From: a virus
Taxonomy: Duplodnaviria; Heunggongvirae; Uroviricota; Caudoviricetes
IMG/VR virus record: IMGVR_UViG_2740892258_000006
Length of the DNA stretch: 16,486 bases
Reading direction: 5' to 3' (one strand)
Part shown: positions 1 to 16,486 of the stretch, in pieces
How positions within the stretch are numbered: the stretch's first letter is position 1
How the letters are laid out: each line of letters begins with the position of its first letter
Notes under the pieces: generated by a model
What the model saw: the letters and a program-made list of their open reading frames with translations, nothing else
The model's database searches: none
Told to the model about the DNA's origin: nothing
Program-made: the position numbers and the translations under genes

Positions 1-158
1 AGGAATAAGGCAAACCCAAGCGGTGCTTTCGACTGCACCATCCCCTGCGCAGCCATTACATCCGTAATTGTTAAACCACCCGAGCCTGTCGCCGATGCGT
101 CATCGCTCAATTTTGGAGATTTTGGGGAGTAATATTTCGGTAAGGCTTCAAGGTTCAT
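1..158 (-). CDS. Q: Antitermination protein Q (lambda Q-type), N-terminal 52 codons; gene runs off the left edge
   Basis: ATG at 158-156 with GGAG 7 nt upstream; translation MNLEALPKYYSPKSPKLSDDASATGSGGLTITDVMAAQGMVQSKAPLGFALF closely parallels the lambda Q N-terminus as I recall it (MRLESVAKFHSPKSP...GTDVMAAMGMAQSQAGFGMAAF). Confidence 0.7.
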   Translation of the reverse strand, partial: MNLEALPKYYSPKSPKLSDDASATGSGGLTITDVMAAQGMVQSKAPLGFALF

Positions 159-171
159 GCTCGTTCTCCAC

Positions 172-1077
172 TTACACCAGTACGCCAATTGCCAGCGCAC
201 GATCGATAAAACGAAATATCAGCTCCAGCTGGGAGCCATACATCTCTTCAAATGCCACGGTATCCGCATGCAGCTCGTCGTGATGCTTTCTGCACAAAGG
301 CAACACAAAAAGGTCATGCGCTTTTGTACCCATTCCACCCTGTCCGTGGCCTATCAGGTGGTGGGGATCATCAGCGGGCTTTCCACAACATGCACACGAC
401 TGTGTCTTAACCCAGCGCGTGTACTTTTCATTAACCCAGCGGCGACGTTTTGGGCGTAACATAAAAGACTCCGGCGACTCCGGATCCACTTTCAGCGCCA
501 GCACCTTTTTCGCCTTATCCTGGATGATGCTGGTGGCAGGAACCGAAGGCACAAGGTCACTTTCCCGGGTGACAGACGGCACAACAGGCTTCGGTAATCT
601 CAGTGCCTTACGGGCTGCACTTTCCGGTAAGGCATCCGCCAGATCATTACGAACCAGCCACCAGCACAGTTCCGGCATTGTCACAACGTGACTGTCATCA
701 AAACCGAGATCCCGACGCACAACAGACAACACCCAGCGGGCACAGTTATCCGTTGCCATTGATTCCAGCCGTTCCGTGAACTGATCGCGAAGCAGGTTAT
801 CGCAGTGCCAGCACAGACGGATTGCGCCCGGCGCGTGTCGCATTGTGGTCATGTTCTCGCTGTGCCAGTCGGAATGAGGCCACTGACAGCCCTTTTCACG
901 AAGTAACCAGCTTTCAAGACATTCCACACCCCCCGCACGACGAATAACTGCCTCATTGCGGAACACGGCCCGAATGGCAGGATCATCCGCCAGCGGTTGT
1001 GATGCCGCCGGAACGGCACCACTGGCAAAAGATGAATAACGTTCCGGCTCAGGCTCCAGCAGGACACGCCCCTGCAT
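172..1077 (-). CDS. Phage protein with C-terminal Cys/His zinc-finger/HNH-like motif (DUF968-like, tentative)
   Basis: 301-aa ORF; C-terminal CACCGKPADDPHHLIGHG...LCRKHHDELH motif; sits between KilA-N gene and Q; start may lie further upstream (see finding on T6 run at 1119-1124). Confidence 0.6.
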   Translation of the reverse strand: MQGRVLLEPEPERYSSFASGAVPAASQPLADDPAIRAVFRNEAVIRRAGGVECLESWLLREKGCQWPHSDWHSENMTTMRHAPGAIRLCWHCDNLLRDQFTERLESMATDNCARWVLSVVRRDLGFDDSHVVTMPELCWWLVRNDLADALPESAARKALRLPKPVVPSVTRESDLVPSVPATSIIQDKAKKVLALKVDPESPESFMLRPKRRRWVNEKYTRWVKTQSCACCGKPADDPHHLIGHGQGGMGTKAHDLFVLPLCRKHHDELHADTVAFEEMYGSQLELIFRFIDRALAIGVLV

Positions 1078-1243
1078 AAACAGCCGAACATGCAGCCTTT
1101 CGCCGTCAGCGACCAGAATTTTTTGATGTTGTTAATCGCTGTACGGCTGTATCGTTCGCGCTGTTCGACGATCCCCAGCTTCGCCATCTGGTGATATGCC
1201 TGATTAGCCGTAAGGCGGATACCATACTGTTTCAGCAGTGCAC

Positions 1244-1692
1244 TCAGCGACAGTGTCGGGCGACTTGAGCCATCAGGCGCGTCAGCAGGAGCATCAATGG
1301 CATAGCGCGGTGCGGTGTGCTGGTTACCATATCGAAAGTACGGATCACCTTCAGATGGAATGACGGGCTTATCCACATTGCATAGGCATACACCAGTTCT
1401 TTGCAGACATACGTCCCCTGGTTATTTCCGCCACGAATAACGTTAACTGGCTCTATATTGACCGAGTTGCAAATCTGCAACTCGCTTATTAAACGTTCAG
1501 TTTGCTCATTGCGGAGCCAGAATGCAGGCTTATGCTTATCCAGAGAACCGGCAGCCCTGTGCAGATCGTTCAGGCTGTAACGCCCATAAGCATCACGACG
1601 AACTTCAATACCATCTGCAGATCGTTCAGGCTGTAACGCCCATAAGCATCACGACGAACTTCAATACCATCAATAACCATCAGATTATTCAT
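1244..1692 (-). pseudogene. KilA-N domain protein (antirepressor-like), frame broken by a 56-bp tandem duplication
   Basis: ATG at 1692 with GGAGAAACGAAGT upstream; MNNLMVIDGIEVRRDAYGRYSLNDLHRAAG... joins ORF 1244..1480 (…ICNSVNIEPVNVIRGGNNQGTYVCKELVYAYAMWISPSFHLKVIRTFD) only if one copy of 1560-1671 is removed. Confidence 0.55.
1560..1671. repeat. Perfect tandem duplication, 2 x 56 bp (1560-1615 = 1616-1671)
   Basis: Identical copies read directly from sequence; inside KilA-N gene. Confidence 0.95.
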
Positions 1693-1711
1693 ACTTCGTT
1701 TCTCCTCTTAA

Positions 1712-2157
1712 TCAGGCAGCTGCACCCGCCGTTTTCTCGTACTTACTGATAGTGATCTCGACCTTCCCTTCCGGGATAACCGGTCCCCACTCCACCAGCA
1801 TTCTTTTCACCTGACTGTCGTCTTCCCACACACCCGCGTGGGTCAGGGCGTCAAACAGCGCCTTGTTATAGTTGTCCAGATCGCGGATCCGGTTATCCGG
1901 AGGAAACAACACGATCTCCACTGAAGCAGGTGCCGACGTTGGTTTCGGTTATCCGGAGGAAACAACACGATCTCCACTGAAGCAGGTGCCGACGTTGGTT
2001 TTGGCAGACGACGTAACTGCTCAACTATTGCTGCACACGCCGCGCTCTGGAATTTGCGCCCCGCCGCGCTTATCAGGCTCTTACCAGCAAACGCCCCTTT
2101 GTTGGGGTGTCGCCAGTACGTGTTCACGCTGGGCGGAAACGGCAGAATCAGCTTCAT
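1712..2157 (-). pseudogene. rusA: Holliday-junction resolvase RusA, frame broken by a 56-bp tandem duplication
   Basis: ORFs 1843..2157 (MKLILPFPPSVNTYWRH...) and 1712..1921 (...DNRIRDLDNYNKALFDALTHAGVWEDDSQV...) join into about 129 aa RusA-like protein when one duplicated copy is removed; ATGA stop/start overlap with upstream gene. Confidence 0.7.
1890..2001. repeat. Perfect tandem duplication, 2 x 56 bp (1890-1945 = 1946-2001)
   Basis: Identical copies read directly from sequence; inside rusA. Confidence 0.95.
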
Positions 2158-2480
2158 ACTTTCAGGCCCCTCTCATGTAACCAGTGGGCTGCACGCAGCC
2201 TGGCGTTTTCCTTACCGGCAAGCAGTGAGCGGATAATCCCGACCGCCTCGCTGTCGTCGTCCTTCACCGCGGTATGAAGAGTGATACCCCGGGCCACGCC
2301 ACGCTTTATCGTGATGACGCCTTTTTTCTCCAGTGCTCGAAGATGCTCCACCGCTGCATTCACTGAACGGTATCCCAGCATGGTTGCCACCTCCTGATTG
2401 GTTGGCGGGAAGCCACGTTCTTTCTGATAAGAAATCAGCATATCCAGCACCTGCTGCTGGCATTGAGTTAACGTCGTCAT
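2154..2480 (-). CDS. LexA N-terminal DNA-binding-domain protein (winged helix), phage regulator
   Basis: 108 aa; MTTLTQCQQQVLDMLISYQKERGFPPTNQEVATMLGYRSVNAAVEHLRALEKKGVI parallels LexA N-terminus; ATGA overlaps with neighbours on both sides. Confidence 0.65.
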   Translation of the reverse strand: MTTLTQCQQQVLDMLISYQKERGFPPTNQEVATMLGYRSVNAAVEHLRALEKKGVITIKRGVARGITLHTAVKDDDSEAVGIIRSLLAGKENARLRAAHWLHERGLKV

Positions 2481-3130
2481 GCCGCCATCTCCCTGAGCAG
2501 TTTTTCCGCCTGCTGGCGAACCTGCGCCAGAAACGCCTCACCACATGCCTCAAGTTCATCGCGCCCGATGTAGCTGATTGCCGGTCCCTTCCAGGTCTTG
2601 TCAAAAACAGCAATAGCACCAGCGAAGAAAGCTCCTGTCGGCACCTGCTTCTCGTCTTTCGGGATAAACCAGACAGGCAGTTCAAAACCAATACGCCCGC
2701 GAATAAAAGCAATATGATCTGCATCTTCCGGCCACCACACTTCGCTGGTGGCAGCTTTGATCAGGAAAACATAGCGCCCGCCTTTATCACGCATGGCACT
2801 GGCATGCTTCATGATGTAACGCATGCCGGTGATGTATTGCCCCTCATGCTGACTGGCGCGGCTGTATGGGGGATTACCAAAGGCAGCACCTTTAAGCTCC
2901 GCAAGACGTTCTGACCAGTCATGCGCCAGCGCATTGTCTTCCGCCGTGTAATACGCGGCACATTTGGCGTTACCACCGTCGGTGAACAGATCCAGAACAA
3001 ACGGGCCAAACAGGGTGTTAATTCCCCAGAAAATGTTGTCCGGCGTGCGCCACTGATCGCCCACTTCCTTCAGTTCATGGGCTGGTTTGTTCCGCAGCTC
3101 CACCAGCGCCTGGCAATATTTATTACTCAT
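2477..3130 (-). CDS. Phage DNA N6-adenine methyltransferase (Dam-like, orphan)
   Basis: NPPY motif (AFGNPPYSRA); start taken at ATG 3130 (MSNKYCQ...) where TAATG overlaps upstream stop; ORF track extends to 3163. Confidence 0.7.
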   Translation of the reverse strand: MSNKYCQALVELRNKPAHELKEVGDQWRTPDNIFWGINTLFGPFVLDLFTDGGNAKCAAYYTAEDNALAHDWSERLAELKGAAFGNPPYSRASQHEGQYITGMRYIMKHASAMRDKGGRYVFLIKAATSEVWWPEDADHIAFIRGRIGFELPVWFIPKDEKQVPTGAFFAGAIAVFDKTWKGPAISYIGRDELEACGEAFLAQVRQQAEKLLREMAA

Positions 3131-3624
3131 TAAGCCCCCACGTAATTCCCTGACAGATACCACTCTTCACCCGATGCAGCGCGCTTGCTGCTTTTCCGTA
3201 AGCACCGCTCACGACGCGCCAGAAAATTGTTTCGTTCTGGCTGGGAGTGGCTTTCACGGAATGCCGCCATCCACACGGTTGCAGCACGACGGTATAAACC
3301 CCTGGACTCCAGTTCTTCAGCCTGGCGGGTCAGGCACAAAATCACCCGTGGATCGTTAGTGCCGACATAGAAATTGCGCACAGGTCTGGTTTCTCGAACT
3401 GGTTGTGGTTCCGGTTCCTGCGCTCTCTCAGTCAGGCGCGGGAAATGTCTGCGTGTATCTCCTTCACAACGGTGAGCCACACGCCCACTCTGACGTAACT
3501 TGCTTGCTGACTGCAGAACGCGCTGTCGTGAGTAACCTGCAAAAGCATCCGCAATGTCACCGGAAGTACACCCCGGATGGGCTTCAATGAATTTCTGAAC
3601 GTCATTTAACAGACTCATGATCAC
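3130..3624 (-). CDS. Phage regulatory protein, C-terminal half PerC/Pch-like
   Basis: LESRGLYRRAATVWMAAF resembles the PerC-family GLWRRAA..W motif; N-terminal half looks winged-helix-like; GTG 3624 or ATG 3618 start overlapping upstream TGA. Confidence 0.5.
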   Translation of the reverse strand: MIMSLLNDVQKFIEAHPGCTSGDIADAFAGYSRQRVLQSASKLRQSGRVAHRCEGDTRRHFPRLTERAQEPEPQPVRETRPVRNFYVGTNDPRVILCLTRQAEELESRGLYRRAATVWMAAFRESHSQPERNNFLARRERCLRKSSKRAASGEEWYLSGNYVGA

Positions 3625-4154
3625 CCCCTGAATCCTGCCGGGATCTGGCTGTAGTCCACGTTGTCGTAACTGGCTTTGAAGTACGGGTCCTCGCGTTTTT
3701 CGGTGTACGTACTTACGGACGGCGATAAGCGCAGGGAAAGCTCATCCCATTTTTCCCGCAGCTTCGACGGGCTGAGCACGTTACGGCACCAGAACGGATC
3801 GCGGCTGACGCGGCTGTACATCTCGCAGATTTGTTTGTGAGTACGACCATCCTGCACACACATCAGGCGAATTTCGTTTGCCCAGGCTGTCCAGTTCGGT
3901 TCTTTGGGACGAACCACCTCGCCGTCACATTCGGCAGCCTGCTCGTACAGGGCGATGATTTTTTTCCAGAGCCACTGTGCGCAGGTCAAATCATCCTGCG
4001 TTCCCCACTGGCGCTTTTTAGGGCTGAATACAACAGCATCAGGATGGCGAGTTAAAAACTCCTGTTCAGCCGTCTGCGTGTCCGGTTGCGAAGCGTCCGG
4101 ACGAGAAGTTTTTTTCAGTTGCGAGCGACGGTAGTGTGTTGTTAAACTGTTCAT
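3621..4154 (-). CDS. Hypothetical phage early protein (177 aa), function not assigned
   Basis: Intact ORF, translationally coupled (ATGA) to upstream CII-like gene; Trp/Cys-rich C-terminal region. Confidence 0.55.
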   Translation of the reverse strand: MNSLTTHYRRSQLKKTSRPDASQPDTQTAEQEFLTRHPDAVVFSPKKRQWGTQDDLTCAQWLWKKIIALYEQAAECDGEVVRPKEPNWTAWANEIRLMCVQDGRTHKQICEMYSRVSRDPFWCRNVLSPSKLREKWDELSLRLSPSVSTYTEKREDPYFKASYDNVDYSQIPAGFRG

Positions 4155-4238
4155 GCGTTAGTTTCTCCACAGTCACGACACGCCACGGCGCCCGGAGCTG
4201 CACACTCGCGGGCGTCACTACTTTCTGAAACGCAAAAG

Positions 4239-4338
4239 ATTTTGTAGACCAGTGCTGCATGCTCCTGCAGCTTCGAAATTGAGAGGTAATTTTGTAGACC
4301 AGTGCTGCATGCTCCTGCAGCTTCGAAATTGAGAGGTA
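4239..4338. repeat. Perfect tandem duplication, 2 x 50 bp (4239-4288 = 4289-4338)
   Basis: Identical copies read directly from sequence. Confidence 0.95.
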
Positions 4339-4545
4339 CAGCTCATCGTTAATTGCTGTCTTCTCATGCGGTTCCACTACACCGTCTTCAATTGCTGAAC
4401 GAATCTGTTTTGAATAACTGCCGATCTGTTCAATGACCTCCAGCAGGCGTTGGTTGATATCGGCGTTGTCCACATCCTCGACGTCAGGAAGAGACACAAA
4501 GACGCCATTTGCAGACTGCGCCACAGCATCAGCAATGAAGTGAGT

Positions 4546-4567
4546 GCCACCAGCACGCCACCAGCAC
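4546..4567. repeat. Perfect tandem duplication, 2 x 11 bp (ccaccagcacg, phase ambiguous by one base)
   Basis: Read directly from sequence; both flanking ORFs encode RAGG across it. Confidence 0.85.
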
Positions 4568-4806
4568 GCTGTAAAACCATTGCCCATCCCAGCGGGAAAA
4601 TCTGATCGCCATCTGCACGAAGGCGGTTGAATAAAGCGTTTTCTGTTACATCGAGCCAGTCAGCCGCTTCAGCGTAACCACCCGGCAACGCCGCGATCGT
4701 TTTTCTGACAGCTTTCACGTACCACTCAGGCTGTTTTTCTATTTTCCAGTGATGCTTACCCACGATTAGCCTCATCGTTCTGTGGTTAAAAATTGAAAGT
4801 GTTCTG

Positions 4807-5007
4807 CTAATCTTTCGGATAGATATCCGGTCTTAAGTCAGATTTCGTAATTGCACCTGACGTGCATTGCTCAAGTTTTTTAGCCAGCACAAAACTGGCT
4901 TTTTTATAGCCATTGAAAACCAGCCGTAAGTAGCCAGGTGTTGAGCCAACTTTTCCGGCCAACTCGCCCTGCTGTTCTTTGGTTAAAGAGTCCCAATACG
5001 CTTTCAT
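4807..5007 (-). CDS. cro: Cro-like small HTH repressor
   Basis: 66-aa ORF (MKAYWDSLTKEQQGELAGKVGSTPGYLRLVFNGYKK...) divergent from cI-like gene; GGAGG upstream; start at 5007 within longer ORF 4807..5310. Confidence 0.6.
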   Translation of the reverse strand: MKAYWDSLTKEQQGELAGKVGSTPGYLRLVFNGYKKASFVLAKKLEQCTSGAITKSDLRPDIYPKD

Positions 5008-5013
5008 ACAATG

Positions 5014-5079
5014 TGTACCTCCGGTGTACATATTACATGATTGAAATGAACCTTCAAGATACTTGTACCTTAACGGTAC
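5014..5079. promoter_or_regulatory. Immunity-region operators and divergent promoters: O1 TGTACCtccggTGTACA (5014-5030), O2 TGTACCttaacGGTACA (5063-5079); PR-like -10 TAATAT (5030-5035) and -35 CTTGAA (5053-5058) on minus strand
   Basis: Two 17-bp dyad sites sharing TGTACC half-sites between divergent cro and cI starts; 17-bp spacer between -35 and -10. Confidence 0.5.
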
Positions 5080-5097
5080 AAGGGTTTTAATTTCGTT

Positions 5098-5772
5098 ATG
5101 AAAACAATCCATGACATCCGGCGGTCTAACGCCAGAAAACTGAGAGATGGTGTTGGCGGGAATTCTTCCTTTGCCACTATGATTGATCGCGAGCCAACCC
5201 AGACCAGCAGGTTTATGGGAGATGGTGCTACTAAAAATATCGGTGACAGCATGGCACGACACATCGAAAAATGTTTCGACCTGCCTGTCGGATGGCTCGA
5301 TCAAGAACACCAGACAACGAACATCACAAAAAAACCTGATGTTTCAATCACTAATAAACAAATCACATTAGTCCCTGTCATATCATGGGTACAGGCCGGA
5401 GCATGGAAAGAAGTTGGATATTCTGAGGTTGATTTGAGCACAGCAGAAACGTATCCCTGCCCTGTACCCTGTGGGGAAATGACTTATATCTTGCGGGTGA
5501 TAGGTGATTCAATGATTGATGAGTACCGCCCGGGAGACATGATTTTTGTCGATCCTGAAGTACCTGCCTGCCACGGTGACGACGTTATTGCATTGATGCA
5601 CGATACAGGTGAAACCACCTTCAAAAGGTTGATAGAAGATGGGACACAGCGTTATCTCAAAGCGTTAAACCCAAACTGGCCTGAGCCTTACATTAAGATC
5701 AACGGTAATTGCTCTATAATTGGTACTGTGATTTTCTCAGGAAAACCAAGAAGATACAAAATCAAAGCCTAA
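5098..5772 (+). CDS. cI: CI-like prophage repressor (HTH N-terminus + S24 LexA-type peptidase C-terminus)
   Basis: C-terminal GDSM Ser motif and downstream Lys (TFKRL) of S24 autopeptidases; divergent from cro. Confidence 0.8.
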   Translation: MKTIHDIRRSNARKLRDGVGGNSSFATMIDREPTQTSRFMGDGATKNIGDSMARHIEKCFDLPVGWLDQEHQTTNITKKPDVSITNKQITLVPVISWVQAGAWKEVGYSEVDLSTAETYPCPVPCGEMTYILRVIGDSMIDEYRPGDMIFVDPEVPACHGDDVIALMHDTGETTFKRLIEDGTQRYLKALNPNWPEPYIKINGNCSIIGTVIFSGKPRRYKIKA

Positions 5773-5784
5773 TCAATGTTTATG

Positions 5785-5807
5785 AACCTGCTTCGGCAGG
5801 TTTTTTT
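5785..5807 (+). terminator. Rho-independent terminator after cI (aacctgc-ttcg-gcaggtt + T7)
   Basis: 7-bp GC-containing stem, 4-nt loop, T-run. Confidence 0.7.
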
Positions 5808-5924
5808 ATACTTGACAATGTACCTTTGAGATACATAATGTACCCAAGAGAAACAACAAACAGGCAGGACGCCCACGAAGTAGCCGCCTGGGGCATATGA
5901 AGTCCAGGATGATTCGTTAGCAAC

Positions 5925-5947
5925 AAAAAAGCGCCCTATAGGACGCT
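5925..5947 (-). terminator. Rho-independent terminator for the LprI-like gene (agcgucc-uaua-gggcgcu + U6 on minus strand)
   Basis: Hairpin with one G-U pair followed by T6, 28 nt after the stop. Confidence 0.55.
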
Positions 5948-5974
5948 TCGCTCTTTAACAATCTGGATGACTTA

Positions 5975-6487
5975 TTACTCAGATTTGAACTTTGGTTCTG
6001 GCAAAAGAGGAGGAGTTGAGTCCTCGAATCGTAGCCAGTGCTCCCAGATATCGTGGGATTGTAATTCCAGAAGACCAATTTGACGTGATGCAACTGCAGT
6101 GCCAGCTATAGTTCCTCCTGCATAATCAACCTGGACGGACTTTGACGCTTTCTCAATTAATTCTGTCCAAGCTTCACTTTCCGCGTTAAAAGAAGCAGTT
6201 AATTCCTGCAGACGCTGTGGATCATCCTTGTTGTCTTGTTTCAAACGATTCAGGGCGGCCACCGAATACTTATTCTTAACCCAACTAACCTGAGCTAACT
6301 GAACTCTCTGACAAGCGTCCATATCAGTAGTTGTTTCCTGAGGCATATCAAAGCAGGAAATAAAAAAAGTCTCAACACCATCATTTAGACTACTGCTCGG
6401 CTGGTTCAAAGCATCAGAAGCATTGGATGCTATCGGTATTATCAGTGCTACCGACAGAATCAAACGTTTAACATAAATCGCTCCCAT
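5975..6487 (-). CDS. Secreted/periplasmic protein with signal peptide, LprI-like (DUF1311) fold suspected; moron
   Basis: N-terminal MGAIYVKRLILSVALIIPIASNA signal-like sequence; Cys...Cys and Trp/Tyr spacing reminiscent of DUF1311; antisense to surrounding operon; own terminator. Confidence 0.5.
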   Translation of the reverse strand: MGAIYVKRLILSVALIIPIASNASDALNQPSSSLNDGVETFFISCFDMPQETTTDMDACQRVQLAQVSWVKNKYSVAALNRLKQDNKDDPQRLQELTASFNAESEAWTELIEKASKSVQVDYAGGTIAGTAVASRQIGLLELQSHDIWEHWLRFEDSTPPLLPEPKFKSE

Positions 6488-6968
6488 TTAATTATCCCCT
6501 CTAAGAACAGAGTCATCCAGATTAGCCGAATCCTTGTTGTTGGGGAATAACCAGGCCCACCTCGCCTGATGTGGCTAAAAGCAGGCACATAACAGCTAAG
6601 TATTTTCAACCAGAGAGAATCCTTAGCGTTGTGGTGAATGCGGCTCAGCGCACGCGGGTTAAGGTTGAGGCTGACAGTCGACCTTCTGTGGATACCCACC
6701 CGCCTGGTGTGCAACCTTCGCCAGGCACCGGGAGGCACCCGGCACCACAACTTTATGCTGTGTGTAGTCCTGGCGGTACCAGCATGCCCTTATTTCTGCT
6801 CAGGGTGTTAATGAAATTATCAGTAAGATTGGTGCCGACGCAGTGGCATTACCTGAAAATTTCCGCATTCATGATCTGGAAAAATTTAATTTAAATCGCT
6901 TCCGTTTCCGTGGTGCGCTTTCCACTGCCAGCATCGATGACTTTACCCGTTATTCTAAAGATCTTGCG

Positions 6969-7080
6969 GATGAAGGCACCCGCTGCTTTATCGATGCCGA
7001 TAATATGCGTGCCGTCAGTGTGCTGATGAAGGCACCCGCTGCTTTATCGATGCCGATAATATGCGTGCCGTCAGTGTGCT
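6969..7080. repeat. Perfect tandem duplication, 2 x 56 bp (6969-7024 = 7025-7080)
   Basis: Identical copies read directly from sequence. Confidence 0.95.
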
Positions 7081-7204
7081 TAACCTGGGTACTATTGATG
7101 AGCCTGGTCACGCAGATAACACCGCCACTCTCAAACTGAAAAAGACAGCACCGTTCTCTGCTCTGTTGTCTGTTAATGGCGAGCGTCATTCCCAGAAGTC
7201 ACTG

Positions 7205-7316
7205 GCAGAATGGATTGAAGACTGGGCCGACTACCTTGTGGGCTTTGATGCTAATGGTGAGCAGAATGGATTGAAGACTGGGCCGACTACCTTGTGGGCT
7301 TTGATGCTAATGGTGA
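7205..7316. repeat. Perfect tandem duplication, 2 x 56 bp (7205-7260 = 7261-7316)
   Basis: Identical copies read directly from sequence. Confidence 0.95.
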
Positions 7317-7980
7317 TGCCATTCAGGCAACAAAAGCGGCTGCGGCAGTCCGTAAAATCACGATTGAAGCAAACCAGACCGCTGATTTTGAAGACAATGA
7401 CTTCAGCGGCAAACGCTCCCTGATGGAGTCTGTCGAAGCGAAGACCAAAGATATTATGCCAGTGGCATTTGAATTTAAATGCGTTCCGTTTGAAGGCCTG
7501 AAAGAACGTCCGTTTAAATTACGCCTCAGCATTATCACTGGCGATCGTCCTGTACTGGTTCTGCGCATTATTCAGCTGGAAGCAGTGCAGGAAGAAATGG
7601 CTAACGAATTTCGTGATCTGCTTGTTGAGAAATTCAAGGACAGCAAAGTAGAAACCTTTATTGGTACTTTTACCGCCTGATTTCATTACTGCAAATGCCC
7701 CTGCGGGGGCATTTATGGAAACGTAATTGACTCAATAATCGCCGGATGGTGAGGGCTTTCTTTTACCAGAATTCAGCGCGGTGCAGCGCATATACGTGGA
7801 GAACAAAATGTCATTTATTAAAACTTTTTCCGGGAAGCATTTTTATTATGACAGGATAAATAAAGACGACATCGTTATTAACGATATCGCGGTTTCTCTT
7901 TCAAATATCTGTCGCTTTGCAGGACATCTTTCACATTTCTACAGCGTCGCCCAACATGCGGTGCTTTGCAGCCAACTGGT

Positions 7981-8092
7981 ACCGCAGGAATTTGCTTTTG
8001 AAGCGTTAATGCATGATGCAACAGAAGCGTATTGCCACCGCAGGAATTTGCTTTTGAAGCGTTAATGCATGATGCAACAGAAGCGTATTGCC
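7981..8092. repeat. Perfect tandem duplication, 2 x 56 bp (7981-8036 = 8037-8092)
   Basis: Identical copies read directly from sequence. Confidence 0.95.
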
Positions 8093-8222
8093 AGGACATC
8101 CCCGCGCCGCTGAAACGCCTTCTTCCTGACTATAAACGGATGGAAGAAAAAATAGACGCCGTAATCCGTGAGAAATACGGGTTACCCCCGGTTATGAGTA
8201 CGCCCGTGAAATATGCCGATCT

Positions 8223-8334
8223 CATCATGCTGGCAACCGAACGCCGCGATCTCGGGCTTGATGATGGCTCTTTCTGGCCATCATGCTGGCAACCGAACGC
8301 CGCGATCTCGGGCTTGATGATGGCTCTTTCTGGC
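8223..8334. repeat. Perfect tandem duplication, 2 x 56 bp (8223-8278 = 8279-8334)
   Basis: Identical copies read directly from sequence. Confidence 0.95.
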
Positions 8335-8552
8335 CCGTACTGGAAGGTATCCCGGCAACAGAGATGTTCAAAGTTATTCCACTGTCGCCAGGCCATACCT
8401 ATGGGATGTTTATGGAACGCTTTAAAGAGTTAACTGAGTCGTAAAAATCAGCACGTACGAATTCAAACTCTGCCATAAAAGAACATATAAGTAATTTATT
8501 AACATATAGATATAGGTTATATTACAAATTGAAAAATTATTGGAGAGCAACA

Positions 8553-9419
8553 ATGAATCAAAATCCATTCTCATTCTATGACTTTCTTGGATATTTAATA
8601 CCAGGTGGTTTTTTTATCCTATTAATGTATTTCTGTGGTTTGACATTCGATCTAGATATTGTTATTGACTTAAGTGAATTGCTCAGAGGTCAAAGTCAAA
8701 TCTTTGGCATTTTGAACTACGCTTCAATAGTTATTATATCTTATATAGCTGGACATTTTATTTCTATCACGTCAGCATTTTTTATCGAAAAATACATGAA
8801 TAAAGAATTAGGATATCCTTCCAAATATCTATTTAAAAAATTGATAGATACCTCAGAAAGCATTTGTAGCCCATCATGCGATGAGAGAAGCGCTGATAAA
8901 AAAACAAAAATAAAGAATCGCATAATCAAATGCGTATTATGTCCAATAATACTATGGGATTTTATAACACAAAAACTATGTTATTCTCAATCTCTACCAT
9001 TTCATTTAGCTAATACAACATGGTTAATGATCAAAGAAGGTTATGAGAAAAAGTTCATAACAAATCGCCAATTATTACAAGATAAAAACGGACTTGATGA
9101 TGATCTCTTCAGATTGGCATATCATTATGTTTATGAGTTTTCAAAACAACATCAAACAAAAATTCAAAACTATGTTGCATTATATGGTTTTTGCAGAAAC
9201 ATATGTTTAATCTTTATAATTTCATTTTGGGTATCAGTTCCAACCTTTATTTATCGATTATGTACTCATAGTGATTATCTTTATAGTTTACTTTCAATAA
9301 TGCTTAGCTTTTTCTTCGTCTATGTTTTCTATGTTGGTTTTGTTAAATTTTATAGAAGATATACTTTAGAAGTATTAATGGCATTTGCTGTACTTCAAAG
9401 TAACGACACTATTCGTTAA
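8553..9419 (+). CDS. AT-rich multi-pass membrane protein (4-5 predicted TM helices), moron of unknown function
   Basis: ATG 8553 with GGAGA 7 nt upstream; hydrophobic segments FLGYLIPGGFFILLMYF, IFGILNYASIVIISYIAGHFI, ICLIFIISFWVSVPTFIY, LLSIMLSFFFVYVFYVGFV; strongly AT-rich versus neighbours. Confidence 0.6.
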   Translation: MNQNPFSFYDFLGYLIPGGFFILLMYFCGLTFDLDIVIDLSELLRGQSQIFGILNYASIVIISYIAGHFISITSAFFIEKYMNKELGYPSKYLFKKLIDTSESICSPSCDERSADKKTKIKNRIIKCVLCPIILWDFITQKLCYSQSLPFHLANTTWLMIKEGYEKKFITNRQLLQDKNGLDDDLFRLAYHYVYEFSKQHQTKIQNYVALYGFCRNICLIFIISFWVSVPTFIYRLCTHSDYLYSLLSIMLSFFFVYVFYVGFVKFYRRYTLEVLMAFAVLQSNDTIR

Positions 9420-9460
9420 TAATGTTGCTCCCGTGTGCAGACGGGATAATGGAGAAACGT

Positions 9461-9667
9461 ATGCTGAACCTCGATTGTGTTCCTATCTCAACTTATTGCA
9501 AAGAAACTGGCGAAACTCCTGAAGCAATAAACAAACGTGTACAGCGCGGTGTTTGGCGTGAAGGTGTTCAGGTTTTAAAGGTTGAAGGCGTTAAGGAGAG
9601 GTGGATTGATCTTAGTGAGGTTGCAAAATGGGCCAGACAAAACTGCTCAAACTACCGCGCGGCGTAA
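9461..9667 (+). CDS. xis: Excisionase-like protein (Xis)
   Basis: Small basic protein directly upstream of and overlapping int; start at ATG 9461 (GGAG 6 nt upstream) within ORF 9422..9667. Confidence 0.6.
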   Translation: MLNLDCVPISTYCKETGETPEAINKRVQRGVWREGVQVLKVEGVKERWIDLSEVAKWARQNCSNYRAA

Positions 9668-10800
9668 CAATCAGGAAACACCACCAGGGAGAAACGATCA
9701 ATATAACTTTCACCTACAAAGGAGTTAGATGTCGTGAGCCGCTTTCCAATCTGGAAGTAACACCAAAGAACATTAAATACGCCGAGCGTACACTCGGCGA
9801 AATCCATAATAAGATCGAAAGGGGAACATTCATTTATGCAGAATATTTTCCCCGTTCTGCTCGTTTGAAAATTTTTGGTAATGCTGCTGCAAGCAAAACG
9901 GTAAAGATGTACCTGGACGAATATCTTGAAATCTGCGAAACAAGAAAACTTTCACCCTCTACGATTGGTGGCTATAAAAAATGCCGTAGTGCGTTAGCCT
10001 CACTTCACATTTGCCCTGCAAGTGAATTAACACCAGCAACCCTGAAAGCGTGGATTCAAAGCCAGAAAACAACCTTAAAAACCATTCGCAACCAGTTATC
10101 TTTCCTACGGTCAGCACTTGATGAAGCCGTGACCGATGGGGTACTTCAAATTAACCCCGTATCGTTAGTAACAGCTTCGCGCTACCAAAGTGATAAGTCA
10201 GAAGCAGAAAGCAGCTATGTGGTTGATCCGCTATCACCAGCAGAAGTTGATGCATTACTAGCAGCAGCCGGAAACAAACAATGGGAAAATCTGTTCCGGT
10301 TCGCCATACATACAGGCCTGCGTAGTTCTGAATTATGTGCCCTACGATGGCATGATATCGACTTTGTTGGAAAAACAGCCCATGTTCAGAGCGCAAGTGT
10401 TGTCGGAGTTATCAAAGGAACAAAGACAAAAGCCGGTACCCGTAAAGTTGAACTGACTGAAGAAGCAATGTTGGCGTTGATAAACCAGAAGCCATTTACA
10501 TTCATGAAGGATGCTACTGTCTTTGAAGATCCAAAGACCAATAAACCCTGGGCAAGTGCTGATGCAATTAGGAAAAAAGCATGGGTGCCAACATTGCGAA
10601 AAGCAGGTATTCGTTACAGAAACCCATATCAAACCAGGCATACATTCGCCACCAGCCATATCAGCCGGGGAGCAAACCTGTTTTGGCTTGCGGCTCAAAT
10701 GGGCCATAAAGGGCCTGAAATGTTATTCAGGCACTATGGACAATACTTGAAAGAGTATGATGGGAGGGCAAGTATCAAGGATAAAAAGGCTTTATTTTAA
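9628..10800 (+). CDS. int: Tyrosine site-specific integrase (lambda-type with N-terminal arm-binding domain)
   Basis: 390 aa; catalytic-domain signatures HTGLRSSELCALRW (Arg), RHTFATSH (His-x-x-Arg), GHKGPEMLFRHYGQY (His...Tyr). Confidence 0.9.
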   Translation: MGQTKLLKLPRGVTIRKHHQGETINITFTYKGVRCREPLSNLEVTPKNIKYAERTLGEIHNKIERGTFIYAEYFPRSARLKIFGNAAASKTVKMYLDEYLEICETRKLSPSTIGGYKKCRSALASLHICPASELTPATLKAWIQSQKTTLKTIRNQLSFLRSALDEAVTDGVLQINPVSLVTASRYQSDKSEAESSYVVDPLSPAEVDALLAAAGNKQWENLFRFAIHTGLRSSELCALRWHDIDFVGKTAHVQSASVVGVIKGTKTKAGTRKVELTEEAMLALINQKPFTFMKDATVFEDPKTNKPWASADAIRKKAWVPTLRKAGIRYRNPYQTRHTFATSHISRGANLFWLAAQMGHKGPEMLFRHYGQYLKEYDGRASIKDKKALF

Positions 10801-11409
10801 GTCATTATGCCAATCGTCTACTGTTTGAAACCAAATTTTTAACCTTTGCATAAAGGTACGATCCTTTTTGGGAGGGTGGTACCTTTGAAAAGAAGTATGT
10901 AACGCTTCGATAACTCCCATACAAGCATCAATTACTTCTTGTGCTTTAACCGGGCGATCGGCATCTGAAAGCTTGTGAGCGACCTCACAATCCAGAGTTG
11001 CTTTCTCTAGTACAGATGAGAACACCTCGTCAGGTATATACAGTCCTCTGCTTTCCAAAATGCAAATCAGTTTGGAAACTTGTTGAGCTTTAGCCAAGAT
11101 AGTTAACAAGTATGAAACAGAAGCCTTTGTTCTATCCTTTTGCAACCTTAACAATCGATGCTTTGATGCTCTAATTTTAGGTTGAGTTGTCTGACTGAGC
11201 CAATAGTTAGAAGAAATATCAGAAATTTCAATAACTAACTTTGAAATAGCATCAATAATTGATTTCGATTCAGAACGTGTCGCCAGTTTTACAGAATTAT
11301 TGTACGCAACTCGCCATCCAATGAAAACTAAGCAGACGCTAACTACTGTGATACACCACGAATACTGTCCTATTTGTGCTACTAATGACATTGGTTCCGT
11401 ACTGATCAA
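10792..11409 (-). CDS. Cargo operon gene C: membrane-anchored protein (one N-terminal TM helix, helical soluble domain), unknown function
   Basis: TTG start at 11409 with AAGAGG overlapping upstream stop (alternative ATG 11391); TM segment YSWCITVVSVCLVFIGWRVAY; 3' end overlaps int by 9 nt. Confidence 0.6.
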   Translation of the reverse strand: MISTEPMSLVAQIGQYSWCITVVSVCLVFIGWRVAYNNSVKLATRSESKSIIDAISKLVIEISDISSNYWLSQTTQPKIRASKHRLLRLQKDRTKASVSYLLTILAKAQQVSKLICILESRGLYIPDEVFSSVLEKATLDCEVAHKLSDADRPVKAQEVIDACMGVIEALHTSFQRYHPPKKDRTFMQRLKIWFQTVDDWHNDLK

Positions 11410-11419
11410 CTATCGCCTC

Positions 11420-11746
11420 TTATACTCTTTCTGGTTGTGCTAAATCAATAAATTTATCAATCTGTTCTTTGTAGAACGGAACATCACTTTTTATAATCAA
11501 ACGTGCTTTAACGTTGGCTTTAGGTATCCCTTCCTTACGGATGAGACCTCCAAACGCCTCTTCTAAGAAAGAGGAACCAACACCCAGTGCTATACCGCGA
11601 AAATCAACCACAATCTCCTGTTCAGTACCCTTCAGCGCAGGCACCAAAAACTCTCTACGAAATCTTTCCGCACTGTGTGGGCTATCCGTTGTGTAACGTC
11701 CGAAAGGTGTTCTGGAGAACTCCTTCGCTATGACGATATTTCTCAT
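11420..11746 (-). CDS. Cargo operon gene B: small STAS-like protein (DUF4325-like, tentative)
   Basis: 108 aa; AGGAG 8 nt upstream of ATG 11746; motif EIVVDFRGIALGVGSSFLEEAFGGLI resembles STAS-like DUF4325 as I recall it; 4-nt gap to gene A. Confidence 0.6.
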   Translation of the reverse strand: MRNIVIAKEFSRTPFGRYTTDSPHSAERFRREFLVPALKGTEQEIVVDFRGIALGVGSSFLEEAFGGLIRKEGIPKANVKARLIIKSDVPFYKEQIDKFIDLAQPERV

Positions 11747-11750
11747 AAAA

Positions 11751-12662
11751 TCATCTCCTGGGAACCAGCGACCATTGTAGTAAAGTACCCGGTATGTACT
11801 CAGCTAGCTTCTCACATCGAGGACTACTGTCATTAGAATTATAGCTATAACGAGCCCTTCCTGTTAGTATCAGAAGTGTCTCATTATCCTCACAACCTGC
11901 CCCAATAGGTCTCTTGATATCTTCAGAGCCATTTCCCCGTCCGGAACCAACAAAGCGGGATTCCCCTACTAACATAGCTCTTTCCACAGAAGATACTTCG
12001 TTTTGAATGCTATGACCATCACCATTAGGCACGAAACTTCTATAAATCCCCAATCCAAGGTCACAAACGATAAAAACGACTTTATTTTCATCACGATTGA
12101 ACCAAGCGCACTGCCACCATCGTTTACCTTTGAGAAGCTGAATATCTGACTCGAACCCCTCATCTTCATACGCATGATGAGAAACATTGAGCAAAGCTTC
12201 ACTAATCGCTGTCAGCAGTAAGCCTAACTGTTCATTATTAAGCAGAGCACTTTTCTGCAGCATGAGTACTGTTTCAACAATATGCTCGTAAGGTTCGACA
12301 GCTGACTGAAAGTATCGTTCCTCCCTCGTAAGTGCATTCAGTTTCTCTTCTGTGCCAGCAAGCAAAGCACGAGCAAGTCCAGTACCAACGATCCATCTAT
12401 GCCCAGATGGGTTATCATCCTTTTTAGGCCATTTAAAACGTATAAAATTAGGGTCCCGGGTTAAAAATTGAGCTCTATTTACTATGGCAAAGAACAGTAC
12501 CGATGCCGCAGCTGAGGCAAATTTTACCTTGGACAAATCAACTATAACTCGACCTTTATTTTTTACTCCAATCGATTCAATCGAGTTGATGAAGTTCAAT
12601 GTCCCAGCCCTAGAATCATCTGAGTAAATGCAAAATTTGCTTGGGGGTACCAGTATGGTCAT
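11751..12662 (-). CDS. Cargo operon gene A: GHKL (histidine-kinase-like) ATPase with unassigned N-terminal domain
   Basis: 303 aa; Bergerat-fold motifs in the C-terminal half: N-box EALLNVSHHA, G1 CDLGLGI, G2 GSGRGNG. Confidence 0.65.
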   Translation of the reverse strand: MTILVPPSKFCIYSDDSRAGTLNFINSIESIGVKNKGRVIVDLSKVKFASAAASVLFFAIVNRAQFLTRDPNFIRFKWPKKDDNPSGHRWIVGTGLARALLAGTEEKLNALTREERYFQSAVEPYEHIVETVLMLQKSALLNNEQLGLLLTAISEALLNVSHHAYEDEGFESDIQLLKGKRWWQCAWFNRDENKVVFIVCDLGLGIYRSFVPNGDGHSIQNEVSSVERAMLVGESRFVGSGRGNGSEDIKRPIGAGCEDNETLLILTGRARYSYNSNDSSPRCEKLAEYIPGTLLQWSLVPRR

Positions 12663-12813
12663 AGCGATGTCATTCTTATACGATGGATTTATAGATTATC
12701 TACTATTCATAGTTGGTTATGAAGACTGGGATATAACAGTAAAAGATACGTGTAAGATCCGCAAGATAGTTAATGTCGAAAAAATCATTAATTACATCAA
12801 GTTAGTGATATTT

Positions 12814-12851
12814 GGACTCGGGTTCAACTCCCGCCAGCCAATCATGATTGG
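12814..12851 (+). other. Candidate att remnant: 25-nt match to the 3' end of tmRNA/ssrA (GGACtCGGGTTCAACTCCCGCCAGC) followed by perfect palindrome CCAATCATGATTGG (12838-12851)
   Basis: Recalled E. coli ssrA 3' end is ...GGACGCGGGTTCAACTCCCGCCAGCTCCACCA; one mismatch here and divergence after CAGC. Confidence 0.55.
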
Positions 12852-12970
12852 ACGGTGTAAGGACTACACCAACAAAAACAGGAAGTTATAAGTCTCAGCA
12901 GGACACCGACCAGACGGTGAGGAGACAAAAAAGGATACGCAACGGAGTCGCGACTCCCTATGACATTAAA

Positions 12971-12993
12971 GCCCGCTGATGCGGGCTTTTTTA
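12971..12993 (+). terminator. Rho-independent terminator (gcccgc-tgat-gcgggc + T6)
   Basis: Perfect 6-bp GC stem, 4-nt loop, T-run; lies about 130 bp downstream of the ssrA-like fragment. Confidence 0.65.
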
Positions 12994-13299
12994 TTGGTCC
13001 TGACCCGCCCTGAATAGAATTCATCCAATTACAGTCCAGACATATACAGTATCCCTCAGCTCAGTATCAGCTTCTCGACAAATGGTCACTGTTATTTACC
13101 CGTTGCCAGAAAGAGAATAATTTGCCCCCATAGCCAGCCTTCCCGGAATCTGTATATTCATTAATATTGTTATCGATTCCATCAAGTAACATAGGTTGGA
13201 TGCGATTGATCTTACTCACATTAGTCGACACGGAACTCAGTAAGTTGAACTCTGAAAAAGCAGTTTAAATAGCATTTAAACAAATGCCACCAGTTCGAA

Positions 13300-14500
<1,201 letters not shown>

Positions 14501-14519
14501 GCGCAAAGGAATTGAGCGG

Positions 14520-15788
14520 ATGTATGATTTTTTGATTATTGGCGGCGGCATCATCGGCATGTCGACCGCCATGCAACTAATTGATGTTTATCCGGATGCC
14601 CGCATAGCGTTGCTGGAAAAAGAGCCCGGCCCGGCCTGTCACCAGACGGGCCACAACAGTGGCGTAATCCATGCCGGGGTCTATTACACGCCCGGCAGCC
14701 TGAAGGCGCAGTTTTGCCTGGCAGGAAACCGCGCCACCAAAGCCTTTTGCGATCAAAACGGTATTCGCTACGACAACTGCGGCAAGATGCTGGTCGCCAC
14801 GTCTGAACTCGAAATGGAACGGATGCGCGCCTTATGGGAACGCACGGCGGCGAACGGAATCGATCGCGAGTGGTTAAACGCCGAAGAGCTGCGCGAGCGC
14901 GAACCAAATATCACCGGGCTGGGCGGTATTTTTGTGCCGTCCAGCGGCATTGTCAGCTACCGCGAAGTGACGGCGGCAATGGCAAAAATTTTTCAGGCCA
15001 GAGGCGGTGAGATTATCTATAACGCCGAAGTCAGCGCCCTCAGTGAGCATAAAAACGGCGTGGTGATATGTACCCGTCAGGGCGGTGAATATGAAGCATC
15101 GACGCTGATTAGCTGTTCCGGGCTGATGGCTGACCGGCTGGTGAAAATGCTCGGCCTCGAACCGGGCTTTATTATCTGCCCGTTCCGCGGCGAGTATTTC
15201 CGCCTTGCGCCGGAGCATAACCAGATTGTTAACCACCTGATTTACCCCATTCCCGACCCGGCAATGCCGTTTTTGGGCGTGCATCTCACCCGCATGATCG
15301 ACGGCAGTGTGACCGTCGGGCCAAACGCGGTGCTGGCTTTCAAACGCGAAGGCTATCGTAAGCGCGACTTCTCATTTAGCGACACGCTGGAAATTTTGGG
15401 CTCGTCGGGGATTCGCCGGGTGCTGCAAAACCATCTACGCTCAGGACTGGGCGAGATGAAAAACTCGCTGTGCAAAAGCGGCTATCTGCGGCTGGTGCAA
15501 AAGTATTGTCCCCGGCTTTCGTTAAGCGATCTCCAGCCCTGGCCCGCCGGTGTGCGGGCGCAGGCGGTATCGCCGGACGGCAAGCTGATTGACGATTTTC
15601 TGTTTGTCACCACCCCGCGCACGATCCACACCTGTAATGCGCCCTCCCCGGCAGCGACATCAGCAATTCCTATTGGTGCGCATATTGTCAGCAAGGTACA
15701 AACGCTGTTGGCAAGCCAGAGTAACCCCGGACGCACGCTGCGAGCGGCACGTAGTGTGGATGCCTTACACGCCGCATTTAATCAATAA
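14520..15788 (+). CDS. lhgO: L-2-hydroxyglutarate dehydrogenase/oxidase LhgO (FAD-dependent)
   Basis: 422 aa from ATG 14520 (AAGGA upstream); FAD-binding LIIGGGIIG motif; ORF track extends upstream to 14454 overlapping csiD. Confidence 0.9.
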   Translation: MYDFLIIGGGIIGMSTAMQLIDVYPDARIALLEKEPGPACHQTGHNSGVIHAGVYYTPGSLKAQFCLAGNRATKAFCDQNGIRYDNCGKMLVATSELEMERMRALWERTAANGIDREWLNAEELREREPNITGLGGIFVPSSGIVSYREVTAAMAKIFQARGGEIIYNAEVSALSEHKNGVVICTRQGGEYEASTLISCSGLMADRLVKMLGLEPGFIICPFRGEYFRLAPEHNQIVNHLIYPIPDPAMPFLGVHLTRMIDGSVTVGPNAVLAFKREGYRKRDFSFSDTLEILGSSGIRRVLQNHLRSGLGEMKNSLCKSGYLRLVQKYCPRLSLSDLQPWPAGVRAQAVSPDGKLIDDFLFVTTPRTIHTCNAPSPAATSAIPIGAHIVSKVQTLLASQSNPGRTLRAARSVDALHAAFNQ

Positions 15789-15810
15789 CCTTTGAAAACA
15801 GGATGTAGCG

Positions 15811-16486
15811 ATGAAACTTAACGACAGTAACTTATTCCGCCAGCAGGCGTTGATTAACGGGGAATGGCTGGACGCCAACAATGGCGAGGTCATCGACGTC
15901 ACCAATCCGGCGAACGGCGACAAGCTGGGTAGCGTGCCGAAAATGGGCGCTGATGAAACCCGCGCCGCTATCGACGCCGCCAACCGCGCCCTGCCCGTCT
16001 GGCGTGCGCTCACTGCCAAAGAACGCGCCAACATTCTGCGCAACTGGTTCAATTTAATGATGGAGCATCAGGACGATTTAGCGCGCCTGATGACCCTCGA
16101 ACAGGGCAAACCACTGGCTGAAGCGAAAGGCGAAATCAGCTACGCCGCCTCATTTATTGAGTGGTTTGCAGAAGAAGGCAAACGTATTTATGGCGACACC
16201 ATTCCCGGTCATCAGGCCGATAAACGCCTGATTGTTATCAAGCAGCCGATTGGCGTCACCGCGGCTATCACGCCGTGGAACTTCCCGGCGGCGATGATTA
16301 CCCGTAAAGCCGGTCCGGCGCTGGCGGCAGGCTGCACGATGGTGCTGAAGCCCGCCAGTCAGACGCCGTTCTCTGCGCTGGCGCTGGCAGAACTGGCGAT
16401 TCGCGCGGGCGTTCCGGCTGGCGTGTTTAACGTAGTCACCGGTTCGGCGGGCGCGGTCGGTAACGAACTGACCAGCAACCCGCTGG
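15811..16486 (+). CDS. gabD: Succinate-semialdehyde dehydrogenase GabD, 5' partial (continues beyond window)
   Basis: ATG 15811 with AGGA upstream; MKLNDSNLFRQQALINGEWLDANNGEVIDVTNPANG...; aldehyde dehydrogenase N-terminal region; no stop before window end. Confidence 0.9.
   Translation, partial: MKLNDSNLFRQQALINGEWLDANNGEVIDVTNPANGDKLGSVPKMGADETRAAIDAANRALPVWRALTAKERANILRNWFNLMMEHQDDLARLMTLEQGKPLAEAKGEISYAASFIEWFAEEGKRIYGDTIPGHQADKRLIVIKQPIGVTAAITPWNFPAAMITRKAGPALAAGCTMVLKPASQTPFSALALAELAIRAGVPAGVFNVVTGSAGAVGNELTSNPL

Follow-up and report, generated by a model that had tools for sequence, protein, structure and literature searches.

Missing bases in a draft contig, most likely lost by misassembly, explain an odd reading frame between a KilA-N gene and a DUF968 gene

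How should the DNA between the KilA-N and DUF968 genes of this contig (positions 1078-1376) be read? An open reading frame of 175 aa on the minus strand (849..1376), which contains ...LSALLKQYGIRLTANQAYHQMAKLGIVEQRERYSRTAINNIKKFWSLTAKGCMFG, runs on into the DUF968 open reading frame (172..1077, minus strand) in a different frame. A sequence-only reading of the contig had described this overlap correctly, had pointed to a T6 run at 1119-1124, and had offered three explanations: an error in the length of the homopolymer, programmed slippage, or a DUF968 protein longer than the model that starts at ATG-1077. TTTTTT does occupy these positions, with A and G on either side, and the predictions made for the run are reproduced in silico, where one added T joins the frame to DUF968, giving ...NNIKKILVADGERLHVRLFMQGRV..., and one T fewer leads to an early end, ...NNIKNSGR*. 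The suspicion that gene models in the region are wrong was justified, and the checks named with it were the ones able to settle the matter; the first two explanations are refuted, and the third is true in a limited sense. The window, by which we mean the whole stretch of DNA analysed (16,486 nucleotides), is the entire contig CVOH01000132.1 of the draft assembly GCA_001245225.1, the only contig on record with the 301-aa DUF968 product. The coordinates of its features are given in Table 1.

A Pfam search of the 175-aa frame returned no family, Pfam having no model for the C-terminal half of this KilA-N protein; it was PHROGs that identified the frame, residues 19-98 of which match positions 161-242 of the 273 in the phrog_129 profile (E=1.2e-31). 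Within that match, KilA-N residues 157-233 (APRYAID...KGCMFG) are encoded exactly by 1083-1313 and correspond to residues 22-98 of the frame. The remainder is not native protein: residues 1-21 are an out-of-frame reading of roughly KilA-N codons 87-107, with which the true frame comes into phase through the one-base shift of a 145-bp deletion, and the last 77 residues are DUF968 read out of frame. Two further open reading frames, 1570..1692 and 1244..1480, match phrog_129 positions 2-27 and 61-116. All three are parts of one KilA-N gene that is spread over three frames and lacks the last ~30 profile positions. The intact ortholog in Escherichia coli UTI89 carries the Pfam KilA-N domain (PF04383) at residues 7-105 (E=2e-26) and matches phrog_129 over positions 2-268. 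The fragments in the window match the family profile phrog_129, with the gene not present as one uninterrupted open reading frame and the native C-terminus (profile positions 243-273) absent. Positions 1078-1376 contain neither an additional gene nor a signal for recoding; they are the C-terminal half of a KilA-N-domain gene, and the intervening frame, for which the sequence-only reading had allowed that there might be no conserved counterpart, has one in that half. Short plus-strand open reading frames in the same interval (34 and 41 aa) were considered as genes and rejected, since they run antisense to the conserved coding sequence of KilA-N and nothing supports them. Scans of the window or region for Rfam families (at gathering thresholds), tRNA or tmRNA genes and terminators gave no matches, and a promoter scan gave one promoter-like match, at chance level.

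The original form of the locus can be read from seven intact relatives, namely UTI89, phiSTEC1575-Stx2k, 2H10, SfII, Stx2a_WGPS2 and the Salmonella phages F1055 and 118970_sal3, the Salmonella phages being ~86% identical in nucleotide sequence. Intact KilA-N continues for 44 more codons past the A6 run (the T6 run as read on the coding strand) before its own TGA. In all seven relatives KGCMFG is followed by 32 codons (KNITSPANPRETQPHFFES(R/K)FPELLKLLDTVH) and then the TGA, and all seven share the boundary KilA-N ...NNIKKFWSLTAKGCMFGKNITSPANPRETQPHFFES(R/K)FPELLKLLDTVH*, TGA, GGTGAYC, GTG-VRALLTPEIAPRMG(I/V)VLFRPGSELMPLFMQGRV. Here GGTGAYC is a 7-nt spacer, again in seven of seven, between the KilA-N stop and the GTG that opens DUF968 (VRALLTPEIAPRMG(I/V)VLFRPGSELMPLF-MQGRV…). 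Window positions 1-2200 match 74 phage records, in which the matched region measures ~2,430 bp and aligns in five or six pieces; the KilA-N/DUF968 boundary is intact in one piece in 55 phage records. Where relatives are annotated, the KilA-N gene is 798-810 nt long and the DUF968 gene 954-990 nt. The order rusA, KilA-N, DUF968 (YdfU-like HNH), Q is a well-known, widespread and conserved arrangement in lambdoid phages of E. coli, Shigella and Salmonella, and in this respect the locus holds nothing new.

Table 1. Positions of the genes, deletion junctions and duplications in the window, with the evidence for each.
Feature	Position	Strand	Evidence or remark
5'-truncated DUF968/YdfU-family (HNH-like) gene	172..1077	-	Pfam DUF968 (PF06147) at residues 132-298 of the 301-aa ORF, E=3.2e-80; Met1 = family Met29
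185-bp deletion junction	1082..1083	none	Alignments with phiSTEC1575-Stx2k, 2H10 and UTI89; ambiguity 1 nt
KilA-N fragment, residues 157-233	1083..1313	-	100% DNA identity to UTI89; exact substrings of WP_001061411.1 at residues 157 and 179
T6 run (A6 on coding strand)	1119..1124	-	AAA AAA = Lys220-Lys221 of KilA-N, context N-I-K-K-F-W
145-bp deletion junction in KilA-N	1312..1313	none	~codons 108-156 lost; alignments against relatives
KilA-N N-terminal part (KilA-N domain)	1314..1692	-	Split by a 56-bp tandem duplication
56-bp two-copy tandem duplication in KilA-N	1560..1671	none	TRF 100% identity, 2.0 copies; absent from relatives; frameshift after ~codon 25
56-bp two-copy tandem duplication in rusA	1890..2001	none	Exact; apparent cause shared with 1560..1671
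756-bp deletion	4115		Against UTI89; 5' part of helix-turn-helix gene and DUF4222 gene lost
50-bp exact tandem duplication	4239-4338		Absent from UTI89
11-bp tandem copy (GCCACCAGCAC x2)	4546-4556		Internal to a block; absent from UTI89
640-bp deletion	6783		Against UTI89; yfdP and start of YfdQ-family gene lost
Other 56-bp duplications	6965-7080, 7205-7316, 7981-8093, 8223-8335		Absent from UTI89 and phage relatives

Alignment of the window with these relatives locates the defect. At 1082|1083, five bases upstream of ATG-1077 and, on the coding strand, 36 nt downstream of A6, a deletion of 185 bp takes out KilA-N codons 234-265, the TGA, the 7-nt spacer and approximately the first 26 DUF968 codons including the GTG. 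A second deletion of 145 bp, at 1312|1313, shifts the register by one base and leaves the C-terminal fragment of KilA-N out of frame with the N-terminal fragment. The third frame is thus directly visible as the KilA-N C-terminus read on across a deletion. As the KilA-N stop is deleted, the KilA-N frame reads on out of frame through DUF968 to a chance stop at 849, and the division of the gene over three frames without its native stop follows from its deletions together with its 56-bp duplication. With the 5' end of DUF968 gone as well, the earliest start left to that gene is an internal codon, Met29 (ATG-1077). Both breakpoints are peculiar to this contig.

The same deletion shows in what sense DUF968 is longer than had been modelled. 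The initial Met of the window frame is residue 29 of the UTI89 protein WP_001350764.1 (329 aa), and in the phrog_96 profile (334 positions) the window protein matches from position 29 and the intact UTI89 protein over the full length, from position 1. The 28 residues missing from the window are VRALLTPEIAPRMGIVLFRPGSELMPLF, and their DNA is absent from the contig; by its domain the gene belongs to the DUF968 family, with the native N-terminus and start codon absent. Relatives do not start at the equivalent of ATG-1077, as the sequence-only reading had allowed that they might, but 28 codons upstream at the GTG. The proposal of a longer protein is therefore right for the family (329 aa, GTG start) and wrong as a description of the upstream frame, which is KilA-N. 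Annotated DUF968 starts differ by record, one giving 954 nt (317 aa, from the ATG at codon 13; 672-1625 in that record) and others 990 nt, counted from the GTG. Of five nucleotide differences shown by the Salmonella copies upstream of Met29, four are synonymous in the GTG frame; from the GTG as far as the ATG at codon 13, these copies depart from those of E. coli at four sites, every one of them synonymous in that frame. This speaks for the GTG start and for a protein of 329 aa rather than the annotated 317 aa. Further into the gene, a dinucleotide at 868-869 differs from UTI89 (Asp vs Gly in DUF968, …PHSDWHS…); the window allele is common to phage relatives, and the difference is therefore ordinary variation.

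Inspection of the whole contig places the two deletions among many lesions of the same kind. In sequence the contig is all but the same as a lambdoid prophage of E. coli UTI89 (NC_007946.1, 2,928,993-2,946,807), with which it is colinear in 12 blocks at 99.6-100% identity. It differs from it by twelve exact indels, all within 1-8335 and none within 8336-16486: four deletions and eight duplications, of which six measure 56 bp, one 50 bp and one 11 bp. The intact half, 8336-16486, falls within a single colinear block (8279-16486, 8,208 bp) that has one SNP against UTI89. Each of the six 56-bp duplications frameshifts its host gene, and several are paired around pieces of 240-330 bp. SNPs against UTI89 cluster at 7177-7189 (3 differences) and 8103-8109 (2), inside pieces that 56-bp duplications bracket, as would fit if these pieces came from a variant node of the assembly graph or from another, paralogous copy of the prophage. 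Window positions 900-2100, the one segment for which copy number was checked, occur in 2-3 copies in the closest genomes.

The genes of 1-3200 all lie on the minus strand and comprise antiterminator Q (3' part), DUF968, the KilA-N fragments (to 1692), rusA, a LexA-like gene and an N6-adenine methyltransferase; 8336-16486 holds the integrase, three small genes and glaH-lhgO-gabD. The contig starts inside antiterminator Q, at the beginning of the multi-copy late region, and ends inside gabD, the prophage adjoining glaH-lhgO-gabDT as it does in UTI89. Just outside the prophage integrase, 10792-12662 (minus strand) encodes three proteins: one of 199 aa with no Pfam match, one of 108 aa with a DUF4325 STAS-like domain (E=6e-14), and one of 303 aa with a weak, sub-threshold GHKL/HATPase_c_2 match. 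PADLOC gave no match for any gene of this cluster, which could be an accessory or defence-type module.

Deletions in E. coli are usually repeat-mediated. At all four deletions in the contig, the homology at the junction is exactly 1 nt, and we rejected repeat-mediated natural deletion on that ground; by our own estimate, a 1-nt ambiguity at all four has a probability of ~0.006 for random breakpoints. We also searched 5,426 complete E. coli genomes for the junctions. Because each 30-nt half of a 60-nt query over 1082|1083 matched alone, we used 40-mers, which can seed a megablast match only across the junction. The 40-mers over 1082|1083, 1312|1313 and 1615|1616 (the 185-bp deletion, the 145-bp deletion and the first 56-bp duplication) had zero matches in these genomes. 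Both 30-nt flanks of 1082|1083 occur in one place in 808 E. coli genomes, and that place spans 245 nt, with the flanks 185 bp apart, in the ten matches listed of the 808.

The odd frame leading from KilA-N into DUF968 stems from 185 bases missing from the draft contig, very probably by misassembly. Short-read assemblers break on repeats such as multi-copy prophage segments, and untrimmed overlaps of fixed length at contig joins are an artefact class of de Bruijn-graph or gap-closed draft assemblies. The marks of an artefact were found here in the absence of the three tested junctions from 5,426 genomes, in the fixed size of 56 bp and in the repetition of 900-2100. Six duplications of an identical 56 bp in particular indicate misassembly. 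The breakpoints are accordingly to be read, most probably, as errors of draft short-read assembly or of gap closure, not as events in the strain, and the 56-bp duplications as a fixed algorithmic overlap, for example k-1 bases left untrimmed at joins. A literature search by assembly accession found no paper, and the attribution to a pipeline is therefore one that we infer; a search of the literature on GapFiller, SSPACE and Velvet duplication artefacts found nothing directly usable.

The rival that survives best is that the deletions, and perhaps the duplications too, are real mutations in the isolate, so that the prophage is decaying and KilA-N and DUF968 are genuine pseudogenes joined by the 185-bp deletion. 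Early regions of prophages are known to decay, UTI89 has one frameshifted gene in the same prophage, and the contig sequence is clean apart from the lesions, with simple deletion junctions. Set against this are twelve exact indels beside only ~10 SNPs in 8.3 kb, and no such indel in the neighbouring 8.2 kb; six independent duplications, each of exactly 56 bp, for which no biological cause is known; four deletions with nothing beyond 1-nt microhomology; and the failure of all three tested junctions to appear in any complete genome searched. We regard real decay as unlikely, and, judged from these sequence comparisons, misassembly appears much the likelier of the two. If the 185-bp and 145-bp deletions were nevertheless real, the KilA-N remnant would abut a start-less DUF968, and rare slippage on A6 or initiation at Met29 could give some DUF968 nuclease, an outcome to which we assign a very small chance.

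A miscalled homopolymer, the true sequence of which would fuse or end the frame, is a far weaker candidate. Homopolymers are a known source of error on some platforms, and one added T does give a continuous open reading frame into DUF968. The length of the run, however, is six in all seven intact relatives, namely UTI89 (100% identical over 1083-1313) and six phages, Salmonella phages among them, and in each of these it encodes the conserved K220-K221 inside an intact KilA-N frame. As a homopolymer it is unremarkable, one of 23 runs of at least six in the window, where composition shuffles average 12.5 (sd 3.5). On the coding strand the run reads AAC ATC AAA AAA TTC (N-I-K-K-F); the codons beside it vary synonymously among relatives (ATC/ATT, TTC/TTT), and in the zero frame the KilA-N protein stays conserved across the run and past it, including in the ~86%-identical relatives. 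Neither the addition nor the removal of a T restores a homologous protein in silico, and the fusion peptide ...KKILVADGERLHVRLF... corresponds to nothing in homologs. What actually disturbs the frame is the 185-bp deletion a short way downstream. The T6 run is a normal Lys-Lys pair of KilA-N at its correct length, and we consider a miscall highly improbable.

Polymerase slippage usually needs a homopolymer of 8-9 or more, and the ribosomal motif is X XXY YYZ. Programmed ribosomal or transcriptional slippage on A6 that couples KilA-N and DUF968 expression is the least credible reading, with a likelihood that we put close to nil: the one point in its favour is that in CVOH01000132.1 the two frames happen to be a single base away from joining, whereas the intact relatives have no overlapping frames and no second frame to slip into, only a stop, the 7-nt spacer and a separate, independent GTG start, the register AUC-AAA-AAA-UUC is not X XXY YYZ in the zero frame, six A's are shorter than the runs known for efficient transcriptional slippage, and downstream of A6 the zero-frame amino acids are kept across 86%-identical relatives. 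The apparent overlap of frames exists because of the contig-specific deletion only.

What was noticed at this locus was described correctly, but it is a flaw of the contig and no biological feature. Its value is mainly one of data quality: the prophage half, 1-8335, is unfit for inferring gene models, pseudogenes or recoding, and the six 56-bp duplications form a pattern easy to recognise, by which like defects could be flagged in other contigs of the assembly or batch.

To programmed -1/+1 frameshift and slippage sites (dnaX A AAA AAG, the G/GT of phage tail chaperones, the A-runs of IS elements), the locus bears the likeness of a short coding A-run at which a one-base shift joins two open reading frames in the contig; it differs from them in that relatives have no conserved overlapping frame, the heptamer is out of register and the run is only six. 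The likeness to untrimmed-overlap artefacts consists in several tandem duplications, exact, in two copies and all 56 bp long, that are confined to the multi-copy prophage part of a short-read draft contig, some of them bracketing short pieces (240-330 bp). A simple k-1 overlap model is departed from by one duplication of 50 bp, one of 11 bp and one 56-bp copy with a mismatch at 7024, and it does not account for the four deletions. The genes themselves are familiar. Against intact KilA-N, the window copy has a 56-bp duplication after ~codon 25 and is without codons 234-265 and roughly 108-156; over the parts present, its DNA is 100% identical to the gene of UTI89, whose product (WP_001061411.1, 265 aa) is, with 2H10 gp46 and SfII gp46, the closest known protein (phrog_129, 'transcriptional regulator'). 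Of intact DUF968, 28 codons at the 5' end are missing from the contig, the GTG start among them, as is the spacer before it, where the ribosome-binding site would lie; residues 29-329 of the DUF968 / YdfU putative HNH nuclease (PF06147; phrog_96; WP_001350764.1) are nearly identical in the window, and its DUF968 and HNHc_6 domains are intact.

What the first reader, a model, noticed from the sequence alone, without database searches (positions are those of the whole stretch)
1560..8334. Eight perfect tandem duplications of near-identical size disrupt five prophage genes
Exact two-copy tandem duplications occur at 1560-1671, 1890-2001, 6969-7080, 7205-7316, 7981-8092, 8223-8334 (all 56 bp), 4239-4338 (50 bp) and 4546-4567 (11 bp). 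Each lies inside a coding region and shifts the frame; removing one copy restores a full-length ORF in every case (KilA-N, rusA, CII-like, yfdQ-like, yfdR-like). None was seen in the host genes, int or cargo operon on a by-eye scan. The identical lengths and zero divergence between copies are not what independent natural duplications look like. This points to a systematic assembly or consensus artefact, or engineered/insertional scarring, and would otherwise represent coordinated pseudogenisation of early genes.
Basis: seen in the sequence. Interest (0 to 1): 0.7.

Follow-up and report, generated by a model that had tools for sequence, protein, structure and literature searches.

The report
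Assembly-stitching artefact in a prophage
The eight "perfect duplications" are almost certainly not biology: they look like seams left when short assembly fragments of a prophage, which has a near-twin elsewhere in the same genome, were glued end to end without removing their 56-base overlaps, so the broken genes are probably false.

Summary
All eight exact tandem duplications (six of 56 bp, one of 50, one of 11) are at the stated coordinates.

All 12 events fit one model. The window is the entire 16,486-bp contig CVOH01000132.1 of the draft assembly GCA_001245225.1. It is a chain of 13 de Bruijn-graph fragments joined with no overlap trimming and no gap.

Close ST95 relatives of UTI89, such as IHE3034, carry a second prophage about 96.5% identical over the same early genes. 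Every fragment end lies exactly 56 nt inside, or exactly at the edge of, an exact-match block shared by the two prophages (24 of 24 ends, plus the contig's own left end; chance about 1e-51). Only an overlap of 56 nt (k = 57) fits.

- A retained shared fragment gives a pair of 56-bp duplications.
- A dropped shared fragment of length m gives a duplication of 112−m (62→50, 101→11) or a deletion of m−112 (297→185, 257→145, 868→756).

All seven SNPs in the prophage are the twin prophage's alleles. None of the 12 junctions occurs in 5,426 complete E. coli genomes. Verdict: not a real feature; low interest.

The parts
1..1083 (.). Fragment 1 (= UTI89 locus L001 9001-10083). The contig's left end lies 56 nt before the end of shared block 8959-9056. 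The right end lies 56 nt into shared block 10028-10104. It carries two paralog alleles, at 868 and 869.
1083..1084 (.). Junction with a 185-bp artefactual deletion. The collapsed shared fragment L001 10028-10324 (297 bp) was omitted; 297-112 = 185. It truncates the DUF968 gene.
1313..1314 (.). Junction with a 145-bp artefactual deletion. Shared block L001 10443-10699 (257 bp) was omitted; 257-112 = 145. It lies inside KilA-N.
1560..1671 (.). 56-bp duplication: an untrimmed k-1 overlap. The left fragment ends 56 nt into the shared block that starts at L001 10890, and the retained shared fragment starts at 10890. It lies in KilA-N.
1616..1945 (.). Retained collapsed-repeat fragment (L001 10890-11219, 330 bp), bounded by the start and the end of shared blocks. 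All of its alleles are of the local (UTI89) type.
1890..2001 (.). 56-bp duplication: an untrimmed overlap at the end of shared block L001 11089-11219. It lies in rusA.
4115..4116 (.). Junction with a 756-bp artefactual deletion. The collapsed shared stretch L001 13278-14145 (868 bp) was omitted; 868-112 = 756. It removes the 5' end of the helix-turn-helix gene and all of DUF4222.
4239..4338 (.). 50-bp duplication. The two flanking fragments each reach 56 nt into the 62-bp shared block L001 14207-14268, and the shared fragment was omitted; 112-62 = 50. It lies in ymfL.
4546..4569 (.). 11-bp duplication. The construction is the same, across the 101-bp shared block L001 14426-14526; 112-101 = 11. 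It lies in ymfL.
6782..6783 (.). Junction with a 640-bp artefactual deletion. The left fragment ends exactly at the end of shared block L001 16470-16695. The right fragment starts 56 nt before the end of block 17246-17391. It removes yfdP and the start of yfdQ.
6969..7080 (.). 56-bp duplication: an untrimmed overlap at the start of shared block L001 17522-17598. It lies in yfdQ.
7025..7260 (.). Retained collapsed-repeat fragment (L001 17522-17757, 236 bp). It is chimeric: local alleles at 7102 and 7105, paralog alleles at 7177, 7187 and 7189.
7205..7316 (.). 56-bp duplication: an untrimmed overlap at the end of shared block L001 17687-17757. It lies in yfdQ.
7981..8093 (.). 56-bp duplication: an untrimmed overlap at the start of shared block L001 18423-18487. 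It lies in yfdR.
8038..8279 (.). Retained collapsed-repeat fragment (L001 18423-18664, 242 bp). It is chimeric: paralog alleles at 8103 and 8109, local alleles at 8190 and 8202.
8223..8335 (.). 56-bp duplication: an untrimmed overlap at the end of shared block L001 18588-18664. It lies in yfdR.
8280..16486 (.). Last fragment, unique sequence: the end of yfdR, integrase, cargo genes, and host glaH, lhgO and gabD. It is colinear with UTI89, with one SNP (14264) and no structural anomaly.

Best explanation
The window is one contig of a short-read draft assembly, CVOH01000132.1 of GCA_001245225.1. The strain is a near-identical relative of E. coli UTI89. The strain's genome evidently holds two lambdoid prophages whose early regions are about 96.5% identical, as in IHE3034.

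In a de Bruijn graph with k = 57, every exact block of at least 57 bp shared by the two prophages makes a branching node. Each unique fragment therefore ends exactly 56 nt (k-1) inside a shared block. Each shared (collapsed) fragment runs from the first to the last base of its block or chain of blocks, with small differences merged as popped bubbles.

A later scaffolding or gap-closing step then wrote 13 such fragments one after another, with neither overlap trimming nor gap characters. Where the shared fragment was kept, its two 56-nt overlaps with its neighbours became a pair of perfect 56-bp tandem duplications. Where it was left out, presumably because it was used once in the other prophage's scaffold or discarded, the two neighbours were abutted. 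For a shared stretch of length m, that gives a net duplication of 112-m (m = 62 gives 50; m = 101 gives 11) or a net deletion of m-112 (297 gives 185; 257 gives 145; 868 gives 756).

Shown here: the geometry, the unique fit of k-1 = 56, the paralog alleles inside the retained fragments, the absence of the junctions from finished genomes, and the draft-contig origin. Inferred: that the source strain itself carries the paralog (IHE3034 served as proxy), the fate of the omitted fragments, and which program made the joins.
For:: relative to UTI89 the window is 13 colinear pieces, with 8 duplications and 4 deletions confined to 1-8335. The remaining 8.2 kb has one SNP.

IHE3034, a close relative, has a paralogous prophage at tRNA-Arg with the same gene order (antiterminator, DUF968, KilA-N, RusA..., YmfL..., YfdP, YfdQ, YfdR).

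all 24 internal piece ends fall on block start+55, block end-55, block start or block end of exact blocks of at least 57 bp shared with that paralog. About 0.77% of positions qualify, so the chance of all 24 fitting is about 2e-51. Among overlaps from 40 to 74 nt, only 56 gives any offset-type fits (17; all other values give 0).

the contig's own first base is also block end-55.

in a k = 57 de Bruijn graph built from the two loci, 25 of 25 testable piece ends lie on branching nodes. For k = 51, 53, 55, 59, 61 and 63 the count is 6-7 of 25.

The sizes 50, 11, 185, 145 and 756 follow exactly from |112-m|.

all 7 prophage SNPs relative to UTI89 are the paralog's alleles, and they switch by whole variant cluster.

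none of the 12 junction 40-mers occurs in 5,426 complete E. coli genomes.

the window equals the whole contig CVOH01000132.1, and junction-specific proteins are known from that single contig only.

PMC5368935 documents that contig ends of de Bruijn assemblies carry k-1 bases of unresolved repeat.
Against: No reads were available, so the artefact is inferred from geometry and not observed directly.

The paralog used is from IHE3034, not from the source strain.

Only 18 edges of the 39 shared blocks of at least 57 bp became fragment ends. Some blocks of 98-109 bp were traversed cleanly while blocks of 62 and 101 bp were not.

Standard scaffolders normally insert N or merge exact overlaps, so the step that abutted the fragments is unidentified.

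The contig's right end, in gabD, is not explained by this repeat.
Confidence: 0.97

Rival explanations
1. These are real, heritable tandem duplications and deletions, from replication slippage or unequal exchange, that pseudogenise the prophage early genes as part of prophage domestication.
For: The copies are exact and lie in coding regions. Defective prophages do accumulate inactivating mutations (general knowledge).
Against: Six independent events of exactly 56 bp are not expected from slippage. Every end coincides to the base with the edge of an exact repeat shared with another prophage at an offset of 56, and slippage has no reason to respect that. The 50-bp and 11-bp sizes and the deletion sizes follow |112-m| exactly. 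No junction occurs in 5,426 complete genomes, including near-identical ST95 strains.
Confidence: 0.01
2. These are footprints of a mobile element or an engineered insertion: target-site duplications of fixed length left after insertion and excision, or recombineering scars.
For: Equal-length direct repeats are the hallmark of target-site duplication.
Against: Nothing lies between the copies, and no constant scar sequence (FRT, lox, att or similar) is present; each unit is local sequence. From general knowledge, known target-site duplications are about 2-15 bp, not 56. This reading does not explain the deletions, the 50-bp and 11-bp sizes, the paralog alleles, or the coincidence with repeat edges.
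Confidence: 0.005
3. The duplications and deletions are artefacts, but the paralog-type SNP patches (868-869, 7177-7189, 8103-8109) reflect real gene conversion between the two resident prophages.
For: The patches are exactly the paralog's alleles. Recombination between co-resident lambdoid prophages is known (general knowledge).
Against: Five of the seven SNPs lie inside fragments bounded by artefactual seams, that is, in collapsed-repeat fragments where the assembler picks one bubble arm. The other two lie between two shared blocks of at least 57 bp (9795-9867 and 9870-9927), a classic simple bubble. UTI89 and more than 20 near-identical genomes lack them at this locus.
Confidence: 0.03

Closest known systems
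Untrimmed k-1 contig overlaps and collapsed repeats in de Bruijn-graph short-read assemblies (for example Velvet- or ABySS-type graphs followed by scaffolding and gap filling)
   Same: The overlap length is constant at k-1. Fragment ends reach k-1 bases into unresolved repeats, as described for contig ends in PMC5368935. The collapsed fragments have chimeric alleles. The problem is confined to the part of the prophage that has a paralog.
   Different: Scaffolders usually merge exact overlaps or insert N. Here the fragments were abutted with neither, inside a record deposited as a single gap-free contig. The exact software was not identified. The Velvet, SSPACE and GapFiller pipeline of PMC5320598 is only a candidate: k at 66-90% of read length would allow k = 57 for reads of about 64-86 nt.
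UTI89-type lambdoid prophage beside glaH (csiD), and its paralog at tRNA-Arg in IHE3034 and other ST95 strains
   Same: After the 12 seams are undone, the window is identical to UTI89 2,928,993-2,946,807, apart from 7 paralog-type SNPs and 1 host SNP.
   Different: The seams are the only differences. There is no evidence that the prophage in this strain differs biologically from UTI89's.
Target-site duplications of transposable elements
   Same: They are direct repeats of uniform length.
   Different: There is no element and no scar. The length (56 bp) is far outside the known range. The positions are dictated by repeat edges. Accompanying deletions follow the same arithmetic.

Membership tests
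De Bruijn-graph overlap-concatenation artefact | The duplicated unit has one constant length equal to k-1 of an admissible (odd) k. | tested here: met
   Six units are exactly 56 bp. Only an overlap of 56 (k = 57) places the piece ends on repeat edges or branching nodes.
De Bruijn-graph overlap-concatenation artefact | Every seam lies at the edge of an exact repeat of at least k bases present elsewhere in the genome. | tested here: met
   24 of 24 internal ends, plus the contig's left end, fit the exact blocks shared with the paralogous prophage of IHE3034, which served as proxy for the strain's own copy.
De Bruijn-graph overlap-concatenation artefact | Events of other sizes obey the same arithmetic: 2(k-1)-m when a shared fragment of length m is omitted. 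| tested here: met
   62 gives +50; 101 gives +11; 297 gives -185; 257 gives -145; 868 gives -756.
De Bruijn-graph overlap-concatenation artefact | Collapsed-repeat fragments carry a mixture of alleles from the two copies. | tested here: met
   All 7 SNPs are the paralog's alleles, switching cluster by cluster.
De Bruijn-graph overlap-concatenation artefact | The sequence comes from a short-read draft assembly, and the junctions are absent from finished genomes. | tested here: met
   The window is the whole contig CVOH01000132.1 of GCA_001245225.1. No junction occurs in 5,426 complete E. coli genomes. That the reads were short is inferred, not read from the record.
De Bruijn-graph overlap-concatenation artefact | Raw reads do not support the junctions. 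| not testable with these tools
   There is no access to reads.
Natural tandem duplication / pseudogenisation | Heritable: the same events are seen in related genomes. | tested here: not met
   There were no matches for any junction. The best 25 relatives all lack every event.
Natural tandem duplication / pseudogenisation | Event positions are independent of sequence elsewhere in the genome. | tested here: not met
   The positions are fully determined by the edges of blocks shared with a paralog.
Transposon target-site duplication or engineered scar | An inserted element or a constant scar sequence lies between or next to the repeats. | tested here: not met
   The copies are directly adjacent, and all sequence at the junctions is local prophage sequence.

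The most novel reading that the evidence does not exclude
The most novel reading still open is that the paralog-type SNP patches record real gene conversion between two co-resident prophages in this strain, hidden under the assembly seams. A reading in which any of the duplications themselves is biological (for example an unknown process making 56-bp staggered breaks at repeat edges) is, for practical purposes, excluded.
Probability: 0.03. Interest if true: 0.2.

Novelty: not a real feature. Interest (0 to 1): 0.05.

Why it matters
There is no biological significance. The practical value is as a data-quality warning. This deposited contig produces false pseudogenes and false gene losses in nine prophage genes. 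It has also put spurious, junction-derived proteins into public protein collections as singletons or odd cluster members. The signature found here could be used to flag the same fault in other draft assemblies before pseudogene, prophage-decay or pan-genome analyses: exact tandem copies of one fixed length k-1, placed at the edges of intragenomic repeats, with companion events of size |2(k-1)-m|.

Tried and rejected
(1) I first expected a simple SNP-bubble picture, with variants directly next to the 56-bp units relative to UTI89. The SNPs turned out to lie 11-97 bp from the units. The correct reference for the unit edges was the paralogous prophage, not UTI89.

(2) I looked for a minimum-length rule to explain which shared fragments were kept (330, 236, 242 bp) and which were dropped (62, 101, 257, 297, 868 bp). 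No threshold fits. Assignment of each collapsed fragment to one of the two prophage scaffolds is more plausible but was not tested.

(3) A look-up of the frameshifted RusA product (104 aa) found nothing, because the gene caller chose other ORFs. Other artefact-specific ORFs did identify the record.

(4) A literature search for the WGS prefix CVOH01 gave only an irrelevant hit, so the assembly method of this record could not be documented.

(5) I considered recoded or refactored synthetic genomes (duplicated gene overlaps) and transposon footprints at the outset. I dropped both because no constant or foreign sequence is present and because of the fit to repeat edges.

(6) PADLOC and Pfam scans of the cargo genes were made only for the noticed-in-passing list and have no bearing on the finding.
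Full report
OBSERVATION. Six are 56 bp (starting at 1560, 1890, 6969, 7205, 7981 and 8223), one is 50 bp (4239) and one is 11 bp (4546). There are no others in the 16,486 bases. This part of the finding is correct and cannot be chance.

CONTEXT. A megablast of window 1-9000 against 5,426 complete E. coli genomes gives near-identical hits (99.8%) in UTI89, NU14, APEC O1/O18, S88, IHE3034 and other ST95-type strains. Every hit is split into 12 pieces and spans 10,329 bases of the reference. I fetched the UTI89 region as L001 and aligned it. The window proved to be 13 colinear pieces. All 12 events lie in the prophage early region, from the DUF968 gene to yfdR. The remaining 8.2 kb (end of yfdR, integrase, cargo, and host glaH, lhgO, gabD) differs from UTI89 by one SNP.

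This holds for RusA, YmfL and YfdR only. KilA-N and YfdQ remain broken by deletions. DUF968 and the helix-turn-helix protein are truncated, and DUF4222 and YfdP are lost.

NOT HERITABLE. I built a composite query of the 12 junctions as 40-mers. Each half is 20 nt, shorter than megablast's 28-nt word, so only an intact junction can match. It finds nothing in the 5,426 complete genomes.

THE KEY: A PARALOGOUS PROPHAGE. The 236-bp piece between the two yfdQ duplications matches a second yfdQ copy in the same ST95 strains slightly better than it matches the orthologous locus. In IHE3034 that copy belongs to a second lambdoid prophage at tRNA-Arg (L002). It has the same early gene order and about 96.5% identity over exactly the stretch where the window is abnormal.

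I listed the maximal exact matches between the UTI89 locus and this paralog and compared them with the ends of the 13 pieces. All 24 internal ends fall on one of four predicted positions. These are 56 nt into a shared block (block start+55), 56 nt before the end of a shared block (block end-55), exactly at a block start, or exactly at a block end. About 0.77% of positions qualify, so the chance of 24 of 24 is about 2e-51. Six junctions have 1-2 bp of placement ambiguity, which does not change the conclusion.

I repeated the test for assumed overlaps from 40 to 74 nt. Offset-type fits appear for 56 only (17; 0 for every other value). The contig's own first base also lies at block end-55, for block 8959-9056.

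As a positive control I built a de Bruijn graph from the two loci. With k = 57, 25 of 25 testable piece ends lie on branching nodes. With k = 51, 53, 55, 59, 61 or 63, only 6-7 do.

THE ARITHMETIC. Where a shared fragment was kept between two unique fragments, its two 56-nt overlaps appear as a pair of 56-bp duplications. The kept fragments are L001 10890-11219, 17522-17757 and 18423-18664. This explains why the six 56-bp events come in three pairs, 330, 236 and 242 bp apart.

Where the shared fragment of length m was left out and its neighbours were abutted, the net change is 112-m. The 62-bp block gives +50, the 101-bp block gives +11, the 297-bp stretch gives -185, the 257-bp block gives -145 and the 868-bp stretch gives -756. 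The fourth deletion runs from the exact end of block 16470-16695 to 56 nt before the end of block 17246-17391.

One rule therefore accounts for all 12 events, including the two odd-sized duplications and the deletions.

ALLELES. All seven SNPs relative to UTI89 inside the prophage (868, 869, 7177, 7187, 7189, 8103, 8109) are the paralog's alleles. Other variant clusters in the same fragments keep the local alleles. A collapsed-repeat fragment in which the assembler chose one arm per bubble would look like this.

ORIGIN. Exact look-up of proteins that exist only because of the seams shows each on a single NCBI contig of 16,486 bp. That contig is CVOH01000132.1 of assembly GCA_001245225.1, and the window is the whole contig. 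The same clusters hold many 'partial' YfdR and helix-turn-helix proteins from other draft assemblies, which suggests that short-read assemblies commonly break in these repeated prophage genes.

The general behaviour is documented: contig ends of de Bruijn assemblies carry k-1 bases of unresolved repeat (PMC5368935). One widely used pipeline is described in PMC5320598. It runs Velvet with k at 66-90% of read length, then the greedy tools SSPACE and GapFiller, then removes short contigs. I could not establish that this record was made that way, so the identity of the program that abutted the fragments is an inference at most.

MECHANISM, COMMITTED. This is an assembly artefact (confidence 0.97). 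It arose from a k = 57 graph, repeat-induced fragmentation caused by two prophages about 96.5% identical, bubble popping within the shared stretches, and end-to-end concatenation of the fragments without trimming or gap characters. The prophage in the strain is most probably the same as UTI89's, with all these genes intact.

RIVALS. Natural duplications or pseudogenisation, transposon or engineering scars, and real gene conversion for the SNP patches are each addressed in their own sections. None explains the base-exact dependence on the edges of blocks shared with a paralog.

UNEXPLAINED. Only 18 edges of the 39 shared blocks of at least 57 bp became fragment ends. Some 98-109-bp blocks were read through while 62- and 101-bp blocks were not. 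Read or pair threading could account for this, as could differences between IHE3034's paralog and the strain's own. The contig's right end in gabD is not explained by this repeat. All four deletion junctions show 1 bp of ambiguity, which is probably chance.

VERDICT. This is not a real biological feature, and interest is low. Its only value is as a cautionary, easily recognisable signature of a faulty join in draft assemblies.

Noticed in passing
window 10792-12662 (- strand): A three-gene cargo module lies between the integrase and host glaH. It encodes a 205-aa protein with no family, a 108-aa STAS-like DUF4325 protein (PF14213, E 6e-14), and a 303-aa protein with a sub-threshold histidine-kinase-like ATPase match (HATPase_c_2, 22.9 bits against a cutoff of 27.4). 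There is no PADLOC hit. The module is annotated at the same position in UTI89, and this part of the window shows no difference from UTI89. It resembles a partner-switching pair and might be a phage-borne accessory or defence module.
   Followed up: partly
window 8553-9419 (+ strand): A 288-aa hypothetical protein upstream of the integrase has no Pfam family. It gives a weak PADLOC match to the membrane protein Csx27 (E 1.4e-5), which may simply reflect membrane-protein composition.
   Followed up: no
window 172-1077, 3621-4154, 6843-7139, 7808-8065: Truncated or frameshifted products that exist only because of the seams are present in the public protein collection, each from this one contig. 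The 98-aa product is a singleton cluster. These are spurious database entries.
   Followed up: yes
window 16486 (contig right end, in gabD): The contig ends inside the host gene gabD. This position is not a branching node of the two-prophage graph, and the cause of the break is unknown. It could be another repeat or a coverage drop.
   Followed up: no
window 14264 (glaH): This is the only difference from UTI89 in the 8.2 kb outside the repeated region (A against G). It is presumably a true strain SNP and shows that the strain is a very close relative of UTI89.
   Followed up: no
L001 9201-9309, 12679-12776 and other shared blocks (window about 201-309 and 3461-3558): Several exact blocks of 79-109 bp shared with the paralog were assembled through cleanly with local alleles, although shorter blocks of 62 bp and similar blocks of 101 bp caused breaks. 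Why the assembler resolved some and not others was not determined.
   Followed up: partly
L001 16544-16854 (UTI89); window about 6631-6782: UTI89 itself annotates a frameshifted hypothetical gene here, and IHE3034's paralog has the equivalent. This is therefore a real pseudogene, shared among finished genomes and unrelated to the artefact. Its 3' part is removed by the 640-bp artefactual deletion in the window.
   Followed up: no

Follow-up and report, generated by a model that had tools for sequence, protein, structure and literature searches.

An exact 56-bp repeat in a prophage KilA-N gene is very probably an untrimmed overlap from a k = 57 assembly graph

The window, by which we mean the whole stretch of DNA analysed here (16,486 bp), holds a lambdoid prophage region that is common to many E. 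coli genomes; UTI89, NU14, S88, IHE3034, APEC O1 and others match the region at 100% or 99.9%. Its truncated DUF968 protein (172–1077) is recorded in exactly one place, contig CVOH01000132.1 of assembly GCA_001245225.1, and the window is the entire length of this draft WGS contig. Alignment to UTI89, open reading frames and Pfam searches delimit a KilA-N remnant on the minus strand (1084–1692) that bears three lesions attributable to assembly: a 56-bp overlap copy, the absence of 145 bp at 1313|1314 and the loss of the 3′ end in a 185-bp gap at 1083|1084. The intact gene of UTI89 measures 798 bp and encodes a protein of 265 amino acids (WP_001061411.1), which the KilA-N profile (Pfam PF04383) matches at residues 7–105 (E = 2e-26). 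The same profile matched the window fragment at 1244–1480 (E = 5e-14) and gave no match on the 40-amino-acid stub at the start of the broken gene. Outside these lesions, the DNA of the remnant is 100% identical to UTI89; this is the same gene as that of the lambdoid KilA-N protein, in a copy broken in three places relative to UTI89 by what appear to be assembly defects.

Positions 1560–1615 of this remnant are repeated exactly at 1616–1671. TRF returned a period of 56, 2.0 copies and 100% matches, and an exact scan concurred, confirming the tandem duplication that the initial annotation had placed here; the Pfam match likewise bears out its location within a KilA-N gene. Simple arithmetic (16486 × 4^-56) puts the probability that 16.5 kb would contain an exact tandem copy of 56 bp by chance at about 3e-30. 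The repeat also breaks the reading frame, as had been noted: 56 equals 3 × 18 + 2, and the ORF from the ATG at 1692 ends after 40 amino acids. The gene is not, however, otherwise intact. The frame that was thought to run from ATG 1692 to a stop at 1244, were it not for the repeat, reaches this stop only because the 145 bp missing at 1313 shift the frame, and the true 3′ end of the gene falls outside the window, removed by the 185-bp gap at 1083. If only the repeat is collapsed, the product has 130 amino acids and a false C-terminus. Nothing suggests that the real KilA-N gene of the isolate differs from the 265-amino-acid reference.

Rather than a single event, as first described, the repeat belongs to a set of seven overlap joins and, more broadly, to the eleven join defects that the contig carries. 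TRF and the exact scan recovered seven exact two-copy tandem repeats in the 16.5 kb, six of 56 bp and one of 50 bp, and all seven have 2.0 copies at 100% identity with nothing between the copies. The run of matches extends beyond the period by 0 bp at five of the sites and by 1 bp at two (exact scan). Local alignment to the corresponding locus of E. coli UTI89 (locus L002) resolved the window into 12 collinear blocks of 99.6–100% identity. Block 3 (window 1314–1615) corresponds to L002 2144–2445 and block 4 (window 1616–1945) to L002 2390–2719, the two blocks overlapping by 56 bp in the reference; copy 1 of the repeat (1560–1615) comprises the final 56 bases of block 3, and copy 2 (1616–1671) the opening 56 bases of block 4. 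Expressed in terms of UTI89, the seven overlap joins measure, in order, 56, 56, 50, 56, 56, 56 and 56 bp. The second lies within the RusA gene (1890–2001; TRF, exact scan and UTI89 alignment) and the third, of period 50, within ymfL (4239–4338; exact scan and UTI89 alignment). Two more fall within the YfdQ (DUF2303) gene (6969–7080 and 7205–7316; scan, UTI89 alignment and polymorphism) and the last two within yfdR (7981–8093 and 8223–8335; scan and UTI89 alignment). Several blocks are very short (173–330 bp), and the overlap repeats pair up around blocks of 236–330 bp; the 330-bp block 4, which is probably a shared unitig on the basis of the UTI89 alignment, has a 56-bp overlap copy at both of its ends.

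The other four joins are silent, lacking sequence of the reference without N placeholders. At 1083|1084, 185 bp are absent (the 5′ end of DUF968 and the 3′ end of KilA-N), and at 1313|1314, 145 bp within KilA-N, with the frameshift to the false stop described above. A further 756 bp are absent at 4115|4116 (an HTH-domain gene and DUF4222) and 640 bp at 6783|6784 (yfdP and the start of YfdQ). The genes hit by the eleven lesions (DUF968, KilA-N, RusA, the HTH-domain gene, DUF4222, ymfL, yfdP, YfdQ and yfdR) are all intact in UTI89, and the gene calls of CVOH01000132.1 show the breakage: a RusA protein of 65 amino acids, the 40-amino-acid stub and a split DUF2303. The chimeric RusA ORF in the window encodes 104 amino acids, and a search for this product among recorded proteins found none.

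Between the joins, the DNA is near-identical to UTI89. The few differences cluster in two short shared blocks (7025–7260 and 8038–8279), the consensus of which may come partly from a second copy of the region; the mismatches in these blocks (7177, 7187 and 7189; 8103 and 8109) are interior and away from the overlaps, as seen in a SNP-bubble comparison. The remaining differences are a GT/TC dinucleotide in DUF968 (868–869) and one SNP at 14264.

If the repeat were a genuine tandem duplication, produced by replication slippage or unequal exchange, the KilA-N gene would have become a pseudogene. The repeat does stand in the deposited sequence and is exact, as in a very recent event, and small duplications of another type may also occur in this contig, as a separate 11-bp duplication at 4546–4567 illustrates. 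However, slippage would not be expected to yield the same length in six independent events, and the edges of the repeats showed no microhomology beyond 0–1 bp at any of the seven sites. The pairing of the repeats around short blocks, their position beside sites that are polymorphic in relatives and the prediction of the four deletion joins by the same k = 57 rule (see below) also argue against this origin. The junction itself was absent wherever else it was sought. None of 5,426 complete E. coli genomes contained a contiguous match to a 60-mer over 1615|1616, which at a lax threshold matched only as two halves inside one 56-bp span; a 33-mer over the same junction gave 0 matches in three contig collections (IMG/VR viral, GTDB species-representative and JGI metagenome contigs), whereas the normal single-copy flank, used as a positive control, matched 110 IMG/VR contigs. 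None of the seven duplication or four deletion junctions occurred in the 110 related IMG/VR prophage loci, in which each overlap sequence is present as a single copy. We regard a genuine duplication as extremely improbable on these grounds, and we give still less credence to the idea that the 56-bp duplications are real products of some mechanism by which a tract of constant length, 56 bp, is copied at numerous prophage sites.

Judging from the sequence comparisons, the 56-bp repeat is very probably an assembly artefact, namely the untrimmed k − 1 overlap of a de Bruijn graph with k = 57, and not a product of biology. The window would then be a draft short-read contig chained from the unitigs of such a graph. 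Neighbouring unitigs would share k − 1 = 56 bases and, written end to end without trimming, would leave an exact 56-bp tandem copy at the join. The graph would have branched owing to a second, closely related copy of the lambdoid prophage region, located either in the same genome or in a second strain, so that each unitig would end 56 bases after, or start 56 bases before, a site at which the copies differ. Where the short unitigs shared by the two copies were placed, an overlap copy would appear on each side (1616–1945, 7025–7260 and 8038–8279); where they were left out, a silent gap would remain (1083, 1313, 4115 and 6783). Well-behaved assemblers trim k − 1 overlaps, and a non-standard joining step must therefore be assumed. 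The best-known example of an untrimmed k-mer overlap is the terminal k-mer repeat on circular SPAdes contigs. The overlaps described here differ from known cases in being internal to a deposited contig, in their number (seven in 8 kb) and in the silent gaps interspersed among them. The k − 1 overlap between neighbours in a de Bruijn graph is itself standard (PMC10620059), and untrimmed overlaps of this kind likewise appear as exact repeats without a spacer, of a length set by k, at branches of the graph.

This reading makes a prediction about the sequence beside each join. Unitigs at k = 57 end at 56-mers that have two neighbours, and a variant base must therefore adjoin the shared 56-mer. We examined the related loci that contain each exact node, with these relatives standing in for the second copy of the sample itself. 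A polymorphic base directly adjoins five of the seven overlap nodes (window positions 1559, 2002, 4238 with 4339, 6968 and 7317). At the gap junctions, a polymorphic base adjoins all eight nodes in the predicted orientation, the left block ending at the SNP plus 56 and the right block starting at the SNP minus 56. In total, adjacent polymorphism was present at 13 of 15 join nodes, against a background of 12.7% for random 56-mers from window positions 1–8400 (P of about 1e-10 to 6e-9 for 12–13 of 15 nodes). The overlap nodes at 7981 and 8223 had no adjacent polymorphism among the few relatives sampled (n = 8 and n = 23, respectively). Block 1616–1945 coincides exactly with the interval bounded by the variants at 1559 and 2002, as a unitig common to two copies should. 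The overlap of 50 bp is explained by two variants lying 51 bp apart at k = 57: the polymorphic sites 4238 and 4339 have this spacing in the single-copy sequence, and a 62-bp linking unitig at k = 57 was probably dropped, which would leave its neighbours overlapping by 50 bp.

We further simulated the graph by marking the 57-mers of the UTI89 region as shared or unshared with one relative, the transitions between the two states being the predicted unitig ends. When UTI89 was paired with either of two related loci (L050 or L013), 14 of the 22 block boundaries were reproduced within 1 bp at k = 57, whereas a scan of odd k from 41 to 73 gave 3–6 matches at every other value. The same specificity was found for the gap-junction boundaries, which carry no visible overlap that could betray k: six of eight were matched at k = 57, as against 1–2 at other values. 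Simulation with L050 also reproduced the boundaries of the joins at 7981 and 8223. The simulated graphs predicted about 80 boundaries where 22 are observed, which indicates that neither stand-in is identical to the true second copy.

As to how the unitigs came to be joined, the submitter or a finishing tool may have arranged separately assembled contigs along UTI89 or another such reference and pasted them end to end. A naive paste would produce just what is seen: perfect collinearity of the blocks with UTI89, gaps that lack N placeholders and unmerged overlaps. We nevertheless consider this route rather unlikely given that the record is a 16.5-kb contig, number 132, in a multi-contig draft and not a pseudo-chromosome; the pieces would in any case still be unitigs of the k = 57 graph, and only the question of who pasted them would change. 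We found neither the assembler nor the k value for GCA_001245225.1 (CVOH01) in the literature. The pipeline of Kallonen 2017 (Velvet, SSPACE and GapFiller) was considered as the origin and set aside, as the accession is absent from its supplements and no link can be claimed.

The second copy that split the graph may be another prophage in the same genome. Branching might instead stem from a mixed or contaminated sample, with an allelic prophage contributed by a second E. coli strain, and the best predictors of the boundaries, L050 and L013, are indeed collinear allelic versions of the same prophage from other lineages. UTI89-like genomes, however, already hold two to three places that match the region, and two separate prophage contigs that both carry the KilA-N flank (L061 and L073) come from one isolate (IMG genome 643692022), indicating that paralogous copies of the module coexist in single E. 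coli genomes. A paralog within the genome is therefore enough, and a mixed sample seems to us possible though somewhat doubtful. The duplication is an artefact under a paralog and a mixed sample alike. L050 was also considered as the second prophage copy of UTI89 and rejected, as it is an allelic version from other lineages and UTI89 is not among the matches listed.

We attach no biological significance to the 56-bp repeat; its interest lies in the record. Within 8 kb, CVOH01000132.1 has eleven or more join defects, which result in false frameshifts, truncated genes and chimeric ORFs, and pseudogene counts, pangenome clustering and protein databases inherit such errors from records of this sort. 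Simply searching each contig for multiple exact tandem repeats that share one length would catch them. At contig ends, false duplications are an established type of assembly error (PMC9516828), and the cases reported there by Ko et al. (2022) are alike in that the duplicated sequence lies at contig ends or gaps, is absent from the genome and corrupts annotation. Most of them are haplotype duplications on a kilobase scale in vertebrate assemblies, in contrast to the 56-bp overlaps of a bacterial draft described here, and they led to false gene gains where the false effect here consists of frameshifts (PMC9516828).

The 11-bp tandem duplication within ymfL (GCCACCAGCAC, 4546–4567) has a 2-bp GC microhomology and causes a frameshift. 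Neither UTI89 nor any of 15 related loci contains it, and it is likewise missing from the best complete-genome matches, which align as two pieces over a 56-bp span. It is of a different nature from the 56-bp joins and may reflect either a true mutation or a further error of assembly or gap filling.

The window also contains a stretch of low GC content (8500–12662, 29–38% GC). Within it are a gene for a 288-amino-acid hypothetical protein beside the integrase (about 9628–10800) and three minus-strand genes between the integrase and glaH (about 10792–12662), one of which encodes a STAS-like domain protein. This stretch looks like prophage cargo. A search of the window for a tRNA gene (attachment site) found none. 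Relatives of L050 in complete E. coli genomes, collinear and from other strains, have differing genes beside conserved ones; the variable genes encode a KAP NTPase, a TIR domain, KwaB-like, SDH-family Clp serine proteinase, ParA, BRCT and TIGR04255 proteins, which suggests a variable cargo or defence slot in this prophage family.

Follow-up and report, generated by a model that had tools for sequence, protein, structure and literature searches.

The stretch of DNA analysed here (the window, 16,486 nt) is the whole of an NCBI draft contig, CVOH01000132.1 (GCA_001245225.1), and it crosses the early region of a prophage of lambdoid type, which lies beside glaH and lhgO in UTI89 and in many other E. 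coli. The prophage genes are those for an antiterminator, a DUF968 protein, a KilA-N protein, RusA, a LexA-like protein, Dam, PerC, the ymfL, ymfT and ymfK products, the yfdP, yfdQ and yfdR products, and an integrase. Bases 1–11077 of the window agree with the public record base for base, and the anomalies described below therefore belong to the deposited sequence, which, from the WGS prefix of the CVOH01 record, may have come from a bulk submission to the ENA.

Within this region, rusA is interrupted by an exact repetition of 56 bp, and the features concerned are the following:

1712–2157, minus strand: rusA, RusA-family Holliday-junction resolvase gene of the lambdoid prophage, interrupted, 446 nt
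1843–2157, minus strand: ORF of 104 aa with an ATG start, N-terminal part of RusA with a frameshifted tail
1712–1921, minus strand: ORF of 69 aa with a GTG start, C-terminal part of RusA
1890–1945: copy 1 of the exact 56-bp tandem duplication in rusA, identical to 1946–2001
1946–2001: copy 2 of the same duplication; the BLAST blocks against UTI89 break at 1945/1946

The gene occupies 446 nt in the window versus 390 nt (129 aa) in UTI89 (WP_000767113.1), and when one copy of the repeat is removed what is left is a 390-nt gene identical to the UTI89 rusA. The duplicated unit, in coding orientation, is made up of nucleotides 157–212 of the gene, codons 53–71 (KPTSAPASVEIVLFPPDNR), with the acidic motif RDLDN directly downstream of it, and the extra 56 nt shift the frame in such a way that the gene, as written in the record, is broken after codon 71. 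The first-pass annotation, made from the letters of the window, had proposed an exact identity between 1890–1945 and 1946–2001, located inside rusA and splitting its product into the two ORFs listed above, and on these points the sequence bears it out: TRF gives a period of 56 with 2.0 copies and 100% matches, our own scan, which compared each base with that 56 positions further on (s[i] = s[i+56]), shows a match here over exactly 56 bases, both ORFs are found on the minus strand, and the restored frame encodes a protein that covers the RusA family profile in full and aligns to known RusA structures. The three further matching bases that it had added to the repeat are a mistake, because the bases on both flanks differ (C at 1889 against T at 1945, and T at 2002 against C at 1946).

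As regards the product, the restored protein matches Pfam PF05866 with 56.4 bits (cut-off 22.8) from position 1 to 123 of the 124 in the profile and, when aligned to the E. coli RusA structures 1Q8R and 2H8C, keeps the acidic motifs RDLDN and DD. We take the active-site acidic residues of the E. coli RusA to be Asp70, Asp72 and Asp91. The window as written differs from the family in its broken frame: RDLDN and DD come after the frameshift, on the separate ORF of 69 aa, which is the only one still fitting the profile (45.5 bits, positions 77–123 only) and provides the sole family match of the interrupted gene, while the 104-aa ORF has no match in Pfam. The exact 104-aa frameshifted ORF is not on record, and in its place the gene caller gave a 65-aa rusA fragment.

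The origin of the repeat by chance was considered and is ruled out by the exact 56-mer itself (an adjacent copy would be expected at about 4^-56 per site) together with the homologous stretch of UTI89, which is free of the repeat: our scan of 20.8 kb of UTI89 found no exact tandem duplication with a period of at least 10. In the BLAST comparison, window 1616–1945 corresponds to positions 3390–3719 of the UTI89 reference (L002) and window 1946–4115 to positions 3664–5833, in both cases at 100% identity, and since the two blocks overlap on the reference, its positions 3664–3719 occur twice in the window.

The reading of the repeat as a lone event in rusA, which had been that of the first-pass annotation, finds no support, as the same kind of 56-bp duplication is present at five other sites of the contig; what survives of that interpretation is the description, at sequence level, of a split RusA. 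TRF and our scan together found eight exact tandem duplications in the window, six with a period of 56 and the other two with periods of 50 and 11, all with copies that are 100% identical, and the comparison with UTI89 adds four deletions and two groups of substitutions, which, with gene names taken from the UTI89 gene coordinates, are as follows apart from the rusA repeat:

1083 (junction): deletion of 185 bp relative to UTI89, removing the start of the DUF968 gene and the end of the KilA-N gene; 1 bp shared
1313 (junction): deletion of 145 bp relative to UTI89, inside the KilA-N gene; 1 bp shared
1560–1671: exact 56-bp tandem duplication in the KilA-N gene, 330 bp before that of rusA
4115 (junction): deletion of 756 bp relative to UTI89, removing the N-terminal part of an HTH protein gene and the whole DUF4222 gene; 1 bp shared
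4239–4338: exact 50-bp tandem duplication in ymfL (TRF, scan, BLAST against UTI89)
4546–4569: 11-bp tandem duplication (GCCACCAGCAC x2.2) in ymfL, with 11 bp fewer in UTI89
6783 (junction): deletion of 640 bp relative to UTI89, removing yfdP and the start of yfdQ; 1 bp shared
6969–7080: exact 56-bp tandem duplication in yfdQ (scan, BLAST against UTI89)
7177–7189: three substitutions relative to UTI89 (7177, 7187, 7189), in the 236-bp piece between duplications
7205–7316: exact 56-bp tandem duplication in yfdQ (TRF, scan, BLAST against UTI89)
7981–8093: exact 56-bp tandem duplication in yfdR, match run 57 (TRF, scan, BLAST against UTI89)
8103–8109: two substitutions relative to UTI89 (8103, 8109), in the 242-bp piece between duplications
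8223–8335: exact 56-bp tandem duplication in yfdR, match run 57 (TRF, scan, BLAST against UTI89)

Against UTI89 the window falls into 12 collinear BLAST blocks, whose limits are seven overlap duplications, four deletions and one 11-bp insertion, the long blocks being 99.8–100% identical to the reference if the 11-bp insertion is set aside. All twelve events are confined to window positions 1083–8335, about 7.3 kb within the early region of the prophage, and BLAST found none relative to UTI89 in the last 8.2 kb of the window (integrase, cargo and host genes). The pieces that lie between the events measure 230, 303, 330, 174, 269, 242, 236 and 242 bp, in the midst of longer blocks. The units of the 50-bp and 56-bp duplications are all single copy in UTI89. 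The match runs are of 56 at four of the period-56 sites and of 57 at the other two, so there is no flanking microhomology beyond that expected by chance; at the deletions, exactly one base is shared at all four junctions, which according to our own calculation would happen by chance with a probability of about 0.006. As for the substitutions, there are eight relative to UTI89 across the 16.5 kb, and five of them are within two of the short pieces flanked by duplications: the 236-bp piece, with three, has no 100% match in complete genomes (best 98.4%), nor does the 242-bp piece, with two (best 99.4%). Three other pieces adjoining duplications (1313–1615, 1616–1945 and 4115–4288) are 100% identical to UTI89. 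The remaining substitutions, which are the sole differences not located in short pieces, are two adjacent ones at 868–869 in the DUF968 gene (GT, versus TC in UTI89) and a single one at 14264 in glaH.

These junctions do not seem to be found in any other sequence that was searched. Taken as 56-mers, the seven duplication and four deletion junctions give no match in 5,426 complete E. coli genomes, and that of rusA likewise gives none in the viral, GTDB-genome and JGI-metagenome contig collections. A query of 1,101 bp over the rusA stretch, for which 106 records reach at least 99% identity, aligns, in each of the 15 records listed, with 989 bp at 100% identity, and both 56-bp units are therefore single copy in those records. 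Similarly, a 141-bp query over the 11-bp duplication gives 92.2% identity in the complete genomes listed, as expected if the 11 bp are missing there, and a single record at 99% or more, which lies outside the matches listed. At protein level, each of five aberrant products of the events (301, 177, 122, 98 and 40 aa) is on record on CVOH01000132.1 only, among them the 177-aa ORF that spans the deletion junction at 4115, while the neighbouring LexA-like protein of 108 aa, which is intact, has 8,525 indexed blocks, and in all ten of the places shown an intact RusA of 129 aa comes next. The 65-aa C-terminal fragment of RusA is called in 188 blocks, complete genomes included; at the ten such loci that were inspected, however, the 56-bp duplication is absent, and diverged rusA alleles or other lesions are found instead, for which reason these fragments lend no support to a recurrence of the event. 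One of the complete genomes, CP027452.1 (L016 2873–2928), has a diverged rusA, about 91% identical, with a 24-bp tandem repeat (run 32) and a further 1-nt gap, and here gene calling is limited to the 65-aa C-terminal fragment. In some genomes, then, rusA may be genuinely disrupted, through different lesions.

The stretch is, moreover, a repetitive one. Between the KilA-N and rusA duplications lies a piece of 330 bp that is found at two places in UTI89 and at up to three in the other genomes listed, and the stretch is therefore multi-copy in UTI89-like genomes. An unrelated scaffold, assembled from short reads and containing a related prophage (L024; GCA_001816295.1, KV825529.1), is broken over the KilA-N/rusA stretch into contigs of 230–407 bp separated by N gaps, with breaks that lie about 30–90 bp from the events of the window. 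Seven runs of N, of 10–340 N, are present in this scaffold between its positions 1983 and 4849, and two of its 10-N gaps join contigs that abut with no base missing (reference L002 3773/3774 and 3482/3483).

Since the eight repeats and the four missing stretches are in no other E. coli record, the explanation that we favor is an error of assembly and not a biological process: the 56-bp tandem duplication in rusA would be a fault of the deposited draft assembly (GCA_001245225.1, CVOH01000132.1), and not a mutation of the bacterium, with a probability that we place at about 0.93. It is the pattern as a whole, with five sister duplications of 56 bp, one of 50 bp, one of 11 bp and four deletions, all unseen elsewhere, that points to the assembly and away from a mutation of rusA. 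Judging from the assembled sequences compared here, the junction is probably absent from the isolate, whose real genome would most likely have the 56-mer only once and encode an intact RusA of 129 aa with the same sequence as in UTI89.

The process could have followed a series of steps: (i) a short-read assembler, faced with a prophage early region of which partly homologous copies exist at other places in UTI89-like genomes, would have broken it into pieces of 174–330 bp; (ii) these pieces would be nodes of a de Bruijn graph, in which neighbours share an end of fixed length; (iii) the chaining of such nodes in scaffolding or gap closing, without trimming of the shared end, would have written that end twice and given rise to duplications of constant length; (iv) an intervening piece left out of a join would have appeared as a deletion; (v) and finally, nodes collapsed from two paralogues would have contributed the clustered substitutions. 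The length of 56 would be linked to k-1, as we infer, with the shared end being possibly k-1 = 56 for k = 57, or else an overlap of 55 nt plus one filled base; on a purely speculative level, the single base shared at all four deletion junctions might reflect a gap fill of one base. With a single overlap of fixed length, the duplications of 50 and 11 bp are left unaccounted for. A textbook bubble around a single variant, in which the first and last variants would be 56 nt from the ends of the pieces, was also considered and rejected, as the substitutions are not so placed.

As a point of comparison, a pipeline widely used for bacterial genomes in that period combined Velvet (with k at 66–90% of the read length), SSPACE and 120 rounds of GapFiller, tools that its own authors called greedy and prone to false joins (PMC5320598), and contig edges are, according to the GapFiller paper, a frequent source of misassembly (PMC3446322). 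To attribute the duplications and the 1-bp junctions to a specific behaviour of Velvet, SPAdes, SSPACE or GapFiller would be speculation, and our search of the literature for a description of the artefact gave only unrelated papers on eukaryotic assemblies, while one for the accession gave a paper on fungi, likewise unrelated. The likeness to the false duplications found at contig joins in short-read assemblies lies in copies that are exact and of one length at many places in a single assembly, in the repeat-rich prophage region divided into small pieces with segments dropped, and in junctions that no independent assembly of this sequence contains; the difference lies in the one unit of 50 bp and the one of 11 bp instead of 56.

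An alternative explanation for the rusA repeat is that it is a real duplication, produced by slippage or unequal exchange, that has inactivated the gene in a cryptic prophage undergoing decay. Decay is indeed known for genes of prophages, rusA is disrupted in other ways elsewhere (as in the 188 blocks with the 65-aa fragment and the 24-bp tandem repeat of CP027452.1), any one of the events, taken singly, could on the sequence alone be real, and the head-to-tail exact repeat in coding sequence with a shifted frame is just what is found in natural pseudogenes formed by slippage. However, short direct repeats usually flank the duplications that slippage produces, and natural tandem duplications vary in length and pass to relatives. 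The window departs from this on each count, firstly, because six sites have identical lengths of 56 bp, which is not expected of slippage, secondly, because microhomology is lacking at the flanks (runs of 56–57, and both flanking bases different at rusA), and thirdly, because no relative carries the event: among the relatives listed, those whose flanks are 100% identical have the unit once and encode an intact RusA of 129 aa, and the junctions and products of the events are in no other genome or contig searched. To this is added the unnatural ratio of twelve structural changes to eight substitutions in 16.5 kb. A real duplication is accordingly a very improbable explanation.

Less probable again is that the contig follows a chimeric path between strains of a mixed culture, or between two near-identical prophages, with the duplications marking the points of the switch and not being simple untrimmed overlaps. 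The substitutions clustered in short pieces, with combinations of alleles that are in no complete genome, would agree with this, as would the multi-copy nature of the region in UTI89-like genomes; but such a path is itself a variant of the artefact explanation that still needs an end of fixed length to be written twice, and the three short pieces beside duplications that have no difference at all from UTI89 argue against it. It is equally hard to credit that the duplications of 56 bp and the nearby deletions were real and repeated, and arose through some unrecognized mechanism able to gauge a fixed length, of which templated repair or insertion directed at the prophage would be an example. Finally, that the anomalies were added after deposition by in-silico editing or corruption, and are absent from the public record, is suggested by the resemblance of fixed-length duplications and deletions to simulated structural variants, but can be given practically no weight, being refuted for window 1–11077 by the identity with CVOH01000132.1 (also of 16,486 bp), whose stored gene calls already include the aberrant products, while window 11078–16486 has no anomalies.

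If the duplication is an error of the deposited assembly, as we believe it to be, its importance is one of data hygiene only, and it should not be regarded as a biological feature. A public draft contig would be carrying twelve structural errors in about 7.3 kb, by which no fewer than six intact genes of the prophage (DUF968, KilA-N, rusA, ymfL, yfdQ and yfdR) are converted into apparent pseudogenes and three more (the HTH protein gene, DUF4222 and yfdP) are removed or truncated by the deletions. Such errors feed singleton “orphan” proteins into the large protein collections, and the record would be misleading if it were taken as evidence of RusA inactivation or of prophage decay. In scans of genomes, several exact two-copy tandem repeats of one and the same period in a contig could serve as a cheap flag for misassembly, by which findings of this kind would be filtered out automatically.

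Between the prophage integrase and glaH, the window also carries three cargo genes on the minus strand (10792–12662), none of which has a match in PADLOC. They encode a 199-aa protein without family match, a 108-aa STAS-like DUF4325 protein and a 303-aa protein with a sub-threshold match to HATPase_c_2, and the last two are, by their sequences, reminiscent of a partner-switching pair.

Follow-up and report, generated by a model that had tools for sequence, protein, structure and literature searches.

The open reading frame at positions 3130-3624 on the minus strand of the window, the whole 16,486-nucleotide stretch of viral DNA (IMGVR_UViG_2740892258_000006) that was analysed, is yfdN, an accessory gene in the early region of a widespread lambdoid prophage lineage (SfV/ST64B/mEp460/CPS-53-like). 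By the sequence of its core domain, the product belongs to the PerC family, within which it falls in a distinct subfamily (PHROG 1324); it joins that core to an N-terminal winged helix and a subfamily-specific tail. The gene lies in an optional slot between a lambda-O-like initiator and a DNA methyltransferase, and is dispensable for phage replication and transmission. In our preferred reading, with a probability of about 0.5, YfdN is an accessory regulator of the early operon, in which the winged helix would target DNA while the PerC core, by analogy with Pch, would act on repressive nucleoprotein or on transcription complexes. The identity of the gene and its PerC family assignment are secure and already public, and to that extent the finding repeats what annotations of this very common gene already say; what it adds, in a small way, is the distinction of the subfamily, together with its tail motif and the optional slot. 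The two-domain architecture, the subfamily tail and the optional slot after a P-less lambda-O-like initiator appear not to have been spelled out in the literature searched.

Identity of yfdN and architecture of its product

The ORF list gave a single unbroken minus-strand frame of 164 codons, beginning with GTG. An ATG at 3618 lies two codons inside this frame and is preceded by a Shine-Dalgarno-like AGGGGG run; since diverged YfdN homologues also all start with MSL in the alignments, this ATG is the likelier start, and the protein has 162-164 residues depending on the codon used. The gene and the parts of its product are:

3130..3624, minus strand: yfdN coding sequence, 164 aa from the GTG at 3624, with the ATG at 3618 likelier; TAA stop at 3132-3130
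3439..3624, minus strand: N-terminal winged helix-turn-helix domain, aa 1-62
3352..3438, minus strand: proline/glutamate-rich linker, aa 63-91, predicted disordered, of varying length among homologues (gapped columns)
3172..3351, minus strand: PerC core domain, aa 92-151, three helices, net charge +8
3271..3300, minus strand: signature motif GLYRRAATVW, aa 109-118, with G..RRAA..W invariant in the PerC/Pch-type alignment
3133..3171, minus strand: C-terminal tail GEEWYLSGNYVGA, with the subfamily motif W-x-L-[AS]-G-x-[FY]-x-G

The gene is 100% identical at the nucleotide level to annotated yfdN of ATCC 11775, UTI89, S88, APEC O1 and other strains, and its product is 100% identical to RefSeq WP_001332382.1 (ATCC 11775, UTI89, others), for which PGAP supplies the name 'PerC family transcriptional regulator'. 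Of 5426 complete E. coli genomes, 2674 (about half) contain a match at 90% identity or more. YfdN occurs at 94-100% identity in SfV (orf40), SfII, SfIV, mEp460 and many Stx2c- and Stx2a-converting phages, and at 69% identity as Sb43 of ST64B. The K-12 gene is b2357 (UniProt P76510), located in the cryptic prophage CPS-53.

The block of the window that holds yfdN (1946-4115) is 100% identical to natural genomes. The window as a whole is colinear with none of the 5426 complete E. coli genomes, its best matches falling into 12 pieces; 104 genomes cover at least 80% of it. At its block junctions, comparison with ATCC 11775 shows four deletions (of 185, 145, 756 and 640 bp) together with seven tandem duplications, six of them 56 bp long and the seventh 50 bp; the pattern resembles artefacts of assembly or stitching. 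The 756-bp deletion cuts the initiator at 4115 relative to natural genomes, and a cII-like gene is frameshifted at 4288/4289. This damage around yfdN, together with the cryptic state of CPS-53 in K-12, might suggest a non-functional gene, its motif a product of chance or the gene part of a decaying prophage. Conservation data effectively refute this reading, to which we give a negligible probability. The ORF is intact, its sequence stays 69-100% identical over hundreds of clusters and shows constrained columns, homologues with this architecture are found down to 24% identity, yfdN of K-12 is intact while both of its neighbours in CPS-53 are truncated, and the Pfam PerC match described below also speaks against chance. 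Of 80 viral contigs that share this initiator, 78 also retain yfdN at full length; all of these relatives are at least 98% identical, so that the count gives little information on independent conservation.

The earlier note had described a PerC/Pch-like gene in a prophage early region, recognised by a GLYRRAA..W motif in its C-terminal half, and had allowed that the resemblance might be coincidental. Searching YfdN against the Pfam PerC profile (PF06069; InterPro IPR024684) gave 36.1 bits (E = 7.8e-9), above the gathering cut-off of 22.6, with aa 100-151 aligned to profile positions 5-56 of 90, and coincidence is thereby excluded. Consistent with this, BLASTP with PerC of EPEC (plasmid pMAR2) showed 37% identity over 46 aa, and hhalign comparison of 28 YfdN-type with 13 PerC/Pch-type proteins gave a probability of 99.3% (E = 1.4e-20) over 56 columns, spanning YfdN 97-152 and PerC 5-60. 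The motif is the family signature, and all ten residues invariant in the PerC/Pch core are present in YfdN (A102, L105, E106, G109, R112, R113, A114, A115, W118 and C141). With the early-operon position described below, this part of the earlier description holds.

A second conserved PerC/Pch segment (...A..T...MG[IL]....FR; profile positions ~57-90) is absent from YfdN, and PerC residues M75 and G76 have no counterpart there. The ...MG[IL]...FR part is common to PerC, a 104-aa Pch-sized representative (P0249) and EcCIMP1_025. If the missing segment carries the anti-silencing activity, the analogy between Pch and a regulatory YfdN fails. YfdN instead matches PHROG 1324 over aa 2-163 (E = 6.1e-79), a full-length match to the YfdN-type subfamily, and an exhaustive HMM search found the tail motif and the MGI motif together in 0 of 140 cluster representatives. 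Homologues as little as 24% identical still have the tail motif, and the two-domain plan with the tail is retained in about 30 cluster representatives that are 24-48% identical to YfdN. A YfdN-like gene of satellite type (P0187) gave no match in E. coli genomes by blastn.

The whole protein (with a 17-sequence alignment) and the C-terminal domain were modelled with AlphaFold2. Residues 1-62 form three helices and a beta hairpin in the model (pLDDT about 90), residues 65-85 fall below 50, as expected of a disordered linker, and residues 92-150 form a confident three-helix domain (pLDDT above 90); the tail has low pLDDT in both models. The core has a net charge of +8 and the winged helix of +4. 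The N-terminus is thus predicted to adopt a MarR-like winged-helix fold, and the fusion to such a region that the earlier note had proposed is borne out by the model. YfdN is not a member of the MarR family: Pfam MarR_2 scores 21.4 bits, below its gathering threshold of 27, and the 62-residue domain lacks the MarR dimerisation helices. The N-terminus also matched PHROG 142 'Ren-like' weakly (E = 0.0097); homology to the 'Ren-like' protein that occupies the same slot in HannyBb was considered and rejected, as BLASTP gave E = 0.15 and the HannyBb protein is a DUF977 protein. A search of PDB sequences with a YfdN-family profile returned nothing at E <= 10. The fold of the PerC core most resembles TPR/MIT-like three-helix units, whose usual ligands are proteins or peptides, an observation that counts against reading YfdN as a regulator.

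An optional slot behind a lambda-O-like initiator

In natural genomes, a cI-like repressor on the opposite strand is followed by cro-like ymfT, cII-like ymfL, a DUF4222 gene, a 313-aa initiator and yfdN; after yfdN come dam, a protein consisting only of a LexA DNA-binding domain, rusA, KilA-N, DUF968 and the Q antiterminator. The two neighbours of yfdN in the window are:

3621..4154, minus strand: lambda-O-like initiator, 3' part, upstream of yfdN; PHROG 391 'replication initiation O-like', positions 152-298 of 298
2477..3130, minus strand: phage N6-adenine methyltransferase (Dam), downstream of yfdN; Pfam Dam 6e-45, TIGR01712 5.8e-76, RefSeq CDS

The natural initiator is a RefSeq CDS whose full-length product carries HTH_36 and whose C-terminal half is ~35% identical to the C-terminus of lambda O. 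Its TGA overlaps the GTG of yfdN (GTGA), and the TAA of yfdN overlaps the ATG of dam (TAATG), pointing to translational coupling of yfdN between the initiator and the methyltransferase. Since, in addition, no sigma-70-like promoter match was found on the yfdN strand within the scanned region 2000-6000, yfdN is part of the early rightward operon. In a DFI-seq screen of UTI89, a library fragment that covers rusA, dam and yfdN1 scored as induced by urine (PMC5404293).

The arrangement extends to distant relatives. Two homologues that are 26-32% identical to YfdN (P0166 and P0177) lie with a 4-nt overlap behind an initiator with Phg_2220_C, that of P0166 also having HTH_36, and a third (P0226, 24% identical) likewise follows an HTH_36 initiator; the contig of a fourth (P0147, 35% identical) begins at the gene, leaving what lies upstream out of view. 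All four precede a DNA methyltransferase and then LexA-DBD, RusA and Q, and the same gene order is found in Salmonella phage F1055, whose YfdN-type protein is 46% identical. The methyltransferase belongs to one of three unrelated families depending on the locus (Dam PF05869, MT-A70 PF05063 or D12 PF02086). In the same slot, again overlapping the initiator, lies a 78-aa protein made up of PerC core and tail, and no methyltransferase comes after it; that the coupling to the initiator persists even in this version, which has no winged helix, could mean a replication-related role. Elsewhere, a YfdN-type gene follows recT in a genome of Kosakonia, and another lies close to alpA in an element that carries an integrase. 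Screening with PADLOC defence-system models yielded no meaningful result, either for YfdN or for cargo genes adjoining the integrase.

Several phages do without the gene. Phage cdtI has a 395-bp deletion that removes yfdN codons 29-160, and PMC4606577, citing Asakura 2007, reports that this phage transferred cdt-I to a recipient strain. In the isolated phages KpF5 and vB_EcoS-733R5, whose initiators show 70-74% identity along their full length, the initiator leads directly into the methylase; in Providencia phage PSTRCR_117lys the methyltransferase likewise follows with nothing between, and in HannyBb the unrelated DUF977 gene fills the slot. The deletion in cdtI and these related phages mark yfdN as an accessory gene, in a slot of the lambdoid early rightward operon that is conserved but optional, with a methyltransferase usually next.

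The same loci bear on a possible function in replication, in which PerC core and tail would form a TPR-like adaptor working with the lambda-O-like initiator. In one version YfdN might modulate helicase recruitment or origin activation in the place of lambda P, with the winged helix as an optional extra. In all lambdoid loci examined, including the one whose protein is only 24% identical, the start codon of the gene overlaps the initiator stop, and the 78-aa protein keeps both position and overlap where no methyltransferase follows. The C-terminal half of lambda O binds and recruits lambda P, and to this part the C-terminal domain of the initiator shows ~35% identity; annotations of the modules in natural genomes and in the SfV/ST64B/F1055-type loci examined include no gene like P, DnaC or DnaB, and yfdN occupies the place that P would have. 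The TPR-like fold and the conserved terminal peptide suggest protein-protein contacts as well. Against this, cdtI is induced and transferred in spite of having lost the gene, the slot is empty in KpF5, vB_EcoS-733R5 and PSTRCR_117lys and taken by DUF977 in HannyBb, and YfdN-type proteins occur outside replication modules (after RecT; near alpA). We consider a replication accessory rather unlikely, and YfdN would be at most a non-essential modulator there. A role as an essential replication partner was also considered and was downgraded on account of the phages without the gene; because the slot is optional across phages, such a role is unlikely.

A broader proposal, which we hold to be distinctly unlikely, is that YfdN-type proteins form a separate functional class in the PerC superfamily. 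Core and tail would dock onto the initiator or onto host replication or nucleoid machinery while the winged helix tethers the protein to DNA, and YfdN would tune origin firing or transcription-replication coupling in phages that have an O-type initiator and no P-type loader. If this were true, the PerC core would be a general mobile-element adaptor and not a virulence regulator.

Regulatory role and the question of virulence

In the preferred reading, that of an accessory early-operon regulator, yfdN would be transcribed from the early rightward promoter, and YfdN would thus be made on infection or prophage induction and not in a quiescent lysogen. The winged helix would bring the protein to DNA, and the PerC core may remodel repressive H-NS-type nucleoprotein or transcription complexes at AT-rich phage or host promoters. 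The analogy is with Pch, which relieves silencing by H-NS/StpA/Hha and occupies AT-rich sites (PMC4764244). In the literature searched no direct test of YfdN was found, and the gene appeared only in a precautionary deletion (PMC5931665) and in an ASKA over-expression screen, where yfdN was among the clones altering glycogen accumulation (PMC2853380).

The earlier note had further proposed that the gene could link the prophage to host virulence regulons. In that case expressed YfdN would act as a Pch-like activator of LEE1/ler or of another host virulence regulon, tying induction to virulence. The shared PerC core with all of its invariant residues fits such a role, as does the presence of YfdN-type genes in Stx2c and Stx2a phages of LEE-positive O157; moreover, the pch genes of group 1 are induced by the SOS response and in turn drive ler (PMC5931665). 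The proposal does not follow from family membership: only the 56-residue core is shared, the ...MG[IL]...FR segment of PerC, P0249 and EcCIMP1_025 is missing from YfdN, and within the family only PerC and PchA/B/C activate LEE1 while EcCIMP1_025 represses it (PMC5931665, PMC6265319, PMC11773190).

The effects reported for individual members illustrate this range. Uhlich et al. 2018 refer to yfdN as "the K12 unique PerC homologue" and deleted it before testing five O157 Pch proteins on ler::lacZ, where activation was 4-fold or more with PchA/B/C, below 2-fold with PchE and absent with PchD (PMC5931665); the O157 papers count yfdN-type genes apart from the five pch genes. For PchE, repression of csgD and curli and increased flagellar expression are reported (PMC6265319, PMC7369912). 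In C. rodentium, LEE1 is repressed by a PerC-family protein encoded on a phage-inducible island (ISME J 2025; PMC11773190); the same paper cites the island homologues of EDL933 and CFT073 as without effect. The repressor, EcCIMP1_025 (WP_000617443.1), is 43% identical to the YfdN core over 56 aa, closer than PerC, and a similar core therefore does not fix the sign of regulation. Fukui et al. 2016 found EHEC LEE1 active in K-12, a strain that carries yfdN, only when pch was supplied (PMC4764244). As members of the family activate, ignore or repress LEE1, a virulence role of YfdN is not inferable from them, and the sign and targets of its regulation are unpredictable from family membership.

The distribution of yfdN also argues against virulence control. 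The gene is kept at a fixed early-operon position in K-12, in UPEC/APEC and other ExPEC, and in Shigella and Salmonella phages, which points to a phage-centred role. The genomes nearest to the window are those of the ST95-type ExPEC strains UTI89, NU14, S88 and APEC O1, which are not known to carry LEE. A Pch-like virulence activator is thus very unlikely, and the targets of YfdN are more likely phage-centred or general than LEE-specific, the LEE not being the target for which it evolved. This calls for some caution in annotation: being labelled 'PerC family transcriptional regulator' suggests virulence for a gene that shares only the family core and that about half of complete E. coli genomes carry, K-12 and commensals among them.

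Similarity to the ANR negative regulators suggests another possibility, in which the PerC core would bind and neutralise an AraC/XylS-type factor or H-NS, as Aar does, with no DNA binding by YfdN. The NCBIfam model ANR_neg_reg (NF033650) matches aa 98-144 (E = 3.5e-5), with a score of 23.6 bits that lies below the curated cut-off of 32, whereas the PerC score passes its own cut-off. The LEE1-repressing PerC-family protein also gave ANR matches (PMC11773190), ANR proteins bind AggR and H-NS (PMC5570504), and the TPR-like fold of the YfdN core is compatible with such binding. The attached MarR-like winged helix would be unexpected in a pure anti-activator, and no AraC-family partner gene is found near yfdN. 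We consider this possibility unlikely. The architecture, the tail and the slot provide a starting point for finding what the PerC core does for phages themselves.

Comparison with known systems

YfdN of K-12 CPS-53, orf40 of SfV and Sb43 of ST64B are close copies of the same gene, set in the same order of initiator, yfdN and methyltransferase. Nothing of substance differs between these loci and the window, in which the 756-bp deletion has cut the initiator.

PerC (BfpW) of the EPEC plasmids pEAF/pMAR2 and PchA/B/C of EHEC prophages have in common with YfdN a homologous core of ~56 residues (A..LE..G.(Y/F)RRAA..W....ER....R..C) and a basic helical fold, and both kinds of protein are carried on mobile elements. 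PerC and Pch proteins are single-domain, with 89-104 aa, whereas YfdN adds a winged helix, a linker and a distinct tail. PerC and PchABC activate LEE1. PchD and PchE of O157:H7 (group 2 and 3), compared here by their described effects, resemble YfdN in not being known LEE activators. EcCIMP1_025, from a phage-inducible chromosomal island of E. coli MP1, has the characterised core closest to that of YfdN among those compared and is likewise carried by a phage-related element; unlike YfdN, it has a single domain, of PerC/Pch type, within 93 aa, and includes the MGI...FR segment.

The ANR family (Aar, Rnr; NF033650) comprises small helical regulators whose similarity to the YfdN core is below threshold. 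ANR proteins are of ~60 aa, bind AraC-type activators and H-NS, and have no winged helix, whereas YfdN has one. The genes of the lambda ren/nin region are like yfdN in position only: BLASTP of YfdN with the 'Ren-like' protein of HannyBb showed no significant similarity (E = 0.15), and what yfdN and ren share is the place of the first accessory gene after the replication genes, in a slot that is variable and dispensable.

Mosaic structure of the window and its cargo genes

Alignment to complete E. coli genomes revealed that the window is mosaic relative to every one of them, with the best matches aligning as 12 pieces and block junctions falling at window positions 1083, 1313, 1615/1616, 1945/1946, 4115, 4288/4289, 6783, 7021-7024, 7260/7261, 8037 and 8279. 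Relative to E. coli ATCC 11775, the window contains four deletions (185, 145, 756 and 640 bp). It also carries seven tandem duplications, each 56 bp long except one of 50 bp, and these changes fall precisely on the borders between blocks. With their regular length of ~56 bp, the repeats resemble k-mer overlaps left untrimmed when assembly unitigs were stitched together, rather than a biological feature. Several prophage genes are truncated or frameshifted by the deletions and duplications at the junctions.

The end of the prophage carries additional genes:

Window 10792-12662, minus strand: three cargo genes, flanked by the integrase (9628-10800) and host glaH (13523-14500)

One encodes a protein of 108 aa with a STAS-like domain and the other two encode hypothetical proteins of 205 and 303 aa; none of the three genes matched the PADLOC defence models. 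Their location at the prophage end is typical for a moron or defence locus.

Genes flanking yfdN

The following features surround yfdN, listed with the natural copy of its upstream neighbor:

Window 2154-2480, minus strand: 108-aa protein with a LexA DNA-binding domain only
Window 2477-3130, minus strand: DNA methyltransferase, after the YfdN slot
Window 3621-4154, minus strand: lambda-O-like initiator, of which the 756-bp deletion at 4115 leaves only the C-terminal 177 aa
Within window 4066-4775, minus strand: cII-like ymfL (Phage_CP76), which the 50-bp duplication at 4288/4289 has broken up into two overlapping frames
L001 13992-14933: initiator gene upstream of yfdN, in its natural form

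The natural initiator gene encodes a product of 313 aa, compared with the 177 aa left in the window. Its C-terminal half (aa 131-277) is ~35% identical to the corresponding C-terminal region of lambda O, which in that phage binds lambda P. A P-, DnaC- or DnaB-like gene was annotated in none of these initiator-bearing phages.

On the downstream side, the YfdN slot was followed by a DNA methyltransferase every time, in the window and in related loci L006, L007, L010 and L014. Across phages, the enzyme belongs to three unrelated families, Dam (PF05869), MT-A70 (PF05063) and D12 (PF02086), demonstrating non-orthologous replacement at a fixed site. The LexA-like gene is kept 3' of the methyltransferase in most related phages; its product lacks the S24 peptidase domain, and could act as an uncleavable occupant of LexA boxes.

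Loss and retention of yfdN

Two further loci bear on the fate of yfdN:

L013 3501-3584: yfdN remnant of phage cdtI
L106 6113-7247: yfdN and flanks in K-12 CPS-53

In phage cdtI, a clean internal 395-bp deletion has removed codons 29-160. The 5' end is spared, as are the final few codons, so that the stop/start junction to dam stays in place. An IMG/VR contig (L029) likewise keeps no more of yfdN than its first 28 codons. In CPS-53, yfdN is whole (164 aa), while the flanking yfdO (initiator) and yfdM (methyltransferase) are truncated remnants; the survival of yfdN between truncated neighbors may be due to selection on the gene or simply to chance.

The PerC core outside temperate phages

A short PerC-core protein was also found in an N4-like phage:

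L020 3019-3261: short PerC-core protein of Shigella phage B2 (Schitoviridae, N4-like family)

Similar short proteins occur in two further large phages, Escherichia phages Pollock and phi456, and in all three the gene sits among small genes without assigned function. The presence of these proteins in B2, Pollock and phi456 therefore indicates that the core is not confined to temperate elements or to pathogens.

Follow-up and report, generated by a model that had tools for sequence, protein, structure and literature searches.

A 50-bp tandem repeat in the ymfL gene of an E. coli K1 prophage is very probably an assembly artefact

The 50-bp tandem repeat that disrupts the prophage regulator gene ymfL in the deposited sequence is very probably an artefact of a short-read draft assembly and not a mutation; we base this reading on the geometry of the repeat, the uniqueness of its junction and the restoration of the gene once the extra copies are removed. 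The repeat lies in a window of 16,486 bp, by which we mean the whole stretch of DNA that was analysed. An earlier note, made from the letters alone, had claimed a 50-bp exact tandem duplication at 4239-4288 and 4289-4338, and both Tandem Repeats Finder and a direct scan of the window bore it out, the two copies being identical at 50 of 50 positions. In 16.5 kb, chance cannot produce an exact tandem match of this length. The array consists of exactly 2.0 copies (100 nt) without extension, and when a partial third copy or flanking microhomology was looked for at its ends, none was found. The repeat falls within ymfL, a gene on the minus strand, where it lies at codons 139-155 of 183. The biological duplication that the earlier note implied was not sustained, because the repeat has the exact geometry of a join in an assembly graph.

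The window corresponds to contig CVOH01000132.1 (16,486 bp, GCA_001245225.1), which it matched base for base over window positions 1-14154, and CVOH00000000 is the Illumina draft assembly of the E. coli K1 strain A192PP. For the parent strain A192, the same laboratory obtained MiSeq 2x151 reads and, using Velvet and VelvetOptimiser, built from them 627 contigs that it ordered against IHE3034; for A192PP, whose raw reads are in ENA under PRJEB9141, the authors report zero structural variants by read mapping. The locus is a lambdoid prophage adjoining glaH-lhgO-gabD in E. coli of phylogroup B2/ST95. Between the prophage integrase and glaH there are three functionally unassigned minus-strand genes (10792-12662) with products of 303 aa, 108 aa (DUF4325, STAS-like) and 205 aa. 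A PADLOC search of these genes beside the integrase returned zero matches, and the three could be prophage cargo. Beside the cI-like repressor gene, another minus-strand gene (5975-6487) encodes a 170-aa hypothetical protein, also without a PADLOC match; the second prophage of IHE3034 contains a paralog of this gene, with ~92% DNA identity over the aligned 109 nt (ref 8956-9064, where ref denotes reference coordinates).

Alignment of the window with UTI89 yielded 13 collinear blocks of ~100% identity, with eight back-steps (duplications) and four gaps (185, 145, 756 and 640 nt) between them. The window therefore contains 12 structural joins, namely six 56-bp, one 50-bp and one 11-bp tandem duplications and four clean deletions (Table 1), all of them within 8 kb of otherwise identical sequence, and it contains zero Ns. 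The 56-bp duplications come in pairs, which bracket segments of 330, 236 and 242 nt. The sequence lost at the four deletion joins is present in all close relatives, and what is lost with the 756-nt stretch is the DUF4222 gene, a spacer, most of a ymfM-like ORF and the 149 N-terminal codons of an O-like replication gene. Since adjacent nodes of a de Bruijn graph have k-1 bases in common, duplications of 56 bp suggest k = 57. The lengths of the eight duplications (56 six times, 50 and 11) agree with this value, since the modal length equals k-1 and is never exceeded.

Table 1. Positions of the repeat, of the other structural joins and of the affected reading frames in the window
Feature	Positions	Strand	Remarks
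Join with 185 nt missing (ref 3267-3451)	1083..1084		DUF968/KilA-N boundary
Join with 145 nt missing (ref 3682-3826)	1313..1314		In KilA-N; equals a 257-nt shared run minus 112
Exact tandem duplication, 56 bp x2	1560..1671		Join 1615/1616, KilA-N gene
Exact tandem duplication, 56 bp x2	1890..2001		Join 1945/1946, RusA gene
Artefactual chimeric ORF, 177 aa	3621..4154	-	13 ymfM-like codons plus the C-terminal 164 aa of the O-like HTH replication protein
Join with 756 nt missing (ref 6517-7272)	4115..4116		
ymfL as written (CII-like regulator, YmfL family)	4151..4763	-	61 extra nt
62-nt stretch common to both prophage ymfL copies (ref 7390-7451)	4233..4344		Partly written twice
Copy 1 of the 50-bp repeat	4239..4288		Last 50 nt of block 6 (window 4116-4288 = ref 7273-7445)
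Copy 2 of the 50-bp repeat	4289..4338		First 50 nt of block 7 (window 4289-4557 = ref 7396-7664)
Tandem duplication, 11 bp (GCCACCAGCAC x2.2)	4546..4569		Join of blocks 7/8 (4557/4558)
Join with 640 nt missing (ref 9879-10518)	6782..6783		yfdP and start of YfdQ-family gene
Exact tandem duplication, 56 bp x2	6969..7080		Join 7024/7025, YfdQ-family gene
Exact tandem duplication, 56 bp x2	7205..7316		Join 7260/7261, YfdQ-family gene
Exact tandem duplication, 56 bp x2	7981..8093		Join 8036/8037, yfdR
Exact tandem duplication, 56 bp x2	8223..8335		Join 8278/8279, yfdR

The finished genome of IHE3034 carries a second prophage at 558-572 kb, and beneath each of the four join clusters this prophage shares 96-97% identity with the cognate prophage; the paralogous regions are yfdP-yfdR, DUF968-KilA-N-RusA and PerC-O-DUF4222-ymfL. 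Within yfdP-yfdR, each duplicated 56-mer was the first or the last 56 nt of a run identical between the prophage copies, and the 640-nt gap started and ended at edge points of such shared runs. The segment at 7025-7260 was closer to the paralogous YfdQ-family gene of IHE3034 (561 kb) than to the cognate copy. We counted a block end as a branch point when it coincided with a site at which the two prophage copies differ or was separated from such a site by exactly 56 nt. With the paralog taken from IHE3034, and not from A192PP, 23 of the 24 block ends were exact k = 57 branch points and the 24th fell within a 1-nt alignment ambiguity, while a random position passes the same test at 5.9%. When k was scanned from 45 to 69, a single peak appeared at 57, with 23 block ends as against at most 10 at any other value. 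A SNP-bubble test against UTI89 was discarded: SNPs were not found directly inside the 56-bp overlaps, and UTI89 proved to be the wrong comparator, as the differences from the paralogous prophage fit exactly.

The same geometry accounted for the 50-bp repeat to the nucleotide. Before the paralog was examined, we predicted identity of the two ymfL copies over the 62 nt of ref 7390-7451 and differences at 7389 and 7452, and the paralog shows exactly that. Block 6 ends at 7445, which is 7389 + 56, and block 7 starts at 7396, which is 7452 - 56, so that the two overlap by 50 nt; expressed as an offset, 62 - 2x56 = -50, hence a 50-bp duplication. On the window, the first 56 nt of the shared stretch occupy 4233-4288 and the last 56 nt occupy 4289-4344, with the differences between cognate and paralog flanking it at 4232 and 4345. 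Similarly, the 11-bp duplication falls on a shared run of 101 nt (ref 7609-7709; 101 - 112 = -11), for which both block ends were confirmed, and the edges of the 756-nt gap correspond to 6516 = 6460 + 56 and 7273 = 7329 - 56. In general, subtracting 112 from the shared length gives the offset at the join.

The junctions themselves were restricted to this assembly in the collections that we searched. The junction of the 50-bp repeat, used as a 27+27-nt probe, was found in 0 of 5,426 complete E. coli genomes. Records of complete genomes that matched this part of ymfL numbered more than 2,400, and in the best matches the 181-nt query collapsed to 131 nt, that is, to a single copy. The exact junction 40-mer of the repeat, AGCTTCGAAATTGAGAGGTAATTTTGTAGACCAGTGCTGC, was absent from IMG/VR, the GTDB representative genomes and the JGI metagenome contigs. 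A pooled probe for the other 11 junctions was likewise without a hit in the 5,426 complete E. coli genomes, the best matches ending exactly at a junction, and junction 4115/4116 was present in none of the 5,426. These absences weigh against a real 50-bp tandem duplication in the ymfL gene of A192PP, generated by replication slippage or unequal exchange and inactivating the CII-like regulator of one prophage, which we regard as highly improbable. The exactness of the repeat and its presence in a deposited record would suit such an event, as young tandem duplications are expected to be identical and prophage genes can decay, but an array of exactly 2.0 copies without flanking microhomology, whose two ends both lie 56 nt from a cognate/paralog difference for no biological reason, would not. 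Moreover, a real duplication would have to be one of 12 joins that share a geometry within 8 kb of otherwise identical sequence, and the read mapping by the authors revealed no structural variants in A192PP.

The effect of the repeat on ymfL could be undone by removing the extra copies. In the gene as it stands in the contig, the frame is lost at the 11-bp duplication (codons 66-69) and shifted a second time at the 50-bp one (codons 139-155); without the 11-nt and 50-nt extra copies, YmfL was restored over 183/183 aa and was identical to WP_000515830.1 of UTI89 and IHE3034. The repaired protein scored 51.5 bits against Pfam PF06892 (Phage_CP76, phage regulatory protein CII (CP76); cut-off 26) and 169.9 bits against the NCBIfam equivalog NF041471 for YmfL (cut-off 90). 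As it lies above both curated cut-offs, 'CII-like' is a fair label, and the proposal that the repeat sits in a CII-like gene was correct. The gene comes after a cI-like (Peptidase_S24) gene and a cro-like (YdaS-type HTH) gene. The earlier note had also attributed to the repeat a frameshift near the 3' end by which the natural TGA is missed. The frameshift and the missed stop were confirmed, and comparison with UTI89 identified the TGA at 4151-4153 (complement) as the genuine stop codon of YmfL. The first lesion, however, is not the 50-bp repeat but the 11-bp duplication, which shifts the frame earlier, at about codon 69. Overall, the ymfL gene itself is almost certainly ordinary and its apparent disruption not real.

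The second part of that claim concerned the ATG of the next gene, which overlaps the ymfL stop. In the intact UTI89 sequence, a ymfM-like ORF of 112 aa begins with an ATG that overlaps the stop codon of ymfL (ATGA), and this ORF is 96% identical to the YmfM-annotated ORF of phage SKA5, which likewise overlaps the ymfL stop by 4 nt. RefSeq does not list this ORF in UTI89 or IHE3034; instead, part of it is covered by an annotated 59-aa DUF4222 gene that uses a different frame. A fortuitous start was considered for the overlapping ATG and was ruled out by the 112-aa ORF. The ATG is a genuine ymfM-type start, but the ORF that follows it in the window is a chimera created at join 4115/4116. The full ymfM-like ORF is found at L001 6973-7311 (minus strand), and only its first 13 codons (4116-4154) are left in the window, where the fusion point of the 177-aa chimera coincides with that join. 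In protein collections, the chimera is known from one contig only, CVOH01000132.1, and a protein look-up of the 173-aa ORF that spans the 50-bp duplication gave zero records. With regard to the function of this pair of genes, the SOS-inducible division inhibitor SfiC of e14 is ymfM, not ymfL.

Apart from the joins, the window differed from its relatives at eight sites, of which seven had the paralog allele and one the IHE3034 allele. The seven (868-869, 7177, 7187, 7189, 8103 and 8109) are clustered substitutions in the prophage part, relative to UTI89 and IHE3034, that carry the allele of the second IHE3034 prophage, while the one substitution on the host side agrees with IHE3034. Alleles become mixed when a graph assembler merges bubbles, as in the Tour Bus step of Velvet, and the mixed paralog alleles in the window probably come from merged graph bubbles rather than from real variants or gene conversion. 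Recombination between prophages is well known, and a true exchange between the two A192PP prophages, by recombination or gene conversion, leaving a mosaic locus with the paralog alleles, deletions and duplications as by-products, would be in keeping with seven substitutions that are all paralog alleles in short tracts. We nonetheless find this very hard to credit, because aligned homologous exchange yields neither fixed 56-bp duplications nor offsets equal to the run length minus 112, a peak at exactly k = 57 indicates software and not recombination, and the mixing of alleles in shared nodes is itself a product of bubble merging. Once its graph artefacts are set aside, the contig is the sequence of the close relative IHE3034.

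The assembly artefact that we favour would have arisen as follows. A192PP, like IHE3034, would hold two lambdoid prophages ~96% identical over their early regions, and a de Bruijn graph with k = 57 would split the two copies into copy-specific and shared nodes, neighbours overlapping by k-1 = 56 nt. The contig would then be 13 nodes written in full, end to end, with overlaps untrimmed and gaps unmarked. Wherever a shared node was kept, a 56-bp duplication would be expected on each side of it, and the kept nodes would be those of 330, 236 and 242 nt; being shared by two copies, they would carry mixed alleles. Wherever a shared node of length L was omitted, the copy-specific nodes on either side would be offset by L - 112, so that the 50-bp duplication would follow from L = 62, the 11-bp duplication from L = 101 and the 145-nt deletion from L = 257. 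The default output limit of Velvet is 2k, here 114 nt (Velvet manual). The omitted nodes of 62 and 101 nt are both below 114 nt, which fits their having been dropped by this limit. The use of Velvet with k = 57 is suggested by the methods of the sister strain together with the geometry of the joins. In the real DNA there is most likely one copy of the 50-bp sequence and an intact ymfL, followed by the ymfM-like, DUF4222 and O-like genes as in IHE3034. None of the observations calls for a biological event.

An unmodified assembler would normally trim the overlaps or insert Ns, and a separate joining step therefore has to be assumed. This need could also be taken to speak for some other in-silico change made after assembly and independent of any de Bruijn graph, for instance manual editing or a consensus step with false structural variant calls, as could the ordering of the project's contigs against IHE3034. 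Such a process would still have to produce k = 57 node boundaries at 24/24 ends, which reduces it to a variant of the assembly artefact with only the joining tool differing; as an independent origin, it is extremely improbable. There is scarcely any chance, finally, that A192PP, which was passaged twice through neonatal rats, truly acquired the 50-bp duplication and the other rearrangements, with YmfL knocked out and the k-mer agreement a coincidence.

The 50-bp repeat is thus without biological importance, and its value lies in data hygiene. The 12 false structural changes break at least eight prophage genes in the deposited contig, namely the DUF968, KilA-N, RusA and O-like replication genes, the ymfM-like ORF with DUF4222, ymfL, yfdP with the YfdQ-family gene, and yfdR. 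The result is proteins found nowhere else, for example the 177-aa chimera that now stands in protein collections. GCA_001245225.1 served as the mapping reference in a TraDIS (transposon-insertion) study of essential genes (PMC5847654), and the false frameshifts and chimeric ORFs may affect its gene-level calls in prophage regions, where caution is deserved. For genome scans, we suggest the rule that, when a draft contig shows several exact tandem duplications that all have the same length, these be taken as a signature of untrimmed k-1 overlaps and be filtered out before any biological interpretation. A literature search for described k-1 overlap duplications returned only general papers on misassembly.

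Compared with known systems, the repaired gene belongs with the YmfL/CII regulators of lambdoid and e14-like prophages, its product being identical to WP_000515830.1. The repeat resembles slipped-strand tandem duplications in being head-to-tail, exact, coding and frameshifting, but it differs from them in having no microhomology at its ends, in boundaries set by k-mers relative to a paralog and in the company of six further 56-bp events. The closer likeness is to the false duplications and gaps that de Bruijn assemblies produce at contig joins, through untrimmed k-1 overlaps and repeat nodes placed once: in the window, too, the duplications are capped at 56, the joins lie where repeat copies diverge or converge, alleles are mixed and the junctions are confined to one assembly. 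The repeat departs from the typical k-1 duplication in measuring 50 bp and not 56, a difference that corresponds to the dropping of a 62-nt shared node (6 k-mers).

Follow-up and report, generated by a model that had tools for sequence, protein, structure and literature searches.

An 11-bp tandem repeat in the ymfL gene of a draft Escherichia coli prophage contig: very probably an untrimmed contig overlap at k = 57

The phage 186 CII/CP76 family (PF06892), together with YmfL of the e14 prophage, is the closest described relative of the protein encoded at the locus reported here. Like the regulators of the 186 CII type, this ymfL lies after a cro-like gene and opposite a gene for a cI-like S24 repressor; a CII-like activity is predicted for it from sequence only. 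Once two tandem repeats, of 11 and 50 bp, are taken out of the gene, its 187-aa ORF scores above the curated cutoff of the family. As written in the contig, and unlike the members of PF06892, the ORF is cut after residue 73 and has no family match.

Cryptic prophage decay is common, and the 11-bp repeat resembles a slippage-type frameshift pseudogene in its exact head-to-tail copy, its 2-bp microhomology, and its frameshift. It differs from slippage-type duplications in that its breakpoints are set by k-mer geometry relative to a paralogue and in that it belongs to a set of 12 junctions governed by a single rule. A further comparison is with the untrimmed k−1 overlaps left by node-centric assemblers of the Velvet/ABySS type when a scaffolding or gap-closing step comes next. 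In Velvet output, contigs that neighbor each other in the graph overlap by k−1, nodes shorter than ~2k are not written out, and scaffolders normally merge detected overlaps or insert Ns. In the contig studied here, neighboring pieces overlap by a fixed 56 nt, and breaks occur where an exact repeat shared by two paralogous prophages begins or ends. Nodes of length L shorter than 2(k−1) appear as 'duplications' of 2(k−1)−L, and longer omitted ones as 'deletions' of L−2(k−1). Unlike usual scaffolder output, the contig has neither merged overlaps nor Ns at its joins.

The ymfL gene and the 11-bp tract

The window, by which we mean the whole 16,486-bp stretch of DNA that was analyzed, is the complete draft whole-genome shotgun contig CVOH01000132.1 of assembly GCA_001245225.1; the 14,763 bases retrieved from that contig are identical to window positions 1–14763. 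The contig was not among the RefSeq complete genomes searched. The early operon reads ymfK (S24 repressor, plus strand), ymfT (YdaS/Cro-like, minus strand), and ymfL (minus strand), and the features that bear on the repeat are as follows.

4151–4775, minus strand: ymfL (CII-like, PF06892) as written, 625 nt with its stop codon at 4151–4153; 564 nt and 187 aa with the repeats removed
4377–4775, minus strand: 132-aa ORF open in the contig, made of 73 authentic YmfL residues and 59 out-of-frame residues
4546–4569: exact period-11 tandem tract containing the 11-bp overlap (IHE3034 copy A, L014 5971–5981), join at 4557/4558
4807–5007, minus strand: Cro-like YdaS-family HTH gene (ymfT), operon partner of ymfL and directly upstream of it
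5098–5772, plus strand: divergent cI-like repressor gene (ymfK) of the LexA/S24 peptidase family

The first-pass annotation of this DNA had called the broken gene CII-like, which is a fair label. With both repeats removed, the restored ORF matches PF06892 (Phage_CP76) over residues 21–154 (E = 1.4e-13, 51.4 bits against a gathering cutoff of 26), and RefSeq names the matching UTI89 gene ymfL. Over the ymfL stretch, the window and UTI89 ymfL show zero base differences, and the gene is annotated intact in UTI89 and in both prophage copies of strain IHE3034. The ORF in the window starts at an ATG at 4775, while the RefSeq start is a GTG at 4763. The 11-bp repeat shifts the frame of this minus-strand gene after residue 73, and past it the upstream ymfL frame stays open, now out of register, as far as a stop at 4377. 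No Pfam match was obtained for the resulting 132-aa ORF of the contig.

The 11-bp repeat is present as an exact tract at 4546–4569 (TRF, period 11, 2.2 copies, 100% matches) that reads GCCACCAGCAC GCCACCAGCAC GC, in the wider context GTGAGT GCCACCAGCAC GCCACCAGCAC GC TGTAAAACC. The borders of the repeat share a 2-bp GC microhomology, giving 13 consecutive matches at lag 11. Its earlier placement at 4546–4567 holds for the phase gccaccagcac but is off by one base for the phase ccaccagcacg with which it was quoted, whose copies lie at 4547–4557 and 4558–4568. As had been observed, both frames encode RAGG here, the upstream frame as ...VLQRAGG through copy 1 and the downstream frame as RAGGTHFIADAV through copy 2. 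The length argument also stands: the stretch bounded by the ATG at 4775 and the TGA at 4151–4153 measures 625 nt, and subtracting 11 and 50 leaves 564 nt, or 187 aa and a stop. The two repeats jointly explain the whole frame break, and removing either one alone fails to restore the ORF. Block shuffles of the window give a chance expectation of 0.03 such tracts per shuffle, against eight observed.

Other repeats were seen near the repressor gene. An operator-like inverted repeat, CTTGTACC-N5-GGTACAAG, lies at 5062–5082, between the cro-like and cI-like genes, which are 90 bp apart, and an imperfect 20-bp tandem (78% identity) lies at 5817–5855, just past the repressor gene.

A comparison with homologous genes had been proposed as a check, with a natural RAGG-RAGG at this site as the outcome that would speak against the reading; we found none. 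A 141-bp query across the repeat was searched against 5,426 complete E. coli genomes, of which 2,526 match and 2,363 cover most of the query. The best matches among these 2,363 site-covering genomes span 130 bp against the 141-bp query, and the 11-bp repeat was not found among the best matches of the 2,526 genomes (92.2% identity, one 11-base gap). Exact-pattern scans with the 24-nt tract gave zero matches in IMG/VR, three in GTDB species representatives, and five in JGI metagenomes; all eight matches are unrelated (68–75% G+C), and no ymfL-linked 11-bp repeat was found by these scans in any of the three collections. The frameshifted product is not on record in its 132-aa ATG-start form. In its 128-aa GTG-start form it is on record on exactly one contig, CVOH01000132.1 (GCA_001245225.1).

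Twelve junctions and a second prophage copy

Apart from its junctions, the window is collinear with, and about 99.9% identical to, UTI89, IHE3034, and other close relatives. The best full-length alignments comprise 12 pieces and use 17,815 bp of reference for the 16,486 bp of window. Relative to the UTI89/IHE3034 prophage there are 12 junctions, namely six 56-bp, one 50-bp, and one 11-bp tandem repeats and four deletions, the last located by piecewise alignment to UTI89 (L001). All 12 fall in the prophage part of the window, between 1083 and 8335, and none in the 8.2 kb to the right. The eight repeats are exact two-copy tandems (TRF) and are arranged as four pairs. Among the best full-length matches no complete genome has any such junction, and all of them need 12 alignment pieces.

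The prophage of the window, which adjoins glaH/lhgO/gabD, is referred to as copy A, with L014 denoting copy A of IHE3034. Segment 7025–7260 of the window matches another locus slightly better than its own, namely yfdQ near 561 kb in IHE3034, APEC O18, PMV-1, and MS20655. This locus belongs to a second prophage, at tRNA-Arg (argU), that is 96–97% identical to the window prophage and is referred to as copy B; its sequence (L012) comes from the related strain IHE3034 and not from the isolate itself. The argU prophage has the same gene order as the window (antiterminator, DUF968, KilA-N, RusA, LexA-like, PerC, HTH, DUF4222, ymfL), followed farther along by yfdP, yfdQ, yfdR, and integrase. A second near-identical copy is thus present in a close relative, and copy-B alleles appear in the window itself. 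Specifically, ten window bases differ from UTI89 or from IHE3034 copy A, and seven of the ten are copy-B alleles (868, 869, 7177, 7187, 7189, 8103, and 8109). At two others, 627 and 2538, the window has the UTI89 base where IHE3034 has another; the remaining difference, 14264, is outside the prophage. The seven copy-B alleles lie inside the prophage, and the contig is therefore a local chimera of both copies. Such a pattern of alleles is what the merging of near-identical repeat branches produces.

A full argU prophage is carried by IHE3034, APEC O18, PMV-1, and MS20655, whereas UTI89 has a remnant only; the isolate therefore resembles the IHE3034/APEC O18/PMV-1/MS20655 group, and we infer that it carries copy B. 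Two candidate sites for an intact paralogue in UTI89 were rejected. The region near icd (1.20–1.30 Mb) is a lambda-like prophage without ymfL, and UTI89 argU (L013, 569–571 kb) holds only an integrase remnant, the intact paralogue being in IHE3034.

With shared runs defined as the parts of copy A whose 57-mers are also present in copy B, the junctions other than the 11-bp repeat are listed here from left to right.

1083–1084: abutted ends; 185 bp missing, equal to the 297-bp shared region L014 1528–1824 minus 112
1313–1314: abutted ends; 145 bp missing, equal to the 257-bp shared run L014 1943–2199 minus 112
1560–1671 and 1890–2001 (1560–2001 overall): pair of exact 56-bp tandem repeats flanking a 330-bp contig at 1616–1945 (L014 2390–2719) that ends on A/B-shared runs
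4115–4116: abutted ends; 756 bp missing, equal to the 868-bp shared/bubble region L014 4778–5645 minus 112
4239–4338: 50-bp exact tandem repeat, 50 = 2 × 56 − 62; 62-bp shared run L014 5707–5768, its unitig missing; join at 4288/4289
6782–6783: abutted ends; 640 bp missing (L014 8196–8835), both ends on k = 57 unitig boundaries
6969–7080 and 7205–7316 (6969–7316 overall): pair of 56-bp tandem repeats flanking a 236-bp collapsed-repeat contig at 7025–7260, with copy-B alleles at 7177, 7187, and 7189
7981–8093 and 8223–8335 (7981–8335 overall): pair of 56-bp tandem repeats flanking a 242-bp collapsed-repeat contig, with copy-B alleles at 8103 and 8109

The three shared contigs that were kept (L001/L014 2390–2719, 9022–9257, and 9923–10164) have shared runs at both ends and copy-A-specific neighbors on either side. 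The four deletions are explained as omitted shared contigs minus 112 bp.

The junctions also alter the genes around them. The six 56-bp repeats break the KilA-N, rusA, yfdQ, and yfdR genes. The DUF4222 gene and yfdP are lost entirely to the four deletions, which show at most 1 bp of microhomology; the DUF968, KilA-N, and HTH-domain genes lose parts, as does yfdQ at its 5′ end. At the 4115/4116 join, just downstream of ymfL, the DUF4222 gene is lost and the HTH-domain gene lacks its 5′ half. A 177-aa ORF on the minus strand (3621–4154), whose ATG overlaps the ymfL stop codon (ATGA), is the in-frame fusion created by this join, with 13 codons from the ymfL 3′ region followed by the HTH-domain gene from codon 150. 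It has no Pfam match and is an artifact ORF, not a gene.

Three cargo genes lie on the minus strand at 10792–12662, between the prophage integrase (9628–10800) and glaH. Their products are 303, 108, and 205 aa long: the first resembles HATPase_c_2 weakly (22.9 bits, under the cutoff), the second is a STAS-like DUF4325 protein, and the third matches nothing; PADLOC gave no matches on the three genes. They may form an uncharacterized partner-switching or accessory module of the prophage.

Junction geometry at k = 57

Each piece of the contig ends at the start of a shared run + 55, and the next piece starts at the end of the run − 55, giving an overlap with the run of 56 nt on each side. In ymfL, copies A and B share an exact 101-bp run (L001/L014 5926–6026). 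The left piece runs up to 5981 (window 4557) and the right piece from 5971 (window 4558) onward, so that the 11-nt overlap 5971–5981 is written twice, with 11 = 2 × 56 − 101. In the same way, the 62-bp shared run at 5707–5768, whose node is omitted, gives the 50-bp repeat (112 − 62). The elements of the ymfL join are listed below.

4289–4557: 269-bp copy-A-only unitig (L014 5713–5981); its last 56 nt (4502–4557) are the first 56 nt of the 101-bp shared run
4501: distinguishing base at the left bound of the 101-bp run, G in A and T in B; the contig ends exactly 56 nt after it
4558–6782: next contig (L014 5971–8195); its first 56 nt (4558–4613) are the last 56 nt of the 101-bp shared run
4614: distinguishing base at the right bound of the 101-bp run, T in A and G in B; the next contig starts exactly 56 nt before it

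For a formal test, we built the k-mer graph of IHE3034 copy A (L014) plus copy B (L012) and scored a junction when its left end and its right start both fell on unitig boundaries, with any joint shift limited to the microhomology. Both sides fell on unitig boundaries for all 12 junctions at k = 57 and for none at the other k values tried (45 to 69), while random placement of the junctions reached a maximum of 3 of 12 in 100,000 trials. Applied to IHE3034 copy A, the 12 junction operations rebuild the 16,486-bp window with 10 base differences, one of which, at 7024, vanishes when that junction is parsed in the alternative way. At its left, the contig itself ends on a k = 57 unitig boundary between the prophage copies, and at its right it ends within gabD. 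The window also contains many A/B unitig boundaries without a junction; presumably read threading or bubble merging, a plausible route, resolved these. The 11-bp repeat is the overlap of two blocks whose ends follow 57-mer sharing with a paralogous prophage, and the same holds for all 12 junctions.

Origin of the repeat and competing explanations

Since both breakpoints lie 56 nt from the A/B-distinguishing bases and the k = 57 rule accounts for the 12 differences, we have high confidence that the 11-bp repeat is an assembly artifact, in which two contig ends overlapping by 11 bases were abutted. The isolate would carry two prophages, A and B, that are 96–97% identical. A de Bruijn assembler run at k = 57 would break wherever the copies share an exact stretch that it is unable to resolve, with the copy-specific contig ending 56 nt (k−1) into the shared stretch and the next contig starting 56 nt before the stretch ends. 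With the node for the 101-bp ymfL stretch absent and the flanking contigs placed end to end, 2 × 56 − 101 = 11 nt would be doubled, and the same mechanism at the 62-bp shared stretch would yield the 50-bp repeat. The six 56-bp repeats would arise where a collapsed shared contig was retained between its neighbors, and the four 'deletions' of L−112 where longer shared contigs were left out.

The joins probably date from scaffolding or gap closing, in which contig ends would have been abutted untrimmed. That Velvet omits nodes shorter than ~2k would agree with the absence of the 62-bp and 101-bp nodes. In a large contemporary E. coli bacteremia collection that includes ST95, 100-bp reads were assembled with Velvet and then processed with SSPACE and GapFiller (PMC5538559). 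That paper shows only the use of such pipelines, from which we infer a possible link to this contig.

The first-pass annotation had implied a duplication mutation of the gene, and taken alone the repeat does look like an ordinary slippage product: the tract is exact, it is flanked by 2-bp microhomology between GC dinucleotides, and truncation after residue 73 abolishes the PF06892 match, as expected if an 11-bp slippage duplication had, together with the 50-bp duplication, inactivated ymfL in a decaying prophage. This implication does not survive the geometry of the junctions. There is no mutational reason for both breakpoints to measure exactly 56 nt from the nearest A/B-distinguishing base (4501 and 4614), and one rule fits all 12 junctions at k = 57 only. 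Moreover, six other repeats are all 56 bp long, and six independent duplications of one length cannot be a natural mutational spectrum. The 11-bp repeat is in none of the best matches among the 2,526 genomes that have the homologous stretch, and the source is a short-read-style draft contig. We regard genuine slippage as very improbable, and it is just as hard to believe that the 11-bp and 50-bp repeats are real, ymfL is a fresh pseudogene, and the coincidence at k = 57 is accidental. Real recombination between the prophage copies, by unequal exchange or patchy gene conversion, could in principle leave mosaic patches with duplicated borders; it would account for the copy-B alleles inside the short segments between repeat pairs, and the copies are similar enough for homologous recombination. 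However, homologous exchange within identical stretches leaves no duplication, and no complete genome among the best full-length matches has such a junction. Its probability appears lower still, with repeat lengths that obey 2 × 56 − L and retained overlaps that are always 56 nt, a fixed k-mer signature. The least credible proposal is that the repeat is a recoding site and that YmfL is made by programmed ribosomal frameshifting across the RAGG codons. Its sole support is that both frames read RAGG across the repeat, but a second, uncompensated 50-bp frame break lies downstream, the total of 61 nt is not a multiple of three, and homologues, including both IHE3034 copies, encode the protein in one frame without the repeat. 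The three competing explanations combined retain only a sliver of the probability.

Several simpler ideas were also tried and set aside. Duplication of FASTA lines was rejected on the spacings of the repeats, which are not multiples of 56. A simple SNP-bubble model with UTI89 alone placed the mismatches at distances other than 56 nt from the segment ends, a difficulty that was resolved once copy B was found. A transposon footprint, an engineered scar, and a simulated variant were discarded as well, as none predicts breakpoints tied to paralogue mismatches at one k.

The abutted-overlap reading has practical consequences. Because of the 12 joins, at least seven prophage genes (DUF968, KilA-N, rusA, HTH-domain, ymfL, yfdQ, and yfdR) seem to carry frameshifting duplications and deletions, and repeat lengths of 2(k−1)−L, a fixed 56-bp overlap, and breakpoints at a constant distance from paralogue mismatches offer a quick flag for other draft assemblies. 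The 11-bp 'duplication' is almost certainly not a real genomic feature and is without biological significance, and ymfL is most likely intact in the real genome of the isolate. Pseudogene calls, pan-genome counts, and inferences of 'prophage decay' drawn from this contig would be wrong.

Follow-up and report, generated by a model that had tools for sequence, protein, structure and literature searches.

The window, by which is meant the whole 16,486 nucleotide stretch of phage DNA that was analysed, contains a 90 bp intergenic region (5008-5097) between two divergent genes, the cro-like ymfT and the cI-like ymfK. This arrangement is evident from the open reading frame list and the sequence, and confirms the first-pass annotation in its placement of the starts of cI (plus strand, 5098) and cro (minus strand, 5007), 90 bp apart. 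The features of the region and of the sequence beyond cI are as follows, with the operators scored out of 12 against the dyad TGTACC-N5-GGTACA.

4807..5007, minus strand: ymfT, cro-like, 66 aa with a helix-turn-helix, start at 5007
5014-5030, no strand: O_R1, TGTACCtccggTGTACA, 11/12, one mismatch to the perfect dyad
5057..5030, minus strand: predicted PR, -35 TTGAAG (5057..5052), 16 bp spacer, -10 TAATAT (5035..5030)
5047-5063, no strand: O_R2, TGAACCttcaaGATACT, 9/12, a weaker third dyad
5063..5098, plus strand: PRM, -35 TTGTAC (5063-5068), 17 bp spacer, -10 TTTAAT (5086-5091), start A5098
5064-5080, no strand: O_R3, TGTACCttaacGGTACA, 12/12, palindrome extending to 21 bp (5062-5082)
5098..5772, plus strand: ymfK, cI-like repressor, 224 aa, N-terminal helix-turn-helix and C-terminal S24 autopeptidase
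5784..5809, plus strand: intrinsic terminator of the cI transcript, 8 bp stem with 4 G-C pairs, then a T run
5812..5839, plus strand: PL-type promoter, TTGACA, 16 bp spacer, CATAAT, 11/12
5819..5835, no strand: O_L1, TGTACCtttgaGATACA, 11/12, filling the PL spacer
5839..5855, no strand: O_L2, TGTACCcaagaGAAACA, 10/12, from the last base of the PL -10 and over the predicted start

The sequence from 4700 to 5950 is 100% identical to prophages in strains UTI89, NU14, IHE3034 and many others, and its genes are annotated in the UTI89-type prophage as ymfL, ymfT, and ymfK. Identity to the phages PhiR29/49, SfIV, SfV, Ayreon, cdtI, 2H10, and the Stx2c-converting series is 95-99.6%. The intergenic region differs from that of e14 in strain K-12 at a single base (5013), which is outside the dyads, and from that of SfV at about 6 nt; the alignment with K-12, SfV, and Ayreon has a mean column identity of 98%. 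The region after cI, through PL and its operators, is identical in K-12. At a threshold of at least 95% identity, the core made up of the operators and the N-terminal half of cI is found in 1324 out of 5426 complete E. coli genomes, with no more than four copies per genome.

The GenBank record of SfV (U82619) contains a regulatory feature, "putative operator region", that corresponds to 5013-5081 of the window. This interval reaches precisely from the first dyad to the last, therefore the switch region should be seen as rediscovered, being one that is already annotated in a very common immunity type. It is the immunity region of e14, SfV, SfIV, cdtI, and the Stx2c phages and was already known from K-12 e14 and from the SfV annotation of 2002. 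What is added here is a corrected map with three O_R and two O_L, the link to a published leaderless start, and a family-wide footprint. The repressor and operators are essentially identical to those of YmfK and SfV cI, which places the window in the e14/SfV immunity group, and within E. coli a ymfK-type repressor (at least 95% identity) with these operators is effectively one immunity type. Full-text literature searches, which did not take in the SfV 2002 and e14 2004 papers, found no biochemical work on the YmfK/YmfT operators and no paper with the operator sequences. Likewise, neither binding nor footprinting nor reporter assays of YmfK or YmfT at these dyads were found in the searchable literature, where a match to TGTACC (PMC9769523) is an unrelated primer. 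Rfam identified no family at gathering score over the window, and between 4700 and 6200 gave just two chance-level matches (E 0.25).

The cI-like protein has a full-length Pfam Peptidase_S24 domain (residues 93-212, E 1.5e-26). In an alignment to residues 101-229 of lambda cI, Ala100-Gly101, Ser138, and Lys176 of YmfK fall on the lambda cleavage site and the catalytic Ser and Lys, with the motif pairs VQA-GAW/VQA-GMF, GDSM/GNSM, and TFKRL/TFKKL. The repressor is therefore of the kind found in lambdoid switches, having a helix-turn-helix and an S24 autopeptidase with an Ala-Gly site and a Ser/Lys dyad. Over residues 1-75 there is a distant relationship to the SPC32H Rep DNA-binding domain (PDB 5D50, E 5e-4), and a recognition helix is predicted around T34-Q35-T36-S37-R38. 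The protein is 98.7-100% identical to the cI proteins of the e14/SfV group, and 100% identical to that of SfIV. The cro-like gene is named ymfT in the RefSeq annotation of UTI89, with a YdaS-family helix-turn-helix. YmfT has weak Pfam matches to HTH_3 and YdaS and weak similarity to solved phage Cro proteins. As in other lambdoid switches, this small gene with a helix-turn-helix is divergent from the repressor gene across a short intergenic gap.

None of the complete E. coli genomes matches the window in one piece, the best doing so in 12 pieces. Between 1083 and 8279 there are four deletions (184, 144, 755, and 639 bp) relative to the UTI89 prophage, as well as seven tandem duplications, each 50-60 bp long, the junctions being otherwise 100% identical. 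Such a pattern resembles that of assembly or joining artefacts, or of a heavily decayed prophage. The switch is contained in the segment 4289-6783, and this segment is colinear with UTI89 except for one 11 bp insertion. In ymfL, the gene after cro, there is an 11 bp tandem duplication (GCCACCAGCAC twice, 4546-4567) as well as a 50 bp tandem duplication at 4239-4338. The 11 bp duplication shifts the frame and splits ymfL into open reading frames at 4377-4775 and 4066-4587; the C-terminal part of the gene matches the phage-186 CII family, Phage_CP76. Through the 755 bp deletion, most of the next two genes are gone, and the early-right operon therefore looks defective in the window. Three minus strand genes (10792-12662) are located between the integrase and the host gene glaH. 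These are annotated in UTI89 as a STAS-like-domain protein and two hypotheticals, and at this end of the prophage they may form a cluster of cargo or defence genes.

Operators and promoters of the switch

The two 17 bp dyads of the first-pass annotation are present, at 5014-5030 (11/12) and 5064-5080 (12/12), and their motif is enriched. TGTACC-N5-GGTACA with up to two mismatches occurs 5 times in the 16.5 kb window where 0.36 are expected, and none of 200 shuffles reaches 5. The plain hexamer TGTACC is found 13 times against an expected 4.8, and in a background of approximately 91,000 17-mers from related loci just 2 score 11/12 or better. The fifth of the pattern matches, TGTACCCTGTGGGGAAA at 5463-5479, has two mismatches and is within the cI coding sequence; it was taken as a chance occurrence. 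The dyads had been placed 49 bp apart, however they are separated by 50 bp, both start-to-start and centre-to-centre, with a gap of 33 bp. Both are operator-like, as proposed, but a count of two operators misses the third conserved dyad (5047-5063) and the O_L pair (5819-5855). A repeat search independently placed O_R2 in one family (D4) with O_L1 and O_L2.

The start of PRM can be assigned from published data. The ymfK gene of e14 is one of five leaderless E. coli mRNAs, with a class-I start and a leader length of 0 (Romero et al. 2014, PMC4681348, Table S3). Since this K-12 start is at the A of the ATG and the sequence here is identical, the PRM start is A5098 and the cI mRNA is leaderless. 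The earlier suggestion that one dyad is on a presumptive PRM is therefore borne out, the intergenic region being one base different from that of K-12. No Shine-Dalgarno sequence is present before the cI ATG. A T(T/C)TAAT sequence 6-7 nt ahead of the ATG is kept in the Hafnia, Edwardsiella, and other Enterobacterales relatives.

For PR there is a consensus-level prediction only. The hexamers CTTGAA (reverse complement of 5053-5058) and TAATAT (reverse complement of 5030-5035) had been described as a near-consensus promoter. Both are present, but CTTGAA is one base out of register and has 2/6 matches to TTGACA. The better register is TTGAAG, with a 16 bp spacer and TAATAT. At 4/6 and 4/6, or 8/12 to consensus, this is below the threshold of the promoter scan, which did not report it, and the description as near-consensus does not hold. 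The TTG of the predicted -35 and the position of the -10 are conserved among relatives, and TAATAT at 5035..5030 places the predicted PR start near 5023. A list of transcription start sites from uninduced K-12 (PMC4681348) has no PR or PL start and no forward-strand entry from ymfK to 1207102. The missing PR start is consistent with PR being repressed.

O_R1 starts on the last base of the predicted PR -10 and spans the predicted start (about 5023), occupying -7 to +10. It also contains the cro Shine-Dalgarno sequence GGAGG (reverse complement of 5018-5022), which is invariant among relatives. Of the PR hexamers that this dyad was proposed to overlap, only the last base of the -10 is shared. 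O_R2 contains the predicted PR -35 and abuts O_R3. Measured upstream from the PRM start, the operator centres are at 76 bp (O_R1), 43 bp (O_R2), and 26 bp (O_R3). O_R3 overlaps the -35 and the spacer of PRM and, spanning 34 to 18 bp upstream of its start, is in a repressing position. Three dyad-symmetric operators are thus located over the predicted PR and the mapped PRM, as is characteristic of a lambdoid switch. O_R1 and O_R2 are 33 bp apart from centre to centre (about 3.1 turns), O_R2 and O_R3 17 bp (about 1.6 turns), and O_L1 and O_L2 20 bp. At 17 bp, dimers on O_R2 and O_R3 would be on roughly opposite faces of the helix, which makes their simultaneous or cooperative binding uncertain.

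A second operator cluster, also a lambdoid trait, is found on a strong early-left promoter downstream of cI. The cI terminator that precedes it is annotated in SfV and Ayreon. PL is annotated as a promoter in phage Ayreon and is conserved in all of the Enterobacterales relatives, in every one of which O_L1 scores 11-12/12. The right half-site of O_L2 is weak, variable or absent in relatives. O_L2 is placed on the PL -10 as O_R1 is on the predicted PR -10, both beginning at the last base of the -10.

Several further observations were made around PL. About 20-80 nt 3' of the predicted PL start (near 5846), at 5860-5925, a stretch of nucleotide sequence is kept across genera, CAGGCAGGACGCCCACGAAGTAGCCGCC...GATGATTCG. 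Within this are the arms of a hairpin (5887-5891 and 5904-5908), the stem of which covaries as CCTGG/CCAGG, CCGGT/ACCGG, CCCCA/TGGGG, and CCCGG/CCGGG, with compensatory changes at three pairs in 10 sequences. The element has no Rfam match and, in the early-left operon, may form a structured leader RNA. A second copy was not found in the window, which speaks against a pair of the nutL/nutR kind. A 170 aa open reading frame (5975-6487, minus strand) follows immediately on the conserved leader and is convergent with the PL transcript. For this reading frame there is a separate terminator (5949-5928, minus strand), and its LprI-like match is weak (E 0.006). In SfV and K-12 e14 the position is taken by other genes, therefore the reading frame looks like an inserted moron-type gene. 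In Hafnia phage yong2 (L004, 2067-2140) a tRNA-Gly(CCC) is located approximately 130 bp downstream of PL and its operators, in the early-left transcription unit; there are no tRNA genes in the window. The Pseudomonas phages CF3a (L007, about 2025-2090) and LESphi3 (L008, about 1990-2055) have no TGTACC-type O_L pair after the repressor gene. Both have in this region two copies of a 10 bp palindrome, TGTATATACA, about 48 bp apart.

On the cro side, a 14 nt direct repeat, GTTCTnTGGTTAAA (4777-4790 and 4974-4987), was considered as a CII/PRE-type site and rejected. It is conserved in close relatives alone and one of its copies is coding.

Conservation of the operators and alternative readings

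The footprint was based on cassettes with a repressor DNA-binding domain 53-86% identical to that of the window. Five of these came from phage records (Hafnia yong2, Edwardsiella EPP-1, a Vibrio phage, and two Pseudomonas phages) and 27 from the genomes of other species, including Atlantibacter, Leclercia, Enterobacter, Pantoea, Klebsiella, Kluyvera, Erwinia, Proteus, Rosenbergiella, Salinicola, Halomonas, Pseudomonas, and others. Together they provide 29 distinct intergenic sequences. A Cro homologue (about 33-85% identity) is present beside the operators in 28 of the 29 relatives, with none found in the remaining one (L022).

Information content across the 29 sequences peaks on the half-sites of the three dyads, at about 2 bits, while the central 5 bp of O_R3 are essentially free, at about 0.1-0.7 bits. 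In all 29, O_R1 is kept between -84 and -87 relative to the cI ATG, with scores of 10-12/12, and O_R3 scores 11-12/12 in every relative. The spacings are likewise steady, at 33-35 bp from O_R1 to O_R2 and 16-17 bp from O_R2 to O_R3. The invariance of the half-sites and the freedom of the central bases support the view that the dyads behave as putative operators. This pattern has been retained through considerable divergence, with Cro down to about 33% identity and the cI N-terminal domain to about 55%. The same TGTACC half-site accompanying cI DNA-binding domains about 55-60% identical and Cro proteins about 33% identical is the mark of a wide family of repressors and not of one immunity group. 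The proposal that the dyads define the immunity specificity of the prophage was therefore overstated, as TGTACC alone does not define a group.

The dyad for which another explanation deserves most consideration is O_R2. It is possible, although unlikely, that the protein-binding sites are 5014-5030 and 5064-5080, with the element between them being the PR -35 and neighbouring promoter sequence. The middle site is 9/12 in the window and, although 10/12 in most relatives, 8/12 in four. Its conserved central CAA is the TTG of the predicted PR -35, which accounts for part of the O_R2 conservation. However, the hexamers outside of the -35 keep TG(T/A)ACC ... G(G/A)(T/A)ACT at a fixed offset, with a score of at least 9/12 in 25 of the 29 loci, where the background frequency is 3.1e-4 per 17-mer (28 of 91,292). 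In Erwinia, Proteus, Salinicola, Halomonas, and Pseudomonas the left half matches TGTACC at every base, and Rosenbergiella has a symmetric variant, AGTTCCttcaaGGAACT, in which both halves are changed (AGTTCC/GGAACT). In addition, O_R2 is 79% identical to O_L1 over 19 nt. These features favour O_R2 as a third operator.

It is very unlikely that the dyads are bound by a different factor, such as Cro alone, the CII-like YmfL or a host protein, with the S24 repressor acting elsewhere. The binding of any protein to the dyads is deduced from sequence, which leaves some room for this, yet the dyads are found with the cI-cro cassette in hosts ranging from E. coli to Pseudomonas and Halomonas, and this speaks against a host factor. 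The residues of the cI N-terminal domain that are invariant in relatives include T34, Q35, S37, and R38, which cluster in the predicted recognition helix. The dyads are exactly on PR, PRM, and PL, as would be expected of the sites of an immunity repressor, and the repeat search found no other enriched dyad in the switch region.

Least probable of all, to the point of being negligible, is that the palindrome at 5062-5082 is an RNA hairpin or an intrinsic terminator-attenuator instead of a DNA operator. The terminator scan does list it, with an 8 bp stem and a 5 nt loop followed by GGTTTTAATT, but its arms are invariant and not covarying, its loop varies freely, the T-rich tail is not kept in relatives, it is upstream of both the cI start (5098) and the PR -35 and so is transcribed from neither promoter, and the same dyad is present at O_R1 and O_L1 without terminator context. 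An intrinsic terminator, which would have a covarying stem and a conserved U-tract inside a transcript, was therefore rejected for this site.

Proposed working of the switch and comparison with known systems

With good confidence, the region can be seen as the one that controls lysis and lysogeny in a lambdoid prophage with e14/SfV-type immunity, with three O_R dyads and an O_L pair. The YmfK repressor, and by analogy the Cro-like YmfT, would bind the dyads. In a lysogen, repressor on O_R1/O_R2 and on O_L1/O_L2 would silence both early operons, and occupancy of O_R3 would limit cI's own synthesis. Repressor bound to O_R2 may also stimulate PRM, since its position matches that of lambda OR2, which is near -42 relative to the PRM start. 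DNA damage would lead, through RecA-stimulated self-cleavage at Ala100-Gly101, to derepression. Cro would then bind, probably to O_R3 first, and turn off cI. The best dyad is on PRM and not on PR, the opposite of the affinity order of lambda cI, therefore the occupancy logic of lambda may not transfer to this switch.

Published data on e14 bear upon its induction. The genes ymfM, which is on the PR side downstream of cro, and ymfJ and intE, which are on the PL side, undergo late SOS induction that is not explained by LexA (PMC11002266; see also bioRxiv 10.1101/2020.11.19.390815). No LexA box (CTGT-N8-ACAG, with up to one mismatch) was found between 4421 and 12481, and without one in the region SOS control must act via the phage repressor.

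The abutting O_R2 and O_R3 (16-17 bp centre-to-centre) and the perfect site on PRM are kept from the Enterobacterales to Pseudomonas and Halomonas. A tentative suggestion, which we regard as doubtful, is that with these features and a shared half-site code the e14/SfV-type right operator is a distinct variant of the lambda design. If so, O_R2 and O_R3 could be occupied in a mutually exclusive way, or cI autorepression could dominate, in place of the OR1-OR2 cooperativity of lambda. A half-site code common to repressors 55-60% identical could also give cross-immunity or cross-regulation between genera, and could link up to four copies in one E. coli genome.

Approximately one in four complete E. 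coli genomes has the module, which occurs in K-12 e14 and in the Shigella serotype-converting, Stx2c-converting, and CDT-converting phages. Through its presence in e14 and the Stx2c- and CDT-converting phages, it gates the expression, on SOS induction, of toxins and of the cell-division inhibitor YmfM. The operator map, with three O_R, two O_L, and a leaderless cI, is useful for annotation, for the prediction of homo-immunity among co-resident prophages, and for the design of reporter and EMSA experiments. No concept is changed by it, as the switch follows the lambda paradigm.

The same immunity region is found in e14 of K-12 (ymfK/cohE repressor and ymfT/croE), SfV, SfIV, cdtI, Ayreon, 2H10, and the Stx2c phages. 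The surrounding prophage differs from those of the e14/SfV group, with early-left genes in the window that are yfdP/Q/R-like and the element being located beside glaH-lhgO-gabD. There are also differences within the operators, where the right half of O_R1 is TATACA in SfV and Ayreon and TGTACA in the window, and the O_R3 spacer is not the same. SfV and SfIV are described in the SfIV paper as being without homologues of N, cII, and cIII. YmfL has a phage-186 CII domain (Pfam CP76).

The closest solved homologue of cI residues 1-75 is SPC32H Rep (PDB 5D50, a Rep-Ant complex), a Gifsy/SPC32H-type repressor of a Salmonella phage. The match is confined to these residues, and over its S24 half YmfK instead has its matches in lambda cI, UmuD, and LexA. 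SPC32H Rep is said to be inactivated by an antirepressor and not by self-cleavage.

Relative to lambda, the operator sequences of the window are unrelated and its Cro, which is YdaS/HTH_3-like, is non-homologous. The gaps between the right operators are 16 bp and 0 bp, where those of lambda are 7 and 6. O_R1 is on the predicted start site and the ribosome-binding site of the early-right transcript and not in the spacer between -10 and -35, the perfect site is the PRM-proximal one, and the left operator has two sites. Against these differences, the overall design is that of lambda. There is a self-cleaving repressor with a helix-turn-helix and an S24 domain, in which the Ala-Gly, Ser, and Lys are aligned, and a divergent cro gene. 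Three 17 bp dyads are located between PR and PRM, with the middle one approximately 43 bp upstream of the PRM start. Likewise, the cI mRNA from PRM is leaderless, a second operator cluster is present on PL downstream of cI, and, from the published e14 data, the switch is subject to SOS induction.

Follow-up and report, generated by a model that had tools for sequence, protein, structure and literature searches.

What does a small, very AT-rich gene do that lies immediately upstream of the excisionase and integrase genes of a lambdoid prophage and appears to encode a membrane protein? We approached this question in a 16,486-nt stretch of viral DNA (IMG/VR record IMGVR_UViG_2740892258_000006; hereafter the window, with positions counted from its first letter). 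The initial annotation had described the gene as an AT-rich multi-pass membrane-protein moron directly 5′ of xis-int, alone between a yfdR-like gene and xis, with very AT-rich codon usage and a strong ribosome-binding site, and had recognized no family for it. The description holds in each of these respects: the coding sequence has 28% GC and 21% GC at third codon positions (GC3), its product has four predicted transmembrane (TM) segments, GGAGAG precedes the start codon (GGAG ends 7 nt 5′ of the ATG), and xis and int follow (Table 1). The statement on the family is superseded, since the protein belongs to PHROG 12528, a multi-phylum family remotely akin to Csx27, an accessory protein of type VI-B CRISPR systems; a homologue also lies in an anti-phage hotspot of P2-like phages.

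A single gene in an exchangeable AT-rich cassette

The interval 8553-9419 is a genuine gene under purifying selection: dN/dS is 0.19 against an allele of 85% identity and 0.23 against one of 78% identity, and at this base composition, where a stop is expected every ~12 codons, 288 sense codons in a row would have a probability of ~2.6e-11. The open reading frame (8529-9419) opens at a TTG, and translation from the ATG at 8553 gives 288 aa; we consider the latter the true start, because homologues all begin with M-x-Q-N-P-F-S and the RefSeq annotation of the same protein (WP_001075212.1, found in UTI89-type E. coli) uses the same position. The gene is present in 205 of 5426 E. coli genomes (about 4% of complete genomes) and identical in 176 of them; one of its alleles is mosaic.

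The gene resides in a lambdoid prophage that adjoins glaH and carries yfdP, yfdQ, yfdR, xis, and int; from 8279 onward, UTI89 matches the window collinearly at 99.99%. The yfdR-like gene is broken here by two 56-nt head-to-tail duplications (7970/8026 and 8223/8279), which look like sequence-stitching artefacts. In a sibling prophage of E. coli 042, homology to the window breaks off with the yfdR stop at 8439 and begins again at 9430; this prophage has the same xis-int, lacks the gene entirely, and carries two small unrelated ORFs (120 aa and 71 aa) at the same site. The segment between the two breakpoints has 28.2% GC, versus 47.4% and 44.3% in its flanks (7000-8439 and 9430-10800, respectively). 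Judged by this comparison, 8440-9429 is a horizontally mobile single-gene accessory cassette (a “moron”) of about 1 kb. Its borders show no meaningful direct or inverted repeats, the surroundings of the gene contain no tandem or CRISPR-like repeats, and searches of the window for Rfam families and of the DNA for tRNAs returned no matches.

Table 1. Features of the cassette, its neighbors, and the encoded protein (positions in the window; aa, residue numbers).
Feature	Position	Strand	Basis
yfdR-like HD-domain 5′-deoxynucleotidase gene, upstream neighbor	7781..8444	+	broken by 56-nt duplications
Swappable AT-rich cassette: 113-bp leader and gene	8440..9429	+	homology break vs. E. coli 042 sibling prophage; GC
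AT-rich leader with ribosome-binding site GGAGAG (8542-8547)	8440..8552	+	sequence; promoter scan
CDS, 288 aa, Csx27-like four-pass inner-membrane protein (predicted)	8553..9419	+	WP_001075212.1; PHROG 12528
N-terminal signature motif NPFSFYDFLGYLIPG (aa 4-18), predicted cytoplasmic start of TM1	8562..8606	+	family conservation
TM1 (aa 8-27)	8574..8633	+	hydropathy; AlphaFold2 helix 8-27
TM2 (aa 45-78)	8685..8786	+	hydropathy; AlphaFold2; conservation
Basic helical domain, predicted cytoplasmic (aa 79-206)	8787..9170	+	AlphaFold2 helices, charge, conservation
TM3 (aa 207-238), opening with conserved YVALYGF.R (invariant R215)	9171..9266	+	hydropathy; AlphaFold2; conservation
Predicted periplasmic turn between TM3 and TM4, with neighboring helix ends (aa 226-250)	9228..9302	+	most variable segment between alleles
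TM4 (aa 242-267)	9276..9353	+	hydropathy; AlphaFold2
C-terminal motif F.KFYRR..LE..M, predicted cytoplasmic (aa 263-276; invariant K265)	9339..9380	+	conservation
Small hairpin CCCGT-N6-ACGGG	9430..9445	+	where homology with 042 prophage resumes
xis, excisionase (phrog_2917, E = 8.3e-45), downstream neighbor	9461..9667	+	profile match; RefSeq coordinates
Integrase (Arm-DNA-bind_2 and Phage_integrase)	9628..10800	+	domain matches

We also searched for signals by which the gene might be expressed on its own. A scan of the leader (8440-8552) with the sigma-70 consensus gave no site matching at 9/12 positions or better; the best candidate found by eye scores 8/12 (TTTATT-17-TATATT), and alleles of about 50% identity have a perfect TATAAT conserved in their own leaders. 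No intrinsic terminator was found 3′ of the gene, and the small hairpin at the downstream edge of the cassette was ruled out as one because no T-run follows it. Given a leader with no promoter of at least 9/12 and a gene with no terminator after it, expression may take place only within the early-left operon upon induction, which would count against a classical exclusion gene expressed in the lysogen.

Topology and conserved residues of the protein

Hydropathy analysis revealed four segments of TM length (~13-35, 50-78, 207-232, and 243-267) and a shorter hydrophobic or amphipathic stretch (123-140), in agreement with the four to five hydrophobic helices counted initially. The AlphaFold2 model (pLDDT 89.2, pTM 0.88) contains four long TM helices and a helical bundle on the cytoplasmic side, and the charge pattern is that of the positive-inside rule across the whole family: the net charge is +6.9 for the central domain and +1.8 for the C-terminal tail, and -1.0 for the loop between TM1 and TM2. 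Hydropathy, model, and family charge pattern thus agree on four TM helices, with both termini and the basic domain of ~125 residues between TM2 and TM3 predicted to be cytoplasmic.

Conservation was assessed over 143 family members. Of the 15 positions of the signature motif NPFSFYDFLGYLIPG, 12 are shared by 90% or more of them (N4 by 87%). Toward the cytoplasmic end of TM2, Y64 and G67 are invariant and H68 and S74 nearly so; the central domain begins with an invariant E79 and contains the conserved YPS (88-90), P131, D184, R187, H191, E195, H200, K203, and N206, together with a hydrophobic hairpin at 116-139 and two loops (95-118 and 169-182) that are hypervariable when alleles are compared. 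The invariant and near-invariant residues all map to the cytoplasmic membrane interface of the predicted structure. The segment that varies most between alleles is the predicted periplasmic one at 226-250: its pN/pS is ~1.1 in the comparison with the 78% alleles, versus 0.05-0.12 in the conserved segments, the counts being small.

Fold and domain searches did not connect the protein to a characterized structure or enzyme. Pfam gave no match and NCBIfam a single one, a sub-threshold match to Csx27 (see below); Foldseek searches with the AlphaFold2 model found no significant relative in the PDB (best E 0.4), and the best E in BFVD was 0.3; and the best hit in a profile search of PDB sequences, to the S1 region of the IP3 receptor, was not significant (E = 0.11). 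Clear homology to a housekeeping transporter or a phage structural protein, which would have contradicted the initial idea of an exclusion factor, was thus not found in domain, profile, or Foldseek searches. Compared by eye, the order of the conserved residues fits none of the PAP2, CAAX protease, HD, and ICMT/PEMT motifs. The architecture does resemble that of the MotA/PomA/ExbB/ZorA stators, which also cross the membrane four times, keep both termini inside, and have a large cytoplasmic domain inserted between TM2 and TM3; this assignment was rejected, as the Foldseek matches are non-significant (E 0.6-2.7, probability at most 0.25, TM-score ~0.2) and there is no MotB/ZorB-like partner.

Family distribution, kinship with Csx27, and phage locations

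The protein matches PHROG 12528 (function unknown) over its full length (residues 1-288 versus profile positions 1-288 of 288; E = 8e-174). The family is large: with clustering at 50% identity, 659 cluster representatives match at E ≤ 1e-3, and 369 match at E ≤ 1e-10. Its genome loci belong to Gammaproteobacteria, Bacteroidota, Bacillota, Anaerolineales, Acidobacteria, Gemmatimonadota, and other groups. Low GC recurs throughout the family: of 73 loci from various phyla, 72 have a gene poorer in GC than the surrounding DNA, the median difference being 9 points and the largest 28. We found no paper on WP_001075212, on “Csx27-like,” or on the function of DUF4760 (a domain encoded beside some homologues; see below), and the accession numbers that we searched for are not among the entries of the DefensePredictor supplements.

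Profile comparisons suggest that the family is distantly related to Csx27. The PADLOC Csx27 model matches our protein with E = 1.4e-5, aligning residues 6-268 with profile positions 4-188 of 206, and it matches 97 of the 143 family members, with a best value of 2.2e-10; a second VI-B model, tm_4, matches 29 members, and the NCBIfam model CAS_Csx27 matches 22 (best 2e-6). In eight of ten members inspected, protein and profile align in the same order, with the N-terminal motif on the N-terminus of the model and the C-terminal half on its C-terminal half, and the signature segment (aa 4-18) is part of every match to the Csx27 model, at profile positions 4-20. Among the 5027 PADLOC models the only further match reaching 1e-3 is the candidate-system model PDC-M48A (best 6.7e-4); PDC-S47, PprPIWI, and ZorB are matched by a few members with values weaker than 1e-3 (the last two with E = 0.057, in one member each). 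The HMM matches to Csx27 are modest (1e-4 to 1e-10), and the family appears to be a remote, collinear relative. Csx27 in the strict sense (type VI-B1) was rejected as an identification: against the NCBIfam equivalog NF040557 our protein scores 14.9 bits (E = 0.02, residues 5-43 only), below the cut-off of 65 bits, and its neighbors are yfdR, xis, and int, not cas13b or a CRISPR array.

Csx27 of Bergeyella zoohelcum (201 aa) is likewise a small inner-membrane protein with four predicted TM helices and unknown biochemical function. It shares the N-terminal motif, and our protein is collinear with three independent Csx27 HMMs; it differs in that our protein is longer (288 aa), has a central cytoplasmic domain larger by ~85 residues, and is encoded in a prophage of a species that lacks type VI systems, away from any cas13b or CRISPR array. 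Makarova and colleagues are said to have proposed, in 2019, a superfamily of Csx27-like four-TM proteins, with the wider family reportedly linked to natural-transformation, ubiquitin-like, and WYL genes. Our family shows the collinear profile similarity and the four TM helices of such a superfamily, and no natural-transformation, ubiquitin-system, or WYL-HTH partners occur among the 25 most frequent Pfam families at the ±1 and ±2 positions of 78 loci. Fifteen VI-B arrays identified in metagenomes by a degenerate repeat pattern and five Cas13b neighborhoods contained neither the family motif nor a match to the Csx27 model. Csx28 is present at one of these loci.

In enterobacterial prophages the homologues occupy two kinds of location. 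They are found directly 5′ of xis-int in at least six prophage backbones, whose upstream genes differ and whose excisionases and integrases fall into three types and two size classes, respectively; in the lambdoid loci examined, the gene always lies 2-45 nt 5′ of the excisionase gene, except in one case, where it is directly 5′ of int. In P2-like phages, a homologue lies between the genes for the portal protein gpQ and the replication protein gpA, in the region defined as the anti-phage hotspot, where old and tin also reside (Rousset et al., 2022; PMC9122126). There, “DUF4760” (system #3) is the third most common cassette, found at 1102 of 18150 hotspot loci (~6%), and its protein 2 is annotated as “4 TM” (Table S5B of PMC9122126); the system appears in that table only and is absent from the cloned constructs (PMC9122126). 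By BLASTP, protein 2 shares 42% identity with our protein over the full length (E = 2e-64).

The two proteins have all motifs in common, and both are phage-borne accessory cargo in E. coli. The gene for protein 2 comes after one for a DUF4760 protein (1 TM), usually with a ParM/StbA partition module next to it, whereas our protein, in a lambdoid rather than P2-like phage, has a yfdR-like gene upstream, no DUF4760, and a location 5′ of xis-int. DUF4760 stands beside the family gene only in the P2 cassette (nine P2-type loci, phmmer), and system #3 often co-occurs with a partition system (Table S5B), of a kind carried in this hotspot by about a quarter of P2-like phages (PMC9122126). The repeated placement in accessory and defence slots of phages suggests a role in phage-versus-phage competition.

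Outside phages, the neighborhoods are heterogeneous. No recurrent partner gene was found at ±1 (Pfam, PADLOC) or ±2 (Pfam) in 78 loci, with 122 Pfam families in 145 proteins at ±1 and 112 in 130 at ±2, and in BLAST clustering of the ±5 neighbors no family occurs in more than 4 of the 78 loci. Integrases, type I restriction-modification, or MADS genes are near the family gene in only two to four loci. The chromosomal neighborhoods are largely housekeeping, with no visible enrichment of defence genes, and do not form classic defence islands. From these neighborhoods, the protein would seem to work without a dedicated partner gene.

What the protein may do

We tentatively favor, with somewhat less than an even chance of being right, a stand-alone phage-borne exclusion or defence factor in the competition between mobile elements. 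The protein would sit in the inner membrane, probably as an oligomer, and act by way of a cytoplasmic face that is positively charged and strictly conserved, either obstructing arriving phage DNA or the entry machinery at the membrane or, once infection is sensed, opening a pore that collapses membrane energetics. An exclusion or abortive-infection role is plausible on circumstantial evidence, namely the occupancy of the hotspot, the kinship with Csx27, the patchy low-GC distribution, and the single-gene module, and membrane proteins commonly act as defence effectors (PMC9122126). Against it, the P2 hotspot also carries non-defence cargo such as partition systems, the family has no defence-island signature outside phages, and Csx27 itself lowers, rather than raises, interference by Cas13b. 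A cytoplasmic surface conserved across phyla is also easier to reconcile with a universal ligand than with a rapidly evolving protein of phages.

The second of these modes, as a special case of exclusion or defence, would make the protein a latent channel whose cytoplasmic domain senses infection and which then kills or arrests the cell, as RexB or Csx28 do. Four TM helices with a cytoplasmic bundle, encoded by a gene that stands alone, would suit such a pore; membrane effectors of known systems are thought to act in this way (PMC9122126), and Csx28, the other accessory protein of VI-B systems, forms an octameric pore (PMC12669027). We nevertheless regard it as rather improbable, given that neither RexB and Csx28 nor any other pore effector in PADLOC shows homology to the protein, that there is no sensor partner, and that Csx27 had neither a toxic nor an enhancing effect in the original work (bioRxiv 10.1101/092577). 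Modulation of immunity is another reading. In the presence of Csx27, interference by Cas13b dropped by up to 1e5-fold, a heterologous Cas13b being affected too (bioRxiv 10.1101/092577), and Csx27 has been listed beside anti-CRISPRs (PMC6538845). Our protein might similarly dampen or gate an immune effector or membrane system of the host or of a rival, to the benefit of the phage at induction or infection and not of the lysogen. The gene points the same way as the early-left operon, and neither a promoter nor a terminator specific to it could be detected, which is in keeping with this. Lambdoid phages keep anti-defence genes in such an early-left position, as with ral and gam of lambda. Such a modulator is still quite unlikely, because E. 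coli has no type VI system and no conserved partner is nearby, the family is widespread in the chromosomes of many phyla outside phages, and the P2-like copy lies in a slot known for lysogen-expressed exclusion genes (PMC9122126).

The conserved residues themselves raise a further alternative, that of a membrane-embedded enzyme or transporter unrelated to conflict, which phages would carry as lysogenic-conversion cargo and whose substrate at the inner leaflet might be a lipid, a small molecule, or a precursor of the envelope. The residues conserved in 74-100% of sequences across phyla (D10, Y64, H68, E79, S90, D184, H191, E195, H200, K203, N206, Y207, R215, K265, and E273) cluster at the cytoplasmic interface in a way that resembles a catalytic or metal site; many neighbors are housekeeping genes, and several non-enteric loci lie among glycosyltransferase, epimerase, and other polysaccharide genes. 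This polysaccharide association is limited to a handful of the 78 loci, however, Pfam and NCBIfam give no enzyme or transporter match, and the extremely patchy low-GC distribution and the residence in phage hotspots would be unusual for a metabolic function, so we judge this alternative unlikely. The constant 2-45 nt spacing to the excisionase gene (in one case to int), kept across different xis and int families, could also be read as the mark of a phage life-cycle factor tied to integration, excision, or induction, which for example times excision, lysis, or host shut-off. We consider this very improbable: the P2-like homologue lies far from int and cox, the sibling prophage does with the same xis-int and no such gene, and most genomes of other phyla have no adjacent recombinase (one at ±1 in 4 of 78 loci).

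A broader conjecture, which we regard as doubtful, is that the Csx27-like four-TM proteins are a pan-bacterial, self-sufficient membrane module that controls which nucleic acid or infection signal gets past the inner membrane at its cytoplasmic face. Type VI-B systems would have co-opted one branch as Csx27, and temperate enterobacterial phages, lambdoid and P2-like, would have spread another as a one-gene cassette for immunity or its tuning. Were this true, the E. coli prophage copy would be a tractable model to reveal how Csx27 acts. A mechanism for Csx27 has been lacking since 2017; Csx27 is found only beside Cas13b, in hosts that are awkward to work with, and a larger, very well conserved relative in an E. 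coli prophage offers an easy genetic system for the family. The family also brings three unknowns under one name: PHROG 12528, a moron common among lambdoid phages, and a cassette that ranks third in frequency in the P2 defence hotspot. Should the protein exclude phages, it would represent a new single-gene mechanism of membrane immunity, with an unsolved fold and a multi-phylum distribution; should it not, it would caution against calling every membrane gene in a hotspot or next to int a defence gene.

Among known membrane systems, we found no match to a component of a validated system in PADLOC v2 (which covers Rex, Kiwa, Zorya, the TM effectors of CBASS and Pycsar, PD-T4/T7/lambda, and others). 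The protein resembles RexB of phage lambda in being a prophage-encoded four-pass inner-membrane protein and a candidate channel, but there is no sequence or profile similarity and our protein has no partner, whereas RexB needs RexA and, with 144 aa, lacks a large cytoplasmic domain. P22 SieA, T4 Imm/Sp, HK97 gp15, and lactococcal Sie2009/Ltp are likewise small membrane proteins of temperate phages encoded near the lysogeny or integration module; they show no detectable homology to our protein and are narrow in taxonomy, unlike our family, which spans many phyla and whose conserved face is predicted to be cytoplasmic. A conceptual precedent for a functional part facing the cytoplasm is SNIPE/PD-lambda-1, a membrane-anchored GIY-YIG nuclease. 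SNIPE (1 TM, DUF4041, and a nuclease domain) is unrelated to our protein in sequence and architecture, and no nuclease fold is detectable in the latter; as a constitutively membrane-bound single protein, it works from the cytoplasmic side and attacks phage DNA where this is injected (PMC13190303).

The gene, its cassette and the surrounding prophage

The studied gene lies on the forward strand within a TTG-started ORF (8529-9419), whose internal ATG at 8553 gives a protein of 288 aa; this start is the same in the identical RefSeq protein WP_001075212.1 of E. coli UTI89, and all homologues have the N-terminus M-x-Q-N-P-F-S. Its GC content is 28% (GC3 21%), against 47% and 44% in its flanks. At this composition random sequence should hold one stop in roughly 12 codons, so the probability of 288 open codons by chance is near 2.6e-11; dN/dS is 0.19 against the 85% alleles and 0.23 against the 78% alleles (alleles are named here by percent identity). 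The gene is real and under selection, it has a ribosome-binding site (see the table), and the initial annotation, an AT-rich ORF with a strong ribosome-binding site, described it accurately. Of 5426 complete E. coli genomes, 205 carry the gene.

The gene belongs to a lambdoid prophage of B2-type E. coli, in which the genes run in the order yfdP, yfdQ, yfdR, target gene, xis, int, three minus-strand genes, and glaH. A related prophage of E. coli 042 (the 042 sibling) encodes the xis protein without any change, its yfdR homologue and int region have nucleotide identities of ~81% and about 96%, and two short ORFs of 120 and 71 aa, both unrelated, take the place of the target gene. Homology between the two prophages ends at 8439 and restarts at 9430, which indicates a mobile unit (the cassette, 8440-9429) made of the ORF and a 113-bp AT-rich leader. 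A consensus scan of the leader gave no sigma-70 site of 9/12 or better, and no intrinsic terminator was found after the target stop codon (a small hairpin at 9430-9445 has no T-run), so the gene may be transcribed by read-through from the early-left operon. In Enterobacter-type prophages (L130, L131, L135, and L137) the ~50% alleles have a conserved leader element some 60-35 nt before the start of the gene, GATAAACT...CGTTTATAATAT, which holds a perfect TATAAT and could be the cassette's own promoter; the promoter candidate in the UTI89-type leader is weaker. Rfam, tRNA, and repeat searches were empty or uninformative.

Downstream, the reading frames of xis and int share 40 nt (9628-9667); the 81-aa ORF from 9422 exceeds the excisionase family match (residues 10-81), and RefSeq places the xis start at 9461. 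Between int and glaH (~13523) there is an AT-rich cluster of three minus-strand genes (see the table), which seems to lie inside the prophage, since the 205-aa ORF and the end of int overlap. An AAA ATPase gene occupies this site in E. coli 042, after a closely related int (~96% nucleotide identity), which indicates a second variable cargo slot. The trio, which had no PADLOC match, could be an uncharacterised system of the partner-switching type.

The window carries seven head-to-tail duplications within 1-8334 (exact or near-exact; 56 nt long in six cases and 50 nt in the other), and the same region has four deletions relative to UTI89 (185, 145, 755, and 640 bp). The pattern resembles a joining of contigs or unitigs in which the k-mer overlaps were not trimmed, and it puts yfdQ, yfdR, and other prophage genes of the window out of frame. 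From 8279 to its end the window matches UTI89 at 99.99%; the target gene is downstream of the last junction and unaffected.

Coordinates of features in the window and of a P2-type example locus
Feature	Coordinates	Strand	Match or basis
Ribosome-binding site GGAGAG	8542-8547	+	sequence
205-aa protein	within 10792-12662	-	phrog_30059
108-aa STAS-like DUF4325 protein	within 10792-12662	-	
303-aa protein	within 10792-12662	-	weak HATPase_c_2 match; phrog_3364
Head-to-tail duplications	1555/1611, 1885/1941, 4239/4289, 6965/7021, 7205/7261, 7970/8026, 8223/8279		
P2-type example (L184)	5464-6843 of L184		Escherichia phage Entero_P88-like, PV468777.1

Topology and conservation of the protein

Four membrane-spanning segments (~13-35, 50-78, 207-232, and 243-267) and an extra, shorter hydrophobic stretch at 123-140 are apparent from the hydropathy profile. 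The AlphaFold2 model, built from a 143-sequence alignment, is confident and all-helical (pLDDT 89.2, pTM 0.88; helices 8-27, 34-43, 45-86, 116-128, 130-139, 150-168, 185-196, 198-238, and 242-287); the hydropathy fits the multi-pass topology initially proposed. The modelled helix lengths imply that TM2, TM3, and TM4 reach well past the bilayer, and their extensions form a membrane-proximal bundle with the central helices. [quoted passage not shown]

Overall identity within the family is only ~30-35%, yet conservation is striking. Y64, G67, E79, R215, and K265 are invariant, and residues conserved at 90% or more include P5, F6, S7, Y9, D10, F11, L12, G13, Y14, P17, and G18 in the N-terminal part; H68, S74, Y88, P89, S90, P131, H191, and H200 from TM2 to the central domain; and N206-G212, F263, F266, E273, and M276 in the C-terminal part. 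All are in the cytoplasmic domain or at the cytoplasmic ends of the helices, and the periplasmic loops are free to vary; the functional surface of the protein is cytoplasmic, basic, and membrane-proximal.

The family, its genomic settings and its relation to Csx27

The initial annotation recognised no family for the protein. Pfam gave no match to it, but PHROG 12528, a family without annotated function, matches it end to end (E=8e-174). A word-indexed search returned 593 homologues in Escherichia, Salmonella, Shigella, Citrobacter, Klebsiella, Enterobacter, Cronobacter, and Hafnia, every named one called "hypothetical", and an exhaustive search of cluster representatives, nearly all of 260-310 aa, returned 659 at E<=1e-3, of which 369 reach E<=1e-10. 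Genome loci extend to Gammaproteobacteria, Betaproteobacteria, Desulfobacterota-type MAGs, Bacteroidota, Bacillota, Anaerolineales, Acidobacteria, Gemmatimonadota, Opitutia, and Sphaerochaeta. In 72 of 73 loci the GC content of the gene is below that of the flanks (median difference 9 points, up to 28 points in Pseudomonas); this is a signature of recurrent horizontal transfer, although membrane-protein amino-acid composition contributes to it. Structural searches found nothing below E=0.11 (PDB profile search), E=0.4 (Foldseek against PDB), or E=0.3 (Foldseek against BFVD); a likeness to PomA/MotA was rejected, as the Foldseek matches were non-significant and gross topology alone was in common.

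In enterobacterial lambdoid prophages (IMG/VR and genome contigs) the homologue is always directly upstream of an excisionase-type ORF of 69-118 aa, which an integrase of 330-401 aa follows in all but the dusA-region type. We observed this placement in at least six prophage backbones that vary in their upstream genes (yfdQ-yfdR, a ParB-like 340-aa gene, and others), excisionases (phrog_2917, TorI/PyocinActivator-like, and DUF4224), and integrases (Arm-DNA-bind_2 at 390 aa versus a ~336-aa class); the isolated Klebsiella phages P7641 and Kp488x-3 have the same arrangement. In E. coli loci L082-L085, a prophage next to zur/dinF/lexA carries the 78% allele with a TorI/PyocinActivator-like excisionase and no adjacent integrase; minus-strand cargo comes next, including a SocA_Panacea (antitoxin-type) protein, in an accessory cluster at the prophage end.

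P2-like E. coli phages carry a 280-aa homologue between the portal gene gpQ and the replication endonuclease gene gpA, an interval known as an anti-phage hotspot and the home of old and tin, which also holds non-defence cargo such as partition systems (PMC9122126). In these loci (L142-L148 and L184) a 165-aa, one-TM DUF4760 protein is always encoded 39 nt upstream of the homologue, which usually adjoins a ParM/StbA and Plasmid_stab_B partition module. DUF4760, for whose function a literature search found nothing, is confined to this cassette and absent from all lambdoid loci and 78 other bacterial genome loci. The cassette corresponds to system #3 ("DUF4760") of Rousset et al., with 1102 occurrences among 18150 loci and a protein 2 annotated "4 TM" (PMC9122126, Table S5B); protein 2 shares 42% identity with the target over its full length (E=2e-64), and its sequence is in Table S5B alone, absent from the cloned constructs. 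In other phyla the gene stands by itself: when the five neighbours on each side at 78 loci were clustered by BLAST, no family occurred in more than four loci, the immediate neighbours comprise 122 Pfam families among 145 proteins (the commonest being Phage_integrase (4), a few glycosyltransferases, and Methylase_S (2)), and the second neighbours 112 among 130, many of them housekeeping. PADLOC found type I restriction-modification or MADS components in two neighbourhoods each, and no more.

PADLOC models also match the protein itself: Csx27 at E=1.4e-5 (residues 6-268 on positions 4-188 of the 206-position profile) and tm_4, a second type VI-B model, at 1.3e-3; NCBIfam CAS_Csx27 scores 14.9 bits (cut-off 65). 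Among 143 family members, 97 match PADLOC Csx27 (best E 2.2e-10), 29 tm_4 (1.6e-6), and 22 CAS_Csx27 (2e-6). Eight of ten members inspected singly matched Csx27, always with the N-terminal motif on profile positions 4-20, and in the longer matches the C-terminal half falls on positions ~73-189. A recovered Csx28 protein matches both the "Csx28" and "tm_HEPN" models, suggesting that tm_4 is likewise a paired alias of Csx27. Other PADLOC matches are rare and weak (candidate model PDC-M48A, 6.7e-4 at best; PDC-S47, PprPIWI, and ZorB, weaker than 1e-3). We conclude from the profile alignments that the family is probably a remote homologue of Csx27, whose B. zoohelcum member has 201 aa (PMC6538845), with a central domain about 85 residues longer. 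The target is not Csx27 proper, because it falls below the curated cut-off and lacks cas13b or a CRISPR context.

Csx27 represses Cas13b, and csx27 was not seen outside VI-B loci (Smargon et al.); Makarova et al. 2019 later reportedly described an "expansive" Csx27 family and predicted an ssDNA channel (as summarised in PMC7642515 and PMC11662929). Searching with a degenerate type VI-B repeat pattern yielded, in metagenome contigs (L169-L183), 15 genuine CRISPR arrays of 66-nt periodicity, several with Cas13b-sized genes and one with a Csx28 gene (L183 604-1149). No Csx27-like gene was found in these 15 loci or in five further Cas13b neighbourhoods (L186-L190), in agreement with a published remark that csx27 is inconsistently present; in L190 the second gene upstream of cas13b encodes an unrelated four-transmembrane protein of 264 aa. 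Makarova and colleagues reportedly list transformation genes, ubiquitin-like systems, and WYL-HTH as partners of the wider family; none of these is among the 25 most frequent Pfam families of the first and second neighbours at our 78 loci.

Earlier sightings of the protein are as a "hypothetical protein", a PHROG, and an unexamined supplementary-table row, and the wider Csx27 family has already been discussed computationally. What appears to be new is that the "hypothetical" moron, PHROG 12528, and system #3 protein 2 are one family, its probable tie to Csx27, and, in many prophage backbones, its behaviour as a cassette upstream of xis-int. The target is Csx27-like, but larger, CRISPR-independent, and phage-borne. 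The founding member of its family has lacked a mechanism since 2017, and the gene makes the family easy to study in E. coli.

Possible functions

The target is a self-contained, mobile, and strongly constrained inner-membrane protein; temperate phages hold its family in accessory slots, one of them known from experiments to be rich in anti-phage genes; and the only relative with a name is an accessory protein of CRISPR systems. Given this mobility, constraint, cytoplasmic surface, phage placement, and kinship, we tentatively favour a role in mobile-element conflict, either exclusion or defence. The protein might interfere with phage genome entry at the membrane, for which SNIPE, of unrelated sequence, is a precedent in attacking from the cytoplasmic side at the injection site (PMC13190303); or it might be a latent pore that aborts infection, with RexB and Csx28 as precedents. 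Against exclusion or defence, the chromosomal neighbourhoods are unlike defence islands, the gene has only a candidate promoter, and the gpA-gpQ hotspot is mixed in content. Csx27 itself is an immunity repressor, which also speaks against it; that the target is an immunity modulator or counter-defence factor is, in our view, quite unlikely.

A membrane enzyme or transporter outside any conflict would fit the catalytic-looking cluster of D10, H68, E79, H191, E195, H200, K203, N206, R215, K265, and E273, and we consider it rather unlikely. A phage life-cycle role tied to xis-int is highly improbable, being weakened by the P2 location of the homologue and by the 042 sibling, which lacks the gene.

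Allelic variation is unevenly placed. Changes among close enterobacterial alleles cluster in aa 84-130, 169-182, and 226-250; against the 78% alleles, and with small counts, pN/pS is about 1.1 in aa 226-250 (the TM3-TM4 turn) and 0.05-0.12 in the conserved blocks. One 78% allele (L118) is a mosaic relative to window 8353-9536: it is 98-100% identical from the 3' end of yfdR across the leader to about nt 150 of the ORF, and beyond this its nucleotide identity per 60-nt segment is 50-95% (mostly 57-82%), which indicates recombination within the gene. Speculatively, specificity could be determined by the variable turn in the periplasm and the variable loops in the cytoplasm.

What the first reader, a model, noticed from the sequence alone, without database searches (positions are those of the whole stretch)
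10792..12662. Uncharacterised three-gene cargo operon (GHKL ATPase + STAS-like + membrane protein) between integrase and att
Three tightly coupled minus-strand genes (4-nt and 10-nt gaps, SD sequences overlapping upstream stops) occupy the int-to-att slot where prophages usually carry defence or exclusion cargo. Gene A (303 aa) has clear Bergerat/GHKL motifs in its C-terminal half (N-box EALLNVSHHA, G1 CDLGLGI, G2 GSGRGNG) and an unassigned N-terminal region whose GRVIVDLSKVKFASAAASVLFFA stretch may itself be STAS-like. Gene B (108 aa) resembles STAS-like DUF4325 (VVDFRGIALGVGSSFLEEAFGG). Gene C (205 aa) has one N-terminal TM helix and a helical soluble domain. The pairing is reminiscent of RsbW/RsbV-type partner switching, with a membrane component as possible effector or sensor. 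The region is AT-rich relative to flanking host genes. I cannot match it to any named anti-phage system, so it is a candidate undescribed defence or signalling module.
Basis: partly seen in the sequence, partly recalled or inferred. Interest (0 to 1): 0.85.

Follow-up and report, generated by a model that had tools for sequence, protein, structure and literature searches.

The report
Kinase–STAS–membrane protein prophage cassette

Summary
Three tightly coupled minus-strand genes lie between the prophage integrase and attR, a duplicated ssrA 3' end at 12811-12992.

- **B (108 aa)** is a DUF4325 STAS-like protein.
- **C (205 aa)** has one N-out transmembrane helix and a cytoplasmic four-helix bundle.

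The A-B-C order is kept in all 55 related loci with room to check, down to 30% identity. The cassette sits in several different prophage cargo slots.

It is not wholly undescribed.
- A is homologous to VapK (hhalign 96.7%).
- B belongs to the same Pfam family as VapS, and B Ser58 aligns with the VapS phospho-acceptor Ser48.
- VapKSC (EMBO J 2026) is a kinase-controlled toxin-antitoxin defence system. Here its PIN toxin is replaced by membrane protein C.
- The identical operon was predicted defensive and tested in the DefensePredictor study (working name VPUS). It gave no protection against 24 coliphages.

Best reading: an infection or DNA-damage signal activates A, A phosphorylates B, and B then releases or activates C at the membrane. 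Only the homologies are shown; the rest is inferred. I rate it a new variant of a known kind.

The parts
11751..12662 (-). Gene A (303 aa): STAS-like N-terminal domain plus SpoIIAB/RsbW/VapK-type GHKL serine kinase
12297..12662 (-). A residues 1-122: STAS-like domain. The invariant A51-A52-A53 sit where B has G57-S58-S59
12168..12200 (-). A N-box, EALLNVSHHAY (E155-Y165)
   Evidence: Read from the sequence. E155, A156, N159, H163, A164 and Y165 are invariant in 58 homologues. Aligns with the RsbW N-box.
12048..12062 (-). A G1 box, DLGLG (D201-G205)
   Evidence: Invariant D201, G203 and G205.
11913..11939 (-). A G2 / ATP-lid end, RGNGSEDIK (R242-K250)
   Evidence: Invariant R242, G243, G245 and D248. 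The lid region has low pLDDT, as is usual for ATP lids.
11420..11746 (-). Gene B (108 aa): DUF4325 STAS-like protein, a VapS homologue and the predicted kinase substrate
   Evidence: Pfam DUF4325 at 51.9 bits. VapS is also DUF4325, at 62.7 bits. hhalign of B against VapS: 65%, E 6e-5. B is the most conserved component, with mean identity 59%.
11570..11575 (-). B Ser58-Ser59 (tcc tct), the predicted phospho-acceptor. S58 aligns with VapS Ser48
   Evidence: G57, S58 and S59 are invariant in a 7-sequence alignment. VapS S48 was validated experimentally in PMC13373217.
10792..11409 (-). Gene C (205 aa from TTG, or 199 aa from the ATG at 11391): single-pass membrane protein with a cytoplasmic four-helix bundle; the putative effector
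11305..11373 (-). C transmembrane helix (about residues 13-35), followed by the conserved juxtamembrane motif KLATRSESKS
   Evidence: Kyte-Doolittle maximum 1.81. K/R count 0.46 on the N-flank against 3.54 on the C-flank over 54 orthologues, implying N-out and C-in. Invariant W32, Y36, N38, R45, E47, K49 and D53.
12695..12723 (-). Promoter-like site TTCATA-17-GATAAT, 33 nt upstream of the A start codon
   Evidence: Consensus scan. The number of such sites in the region is no higher than in shuffled sequence, so this is a candidate only.
12811..12992 (+). attR: duplicated 3' end of ssrA (tmRNA) with its downstream sequence and terminator; the right boundary of the prophage
   Evidence: Direct repeats in UTI89, 5510-5697 against 48633-48814 of L018, 93-95% identical. 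tmRNA remnant at 12819-12833. Terminator-like hairpin at 12968-12989.
9628..10800 (+). Prophage tyrosine integrase, convergent with C (the stop codons overlap by 9 nt); the left boundary of the cargo slot
   Evidence: Pfam Arm-DNA-bind_2 and Phage_integrase. Coordinates.

Best explanation
The trio is a prophage-borne, kinase-gated module of the VapKSC type in which the PIN toxin has been replaced by a membrane protein.

**Shown by homology and structure**
- A is a STAS-GHKL serine kinase of the CapK/VapK family.
- B is its small DUF4325 (VapS-family) STAS substrate.
- B's invariant Ser58 sits in the position of the VapS phospho-acceptor.

**Inferred by analogy with VapKSC**
- In uninfected cells, unphosphorylated B binds the cytoplasmic helical domain of C and keeps it inactive. 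C is a single-pass inner-membrane protein.
- An infection or DNA-damage cue activates A. For CapK/VapK that cue is single-stranded DNA.
- A phosphorylates B on Ser58, and B lets go of C.
- C then acts at the membrane, by oligomerising, permeabilising or depolarising it. This arrests or kills the cell before the incoming phage completes its cycle.

The cassette moves as a unit between prophage cargo slots, as a moron that benefits the lysogen.
For: **Anatomy**
- Three genes are coupled by 4-nt and 10-nt gaps.
- The N, G1 and G2 boxes are invariant.

**Homology to VapKSC**
- The broadened A-family profile against VapK gives hhalign 96.7%, E 4.3e-10, over 239 columns spanning both domains. The two proteins are 303 and 302 aa.
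- VapS and B both pass the Pfam DUF4325 threshold.
- B Ser58 aligns with VapS Ser48, whose S48A and S48E mutants alter function (PMC13373217).
- The gene order kinase-STAS-third gene is the same as in vapKSC.

**Obligate trio**
- The A-B-C order holds in all 55 loci with room, including 38 IMG/VR contigs and a 30%-identity variant.
- C homologues in viral contigs are found only on contigs that carry A-B, or at contig ends where A-B would be cut off.
- Distant metagenomic cassettes keep all three genes.

**Mobile, defence-like context**
- The cassette lies between int and attR here.
- 13 of 32 non-redundant cassettes abut integrases of several subtypes. Others sit between lysis and terminase genes, or next to tail genes.
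- A sister prophage with a 95.7%-identical integrase at the same site carries, in this slot, an AAA ATPase and a PD-Lambda-5_B-family methylase (E 5.8e-124).
- The same UTI89 prophage carries DS-24, PD-T4-3 and a type IV restriction enzyme at its other end.
- A distant cassette neighbours a HipA-like + DUF3037 pair and HicAB.

**Independent prediction**
- DefensePredictor gave the operon a log-odds of 5.75.

**C topology**
- The helical bundle is placed in the cytoplasm, where B could reach it.
Against: - The identical operon, with 200 bp of native upstream sequence on pSC101 in MG1655, gave no protection against 24 coliphages (defensive = FALSE).
- B is the slowest-evolving component and C the fastest (59% against 35% mean identity). 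That is the reverse of the usual toxin/antitoxin pattern.
- One metagenomic variant has a 47-bp frameshifting deletion in B with C intact. A simple 'B is an essential antitoxin' model does not predict this, unless loss of translational coupling silences C or the contig is in error.
- The ssDNA trigger is known only for CapK (biochemistry) and VapK (an AF3 model plus one mutant). In my alignment VapK Phe54 falls at A Lys47, next to Phe48, and position 48 is only partly conserved as an aromatic or hydrophobic residue.
- No GenBank phage record encodes A.
Confidence: 0.5

Rival explanations
1. C is not an effector but a membrane anchor or sensor. In this reading the module is a signalling device: C reports an envelope event such as phage DNA entry or membrane stress to the A-B kinase/substrate pair. 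The output is phospho-B acting on some target outside the cassette, either a host or prophage factor.
For: - C is the most variable component, as expected for a part that contacts a diversifying signal.
- B is the most conserved, as expected if it contacts a conserved target.
- The lack of a plaque phenotype fits a non-killing role.
Against: - The bundle is predicted to be cytoplasmic, not periplasmic.
- No candidate external target travels with the cassette, although the cassette moves between unrelated prophages and chromosomal sites as a self-contained trio.
- In the homologous VapKSC system the third gene is the effector.
Confidence: 0.2
2. The cassette is a selfish toxin-antitoxin / addiction module or a neutral moron with no anti-phage role. 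It would stabilise the prophage or respond to general DNA damage, but it would not restrict phages.
For: - The defence test against 24 phages was negative.
- The VapKSC authors themselves note that such systems may be general stress-response modules, with phage protection as a by-product.
- 52 of the 94 DefensePredictor candidates failed to validate.
Against: - The cassette repeatedly occupies slots where sister prophages carry defence-type genes.
- It is co-resident with DS-24, PD-T4-3 and a type IV restriction enzyme.
- The homologous VapKSC system protects against only one tested phage, Bas42. Bas42 was not in the DefensePredictor panel, so the negative result has low power.
Confidence: 0.15
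3. C is a superinfection-exclusion protein. It would sit in the inner membrane and block DNA injection by incoming phages, with A-B tuning its activity. The host cell would not be killed.
For: - C is a small inner-membrane protein encoded in a prophage cargo slot, as classical Sie proteins are (established knowledge of P22 SieA and T4 Imm, recalled, not tested here).
- The fast evolution of C would fit direct contact with phage injection proteins.
Against: - C has no similarity to any known exclusion protein.
- Known Sie proteins act alone and need no kinase and STAS partner.
- There was no protection against lambda or the other 23 phages.
Confidence: 0.1
4. It is a classical RsbW/RsbV (SpoIIAB/SpoIIAA) partner-switching module that controls an alternative sigma factor.
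For: The kinase domain of A is structurally closest to SpoIIAB and RsbW. B is STAS-like.
Against: - No sigma factor and no PP2C phosphatase lie in or next to the cassette in any of the loci examined.
- A carries its own STAS domain, as CapK and VapK do and as RsbW does not.
- The NCBIfam RsbW equivalog scores 11.7 bits against a cut-off of 145.
Confidence: 0.03

Closest known systems
VapKSC kinase-controlled toxin-antitoxin defence system (Chambers et al., EMBO J 2026, PMC13373217)
   Same: - It is a three-gene operon in the same order: STAS+GHKL kinase (VapK 302 aa, A 303 aa), a small DUF4325 STAS protein (VapS 116 aa, B 108 aa), then a third gene.
- A is homologous to VapK over both domains (hhalign 96.7%).
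- B and VapS belong to the same Pfam family.
- B Ser58 aligns with the VapS phospho-acceptor Ser48.
- Both systems are found in mobile or defence-type neighbourhoods.
   Different: - The third gene is a PIN (VapC) RNase in VapKSC. Here it is a 205-aa single-pass membrane protein with a four-helix bundle and no PIN domain.
- VapKSC gives about 2 logs of protection against Bas42. This trio gave none against 24 other phages.
- A carries an invariant RWWQ motif absent from VapK.
- No biochemistry exists for the trio.
CapK-CapS regulators of immune operons (same paper)
   Same: A STAS+GHKL kinase of the anti-sigma-factor-kinase type phosphorylates a conserved serine on helix 2 of a STAS-domain partner encoded immediately downstream. 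The pair is associated with anti-phage loci.
   Different: - CapK has an extra N-terminal HTH. In A the STAS fold starts at residue 1.
- CapS carries a C-terminal wHTH and is a DNA-binding repressor. B is 108 aa with no DNA-binding domain.
- CapKS sits upstream of a multi-gene immune operon. Here only C follows, and then a convergent integrase.
SpoIIAB-SpoIIAA / RsbW-RsbV partner-switching modules
   Different: There is no sigma factor and no PP2C phosphatase. The kinase is fused to its own STAS domain. Sequence similarity is marginal (PDB profile search E 0.29; NCBIfam RsbW 11.7 bits against a cut-off of 145).
DefensePredictor candidate 'VPUS' (DeWeirdt, Mahoney and Laub, Science 2026, PMC13092281, Table S6)
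   Same: It is the identical operon: WP_000060412.1, WP_001244589.1 and WP_000154254.1, the RefSeq proteins of this locus in UTI89.
   Different: It is not a named system. It was predicted defensive (log-odds 5.75, category 'structural defense homolog'), was not validated, and so received no DS number.

Membership tests
VapKSC | A kinase with STAS and GHKL domains, homologous to VapK | tested here: met
VapKSC | A small STAS protein (VapS) with a conserved Ser/Thr phospho-acceptor at the start of helix 2 | tested here: met
   B and VapS both exceed the Pfam DUF4325 threshold (51.9 and 62.7 bits). hhalign 65%, E 6e-5, with B S58 opposite VapS S48. G57, S58 and S59 are invariant in the 7-sequence alignment, and the GSSFLEE motif is kept in three distant cassettes. 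Phosphorylation itself was not tested.
VapKSC | Tight operon in the order kinase - STAS - effector | tested here: met
   Gaps of 4 and 10 nt. The order is kept in all 55 loci with room.
VapKSC | The third gene encodes a VapC-like PIN nuclease toxin | tested here: not met
VapKSC | Protects against phage, dependent on the kinase, the phospho-serine and the toxin | tested here: inconclusive
   I cannot test this. The published test of the identical operon was negative for 24 phages. The panel lacked Bas42, the only phage VapKSC restricts.
VapKSC / CapK | [quoted passage not shown] | not testable with these tools
   This needs biochemistry or a protein-nucleic acid structure prediction. In my alignment VapK F54 falls at A K47, next to F48, a position only partly conserved as aromatic or hydrophobic.
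CapK-CapS | The kinase carries an N-terminal HTH before the STAS domain | tested here: not met
   In the model of A the STAS fold begins at residue 2 (strand 2-4, helix 15-34). No HTH family appears in Pfam.
CapK-CapS | The STAS partner carries a C-terminal wHTH and acts as a repressor of a downstream immune operon | tested here: not met
   B is 108 aa, DUF4325 covers residues 25-87, and there is no further domain. Only C follows, and then a convergent integrase.
RsbW-RsbV / SpoIIAB-SpoIIAA partner switch | A GHKL serine kinase of the anti-sigma type with a STAS substrate | tested here: met
RsbW-RsbV / SpoIIAB-SpoIIAA partner switch | A cognate sigma factor sequestered by the kinase, and a PP2C phosphatase that resets the substrate | tested here: not met
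   Neither is encoded in or beside the cassette in the window or in any related locus inspected.
Catalogued defence systems (PADLOC-DB v2.0.0) | Any component matches a system model | tested here: not met
   No hit for A, B or C at E <= 1. DefenseFinder models were not available to me. DefensePredictor's own DefenseFinder/HHblits screen placed the operon outside the known systems, in the category 'structural defense homolog'.

The most novel reading that the evidence does not exclude
The trio founds a distinct kinase-STAS-membrane-protein ('K-S-TM') family. In this reading a phospho-switch of the VapK/VapS type gates a previously unrecognised class of membrane effector. That effector is a single-pass protein with an N-out helix, a cytoplasmic four-helix bundle and a conserved juxtamembrane KLATRSESKS motif. 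It would abort infection by disrupting the inner membrane, and its specificity would be directed at phages absent from the tested panel, for example temperate lambdoid or P2-like phages competing for the same lysogen.
Probability: 0.3. Interest if true: 0.7.

Novelty: new variant of a known kind. Interest (0 to 1): 0.55.

Why it matters
If the model holds, the STAS-GHKL kinase / DUF4325 pair is a portable sensor-switch that bacteria and prophages plug onto unrelated effectors: a transcriptional repressor in CapKS, a PIN RNase in VapKSC, and a membrane protein here. That extends the idea of modular immune signalling to serine phosphorylation.

It would also assign a function to DUF4325 and to two PHROG families of unknown function. 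It would add a candidate membrane effector class.

The A family is large. A full-library profile search found 2384 clusters (at 50% identity) with E <= 1e-3 and 1241 with E <= 1e-10. The cassette is present in 126 of 5426 complete E. coli genomes, including UTI89 and other extraintestinal pathogenic (UPEC/APEC-type) strains such as IHE3034 and APEC O18.

The published negative phage test also makes the cassette a useful case for asking what such screens miss.

Tried and rejected
**Database searches with no hit**
- PADLOC v2 and NCBIfam scans of A, B and C found nothing, apart from a meaningless 11.7-bit RsbW hit.
- Profile searches of PDB sequences gave only RsbW at E 0.29 for A, and nothing credible for B or C. 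The VapS and CapS crystal structures were not picked up by sequence.
- Foldseek of C against BFVD gave one 159-aa unnamed protein, probably a C homologue, and nothing functional.
- The GenBank phage collection had no match by megablast or by tblastn with A.

**Literature searches**
- 'partner-switching' plus 'anti-phage' returned no papers.
- 'DUF4325' returned three irrelevant papers.
- The WP accessions returned no main-text hits. They were found only in a supplement.
- Brenes and Laub 2025 (prophage defence systems against temperate phages) could bear directly on this cassette but is not held.

**Alignments and other attempts**
I use it only to note that the register agrees.
- hhalign of the A N-domain against B was weak (6%).
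- A last word-indexed protein search with distant A relatives returned only 17 proteins because of the candidate cap.
- The promoter scan found a plausible -35/-10 upstream of A, but no more sites than in shuffled sequence.

**Considered and rejected**
- Regulation of the adjacent integrase: the cassette is found in slots with no integrase nearby.
Full report
**1. What is in the sequence**

The window matches E. coli UTI89 and other complete genomes, including IHE3034, NU14, S88 and APEC O18. The finding region is 100% identical to them, and 126 of 5426 complete E. coli genomes carry the whole trio.

Three minus-strand ORFs lie at the stated coordinates:
- A, 11751-12662, 303 aa
- B, 11420-11746, 108 aa
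- C, 10792-11409, 205 aa from a TTG. RefSeq uses the ATG at 11391, giving 199 aa.

The A stop is followed by 4 nt and the B start, with AGGAGA inside the end of A. The B stop is followed by 10 nt and the C start, with GAGG just upstream. The trio is 41.2% GC, against 55-57% for glaH and lhgO. The stop of C overlaps the stop of the convergent integrase by 9 nt.

**2. Where it sits**

In UTI89 a roughly 43-kb prophage lies between ssrA and glaH. It has a myovirus-type tail and a lambdoid early region.

The 3' end of ssrA and about 150 nt downstream of it, including the terminator, are duplicated at a position equal to window 12811-12992, at 93-95% identity. Rfam sees a tmRNA remnant at 12819-12833. 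That duplication is attR. The trio therefore lies inside the prophage, between int (9628-10800) and attR, 149 nt from the repeat.

The slot is variable.
- In JJ1886, a sister prophage with a 95.7%-identical integrase at the same site carries an AAA ATPase and a PD-Lambda-5_B-family methylase (E 5.8e-124) there.
- Strain AR_0374 has an IS element there.

The other end of the UTI89 prophage is outside the window. It encodes WP_000183405.1 (validated as DS-24 in the DefensePredictor study), a PD-T4-3 homologue (E 7e-137) and a DUF262 type IV restriction enzyme.

**3. What the proteins are**

*Gene A.* A scores below threshold on Pfam HATPase_c_2 (22.9 bits against a 27.4 cut-off). Its N, G1 and G2 boxes are invariant in 58 homologues.
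- So A is a STAS-like domain fused to an anti-sigma-type serine kinase.

*Gene B.* B is a bona fide DUF4325 member (51.9 bits), with the motif G57-S58-S59-F-L-E-E invariant in the 7-sequence alignment.

*Gene C.* C has no family.
- It has one hydrophobic helix at about residues 13-35.
- The flanking charges (0.46 K/R on the N side, 3.54 on the C side, over 54 orthologues) indicate an N-out, C-in topology.
- The AF2 model (pLDDT 79) shows the TM helix continuing into a four-helix bundle.
- The most conserved part is the juxtamembrane stretch GW.V.Y.N..KLATRSESKS..D.

**4. Is the trio a unit?**

A has 163 word-index homologue clusters. All those named are Gammaproteobacteria and all are annotated 'hypothetical'.

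In every related locus with enough sequence, 55 in all, HMMs for A, B and C hit consecutive co-oriented ORFs in the order A-B-C. These include 38 IMG/VR viral contigs and a variant in which A is only 30% identical.

A search that started from C found C only on contigs that also hold A-B, or at contig ends.

Over 34 non-redundant cassettes (561 pairs), mean identities are A 48%, B 59% and C 35%.

The cassette occupies at least three kinds of prophage slot:
- between integrase and att, with several unrelated integrase subtypes (13 of 32 downstream neighbours);
- between the lysis cassette and the terminase (Providencia);
- next to tail-tip genes (Yersinia).

It also occurs in non-prophage chromosomal sites, such as Rheinheimera next to NERD genes, and Photobacterium.

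A full-library profile search shows the A family is large: 2384 clusters at 50% identity with E <= 1e-3, 1241 with E <= 1e-10 and 103 with E <= 1e-30.
- Two distant metagenomic members still have DUF4325 and a C homologue downstream (E 1e-28 to 1e-31).
- A third has DUF4325 and an unrelated small N-terminally hydrophobic helical ORF.
- One of these cassettes lies beside a HipA-like + DUF3037 pair and HicAB.

**5. What is already known**

Two 2026 papers bear directly on the finding.

(a) *DefensePredictor (PMC13092281).* Table S6 lists the identical three proteins as working id VPUS:
- source: an E. coli strain of the study's collection (assembly GCF_003333565.1);
- maximum log-odds 5.75;
- category 'structural defense homolog';
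- defensive = FALSE, and no DS name.

The methods were as follows. The transcription unit, with 200 bp upstream and 100 bp downstream, was placed on promoterless pSC101 plasmid pCV1 in MG1655 (strain 'MG1655 pCV1-VPUS'). Spot-titre efficiency of plating was measured against 24 phages in LB at 37 C. VPUS was not in the randomly chosen subset that was retested in M9 at 30 C. In the supplementary text held, the only temperate phage I found in the panel is lambda, and Bas42 is absent.

(b) *Chambers et al. (PMC13373217).* This paper describes two related systems.
- CapK (HTH-STAS-GHKL) phosphorylates CapS (STAS-wHTH) in response to ssDNA.
- The vapKSC operon encodes VapK (STAS-GHKL), VapS (STAS, an antitoxin phosphorylated on Ser48) and VapC (a PIN toxin). 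It gives about 2 logs of protection against Bas42 only.

I took the VapS and VapK sequences from their supplementary AF3 model and tested them.
- VapS is a DUF4325 member (62.7 bits).
- The B profile aligns to VapS at 65%, E 6e-5, with B Ser58 opposite VapS Ser48.
- A orthologues alone align to VapK at 58%, E 1e-4.
- A profile broadened with 20 distant family members aligns at 96.7%, E 4.3e-10, over 239 columns spanning both domains.

A and B are therefore homologues of VapK and VapS in the same gene order, and the third gene has been swapped.

**6. How it most likely works**

*Shown.* The domain identities, the homology to VapK and VapS, the position of the conserved serine, the obligate three-gene linkage, the cytoplasmic orientation of C's bundle, and the mobile, defence-rich context.

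*Inferred by analogy.*
- B binds C and holds it inactive.
- A is switched on by an infection or DNA-damage cue. ssDNA is the precedent.
- A phosphorylates B Ser58, and C is released to act on the inner membrane.
- The outcome is growth arrest or death that aborts infection.

*Points against.*
- The published phage test was negative.
- There is no evidence that C is toxic.
- B, not C, is the slowest-evolving component.
- Two natural variants are relevant but do not decide the matter. One is a metagenomic contig with a 47-bp frameshifting deletion in B and an intact C. The other is an E. coli strain with an IS3 element inserted between B and C, uncoupling C from the operon. Either could reflect selection against C expression, polarity, or error.

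I put 0.5 on the kinase-gated membrane-effector defence model. The rivals are C as sensor or anchor (0.2), an addiction or stress module with no antiphage role (0.15), superinfection exclusion (0.1) and a classical sigma-factor partner switch (0.03). My confidence is about 0.8 in the narrower claim that A phosphorylates B.

**7. Membership and novelty**

The trio meets three defining features of VapKSC: a kinase homologous to VapK, a DUF4325 substrate with the serine, and the gene order. It fails the fourth, a PIN toxin. It works like VapKSC but is not a member in the strict sense.

It is not CapKS, because A has no HTH, B has no wHTH and there is no downstream immune operon. It is not an RsbW/RsbV switch, because there is no sigma factor and no phosphatase.

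It has no PADLOC v2 model and no name that I could find in the searchable literature. I rate it a new variant of a known kind.

Interest is moderate to high (0.55). The effector swap to an uncharacterised membrane protein, the size of the family and the clean prophage-hotspot context are attractive. The regulatory principle, however, was published in 2026, and the only functional test so far is negative.

**8. Caveat on the window**

Left of position 8335 the window differs from UTI89 by seven exact 50-56-bp tandem duplications and four deletions that break several prophage ORFs. The finding lies wholly in the clean block 8279-16486, which has one mismatch in 8208 nt against UTI89, and is not affected.

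Noticed in passing
window 1560-8335: There are seven exact two-copy tandem duplications of 50-56 bp, at 1560, 1890, 4239, 6965, 7205, 7981 and 8223. There are also four deletions relative to UTI89, of 184, 144, 755 and 639 bp. They split prophage ORFs; yfdQ and yfdR appear as overlapping fragments with repeated peptide segments. The pattern looks like untrimmed overlaps from concatenated assembly pieces rather than biology.
   Followed up: partly
window 8529-9419 (+): A very AT-rich ORF (28.4% GC) of 296 aa sits between yfdR and xis/int. It belongs to phrog_12528 (unknown function) and has weak similarity to the type VI-B CRISPR accessory membrane protein Csx27 (PADLOC E 1.4e-5; NCBIfam 14.9 bits against a cut-off of 65). 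It is absent from the JJ1886 sister prophage, so this is a second variable cargo slot.
   Followed up: partly
L018 6124-11218 (UTI89 prophage attL end, outside the window): The other end of the same prophage carries three defence genes in a row. They are WP_000183405.1 (DefensePredictor DS-24, validated), a PD-T4-3 homologue (E 7e-137) and a DUF262 type IV methyl-directed restriction enzyme (PADLOC E = 0).
   Followed up: partly
L057 5924-8636 (E. coli JJ1886, same int-att slot): A sister prophage with a 95.7%-identical integrase at the same ssrA-glaH site carries an AAA ATPase (Septu/Gabija-like hits) and a PD-Lambda-5_B-family adenine methylase (E 5.8e-124) where this window has the trio. 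The slot behaves as a cargo-exchange hotspot.
   Followed up: partly
window 10792-10800: The stop codons of C (minus strand) and the integrase (plus strand) overlap by 9 nt. No terminator-like hairpin was found after C, so convergent transcription could couple expression of the two genes.
   Followed up: no
L063 (E. coli FDAARGOS_1303) and L060 1700-2600: Two natural disruptions of the cassette were seen. One is an IS3 element inserted between B and C in an E. coli genome. The other is a 47-bp frameshifting deletion inside B, with A and C intact, in a metagenomic contig otherwise identical to L059.
   Followed up: partly
window 5975-6487 (-): A 170-aa ORF with an N-terminal signal-peptide-like sequence lies next to the repressor region of the prophage. 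It belongs to phrog_7681 (unknown function, E 1.2e-120) and may be another moron.
   Followed up: no
proteins P0225, P0234, P0241, P0255, P0261 and others: A subset of distant A-family kinases (350-390 aa) carries a 40-70-residue lysine/arginine-rich N-terminal extension rather than the HTH of CapK. It could be a nucleic-acid-binding tail.
   Followed up: no
window 11420-11746 (B) against phrog_5816: B matches only positions 341-439 of a 441-position PHROG profile. This suggests that some phages encode a much longer protein ending in a DUF4325 domain, possibly a fusion with its partner.
   Followed up: no

Follow-up and report, generated by a model that had tools for sequence, protein, structure and literature searches.

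The integrase gene (int) and the last gene of the convergent cargo operon (gene C) share their final 9 bp at positions 10792–10800 of the stretch of DNA that we analyzed, a 16,486-nucleotide virus record referred to below as the window. We consider it probable that this overlap is incidental: it would reflect drift of the int stop codon after a terminator hairpin between the two genes lost its loop and one of its arms, and it would not be a regulatory device. The overlap is annotated in RefSeq, and it is that of an ordinary convergent gene pair.

Positions 10780–10809 read GATAAAAAGGCTTTATTTTAAGTCATTATG, and the overlap, on both strands, is the 9 bp TTATTTTAA. On the + strand, int (9628–10800) ends in GCT TTA TTT TAA with its stop codon at 10798–10800, and on the − strand gene C (10792–11409) ends in TTA AAA TAA with its stop codon on the complement of 10792–10794; the codons of the two genes align in antiparallel across the overlap. 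The ORF coordinates and the RefSeq (PGAP) annotation of E. coli UTI89, which has the identical 9 bp overlap, agree with the initial annotation that the two 3′ ends overlap here. Its further statement that the stop codons themselves overlap was incorrect, as the stops bound the shared 9 bp and TTT lies between them. PGAP places the start of gene C in UTI89 later, at the equivalent of window position 11391 (199 aa). Both genes are genuine: int has characteristic domains and homologs, and gene C belongs to a family of 29 clusters with additional members found by profile comparison.

We then asked how surprising such an overlap is. With a stop probability of 0.065 per codon, given by the local base composition, the probability that the nine codons from the end of int conservation to gene C contain no stop is 0.55, and the same 9 bp overlap was produced by 49% of shuffled 27-nt spacers. 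A 9 bp overlap is no more than chance gives. Pairs of this kind are common, and the E. coli reference genome contains 75 convergent overlapping gene pairs (PMC4161906).

The window is a lambdoid prophage integrated at ssrA, of the type found in E. coli UTI89. The excisionase gene xis (9422–9667, + strand; phrog_2917, E 8e-45; annotated as an excisionase in phage phiNP) overlaps the start of int. The 390-aa product of int is a tyrosine integrase (a site-specific integrase according to PGAP) that has the features of the arm-type enzymes, namely the Arm-DNA-bind_2 (PF12167) and Phage_integrase (PF00589) domains and an invariant ...LFRHYG... motif. Between yfdR and xis lies an ORF (8529–9419, + strand; 28–30% GC) for a 296-aa multi-pass membrane protein, which matches phrog_12528 (unknown function) and, weakly, the PADLOC models for the type VI-B accessory protein Csx27 and for tm_4; it is probably another moron.

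Beyond int are three genes on the − strand, followed by the att core (CGGGTTCAACTCCCGCCAGC, 12819–12838, + strand), which is a copy of the 3′ end of ssrA (tmRNA) and corresponds to positions 348–362 of the Rfam tmRNA model. Because the three genes lie between int and att, with the ssrA 3′ end just beyond them, they are prophage cargo, and the term "cargo operon" used in the initial annotation is a fair description. In sister prophages the same operon is flanked by an ssrA 3′ end with which the att core aligns, and in the window glaH/csiD adjoins the prophage on its far side. The att core region is also similar to the attP region of phage LLS. The LLS attP core itself was absent when we searched the window for it; the att core here represents another portion of the ssrA 3′ end. 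The att core is followed by sequence that is 85% similar to the LLS attP arm and not by the native ssrA end (TCCACCA). This arm-like sequence (12819–13000 region), which includes a strong hairpin and T-run terminator at 12968–12989, suggests the remnant of a second ssrA-integrating element. An Rfam Leu_leader match at 12942–12992 (23.5 bits; gathering score, 50) was rejected as a terminator-hairpin look-alike.

The first gene of the operon (11751–12662, − strand) encodes a 303-aa kinase-like protein in which a STAS domain is joined to a SpoIIAB/RsbW-type GHKL domain, and the second (11420–11746, − strand) encodes a small STAS-like protein of 108 aa (DUF4325; PF14213, E 6e-14) whose motif GSSFLEEAFGGL, including GSS with its Ser-Ser pair, is invariant in 13 lineages. 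Gene C, the third, encodes a 205-aa protein with an N-terminal transmembrane helix and a helical bundle (phrog_30059). Most of the 29 homologous protein clusters in its family end at the same position, with the native C terminus ...WHxxLK. Its AF2 model (pLDDT 79.5) is all-helical, and a Foldseek search of the PDB with this model returned generic helical bundles and no significant fold match. Sequence searches of PADLOC, NCBIfam, and the PDB were uninformative for the three proteins, PHROGs placed them only in families of unknown function, and gene C had no Pfam or PADLOC match. The kinase-like protein had no tblastn match among GenBank phages, the STAS-like protein had no sequence match to solved STAS, VapS, or CapS chains, and we found no literature on the trio of kinase-like, STAS-like, and membrane proteins. 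The kinase-like family comprises at least 163 clusters and occurs across Enterobacterales, Vibrionaceae, and other groups. Upstream of the operon is a predicted promoter-like site (TTCATA-17-GATAAT, 12695–12723, − strand; 9/12 match to consensus), and its −10 element is kept in two related lineages (L008 and L021).

The interval from the int 3′ end to att (10764–12838) is, by sequence comparison, a swappable cassette slot. In E. coli strains and phages, at least seven unrelated cargo sets come after the same integrase (84%–97% identical in the CFT073, JJ1887, and O103 prophages and in phages phiNP and LLS), and homology breaks inside the 3′ end of int. The slot holds two hypothetical genes in CFT073, an AAA ATPase and a Dam methylase in JJ1887, ParA and two further genes in the O103 strain, an AAA ATPase in phiNP, gp31 in LLS, and other genes again in SK6988 and an O157 strain. 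Short direct repeats (GGATCTTAC and GTATCTTTTAC; GTGCATTT occurs twice in relatives) that look like integrase arm-type binding sites lie at 12725–12775 (− strand), between att and the promoter-like site of the cargo operon. If they are such sites, integrase binding could affect the cargo promoter.

The part of int that enters the overlap belongs to a variable tail. The nucleotide homology of int to the other listed E. coli prophages and to Citrobacter phage phiNP ends at 10761–10765, mostly at 10763, about 37 nt before the int stop codon. The integrase proteins are nearly identical as far as ...RHYGxYLKEYD(G/N), and conservation ends at about residue 379; there follow tails of 9–12 residues that are cassette specific and covary with the cassettes. 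In the window, this tail has about 12 codons (RASIKDKKALF, 10764–10800, + strand). Compared with the copy in Citrobacter werkmanii, 4 of 12 tail residues differ, against 9% for the whole protein. One of the differences lies within the overlap, where C. werkmanii has TCA and the window has TTA; it changes the gene C stop from TAA to TGA, which is still a stop, and an int codon from Leu to Ser. Judged from these patterns, int beyond residue ~379 appears to be an unconstrained and dispensable tail.

A different arrangement was found in sister lineages that carry the same trio next to an integrase of the same family. At their junctions, A/T-rich sequence borders a perfect stem of 7–8 bp, whose 4-nt loop contains the int stop codon; the consensus is AAAGGCYN-loop-NRGCCTTT between flanks that are common to the window. 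The hairpins are AAAGGCTC-ATAA-GAGCCTTT in L011 and L034, AAAGGCCA-GTGA-TGGCCTTT in L019, AAAGGCCT-TTAA-AGGCCTTT in L031, AAGGCCA-GTAA-TGGCCTT in L058, and AAAGGCCA-TTAG-TGGCCTTT in L021. In L030, which has no int and whose kinase-like protein is the closest to that of the window outside the window's own clade, gene C is followed by AAAGGCC-TCTAGG-GGCCTTT and then TTTTTT. A comparable hairpin, AAAGCCAC-TTAA-GTGGCTTT, is found at the int stop in CFT073, where the convergent cassette is unrelated. On either strand, the folding energy of the junction hairpins is −12 to −15 kcal/mol. A pattern scan scored the junction as terminator-like in L011 (in the int sense) and in CFT073 (in the cargo sense), and a canonical T-run is present on the cargo side in most lineages. 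We interpret the sister hairpin as the intrinsic terminator of the cargo operon, and since its T-run is mostly on the cargo side, we only infer that it acts in both directions.

The stem itself appears to be maintained. Among seven sequences, 98% of the cells in the stem are paired and three of the eight pairs show compensatory double changes. Neither the covariation score nor the percentage of paired cells was reached by any of 500 shuffles, whereas the counts of pairs and of pair types were reached by about 40 of 500; in controls with slid partners, pairing was 21%–61%.

The window lacks this hairpin and retains what looks like its remnant. At 10783–10798, AAAAAGGC is followed by TTTATTTT, so that the T-run comes immediately after an A-run and one arm. 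The window and the C. werkmanii type both have AAAAAGGC joined directly to TTTATTTTAA, with the flanks kept and 11–12 nt missing; the shortfall is a gap in the MAFFT alignment and is consistent with both L030 and L011. The simplest interpretation is that the ancestral-type state was gene C followed by a short hairpin with a GC stem, A- and T-run flanks, and the int stop in the loop, and that 11–12 nt (the loop and one arm) were lost in the lineage leading to UTI89 and C. werkmanii. Such a loss would have removed both the hairpin and the int stop, so that int would read on through GCT TTA TTT to the next in-frame TAA, three codons further and inside gene C, which would give the 9 bp overlap. 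The extension would be tolerated because the int tail past residue ~379 is unconstrained, while gene C keeps its native end.

Because the sister prophages have the hairpin and the window has its flanks minus 11–12 nt, the terminator-less state looks derived and not designed. Loss would be the direction of change, as opposed to a hairpin that was never present, and this rests on parsimony and on the 7-nt arm remnant. The deeper ancestral state is ambiguous, because trio lineages with other integrase families mostly lack the hairpin and have overlaps of −4 to −14 nt. As the terminator-less state persists in both E. coli and C. werkmanii, which are ~9% apart in int, it is at least tolerated and could be favored.

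We traced gene C homologs through protein, viral-contig, and metagenome searches and scripted the junction geometry in 55 loci; a gene C profile scan of genome contigs gave one locus only, and the viral and metagenome scans supplied enough lineages for comparison. All the int-adjacent lineages that were seen, which span three integrase families, have the trio convergent on int; in about 15 lineages it lies within 20 nt of int, which could reflect selection rather than compaction. The exact spacing varies. An overlap of 9 nt (−9) is found only in the E. coli and C. werkmanii types, so it is not conserved across relatives outside this clade; the spacing is +5 or +6 nt in four lineages, +12 nt in the Salmonella type, and −4 nt in L021 and L038. 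It is −14 or +19 nt in the second integrase family and −12, −8, −4, or +63 nt in the third. In L045, the distance is +1324 nt, with ~1.3 kb of extra DNA between gene C and int; an ORF embedded in it is transposase-like by eye. The trio also occurs away from integrases: in Providencia, for example, it is inserted between the lysis and the terminase genes, and Yersinia has it in yet another slot. At these loci it has strong terminators of its own, and profile comparison identified the third gene as a relative of gene C. An obligate link between the trio and an integrase was thereby ruled out. The junction distances and the int-free loci together indicate that close abutment to int is common and that the 9 bp overlap is confined to one clade. 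In two metagenome contigs (L013 and L014), the trio and a gene for a 240-aa integrase form a minimal island with a 14 bp overlap, located between lipoate genes of the Radical_SAM/LIAS and LplA-B types.

The claim that there is no intervening terminator was borne out: consensus scans found none at or beside the overlap, and the junction folds weakly (−6.2 and −2.4 kcal/mol over 50 nt). A GC-rich stem-loop with a T-run is thus missing from the window junction and present in L011, L019, L021, L030, L031, L058, and CFT073, and the convergent units of the window have nothing of this kind between them, as an interference switch would require. Promoter-like consensus matches are predicted at 12723–12695 (−) and at 9394–9423 (+). 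Because no terminator lies between or beside the two genes, any transcript extending to the end of either gene is bound to continue into its neighbor as antisense RNA.

For a cargo transcript that reads through, the first terminator-like site is a predicted hairpin in the 5′ part of int (9780–9799, − strand), which has an 8-bp stem with six GC pairs. It is GC rich, has a partial T-tail, and coincides with int codons ~51–57 (YAERTLGE). Most close int homologs keep this hairpin, whatever their cargo, and in more distant homologs it is disrupted. Antisense transcripts that enter int could be stopped by it, or it could just reflect the palindromic codons GCCGAG/CTCGGC. In the other direction, the next candidate on the + strand is the hairpin at 12968–12989, beyond the att core. 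Two further structures were rejected. A weak hairpin at 10700–10717 (+), with a 6-bp stem and a poor T-tail, falls within a conserved coding part of int (MGHKGPE), and termination there would cut int short; an inverted repeat in gene C (AAAGGTAC...GTACCTTT, ~10852–10886) has a 19-nt loop and no T-run and was reported by no scan. Both read-through RNAs contain stretches with more C than G, and Rho-dependent termination of read-through is plausible.

Published work shows that repression by an antisense promoter scales with the strength of that promoter (PMC4731013) and that converging RNA polymerases need a stem-loop if their collisions are to fall at a defined intergenic point (bioRxiv 10.1101/2022.10.23.513370). 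Given these studies, transcription would be expected to run on into the opposing gene once the hairpin is lost. The two transcription units would then no longer be insulated by an intrinsic terminator, and read-through would presumably be stopped by Rho, by polymerase collision, or by the distant hairpins. Mutual transcriptional interference between int and the cargo operon, as the initial annotation proposed, is therefore possible. The proposition that the overlap is a designed or evolved regulatory feature is unsupported: the overlap is at chance level, it is not conserved, it lies in a dispensable tail, and it stands where relatives have a selected terminator.

The overlap might instead date from the insertion of the cassette, illegitimate recombination having joined the gene C 3′ end to the int tail so that there never was a hairpin. 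The homology of int to all other cassettes breaks ~37 nt before its stop, from which it follows that the int tail travels with the cassette, and the trio lineages with other integrase families overlap without hairpins. Both observations are as expected for such an origin, but we consider it unlikely, because the window keeps AAAAAGGC joined to TTTATTTT, and exactly these sequences border the L011 and L030 hairpins. In addition, the int tail resembles those of the other cassettes codon by codon (GRASIKDK versus GQTSLKKI), which suggests divergence in place and not replacement.

Doubtful to a greater degree is the idea that terminator-less convergence provides functional coupling. Under this hypothesis, antisense transcription from the cargo operon over int and xis damps leaky excision in the lysogen, and induction reverses the situation: anti-terminated early xis–int transcription runs antisense into the cargo operon and shuts it off. 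The absence of an intrinsic terminator between int and gene C and the promoter-like site upstream of the operon, with a −10 element kept in close relatives, would fit this scheme. So would the recurrence of the arrangement, since the trio is convergent with int in all int-adjacent lineages of three families, mostly within 20 nt and often overlapping, and there is published precedent both for antisense repression (PMC4731013) and for the positioning of head-on collisions by a stem-loop (bioRxiv 10.1101/2022.10.23.513370). However, the overlap is no more than chance gives and its length varies among relatives; a covarying terminator hairpin is retained at precisely this place in the nearest sister lineages, which argues for insulation and not for coupling; the trio occupies other prophage slots without any integrase; and other cassettes in the same slot are codirectional with int. 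If convergent read-through into int is nevertheless used, a prophage accessory system would be linked to the excision machinery.

A more elaborate version, which we regard as very unlikely, is that the trio belongs to the DNA-damage-sensing CapK/VapK kinase–STAS family as an effector variant not yet described and that its recurrent tail-to-tail, often terminator-less packing against integrase genes of three families represents real coupling. If this were true, cargo transcription would damp int and xis in the lysogen, and upon induction read-through from int would silence the cargo effector, so that the host would be spared during lytic growth.

That the overlap is an artefact of annotation or assembly is scarcely credible: the left half of the window has 56-nt tandem duplications that resemble assembly artefacts, but from 8279 to its end the window has one mismatch to UTI89, the junction is 99.9%–100% identical in 122 of 5426 complete E. 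coli genomes, and both ORFs encode conserved proteins that end as described above. The duplications (six of 56 nt and one of 50 nt) are at 1555–1666, 1885–1996, 4239–4338, 6965–7076, 7205–7316, 7970–8081, and 8223–8334, all at least 2.4 kb from the overlap. Relative to UTI89 there are also several deletions, and genes such as yfdR are frameshifted. The constant unit length suggests that the duplications are an artefact of assembly or stitching.

We conclude that incidental overlap following hairpin loss is the preferred reading. The overlap itself matters little, being common, annotated, and at chance level, and its value is the modest one of an example in which an overlap and the loss of a terminator would both arise from one small deletion in a stop-bearing hairpin. 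Its surroundings matter more, namely the cassette slot of the ssrA-integrated lambdoid prophages and the widespread, uncharacterized three-gene module that occupies it here.

The closest counterparts of this module are VapKSC and CapK–CapS, in which a STAS-GHKL kinase is combined with an effector and with a STAS protein that serves as substrate or antitoxin (Chambers et al., EMBO J 2026, PMC13373217). VapKSC is an anti-phage system whose third gene encodes the PIN nuclease VapC, and the CapKS pair precedes a known immune operon (PMC13373217). The cargo operon has the same gene order and architecture and is likewise prophage borne. Its kinase-like protein is a STAS domain fused to a SpoIIAB-like GHKL domain, as in these systems, and its partner is a STAS-like protein of ~110 aa with an invariant Ser-Ser, which, judged by eye, would be at the position of the SpoIIAA-type phospho-acceptor serine. 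In contrast to VapC, the third protein is a membrane-anchored helical protein and not a PIN nuclease, and a transmembrane variant of VapKSC is not mentioned in PMC13373217. By these comparisons, the cargo trio is similar to the VapKSC anti-phage module but differs from it in the third protein.

The position of the cargo operon 3′ of int also invites comparison with phage regulatory circuits. In the tI/sib retroregulation of phage lambda, the expression of the integrase is regulated by sequence 3′ of int, and integration separates sib from int. The window differs from lambda in two respects: it has no RNase III-type hairpin of the sib kind 3′ of int, and the cargo operon that lies 3′ of int is inside the prophage and is not split from int by integration. 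As the att core (12819–12838) is beyond the cargo operon, the 3′ context of int is the same in the phage and the prophage. The missing hairpin and the location of the cargo on the int side of att together argue that this region is not a sib-like retroregulator. Coliphage 186 provides an example of interference between convergent promoters of face-to-face transcription units in a temperate phage; the promoters of the convergent units of the window are predicted ones.

The junction hairpins of the sister prophages are compact, A/T-flanked stem-loops between int and cargo and in this respect resemble bidirectional terminators and the sites of programmed polymerase collisions (Wang et al., bioRxiv 10.1101/2022.10.23.513370), whereas the window has no stem-loop and the T-run of its relatives is mostly on the cargo side. 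The better match for the window is with ordinary convergent overlapping pairs (PMC4161906), with which it shares two real genes arranged tail to tail, a short overlap that holds both stops, and a stop lost or shifted in a dispensable C-terminal tail. It would differ from them in that the terminator disappeared along with the stop, which was situated in the hairpin loop.

What the first reader, a model, noticed from the sequence alone, without database searches (positions are those of the whole stretch)
11751..12662. Gene A may fuse a STAS-like N-terminal domain to the GHKL ATPase
Residues about 30-70 (GRVIVDLSKVKFASAAASVLFFAIVNR) look like the beta-strand/helix core of STAS domains, upstream of the ATPase motifs. 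A kinase-like ATPase carrying its own partner-like domain, plus a separate STAS-like gene B, would be an unusual architecture (intra- versus inter-molecular partner switching).
Basis: inference. Interest (0 to 1): 0.5.

Follow-up and report, generated by a model that had tools for sequence, protein, structure and literature searches.

The report
Prophage kinase–STAS–membrane protein defence-like cassette
Gene A really is a SpoIIAB-like kinase with its own divergent STAS domain, and with its two downstream genes it forms an uncharacterised, membrane-protein version of the VapK–VapS–VapC anti-phage toxin–antitoxin system described in 2026, carried as cargo at the end of an E. coli prophage.

Summary

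The architecture is not unprecedented. A profile of gene A's wider family matches VapK over both domains (hhalign 98.3%, E 1.5e-14) and CapK (95.8%). Both are STAS-GHKL kinases published in 2026. Gene B belongs to the same Pfam family (DUF4325) as VapS, and its Ser58 aligns with the VapS phospho-acceptor Ser48.

The third gene differs. Instead of a PIN nuclease, gene C encodes a single-pass membrane protein. This kinase, STAS, membrane-protein order was found in all 22 loci examined. The kinase family has 2318 cluster representatives and no curated model.

The internal STAS has an invariant Ala at the canonical phospho-site, so intramolecular partner switching is not favoured.

The most likely function is a prophage-borne abortive-infection or toxin-antitoxin-like switch. 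That function is inferred, not shown.

The parts
11751..12662 (-). Gene A: 303-aa two-domain protein (STAS-like N-domain plus GHKL kinase/ATPase). A VapK/CapK-type kinase.
12297..12662 (-). N-terminal STAS-fold domain of A (residues 1-122).
12474..12554 (-). A51 and A53 are invariant in 45 close homologues. S/T50 is present in 43 of 45.
   Evidence: F48 aligns with VapK F54.
11754..12296 (-). GHKL (SpoIIAB/RsbW-like) domain of A (residues 123-303). It contains the N-box EALLNVSHHAY (12168-12200), the G1 box DLGLG (12048-12062), the G2 box RGNG (11928-11939) and the family-specific KGKRWWQ (12111-12131).
11420..11746 (-). Gene B: 108-aa stand-alone STAS-like protein (DUF4325), the VapS equivalent. 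The predicted phospho-acceptor is S58 (S58-S59 lie at 11570-11575) in the invariant GSSFLEEAFGGLIR motif.
   Evidence: Pfam PF14213, E 6e-14. Family alignment. The best PDB sequence hit of all is VapS 9z7o_A, with S58 aligned to VapS S48. VapS is itself PF14213, E 1.3e-17. HHalign against VapS 78%, P 1.9e-5.
10792..11409 (-). Gene C: 205-aa protein (RefSeq start at 11391 gives 199 aa). It has one N-terminal transmembrane helix (11305-11361), a conserved juxtamembrane GW...R45xE47 motif, and a helical cytoplasmic domain with a TLDCE motif. It is the putative effector, sitting where VapC sits in vapKSC.
   Evidence: No Pfam, NCBIfam or PADLOC family. phrog_30059, function unknown. Hydropathy and alignments. 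The same kind of gene is third in 22 of 22 loci. No PDB relative.
12695..12723 (-). Sigma-70-like promoter match just upstream of A. It is weak and within chance expectation.
   Evidence: 5 sites found against 6.5 expected.
9628..10800 (+). Prophage tyrosine integrase, convergent with the A-B-C operon.
   Evidence: Pfam Arm-DNA-bind_2 plus Phage_integrase. RefSeq annotation.
12803..12844 (+). Remnant of the last ~42 nt of ssrA (tmRNA gene). This is the right attachment site of the prophage, so A-B-C is the last cargo inside the element.
   Evidence: In strain JA0072, smpB-ssrA-glaH are contiguous. The match to the window starts 42 nt before the end of ssrA. Sequence read.

Best explanation
Genes A, B and C form one operon carried as cargo at the integrase/attR end of an ssrA-integrated prophage.

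A is a Ser/Thr protein kinase of the anti-sigma-factor (SpoIIAB/RsbW) GHKL class with a divergent STAS domain permanently fused to its N-terminus. It belongs to the same superfamily as VapK and CapK. B is a small stand-alone STAS protein (DUF4325), the counterpart of VapS. C is a single-pass inner-membrane protein with a ~165-residue cytoplasmic helical domain.

Proposed mechanism, by analogy with VapKSC and inferred rather than shown:
- In uninfected cells, unphosphorylated B binds the cytoplasmic domain of C and keeps it inactive.
- An infection or stress cue activates A. The cue is possibly a nucleic acid bound in the groove between A's STAS and GHKL domains.
- A phosphorylates B on Ser58, at the N-terminus of STAS helix alpha2.
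- Phospho-B lets go of C.
- C damages or permeabilises the membrane, arresting the cell and aborting phage replication.

On this view the internal STAS domain of A is a regulatory or ligand-sensing module, not a phospho-acceptor.
For: Shown here:
- Two-domain fold of A.
- ATP-binding and catalytic motifs invariant in 141 diverse relatives.
- The A family is homologous to VapK over its full length (hhalign 98.3%, E 1.5e-14; hmmsearch 58.9 bits) and to the STAS plus GHKL part of CapK (95.8%, 35.3 bits). SpoIIAB scores only 17.8 bits.
- B and VapS are both Pfam DUF4325.
- VapS is the best hit of the B profile in the whole PDB, and B S58 aligns with the VapS phospho-site S48. S58 is at least 90% conserved and S59 is invariant.
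- The gene order kinase, STAS, small membrane protein, with 4-10 nt gaps or overlaps, holds in 22 of 22 loci from Enterobacterales, Vibrionaceae, Pasteurellaceae, Alteromonadales, Pseudomonadales and metagenomes.
- Position inside the prophage, next to attR.
- One distant member sits between type I RM, CTD7/MC3/LmuB_C genes and AbiE. Neighbours in 19 loci include 4 integrases, 3 S24 repressors and 2 RM S subunits.
- Patchy distribution: 126 of 5426 complete E. coli genomes carry at least 80% of the cassette.

From the literature (PMC13373217):
- VapK, VapS and VapC give about 2-log protection against phage Bas42.
- The VapS S48E mutation releases VapC.

Hints for nucleic-acid sensing in this family:
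- CapK K237-G-K239-R aligns with A's K178-G-K-R181, which is followed by the invariant W182-W183.
- 35 of 141 relatives carry a ~45-aa Lys/Arg-rich N-terminal tail.
Against: - There is no experimental or co-folding evidence here for A-B or B-C contacts, for phosphorylation, for toxicity of C or for phage defence.
- C has no detectable relative of known function. It could be a sensor or anchor rather than a toxin.
- None of the three proteins hits any PADLOC defence model.
- Many of the loci are small islets among housekeeping genes rather than clear defence islands.
- The residue aligned with the VapK DNA-stacking F54 (A F48) is aromatic in only 28 of 45 close homologues and in a minority of the wider family. 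The trigger is therefore unknown.
- The close-family profile alone matches VapK only weakly (55%, GHKL half only). CapS does not match B at all.
- A is not found in sequenced phage genomes by tblastn, although all three genes have PHROG families.
Confidence: 0.5

Rival explanations
1. Intramolecular partner switching. The N-terminal STAS of A acts as a built-in pseudo-substrate or autophosphorylation site. It occupies the kinase's partner-binding surface and competes with B, as proposed for the multidomain Rv1364c of M. tuberculosis.
Against: The exact position of the SpoIIAA phospho-serine is an invariant Ala (A51), within an AAA run. An N-cap Ser/Thr is a common structural feature. The separate protein B keeps the canonical Ser. 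In the homologous CapK and VapK models, the internal STAS lines a DNA-binding groove and the substrate STAS docks at the active site.
Confidence: 0.12
2. C is not a toxin but the membrane-anchored sensor or scaffold of the module. It would report membrane perturbation or DNA injection to the A-B pair, or mediate superinfection exclusion for the prophage. The output would be B or phospho-B acting on another target.
For: C has a conserved juxtamembrane motif (G31, W32, R45, E47) and a long cytoplasmic helical domain, but no recognisable pore or enzyme domain. The operon lies in a prophage accessory position where exclusion genes are common. C diverges much faster than A and B: 29 word-search homologues against more than 150.
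Against: The cassette also occurs outside prophages with no other conserved partner gene, so any output must lie within the three proteins. In the experimentally studied homologue, the third gene is the toxin. Swapping nuclease and transmembrane effectors is a common pattern in defence systems (my own knowledge).
Confidence: 0.2
3. A classical partner-switching module that controls transcription. A would be an anti-sigma factor or kinase that sequesters a sigma factor or other regulator, and B would be its antagonist.
For: The GHKL half is structurally closest to SpoIIAB, RsbW and UsfX. NCBIfam gives a faint RsbW match (E 0.12).
Against: There is no sigma factor, PP2C phosphatase or DNA-binding domain in the operon or nearby in any locus. 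B has no HTH, unlike CapS. The invariant third gene is a membrane protein.
Confidence: 0.05
4. The N-terminal domain is not a STAS domain but a generic alpha/beta (ClpP/crotonase-like or Rossmann-like) module that resembles STAS by chance.
Confidence: 0.05

Closest known systems
VapKSC toxin-antitoxin-like anti-phage system (VapK STAS-GHKL kinase, VapS STAS antitoxin, VapC PIN toxin). Chambers et al., EMBO J 2026, PMC13373217. VapS-VapC structure: PDB 9Z7O.
   Same: Same three-gene order. The kinase has the same two-domain STAS-GHKL architecture with no HTH, and is homologous over its full length (hhalign 98.3% with the broad profile). The second protein is in the same Pfam family, DUF4325, and its conserved Ser aligns with VapS S48. 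Both occur in mobile or defence contexts.
   Different: The third gene is a single-pass membrane protein with no detectable similarity to PIN/VapC. A's family is a separate clade: VapK scores only 15 bits against the close-family profile. It is much larger, with 2318 cluster representatives at 50% identity against 289 reported vapKSC loci. The VapK F54 equivalent is not conserved. A has family-specific invariant W182-W183.
CapK-CapS, a DNA-damage-activated kinase and repressor pair upstream of CBASS, Bub and Thoeris operons (same paper).
   Same: The STAS plus GHKL core of the kinase is homologous (hhalign 95.8%, E 7e-9). The KGKR stretch that contains the CapK DNA-contact residues K237 and K239 aligns with A's K178-R181. 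The substrate is a separate STAS-domain protein phosphorylated on the alpha2 serine.
   Different: A lacks the N-terminal HTH of CapK. B lacks the C-terminal winged HTH of CapS and shows no profile similarity to CapS. No immune operon lies downstream, only gene C and then a convergent integrase.
SpoIIAB-SpoIIAA and RsbW-RsbV partner-switching modules of Firmicutes and Actinobacteria.
   Different: No sigma factor or PP2C phosphatase is present. The kinase carries its own STAS domain. The output is a membrane protein. Pfam HATPase_c_2 matches only below threshold.
Rv1364c of Mycobacterium tuberculosis, a PAS-PP2C-RsbW-like kinase-STAS multidomain protein. The domain composition is from my own knowledge; the structure of its RsbU/RsbW domains is PDB 3KE6.
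   Different: The domain order is reversed there (STAS is C-terminal), and phosphatase and PAS domains are present. Its STAS is a phospho-acceptor, whereas A has Ala at that site.
SiaB-SiaC of Pseudomonas aeruginosa (PDB 6KKO).
   Different: The proteins are separate, the output is different (diguanylate cyclase SiaD, from my own knowledge), and no sequence similarity was detected.

Membership tests
VapKSC-type kinase/STAS/toxin systems | Kinase subunit made of a STAS domain followed by a GHKL kinase domain. | tested here: met
VapKSC-type kinase/STAS/toxin systems | Kinase homologous to VapK. | tested here: met
   Broad A-family profile against VapK: hhalign 98.3%, E 1.5e-14, columns 3-309 against residues 2-286; 58.9 bits. 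The close-family profile gives only 55% and 15 bits, so A is in a distinct clade.
VapKSC-type kinase/STAS/toxin systems | Small STAS (DUF4325) protein encoded immediately downstream, with a conserved Ser/Thr at the VapS S48 position. | tested here: met
   B is PF14213, E 6e-14. VapS is PF14213, E 1.3e-17. B S58 aligns with VapS S48. S58 is at least 90% conserved with S/T.
VapKSC-type kinase/STAS/toxin systems | Third gene encodes a VapC-like PIN nuclease toxin. | tested here: not met
   Gene C has no Pfam, NCBIfam or PADLOC hit and carries one transmembrane helix. A membrane protein is third in 22 of 22 loci.
VapKSC-type kinase/STAS/toxin systems | Conserved aromatic residue for single-stranded DNA binding (VapK F54, CapK W68). 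| tested here: inconclusive
   F48 aligns with F54. The position is aromatic in only 28 of 45 close homologues and in a minority of the 141 distant ones.
VapKSC-type kinase/STAS/toxin systems | Kinase-dependent phosphorylation of the STAS protein, toxin release and phage protection. | not testable with these tools
   Needs biochemistry and phage assays.
CapK-CapS transcriptional controllers | N-terminal HTH on the kinase, and a winged HTH on the STAS protein. | tested here: not met
   A starts directly with the STAS domain. The longer relatives have Lys/Arg-rich tails, not an HTH. B is 108 aa of STAS only and has no similarity to CapS.
CapK-CapS transcriptional controllers | Located directly upstream of an immune operon that it regulates. 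| tested here: not met
   Downstream lie only gene C and a convergent integrase.
SpoIIAB/RsbW-type partner-switching modules | Anti-sigma-type GHKL kinase domain with N, G1 and G2 boxes. | tested here: met
SpoIIAB/RsbW-type partner-switching modules | Cognate sigma factor and/or PP2C phosphatase in the locus. | tested here: not met
   None in the window or in any related locus.
STAS domain (N-terminal domain of A) | STAS alpha/beta fold. | tested here: met
STAS domain (N-terminal domain of A) | Match to the Pfam STAS, STAS_2 or DUF4325 models above threshold. | tested here: not met
   Only 7 of 45 members match, at E 0.019-0.046.
STAS domain (N-terminal domain of A) | Phosphorylatable Ser at the start of helix alpha2 (anti-sigma antagonist subclass). 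| tested here: not met
   SpoIIAA S58 aligns with the invariant A51. S/T50 lies one residue earlier.

The most novel reading that the evidence does not exclude
The A-B-C triad defines a large, unnamed family of anti-phage or stress-triggered suicide modules, with over a thousand sequence clusters across Gammaproteobacteria and metagenomes. In it, a ligand-activated STAS-GHKL kinase phosphorylates a DUF4325 STAS 'antitoxin' to unleash a single-pass membrane toxin. That would be the membrane-effector counterpart of VapKSC, and probably the commonest form of this kinase/STAS switch. It would also assign a function to most of Pfam DUF4325.
Probability: 0.4. Interest if true: 0.7.

Novelty: new variant of a known kind. 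Interest (0 to 1): 0.55.

Why it matters
If the model is right, it would do four things:
- Add a new effector class, a membrane protein, to the just-discovered phosphorylation-controlled STAS antitoxin mechanism.
- Show that this switch is far more widespread than the 289 vapKSC and 443 capKS loci reported.
- Give a working hypothesis for DUF4325 and for a kinase family that no curated model recognises.
- Explain a conserved accessory cassette in ssrA prophages of extra-intestinal pathogenic E. coli, Salmonella and Klebsiella.

The model is directly testable with a three-gene clone and four point mutants.

Tried and rejected
- PADLOC models for A, B and C: no hit.
- NCBIfam: only a faint RsbW match.
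- PDB sequence search with the A profile: only RsbW, E 0.47.
- tblastn of A against 50,697 phage genomes: nothing. Against plasmids: 2 weak hits.
- VapK against viral contigs and plasmids, to build a VapK family profile: 0 and 2 hits. VapK, CapK and VapS were therefore compared as single sequences taken from the paper's supplementary files.
- Close-family profile A1 against VapK and CapK was weak (55% and 21%). Widening the profile with 140 distant family members resolved it.
- B profile against CapS: no similarity.
- N-terminal extensions of long family members against the CapK HTH: no similarity. They are basic tails.
A1 gave 15 loci.
- Foldseek of the N-domain against the PDB: no significant match.
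- PDB profile search for C: nothing meaningful.
- Literature searches for DUF4325, STAS-like plus phage, and partner-switching plus anti-phage found nothing on this triad. The Francisella MtvS paper and the eLife 2020 conflict-systems paper mention STAS only in passing.
- A co-fold of A with B, and access to model coordinates to measure the S50-to-ATP distance, were not available.

Full report
**1. What is in the sequence**

The window is E. coli chromosome of the extra-intestinal pathogenic type. It is 100% identical to strains PA45B, NU14, IHE3034 and UM146.

Gene A is the 303-codon ORF at 12662-11751 on the minus strand. Gene B (11746-11420, 108 aa) follows 4 nt later. Gene C (11409-10792, 205 aa) follows 10 nt after that; RefSeq starts C at 11391.

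Curated libraries say little:
- A reaches only 22.9 bits on Pfam HATPase_c_2, below the 27.4-bit cut-off.
- B is Pfam DUF4325, 'STAS-like domain of unknown function' (E 6e-14).
- C matches nothing.
- None of the three matches a PADLOC defence model.
- All three fall in PHROG families of unknown function.

**2. The fold of gene A**

The AlphaFold2 model built on 45 homologues (41-87% identity) is confident: pLDDT 88.4, pTM 0.89. Residues 1-122 form a beta-alpha-beta domain. Residues 123-303 form a GHKL domain.

Sequence evidence is sub-threshold but consistent. Pfam STAS-type models touch 7 of 45 members at E >= 0.019. HHalign of the N-domain profile places SpoIIAA (P 8e-4), VapS (P 1.3e-4) and the CapK STAS (P 1.6e-4) in the expected strand-beta3/helix-alpha2 register.

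The ATP-binding motifs are invariant across 141 diverse relatives, so the domain is very probably an active kinase or ATPase. These motifs are E155/N159/H163/Y165, D201xGxG205 and R242-G-x-G245.

**3. The family and its genomic company**

A word-indexed search finds 163 homologues of A, mostly in Enterobacterales and Vibrionaceae. A full profile search of 1.84 billion cluster representatives finds 2318 at E <= 1e-3 and 1199 at E <= 1e-10. Nearly all of the best 150 match from end to end. The two-domain fusion is therefore old and fixed.

I examined 22 loci in total. Seven came from exact-protein look-ups, including relatives as distant as E 1e-24. Fifteen came from a scan of one genome per species. 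In every one, the kinase gene is followed immediately by a DUF4325 gene (E 1e-24 to 1e-49 against the B profile). A 130-210-codon gene for a small membrane protein comes next.

Most third genes share with gene C:
- an N-terminal transmembrane helix ending in GW;
- a juxtamembrane R-x-E motif (E47 invariant);
- a TLDCE-like motif.

In two distant loci the hydrophobic helix is C-terminal instead.

**4. Context**

In strain JA0072, smpB, ssrA and glaH are contiguous. The similarity to the window begins 42 nt before the end of ssrA. Window 12803-12844 is thus the displaced 3' end of the tmRNA gene, that is, attR. Everything to its left is an ssrA-integrated prophage, with cI-like ymfK, yfdN to yfdR and the integrase.

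A-B-C is the last cargo between the integrase and attR, a typical accessory-gene position. The same arrangement is seen in Salmonella.

Elsewhere the triad is a 2-kb islet among unrelated genes (Photobacterium, Rheinheimera). In one metagenomic contig it sits between a type I RM specificity gene, CTD7/MC3/LmuB_C genes and AbiEii/AbiEi.

Among 141 neighbouring proteins from 19 loci, the recurrent families are phage integrase (4), S24 repressor (3), phage structural or replication proteins and type I RM S subunits (2). The rest are housekeeping genes.

Only 126 of 5426 complete E. coli genomes carry the cassette.

**5. Comparison with what is known**

A literature search for STAS plus GHKL plus defence found Chambers et al., EMBO J 2026 (PMC13373217).
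- CapK (HTH-STAS-GHKL) phosphorylates the STAS-wHTH repressor CapS on the alpha2 serine. It does so when single-stranded DNA binds a groove between its STAS and GHKL domains.
- VapK (STAS-GHKL) phosphorylates the small STAS antitoxin VapS on S48, which releases the PIN toxin VapC. The vapKSC operon protects against phage Bas42.
- The paper mentions neither DUF4325 nor membrane effectors.

I took the VapK, CapK, CapS and VapS sequences from its supplementary files. The results were:
- The close-family profile of A matches VapK only weakly (55%).
- A profile widened with 140 distant family members matches VapK over the full length (98.3%, E 1.5e-14, 58.9 bits).
- The same profile matches the STAS plus GHKL part of CapK (95.8%, E 7e-9, 35.3 bits). 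SpoIIAB scores 17.8 bits.
- VapS is itself a DUF4325 protein (E 1.3e-17).
- VapS is the single best hit of the B profile in the entire PDB.
- B S58 aligns with VapS S48. S58 is Ser/Thr in at least 90% of the B family and S59 is invariant.

A and B are therefore a VapK/VapS-type kinase-substrate pair from a separate and much larger clade. The third gene is not a PIN nuclease but a membrane protein.

**6. The internal STAS domain**

In the HHalign register, the SpoIIAA phospho-serine falls on A51. This residue is invariant within an AAA run.

A Ser/Thr at position 50 is common (43 of 45 close relatives, 106 of 141 distant ones). It is the helix N-cap, and it is absent from VapK and CapK.

F48 aligns with VapK F54, the putative DNA-stacking residue needed for defence. 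It is aromatic in only 28 of 45 close homologues.

On the GHKL side, the CapK DNA-contact stretch K237-G-K239-R aligns with A's K178-G-K-R181. That stretch is followed by W182-W183, which are essentially invariant family-wide. A quarter of the wider family carries a ~45-residue Lys/Arg-rich N-terminal tail.

These features fit a ligand-sensing role, possibly for a nucleic acid, better than a pseudo-substrate role. Neither role is shown.

**7. Mechanism and confidence**

The best-supported reading is a VapKSC-like switch:
- B holds the cytoplasmic domain of C inactive.
- A cue activates A.
- A phosphorylates B on S58.
- C is freed to damage the membrane, giving abortive infection or growth arrest.

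The kinase-substrate relationship rests on homology and conserved residues and is fairly strong. The roles of C and of the trigger are inferred by analogy and context. Overall confidence is 0.5.

The rivals are set out in the Rival explanations section with their refuting tests:
- intramolecular partner switching (0.12);
- C as a sensor or anchor rather than a toxin (0.2);
- classical sigma-factor control (0.05);
- N-domain not a STAS domain (0.05).

**8. Verdict**

What remains new is the effector and the scale. This is a kinase-STAS-membrane-protein triad that is conserved, widespread, absent from defence-system catalogues and untested. I rate it a new variant of a known kind, with interest 0.55.

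Noticed in passing
window 12803-12844 (+), and terminator at 12968-12989 (+): This is the displaced last ~42 nt of ssrA (tmRNA gene), i.e. the prophage attR, followed by a strong stem-loop terminator. ARAGORN and Rfam report no tmRNA in the window because only the 3' end is present. The whole window left of 12803 is therefore prophage.
   Followed up: yes
relatives of gene A: P0339-P0390: 35 of 141 distant family members carry a ~45-residue N-terminal tail that is extremely rich in Lys/Arg (MKKLS..KRRKRRK..). It shows no similarity to the CapK HTH. It may be a nucleic-acid-binding appendage.
   Followed up: partly
window 12111-12131 (-), gene A residues 178-184 (KGKRWWQ): W182-W183 are invariant across the whole kinase family but absent from VapK, CapK and SpoIIAB. 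They sit next to the stretch that aligns with the proposed DNA-contact lysines of CapK. This may be a family-specific ligand site.
   Followed up: partly
gene B against PHROG phrog_5816: The PHROG profile that B matches is 441 positions long, and B covers only positions 341-439. Some phage proteins therefore seem to carry the DUF4325 domain at the C-terminus of a much larger protein. Database entry P0084 (280 aa) also joins part of A to a DUF4325 domain, which may be a fusion or a frameshift.
   Followed up: no
L012 1-9262 (metagenomic contig ERZ27253010 k141_480432): This is a dense defence island around a distant triad: type I RM specificity subunit, CTD7, MC3 and LmuB_C-domain genes, then kinase-DUF4325-membrane protein, then AbiEii/AbiEi.
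   Followed up: partly
L025 7184-7699 and L026 7332-7757: In two distant loci (Candidatus Azophilus, Pseudomonadales MAG) the third gene has its hydrophobic helix at the C-terminus instead of the N-terminus. It does not match the gene C profile, which suggests effector replacement within the family.
   Followed up: no
window 9422-9667 (+) and 9628-10800 (+): An 81-aa ORF overlaps the start of the integrase gene by 40 nt. Its position is excisionase-like, and it has no Pfam match.
   Followed up: no
window 8001-9500: GC content drops to 29-38% just upstream of the integrase, against 54% in the flanking chromosome. This is a second compositionally foreign patch inside the prophage. RefSeq annotates two hypothetical proteins there.
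   Followed up: no
NZ_CP070045.1 (E. coli FDAARGOS_1303), region matching window 10700-12900: In this strain the otherwise identical cassette region is interrupted by an IS3-family transposase. The match is split in two pieces spanning 3.5 kb.
   Followed up: no
L004 1-5725 (Rheinheimera aquimaris): Two NERD-domain genes and two DUF1240 genes lie just upstream of the triad. This may be another small accessory or defence cluster.
   Followed up: no
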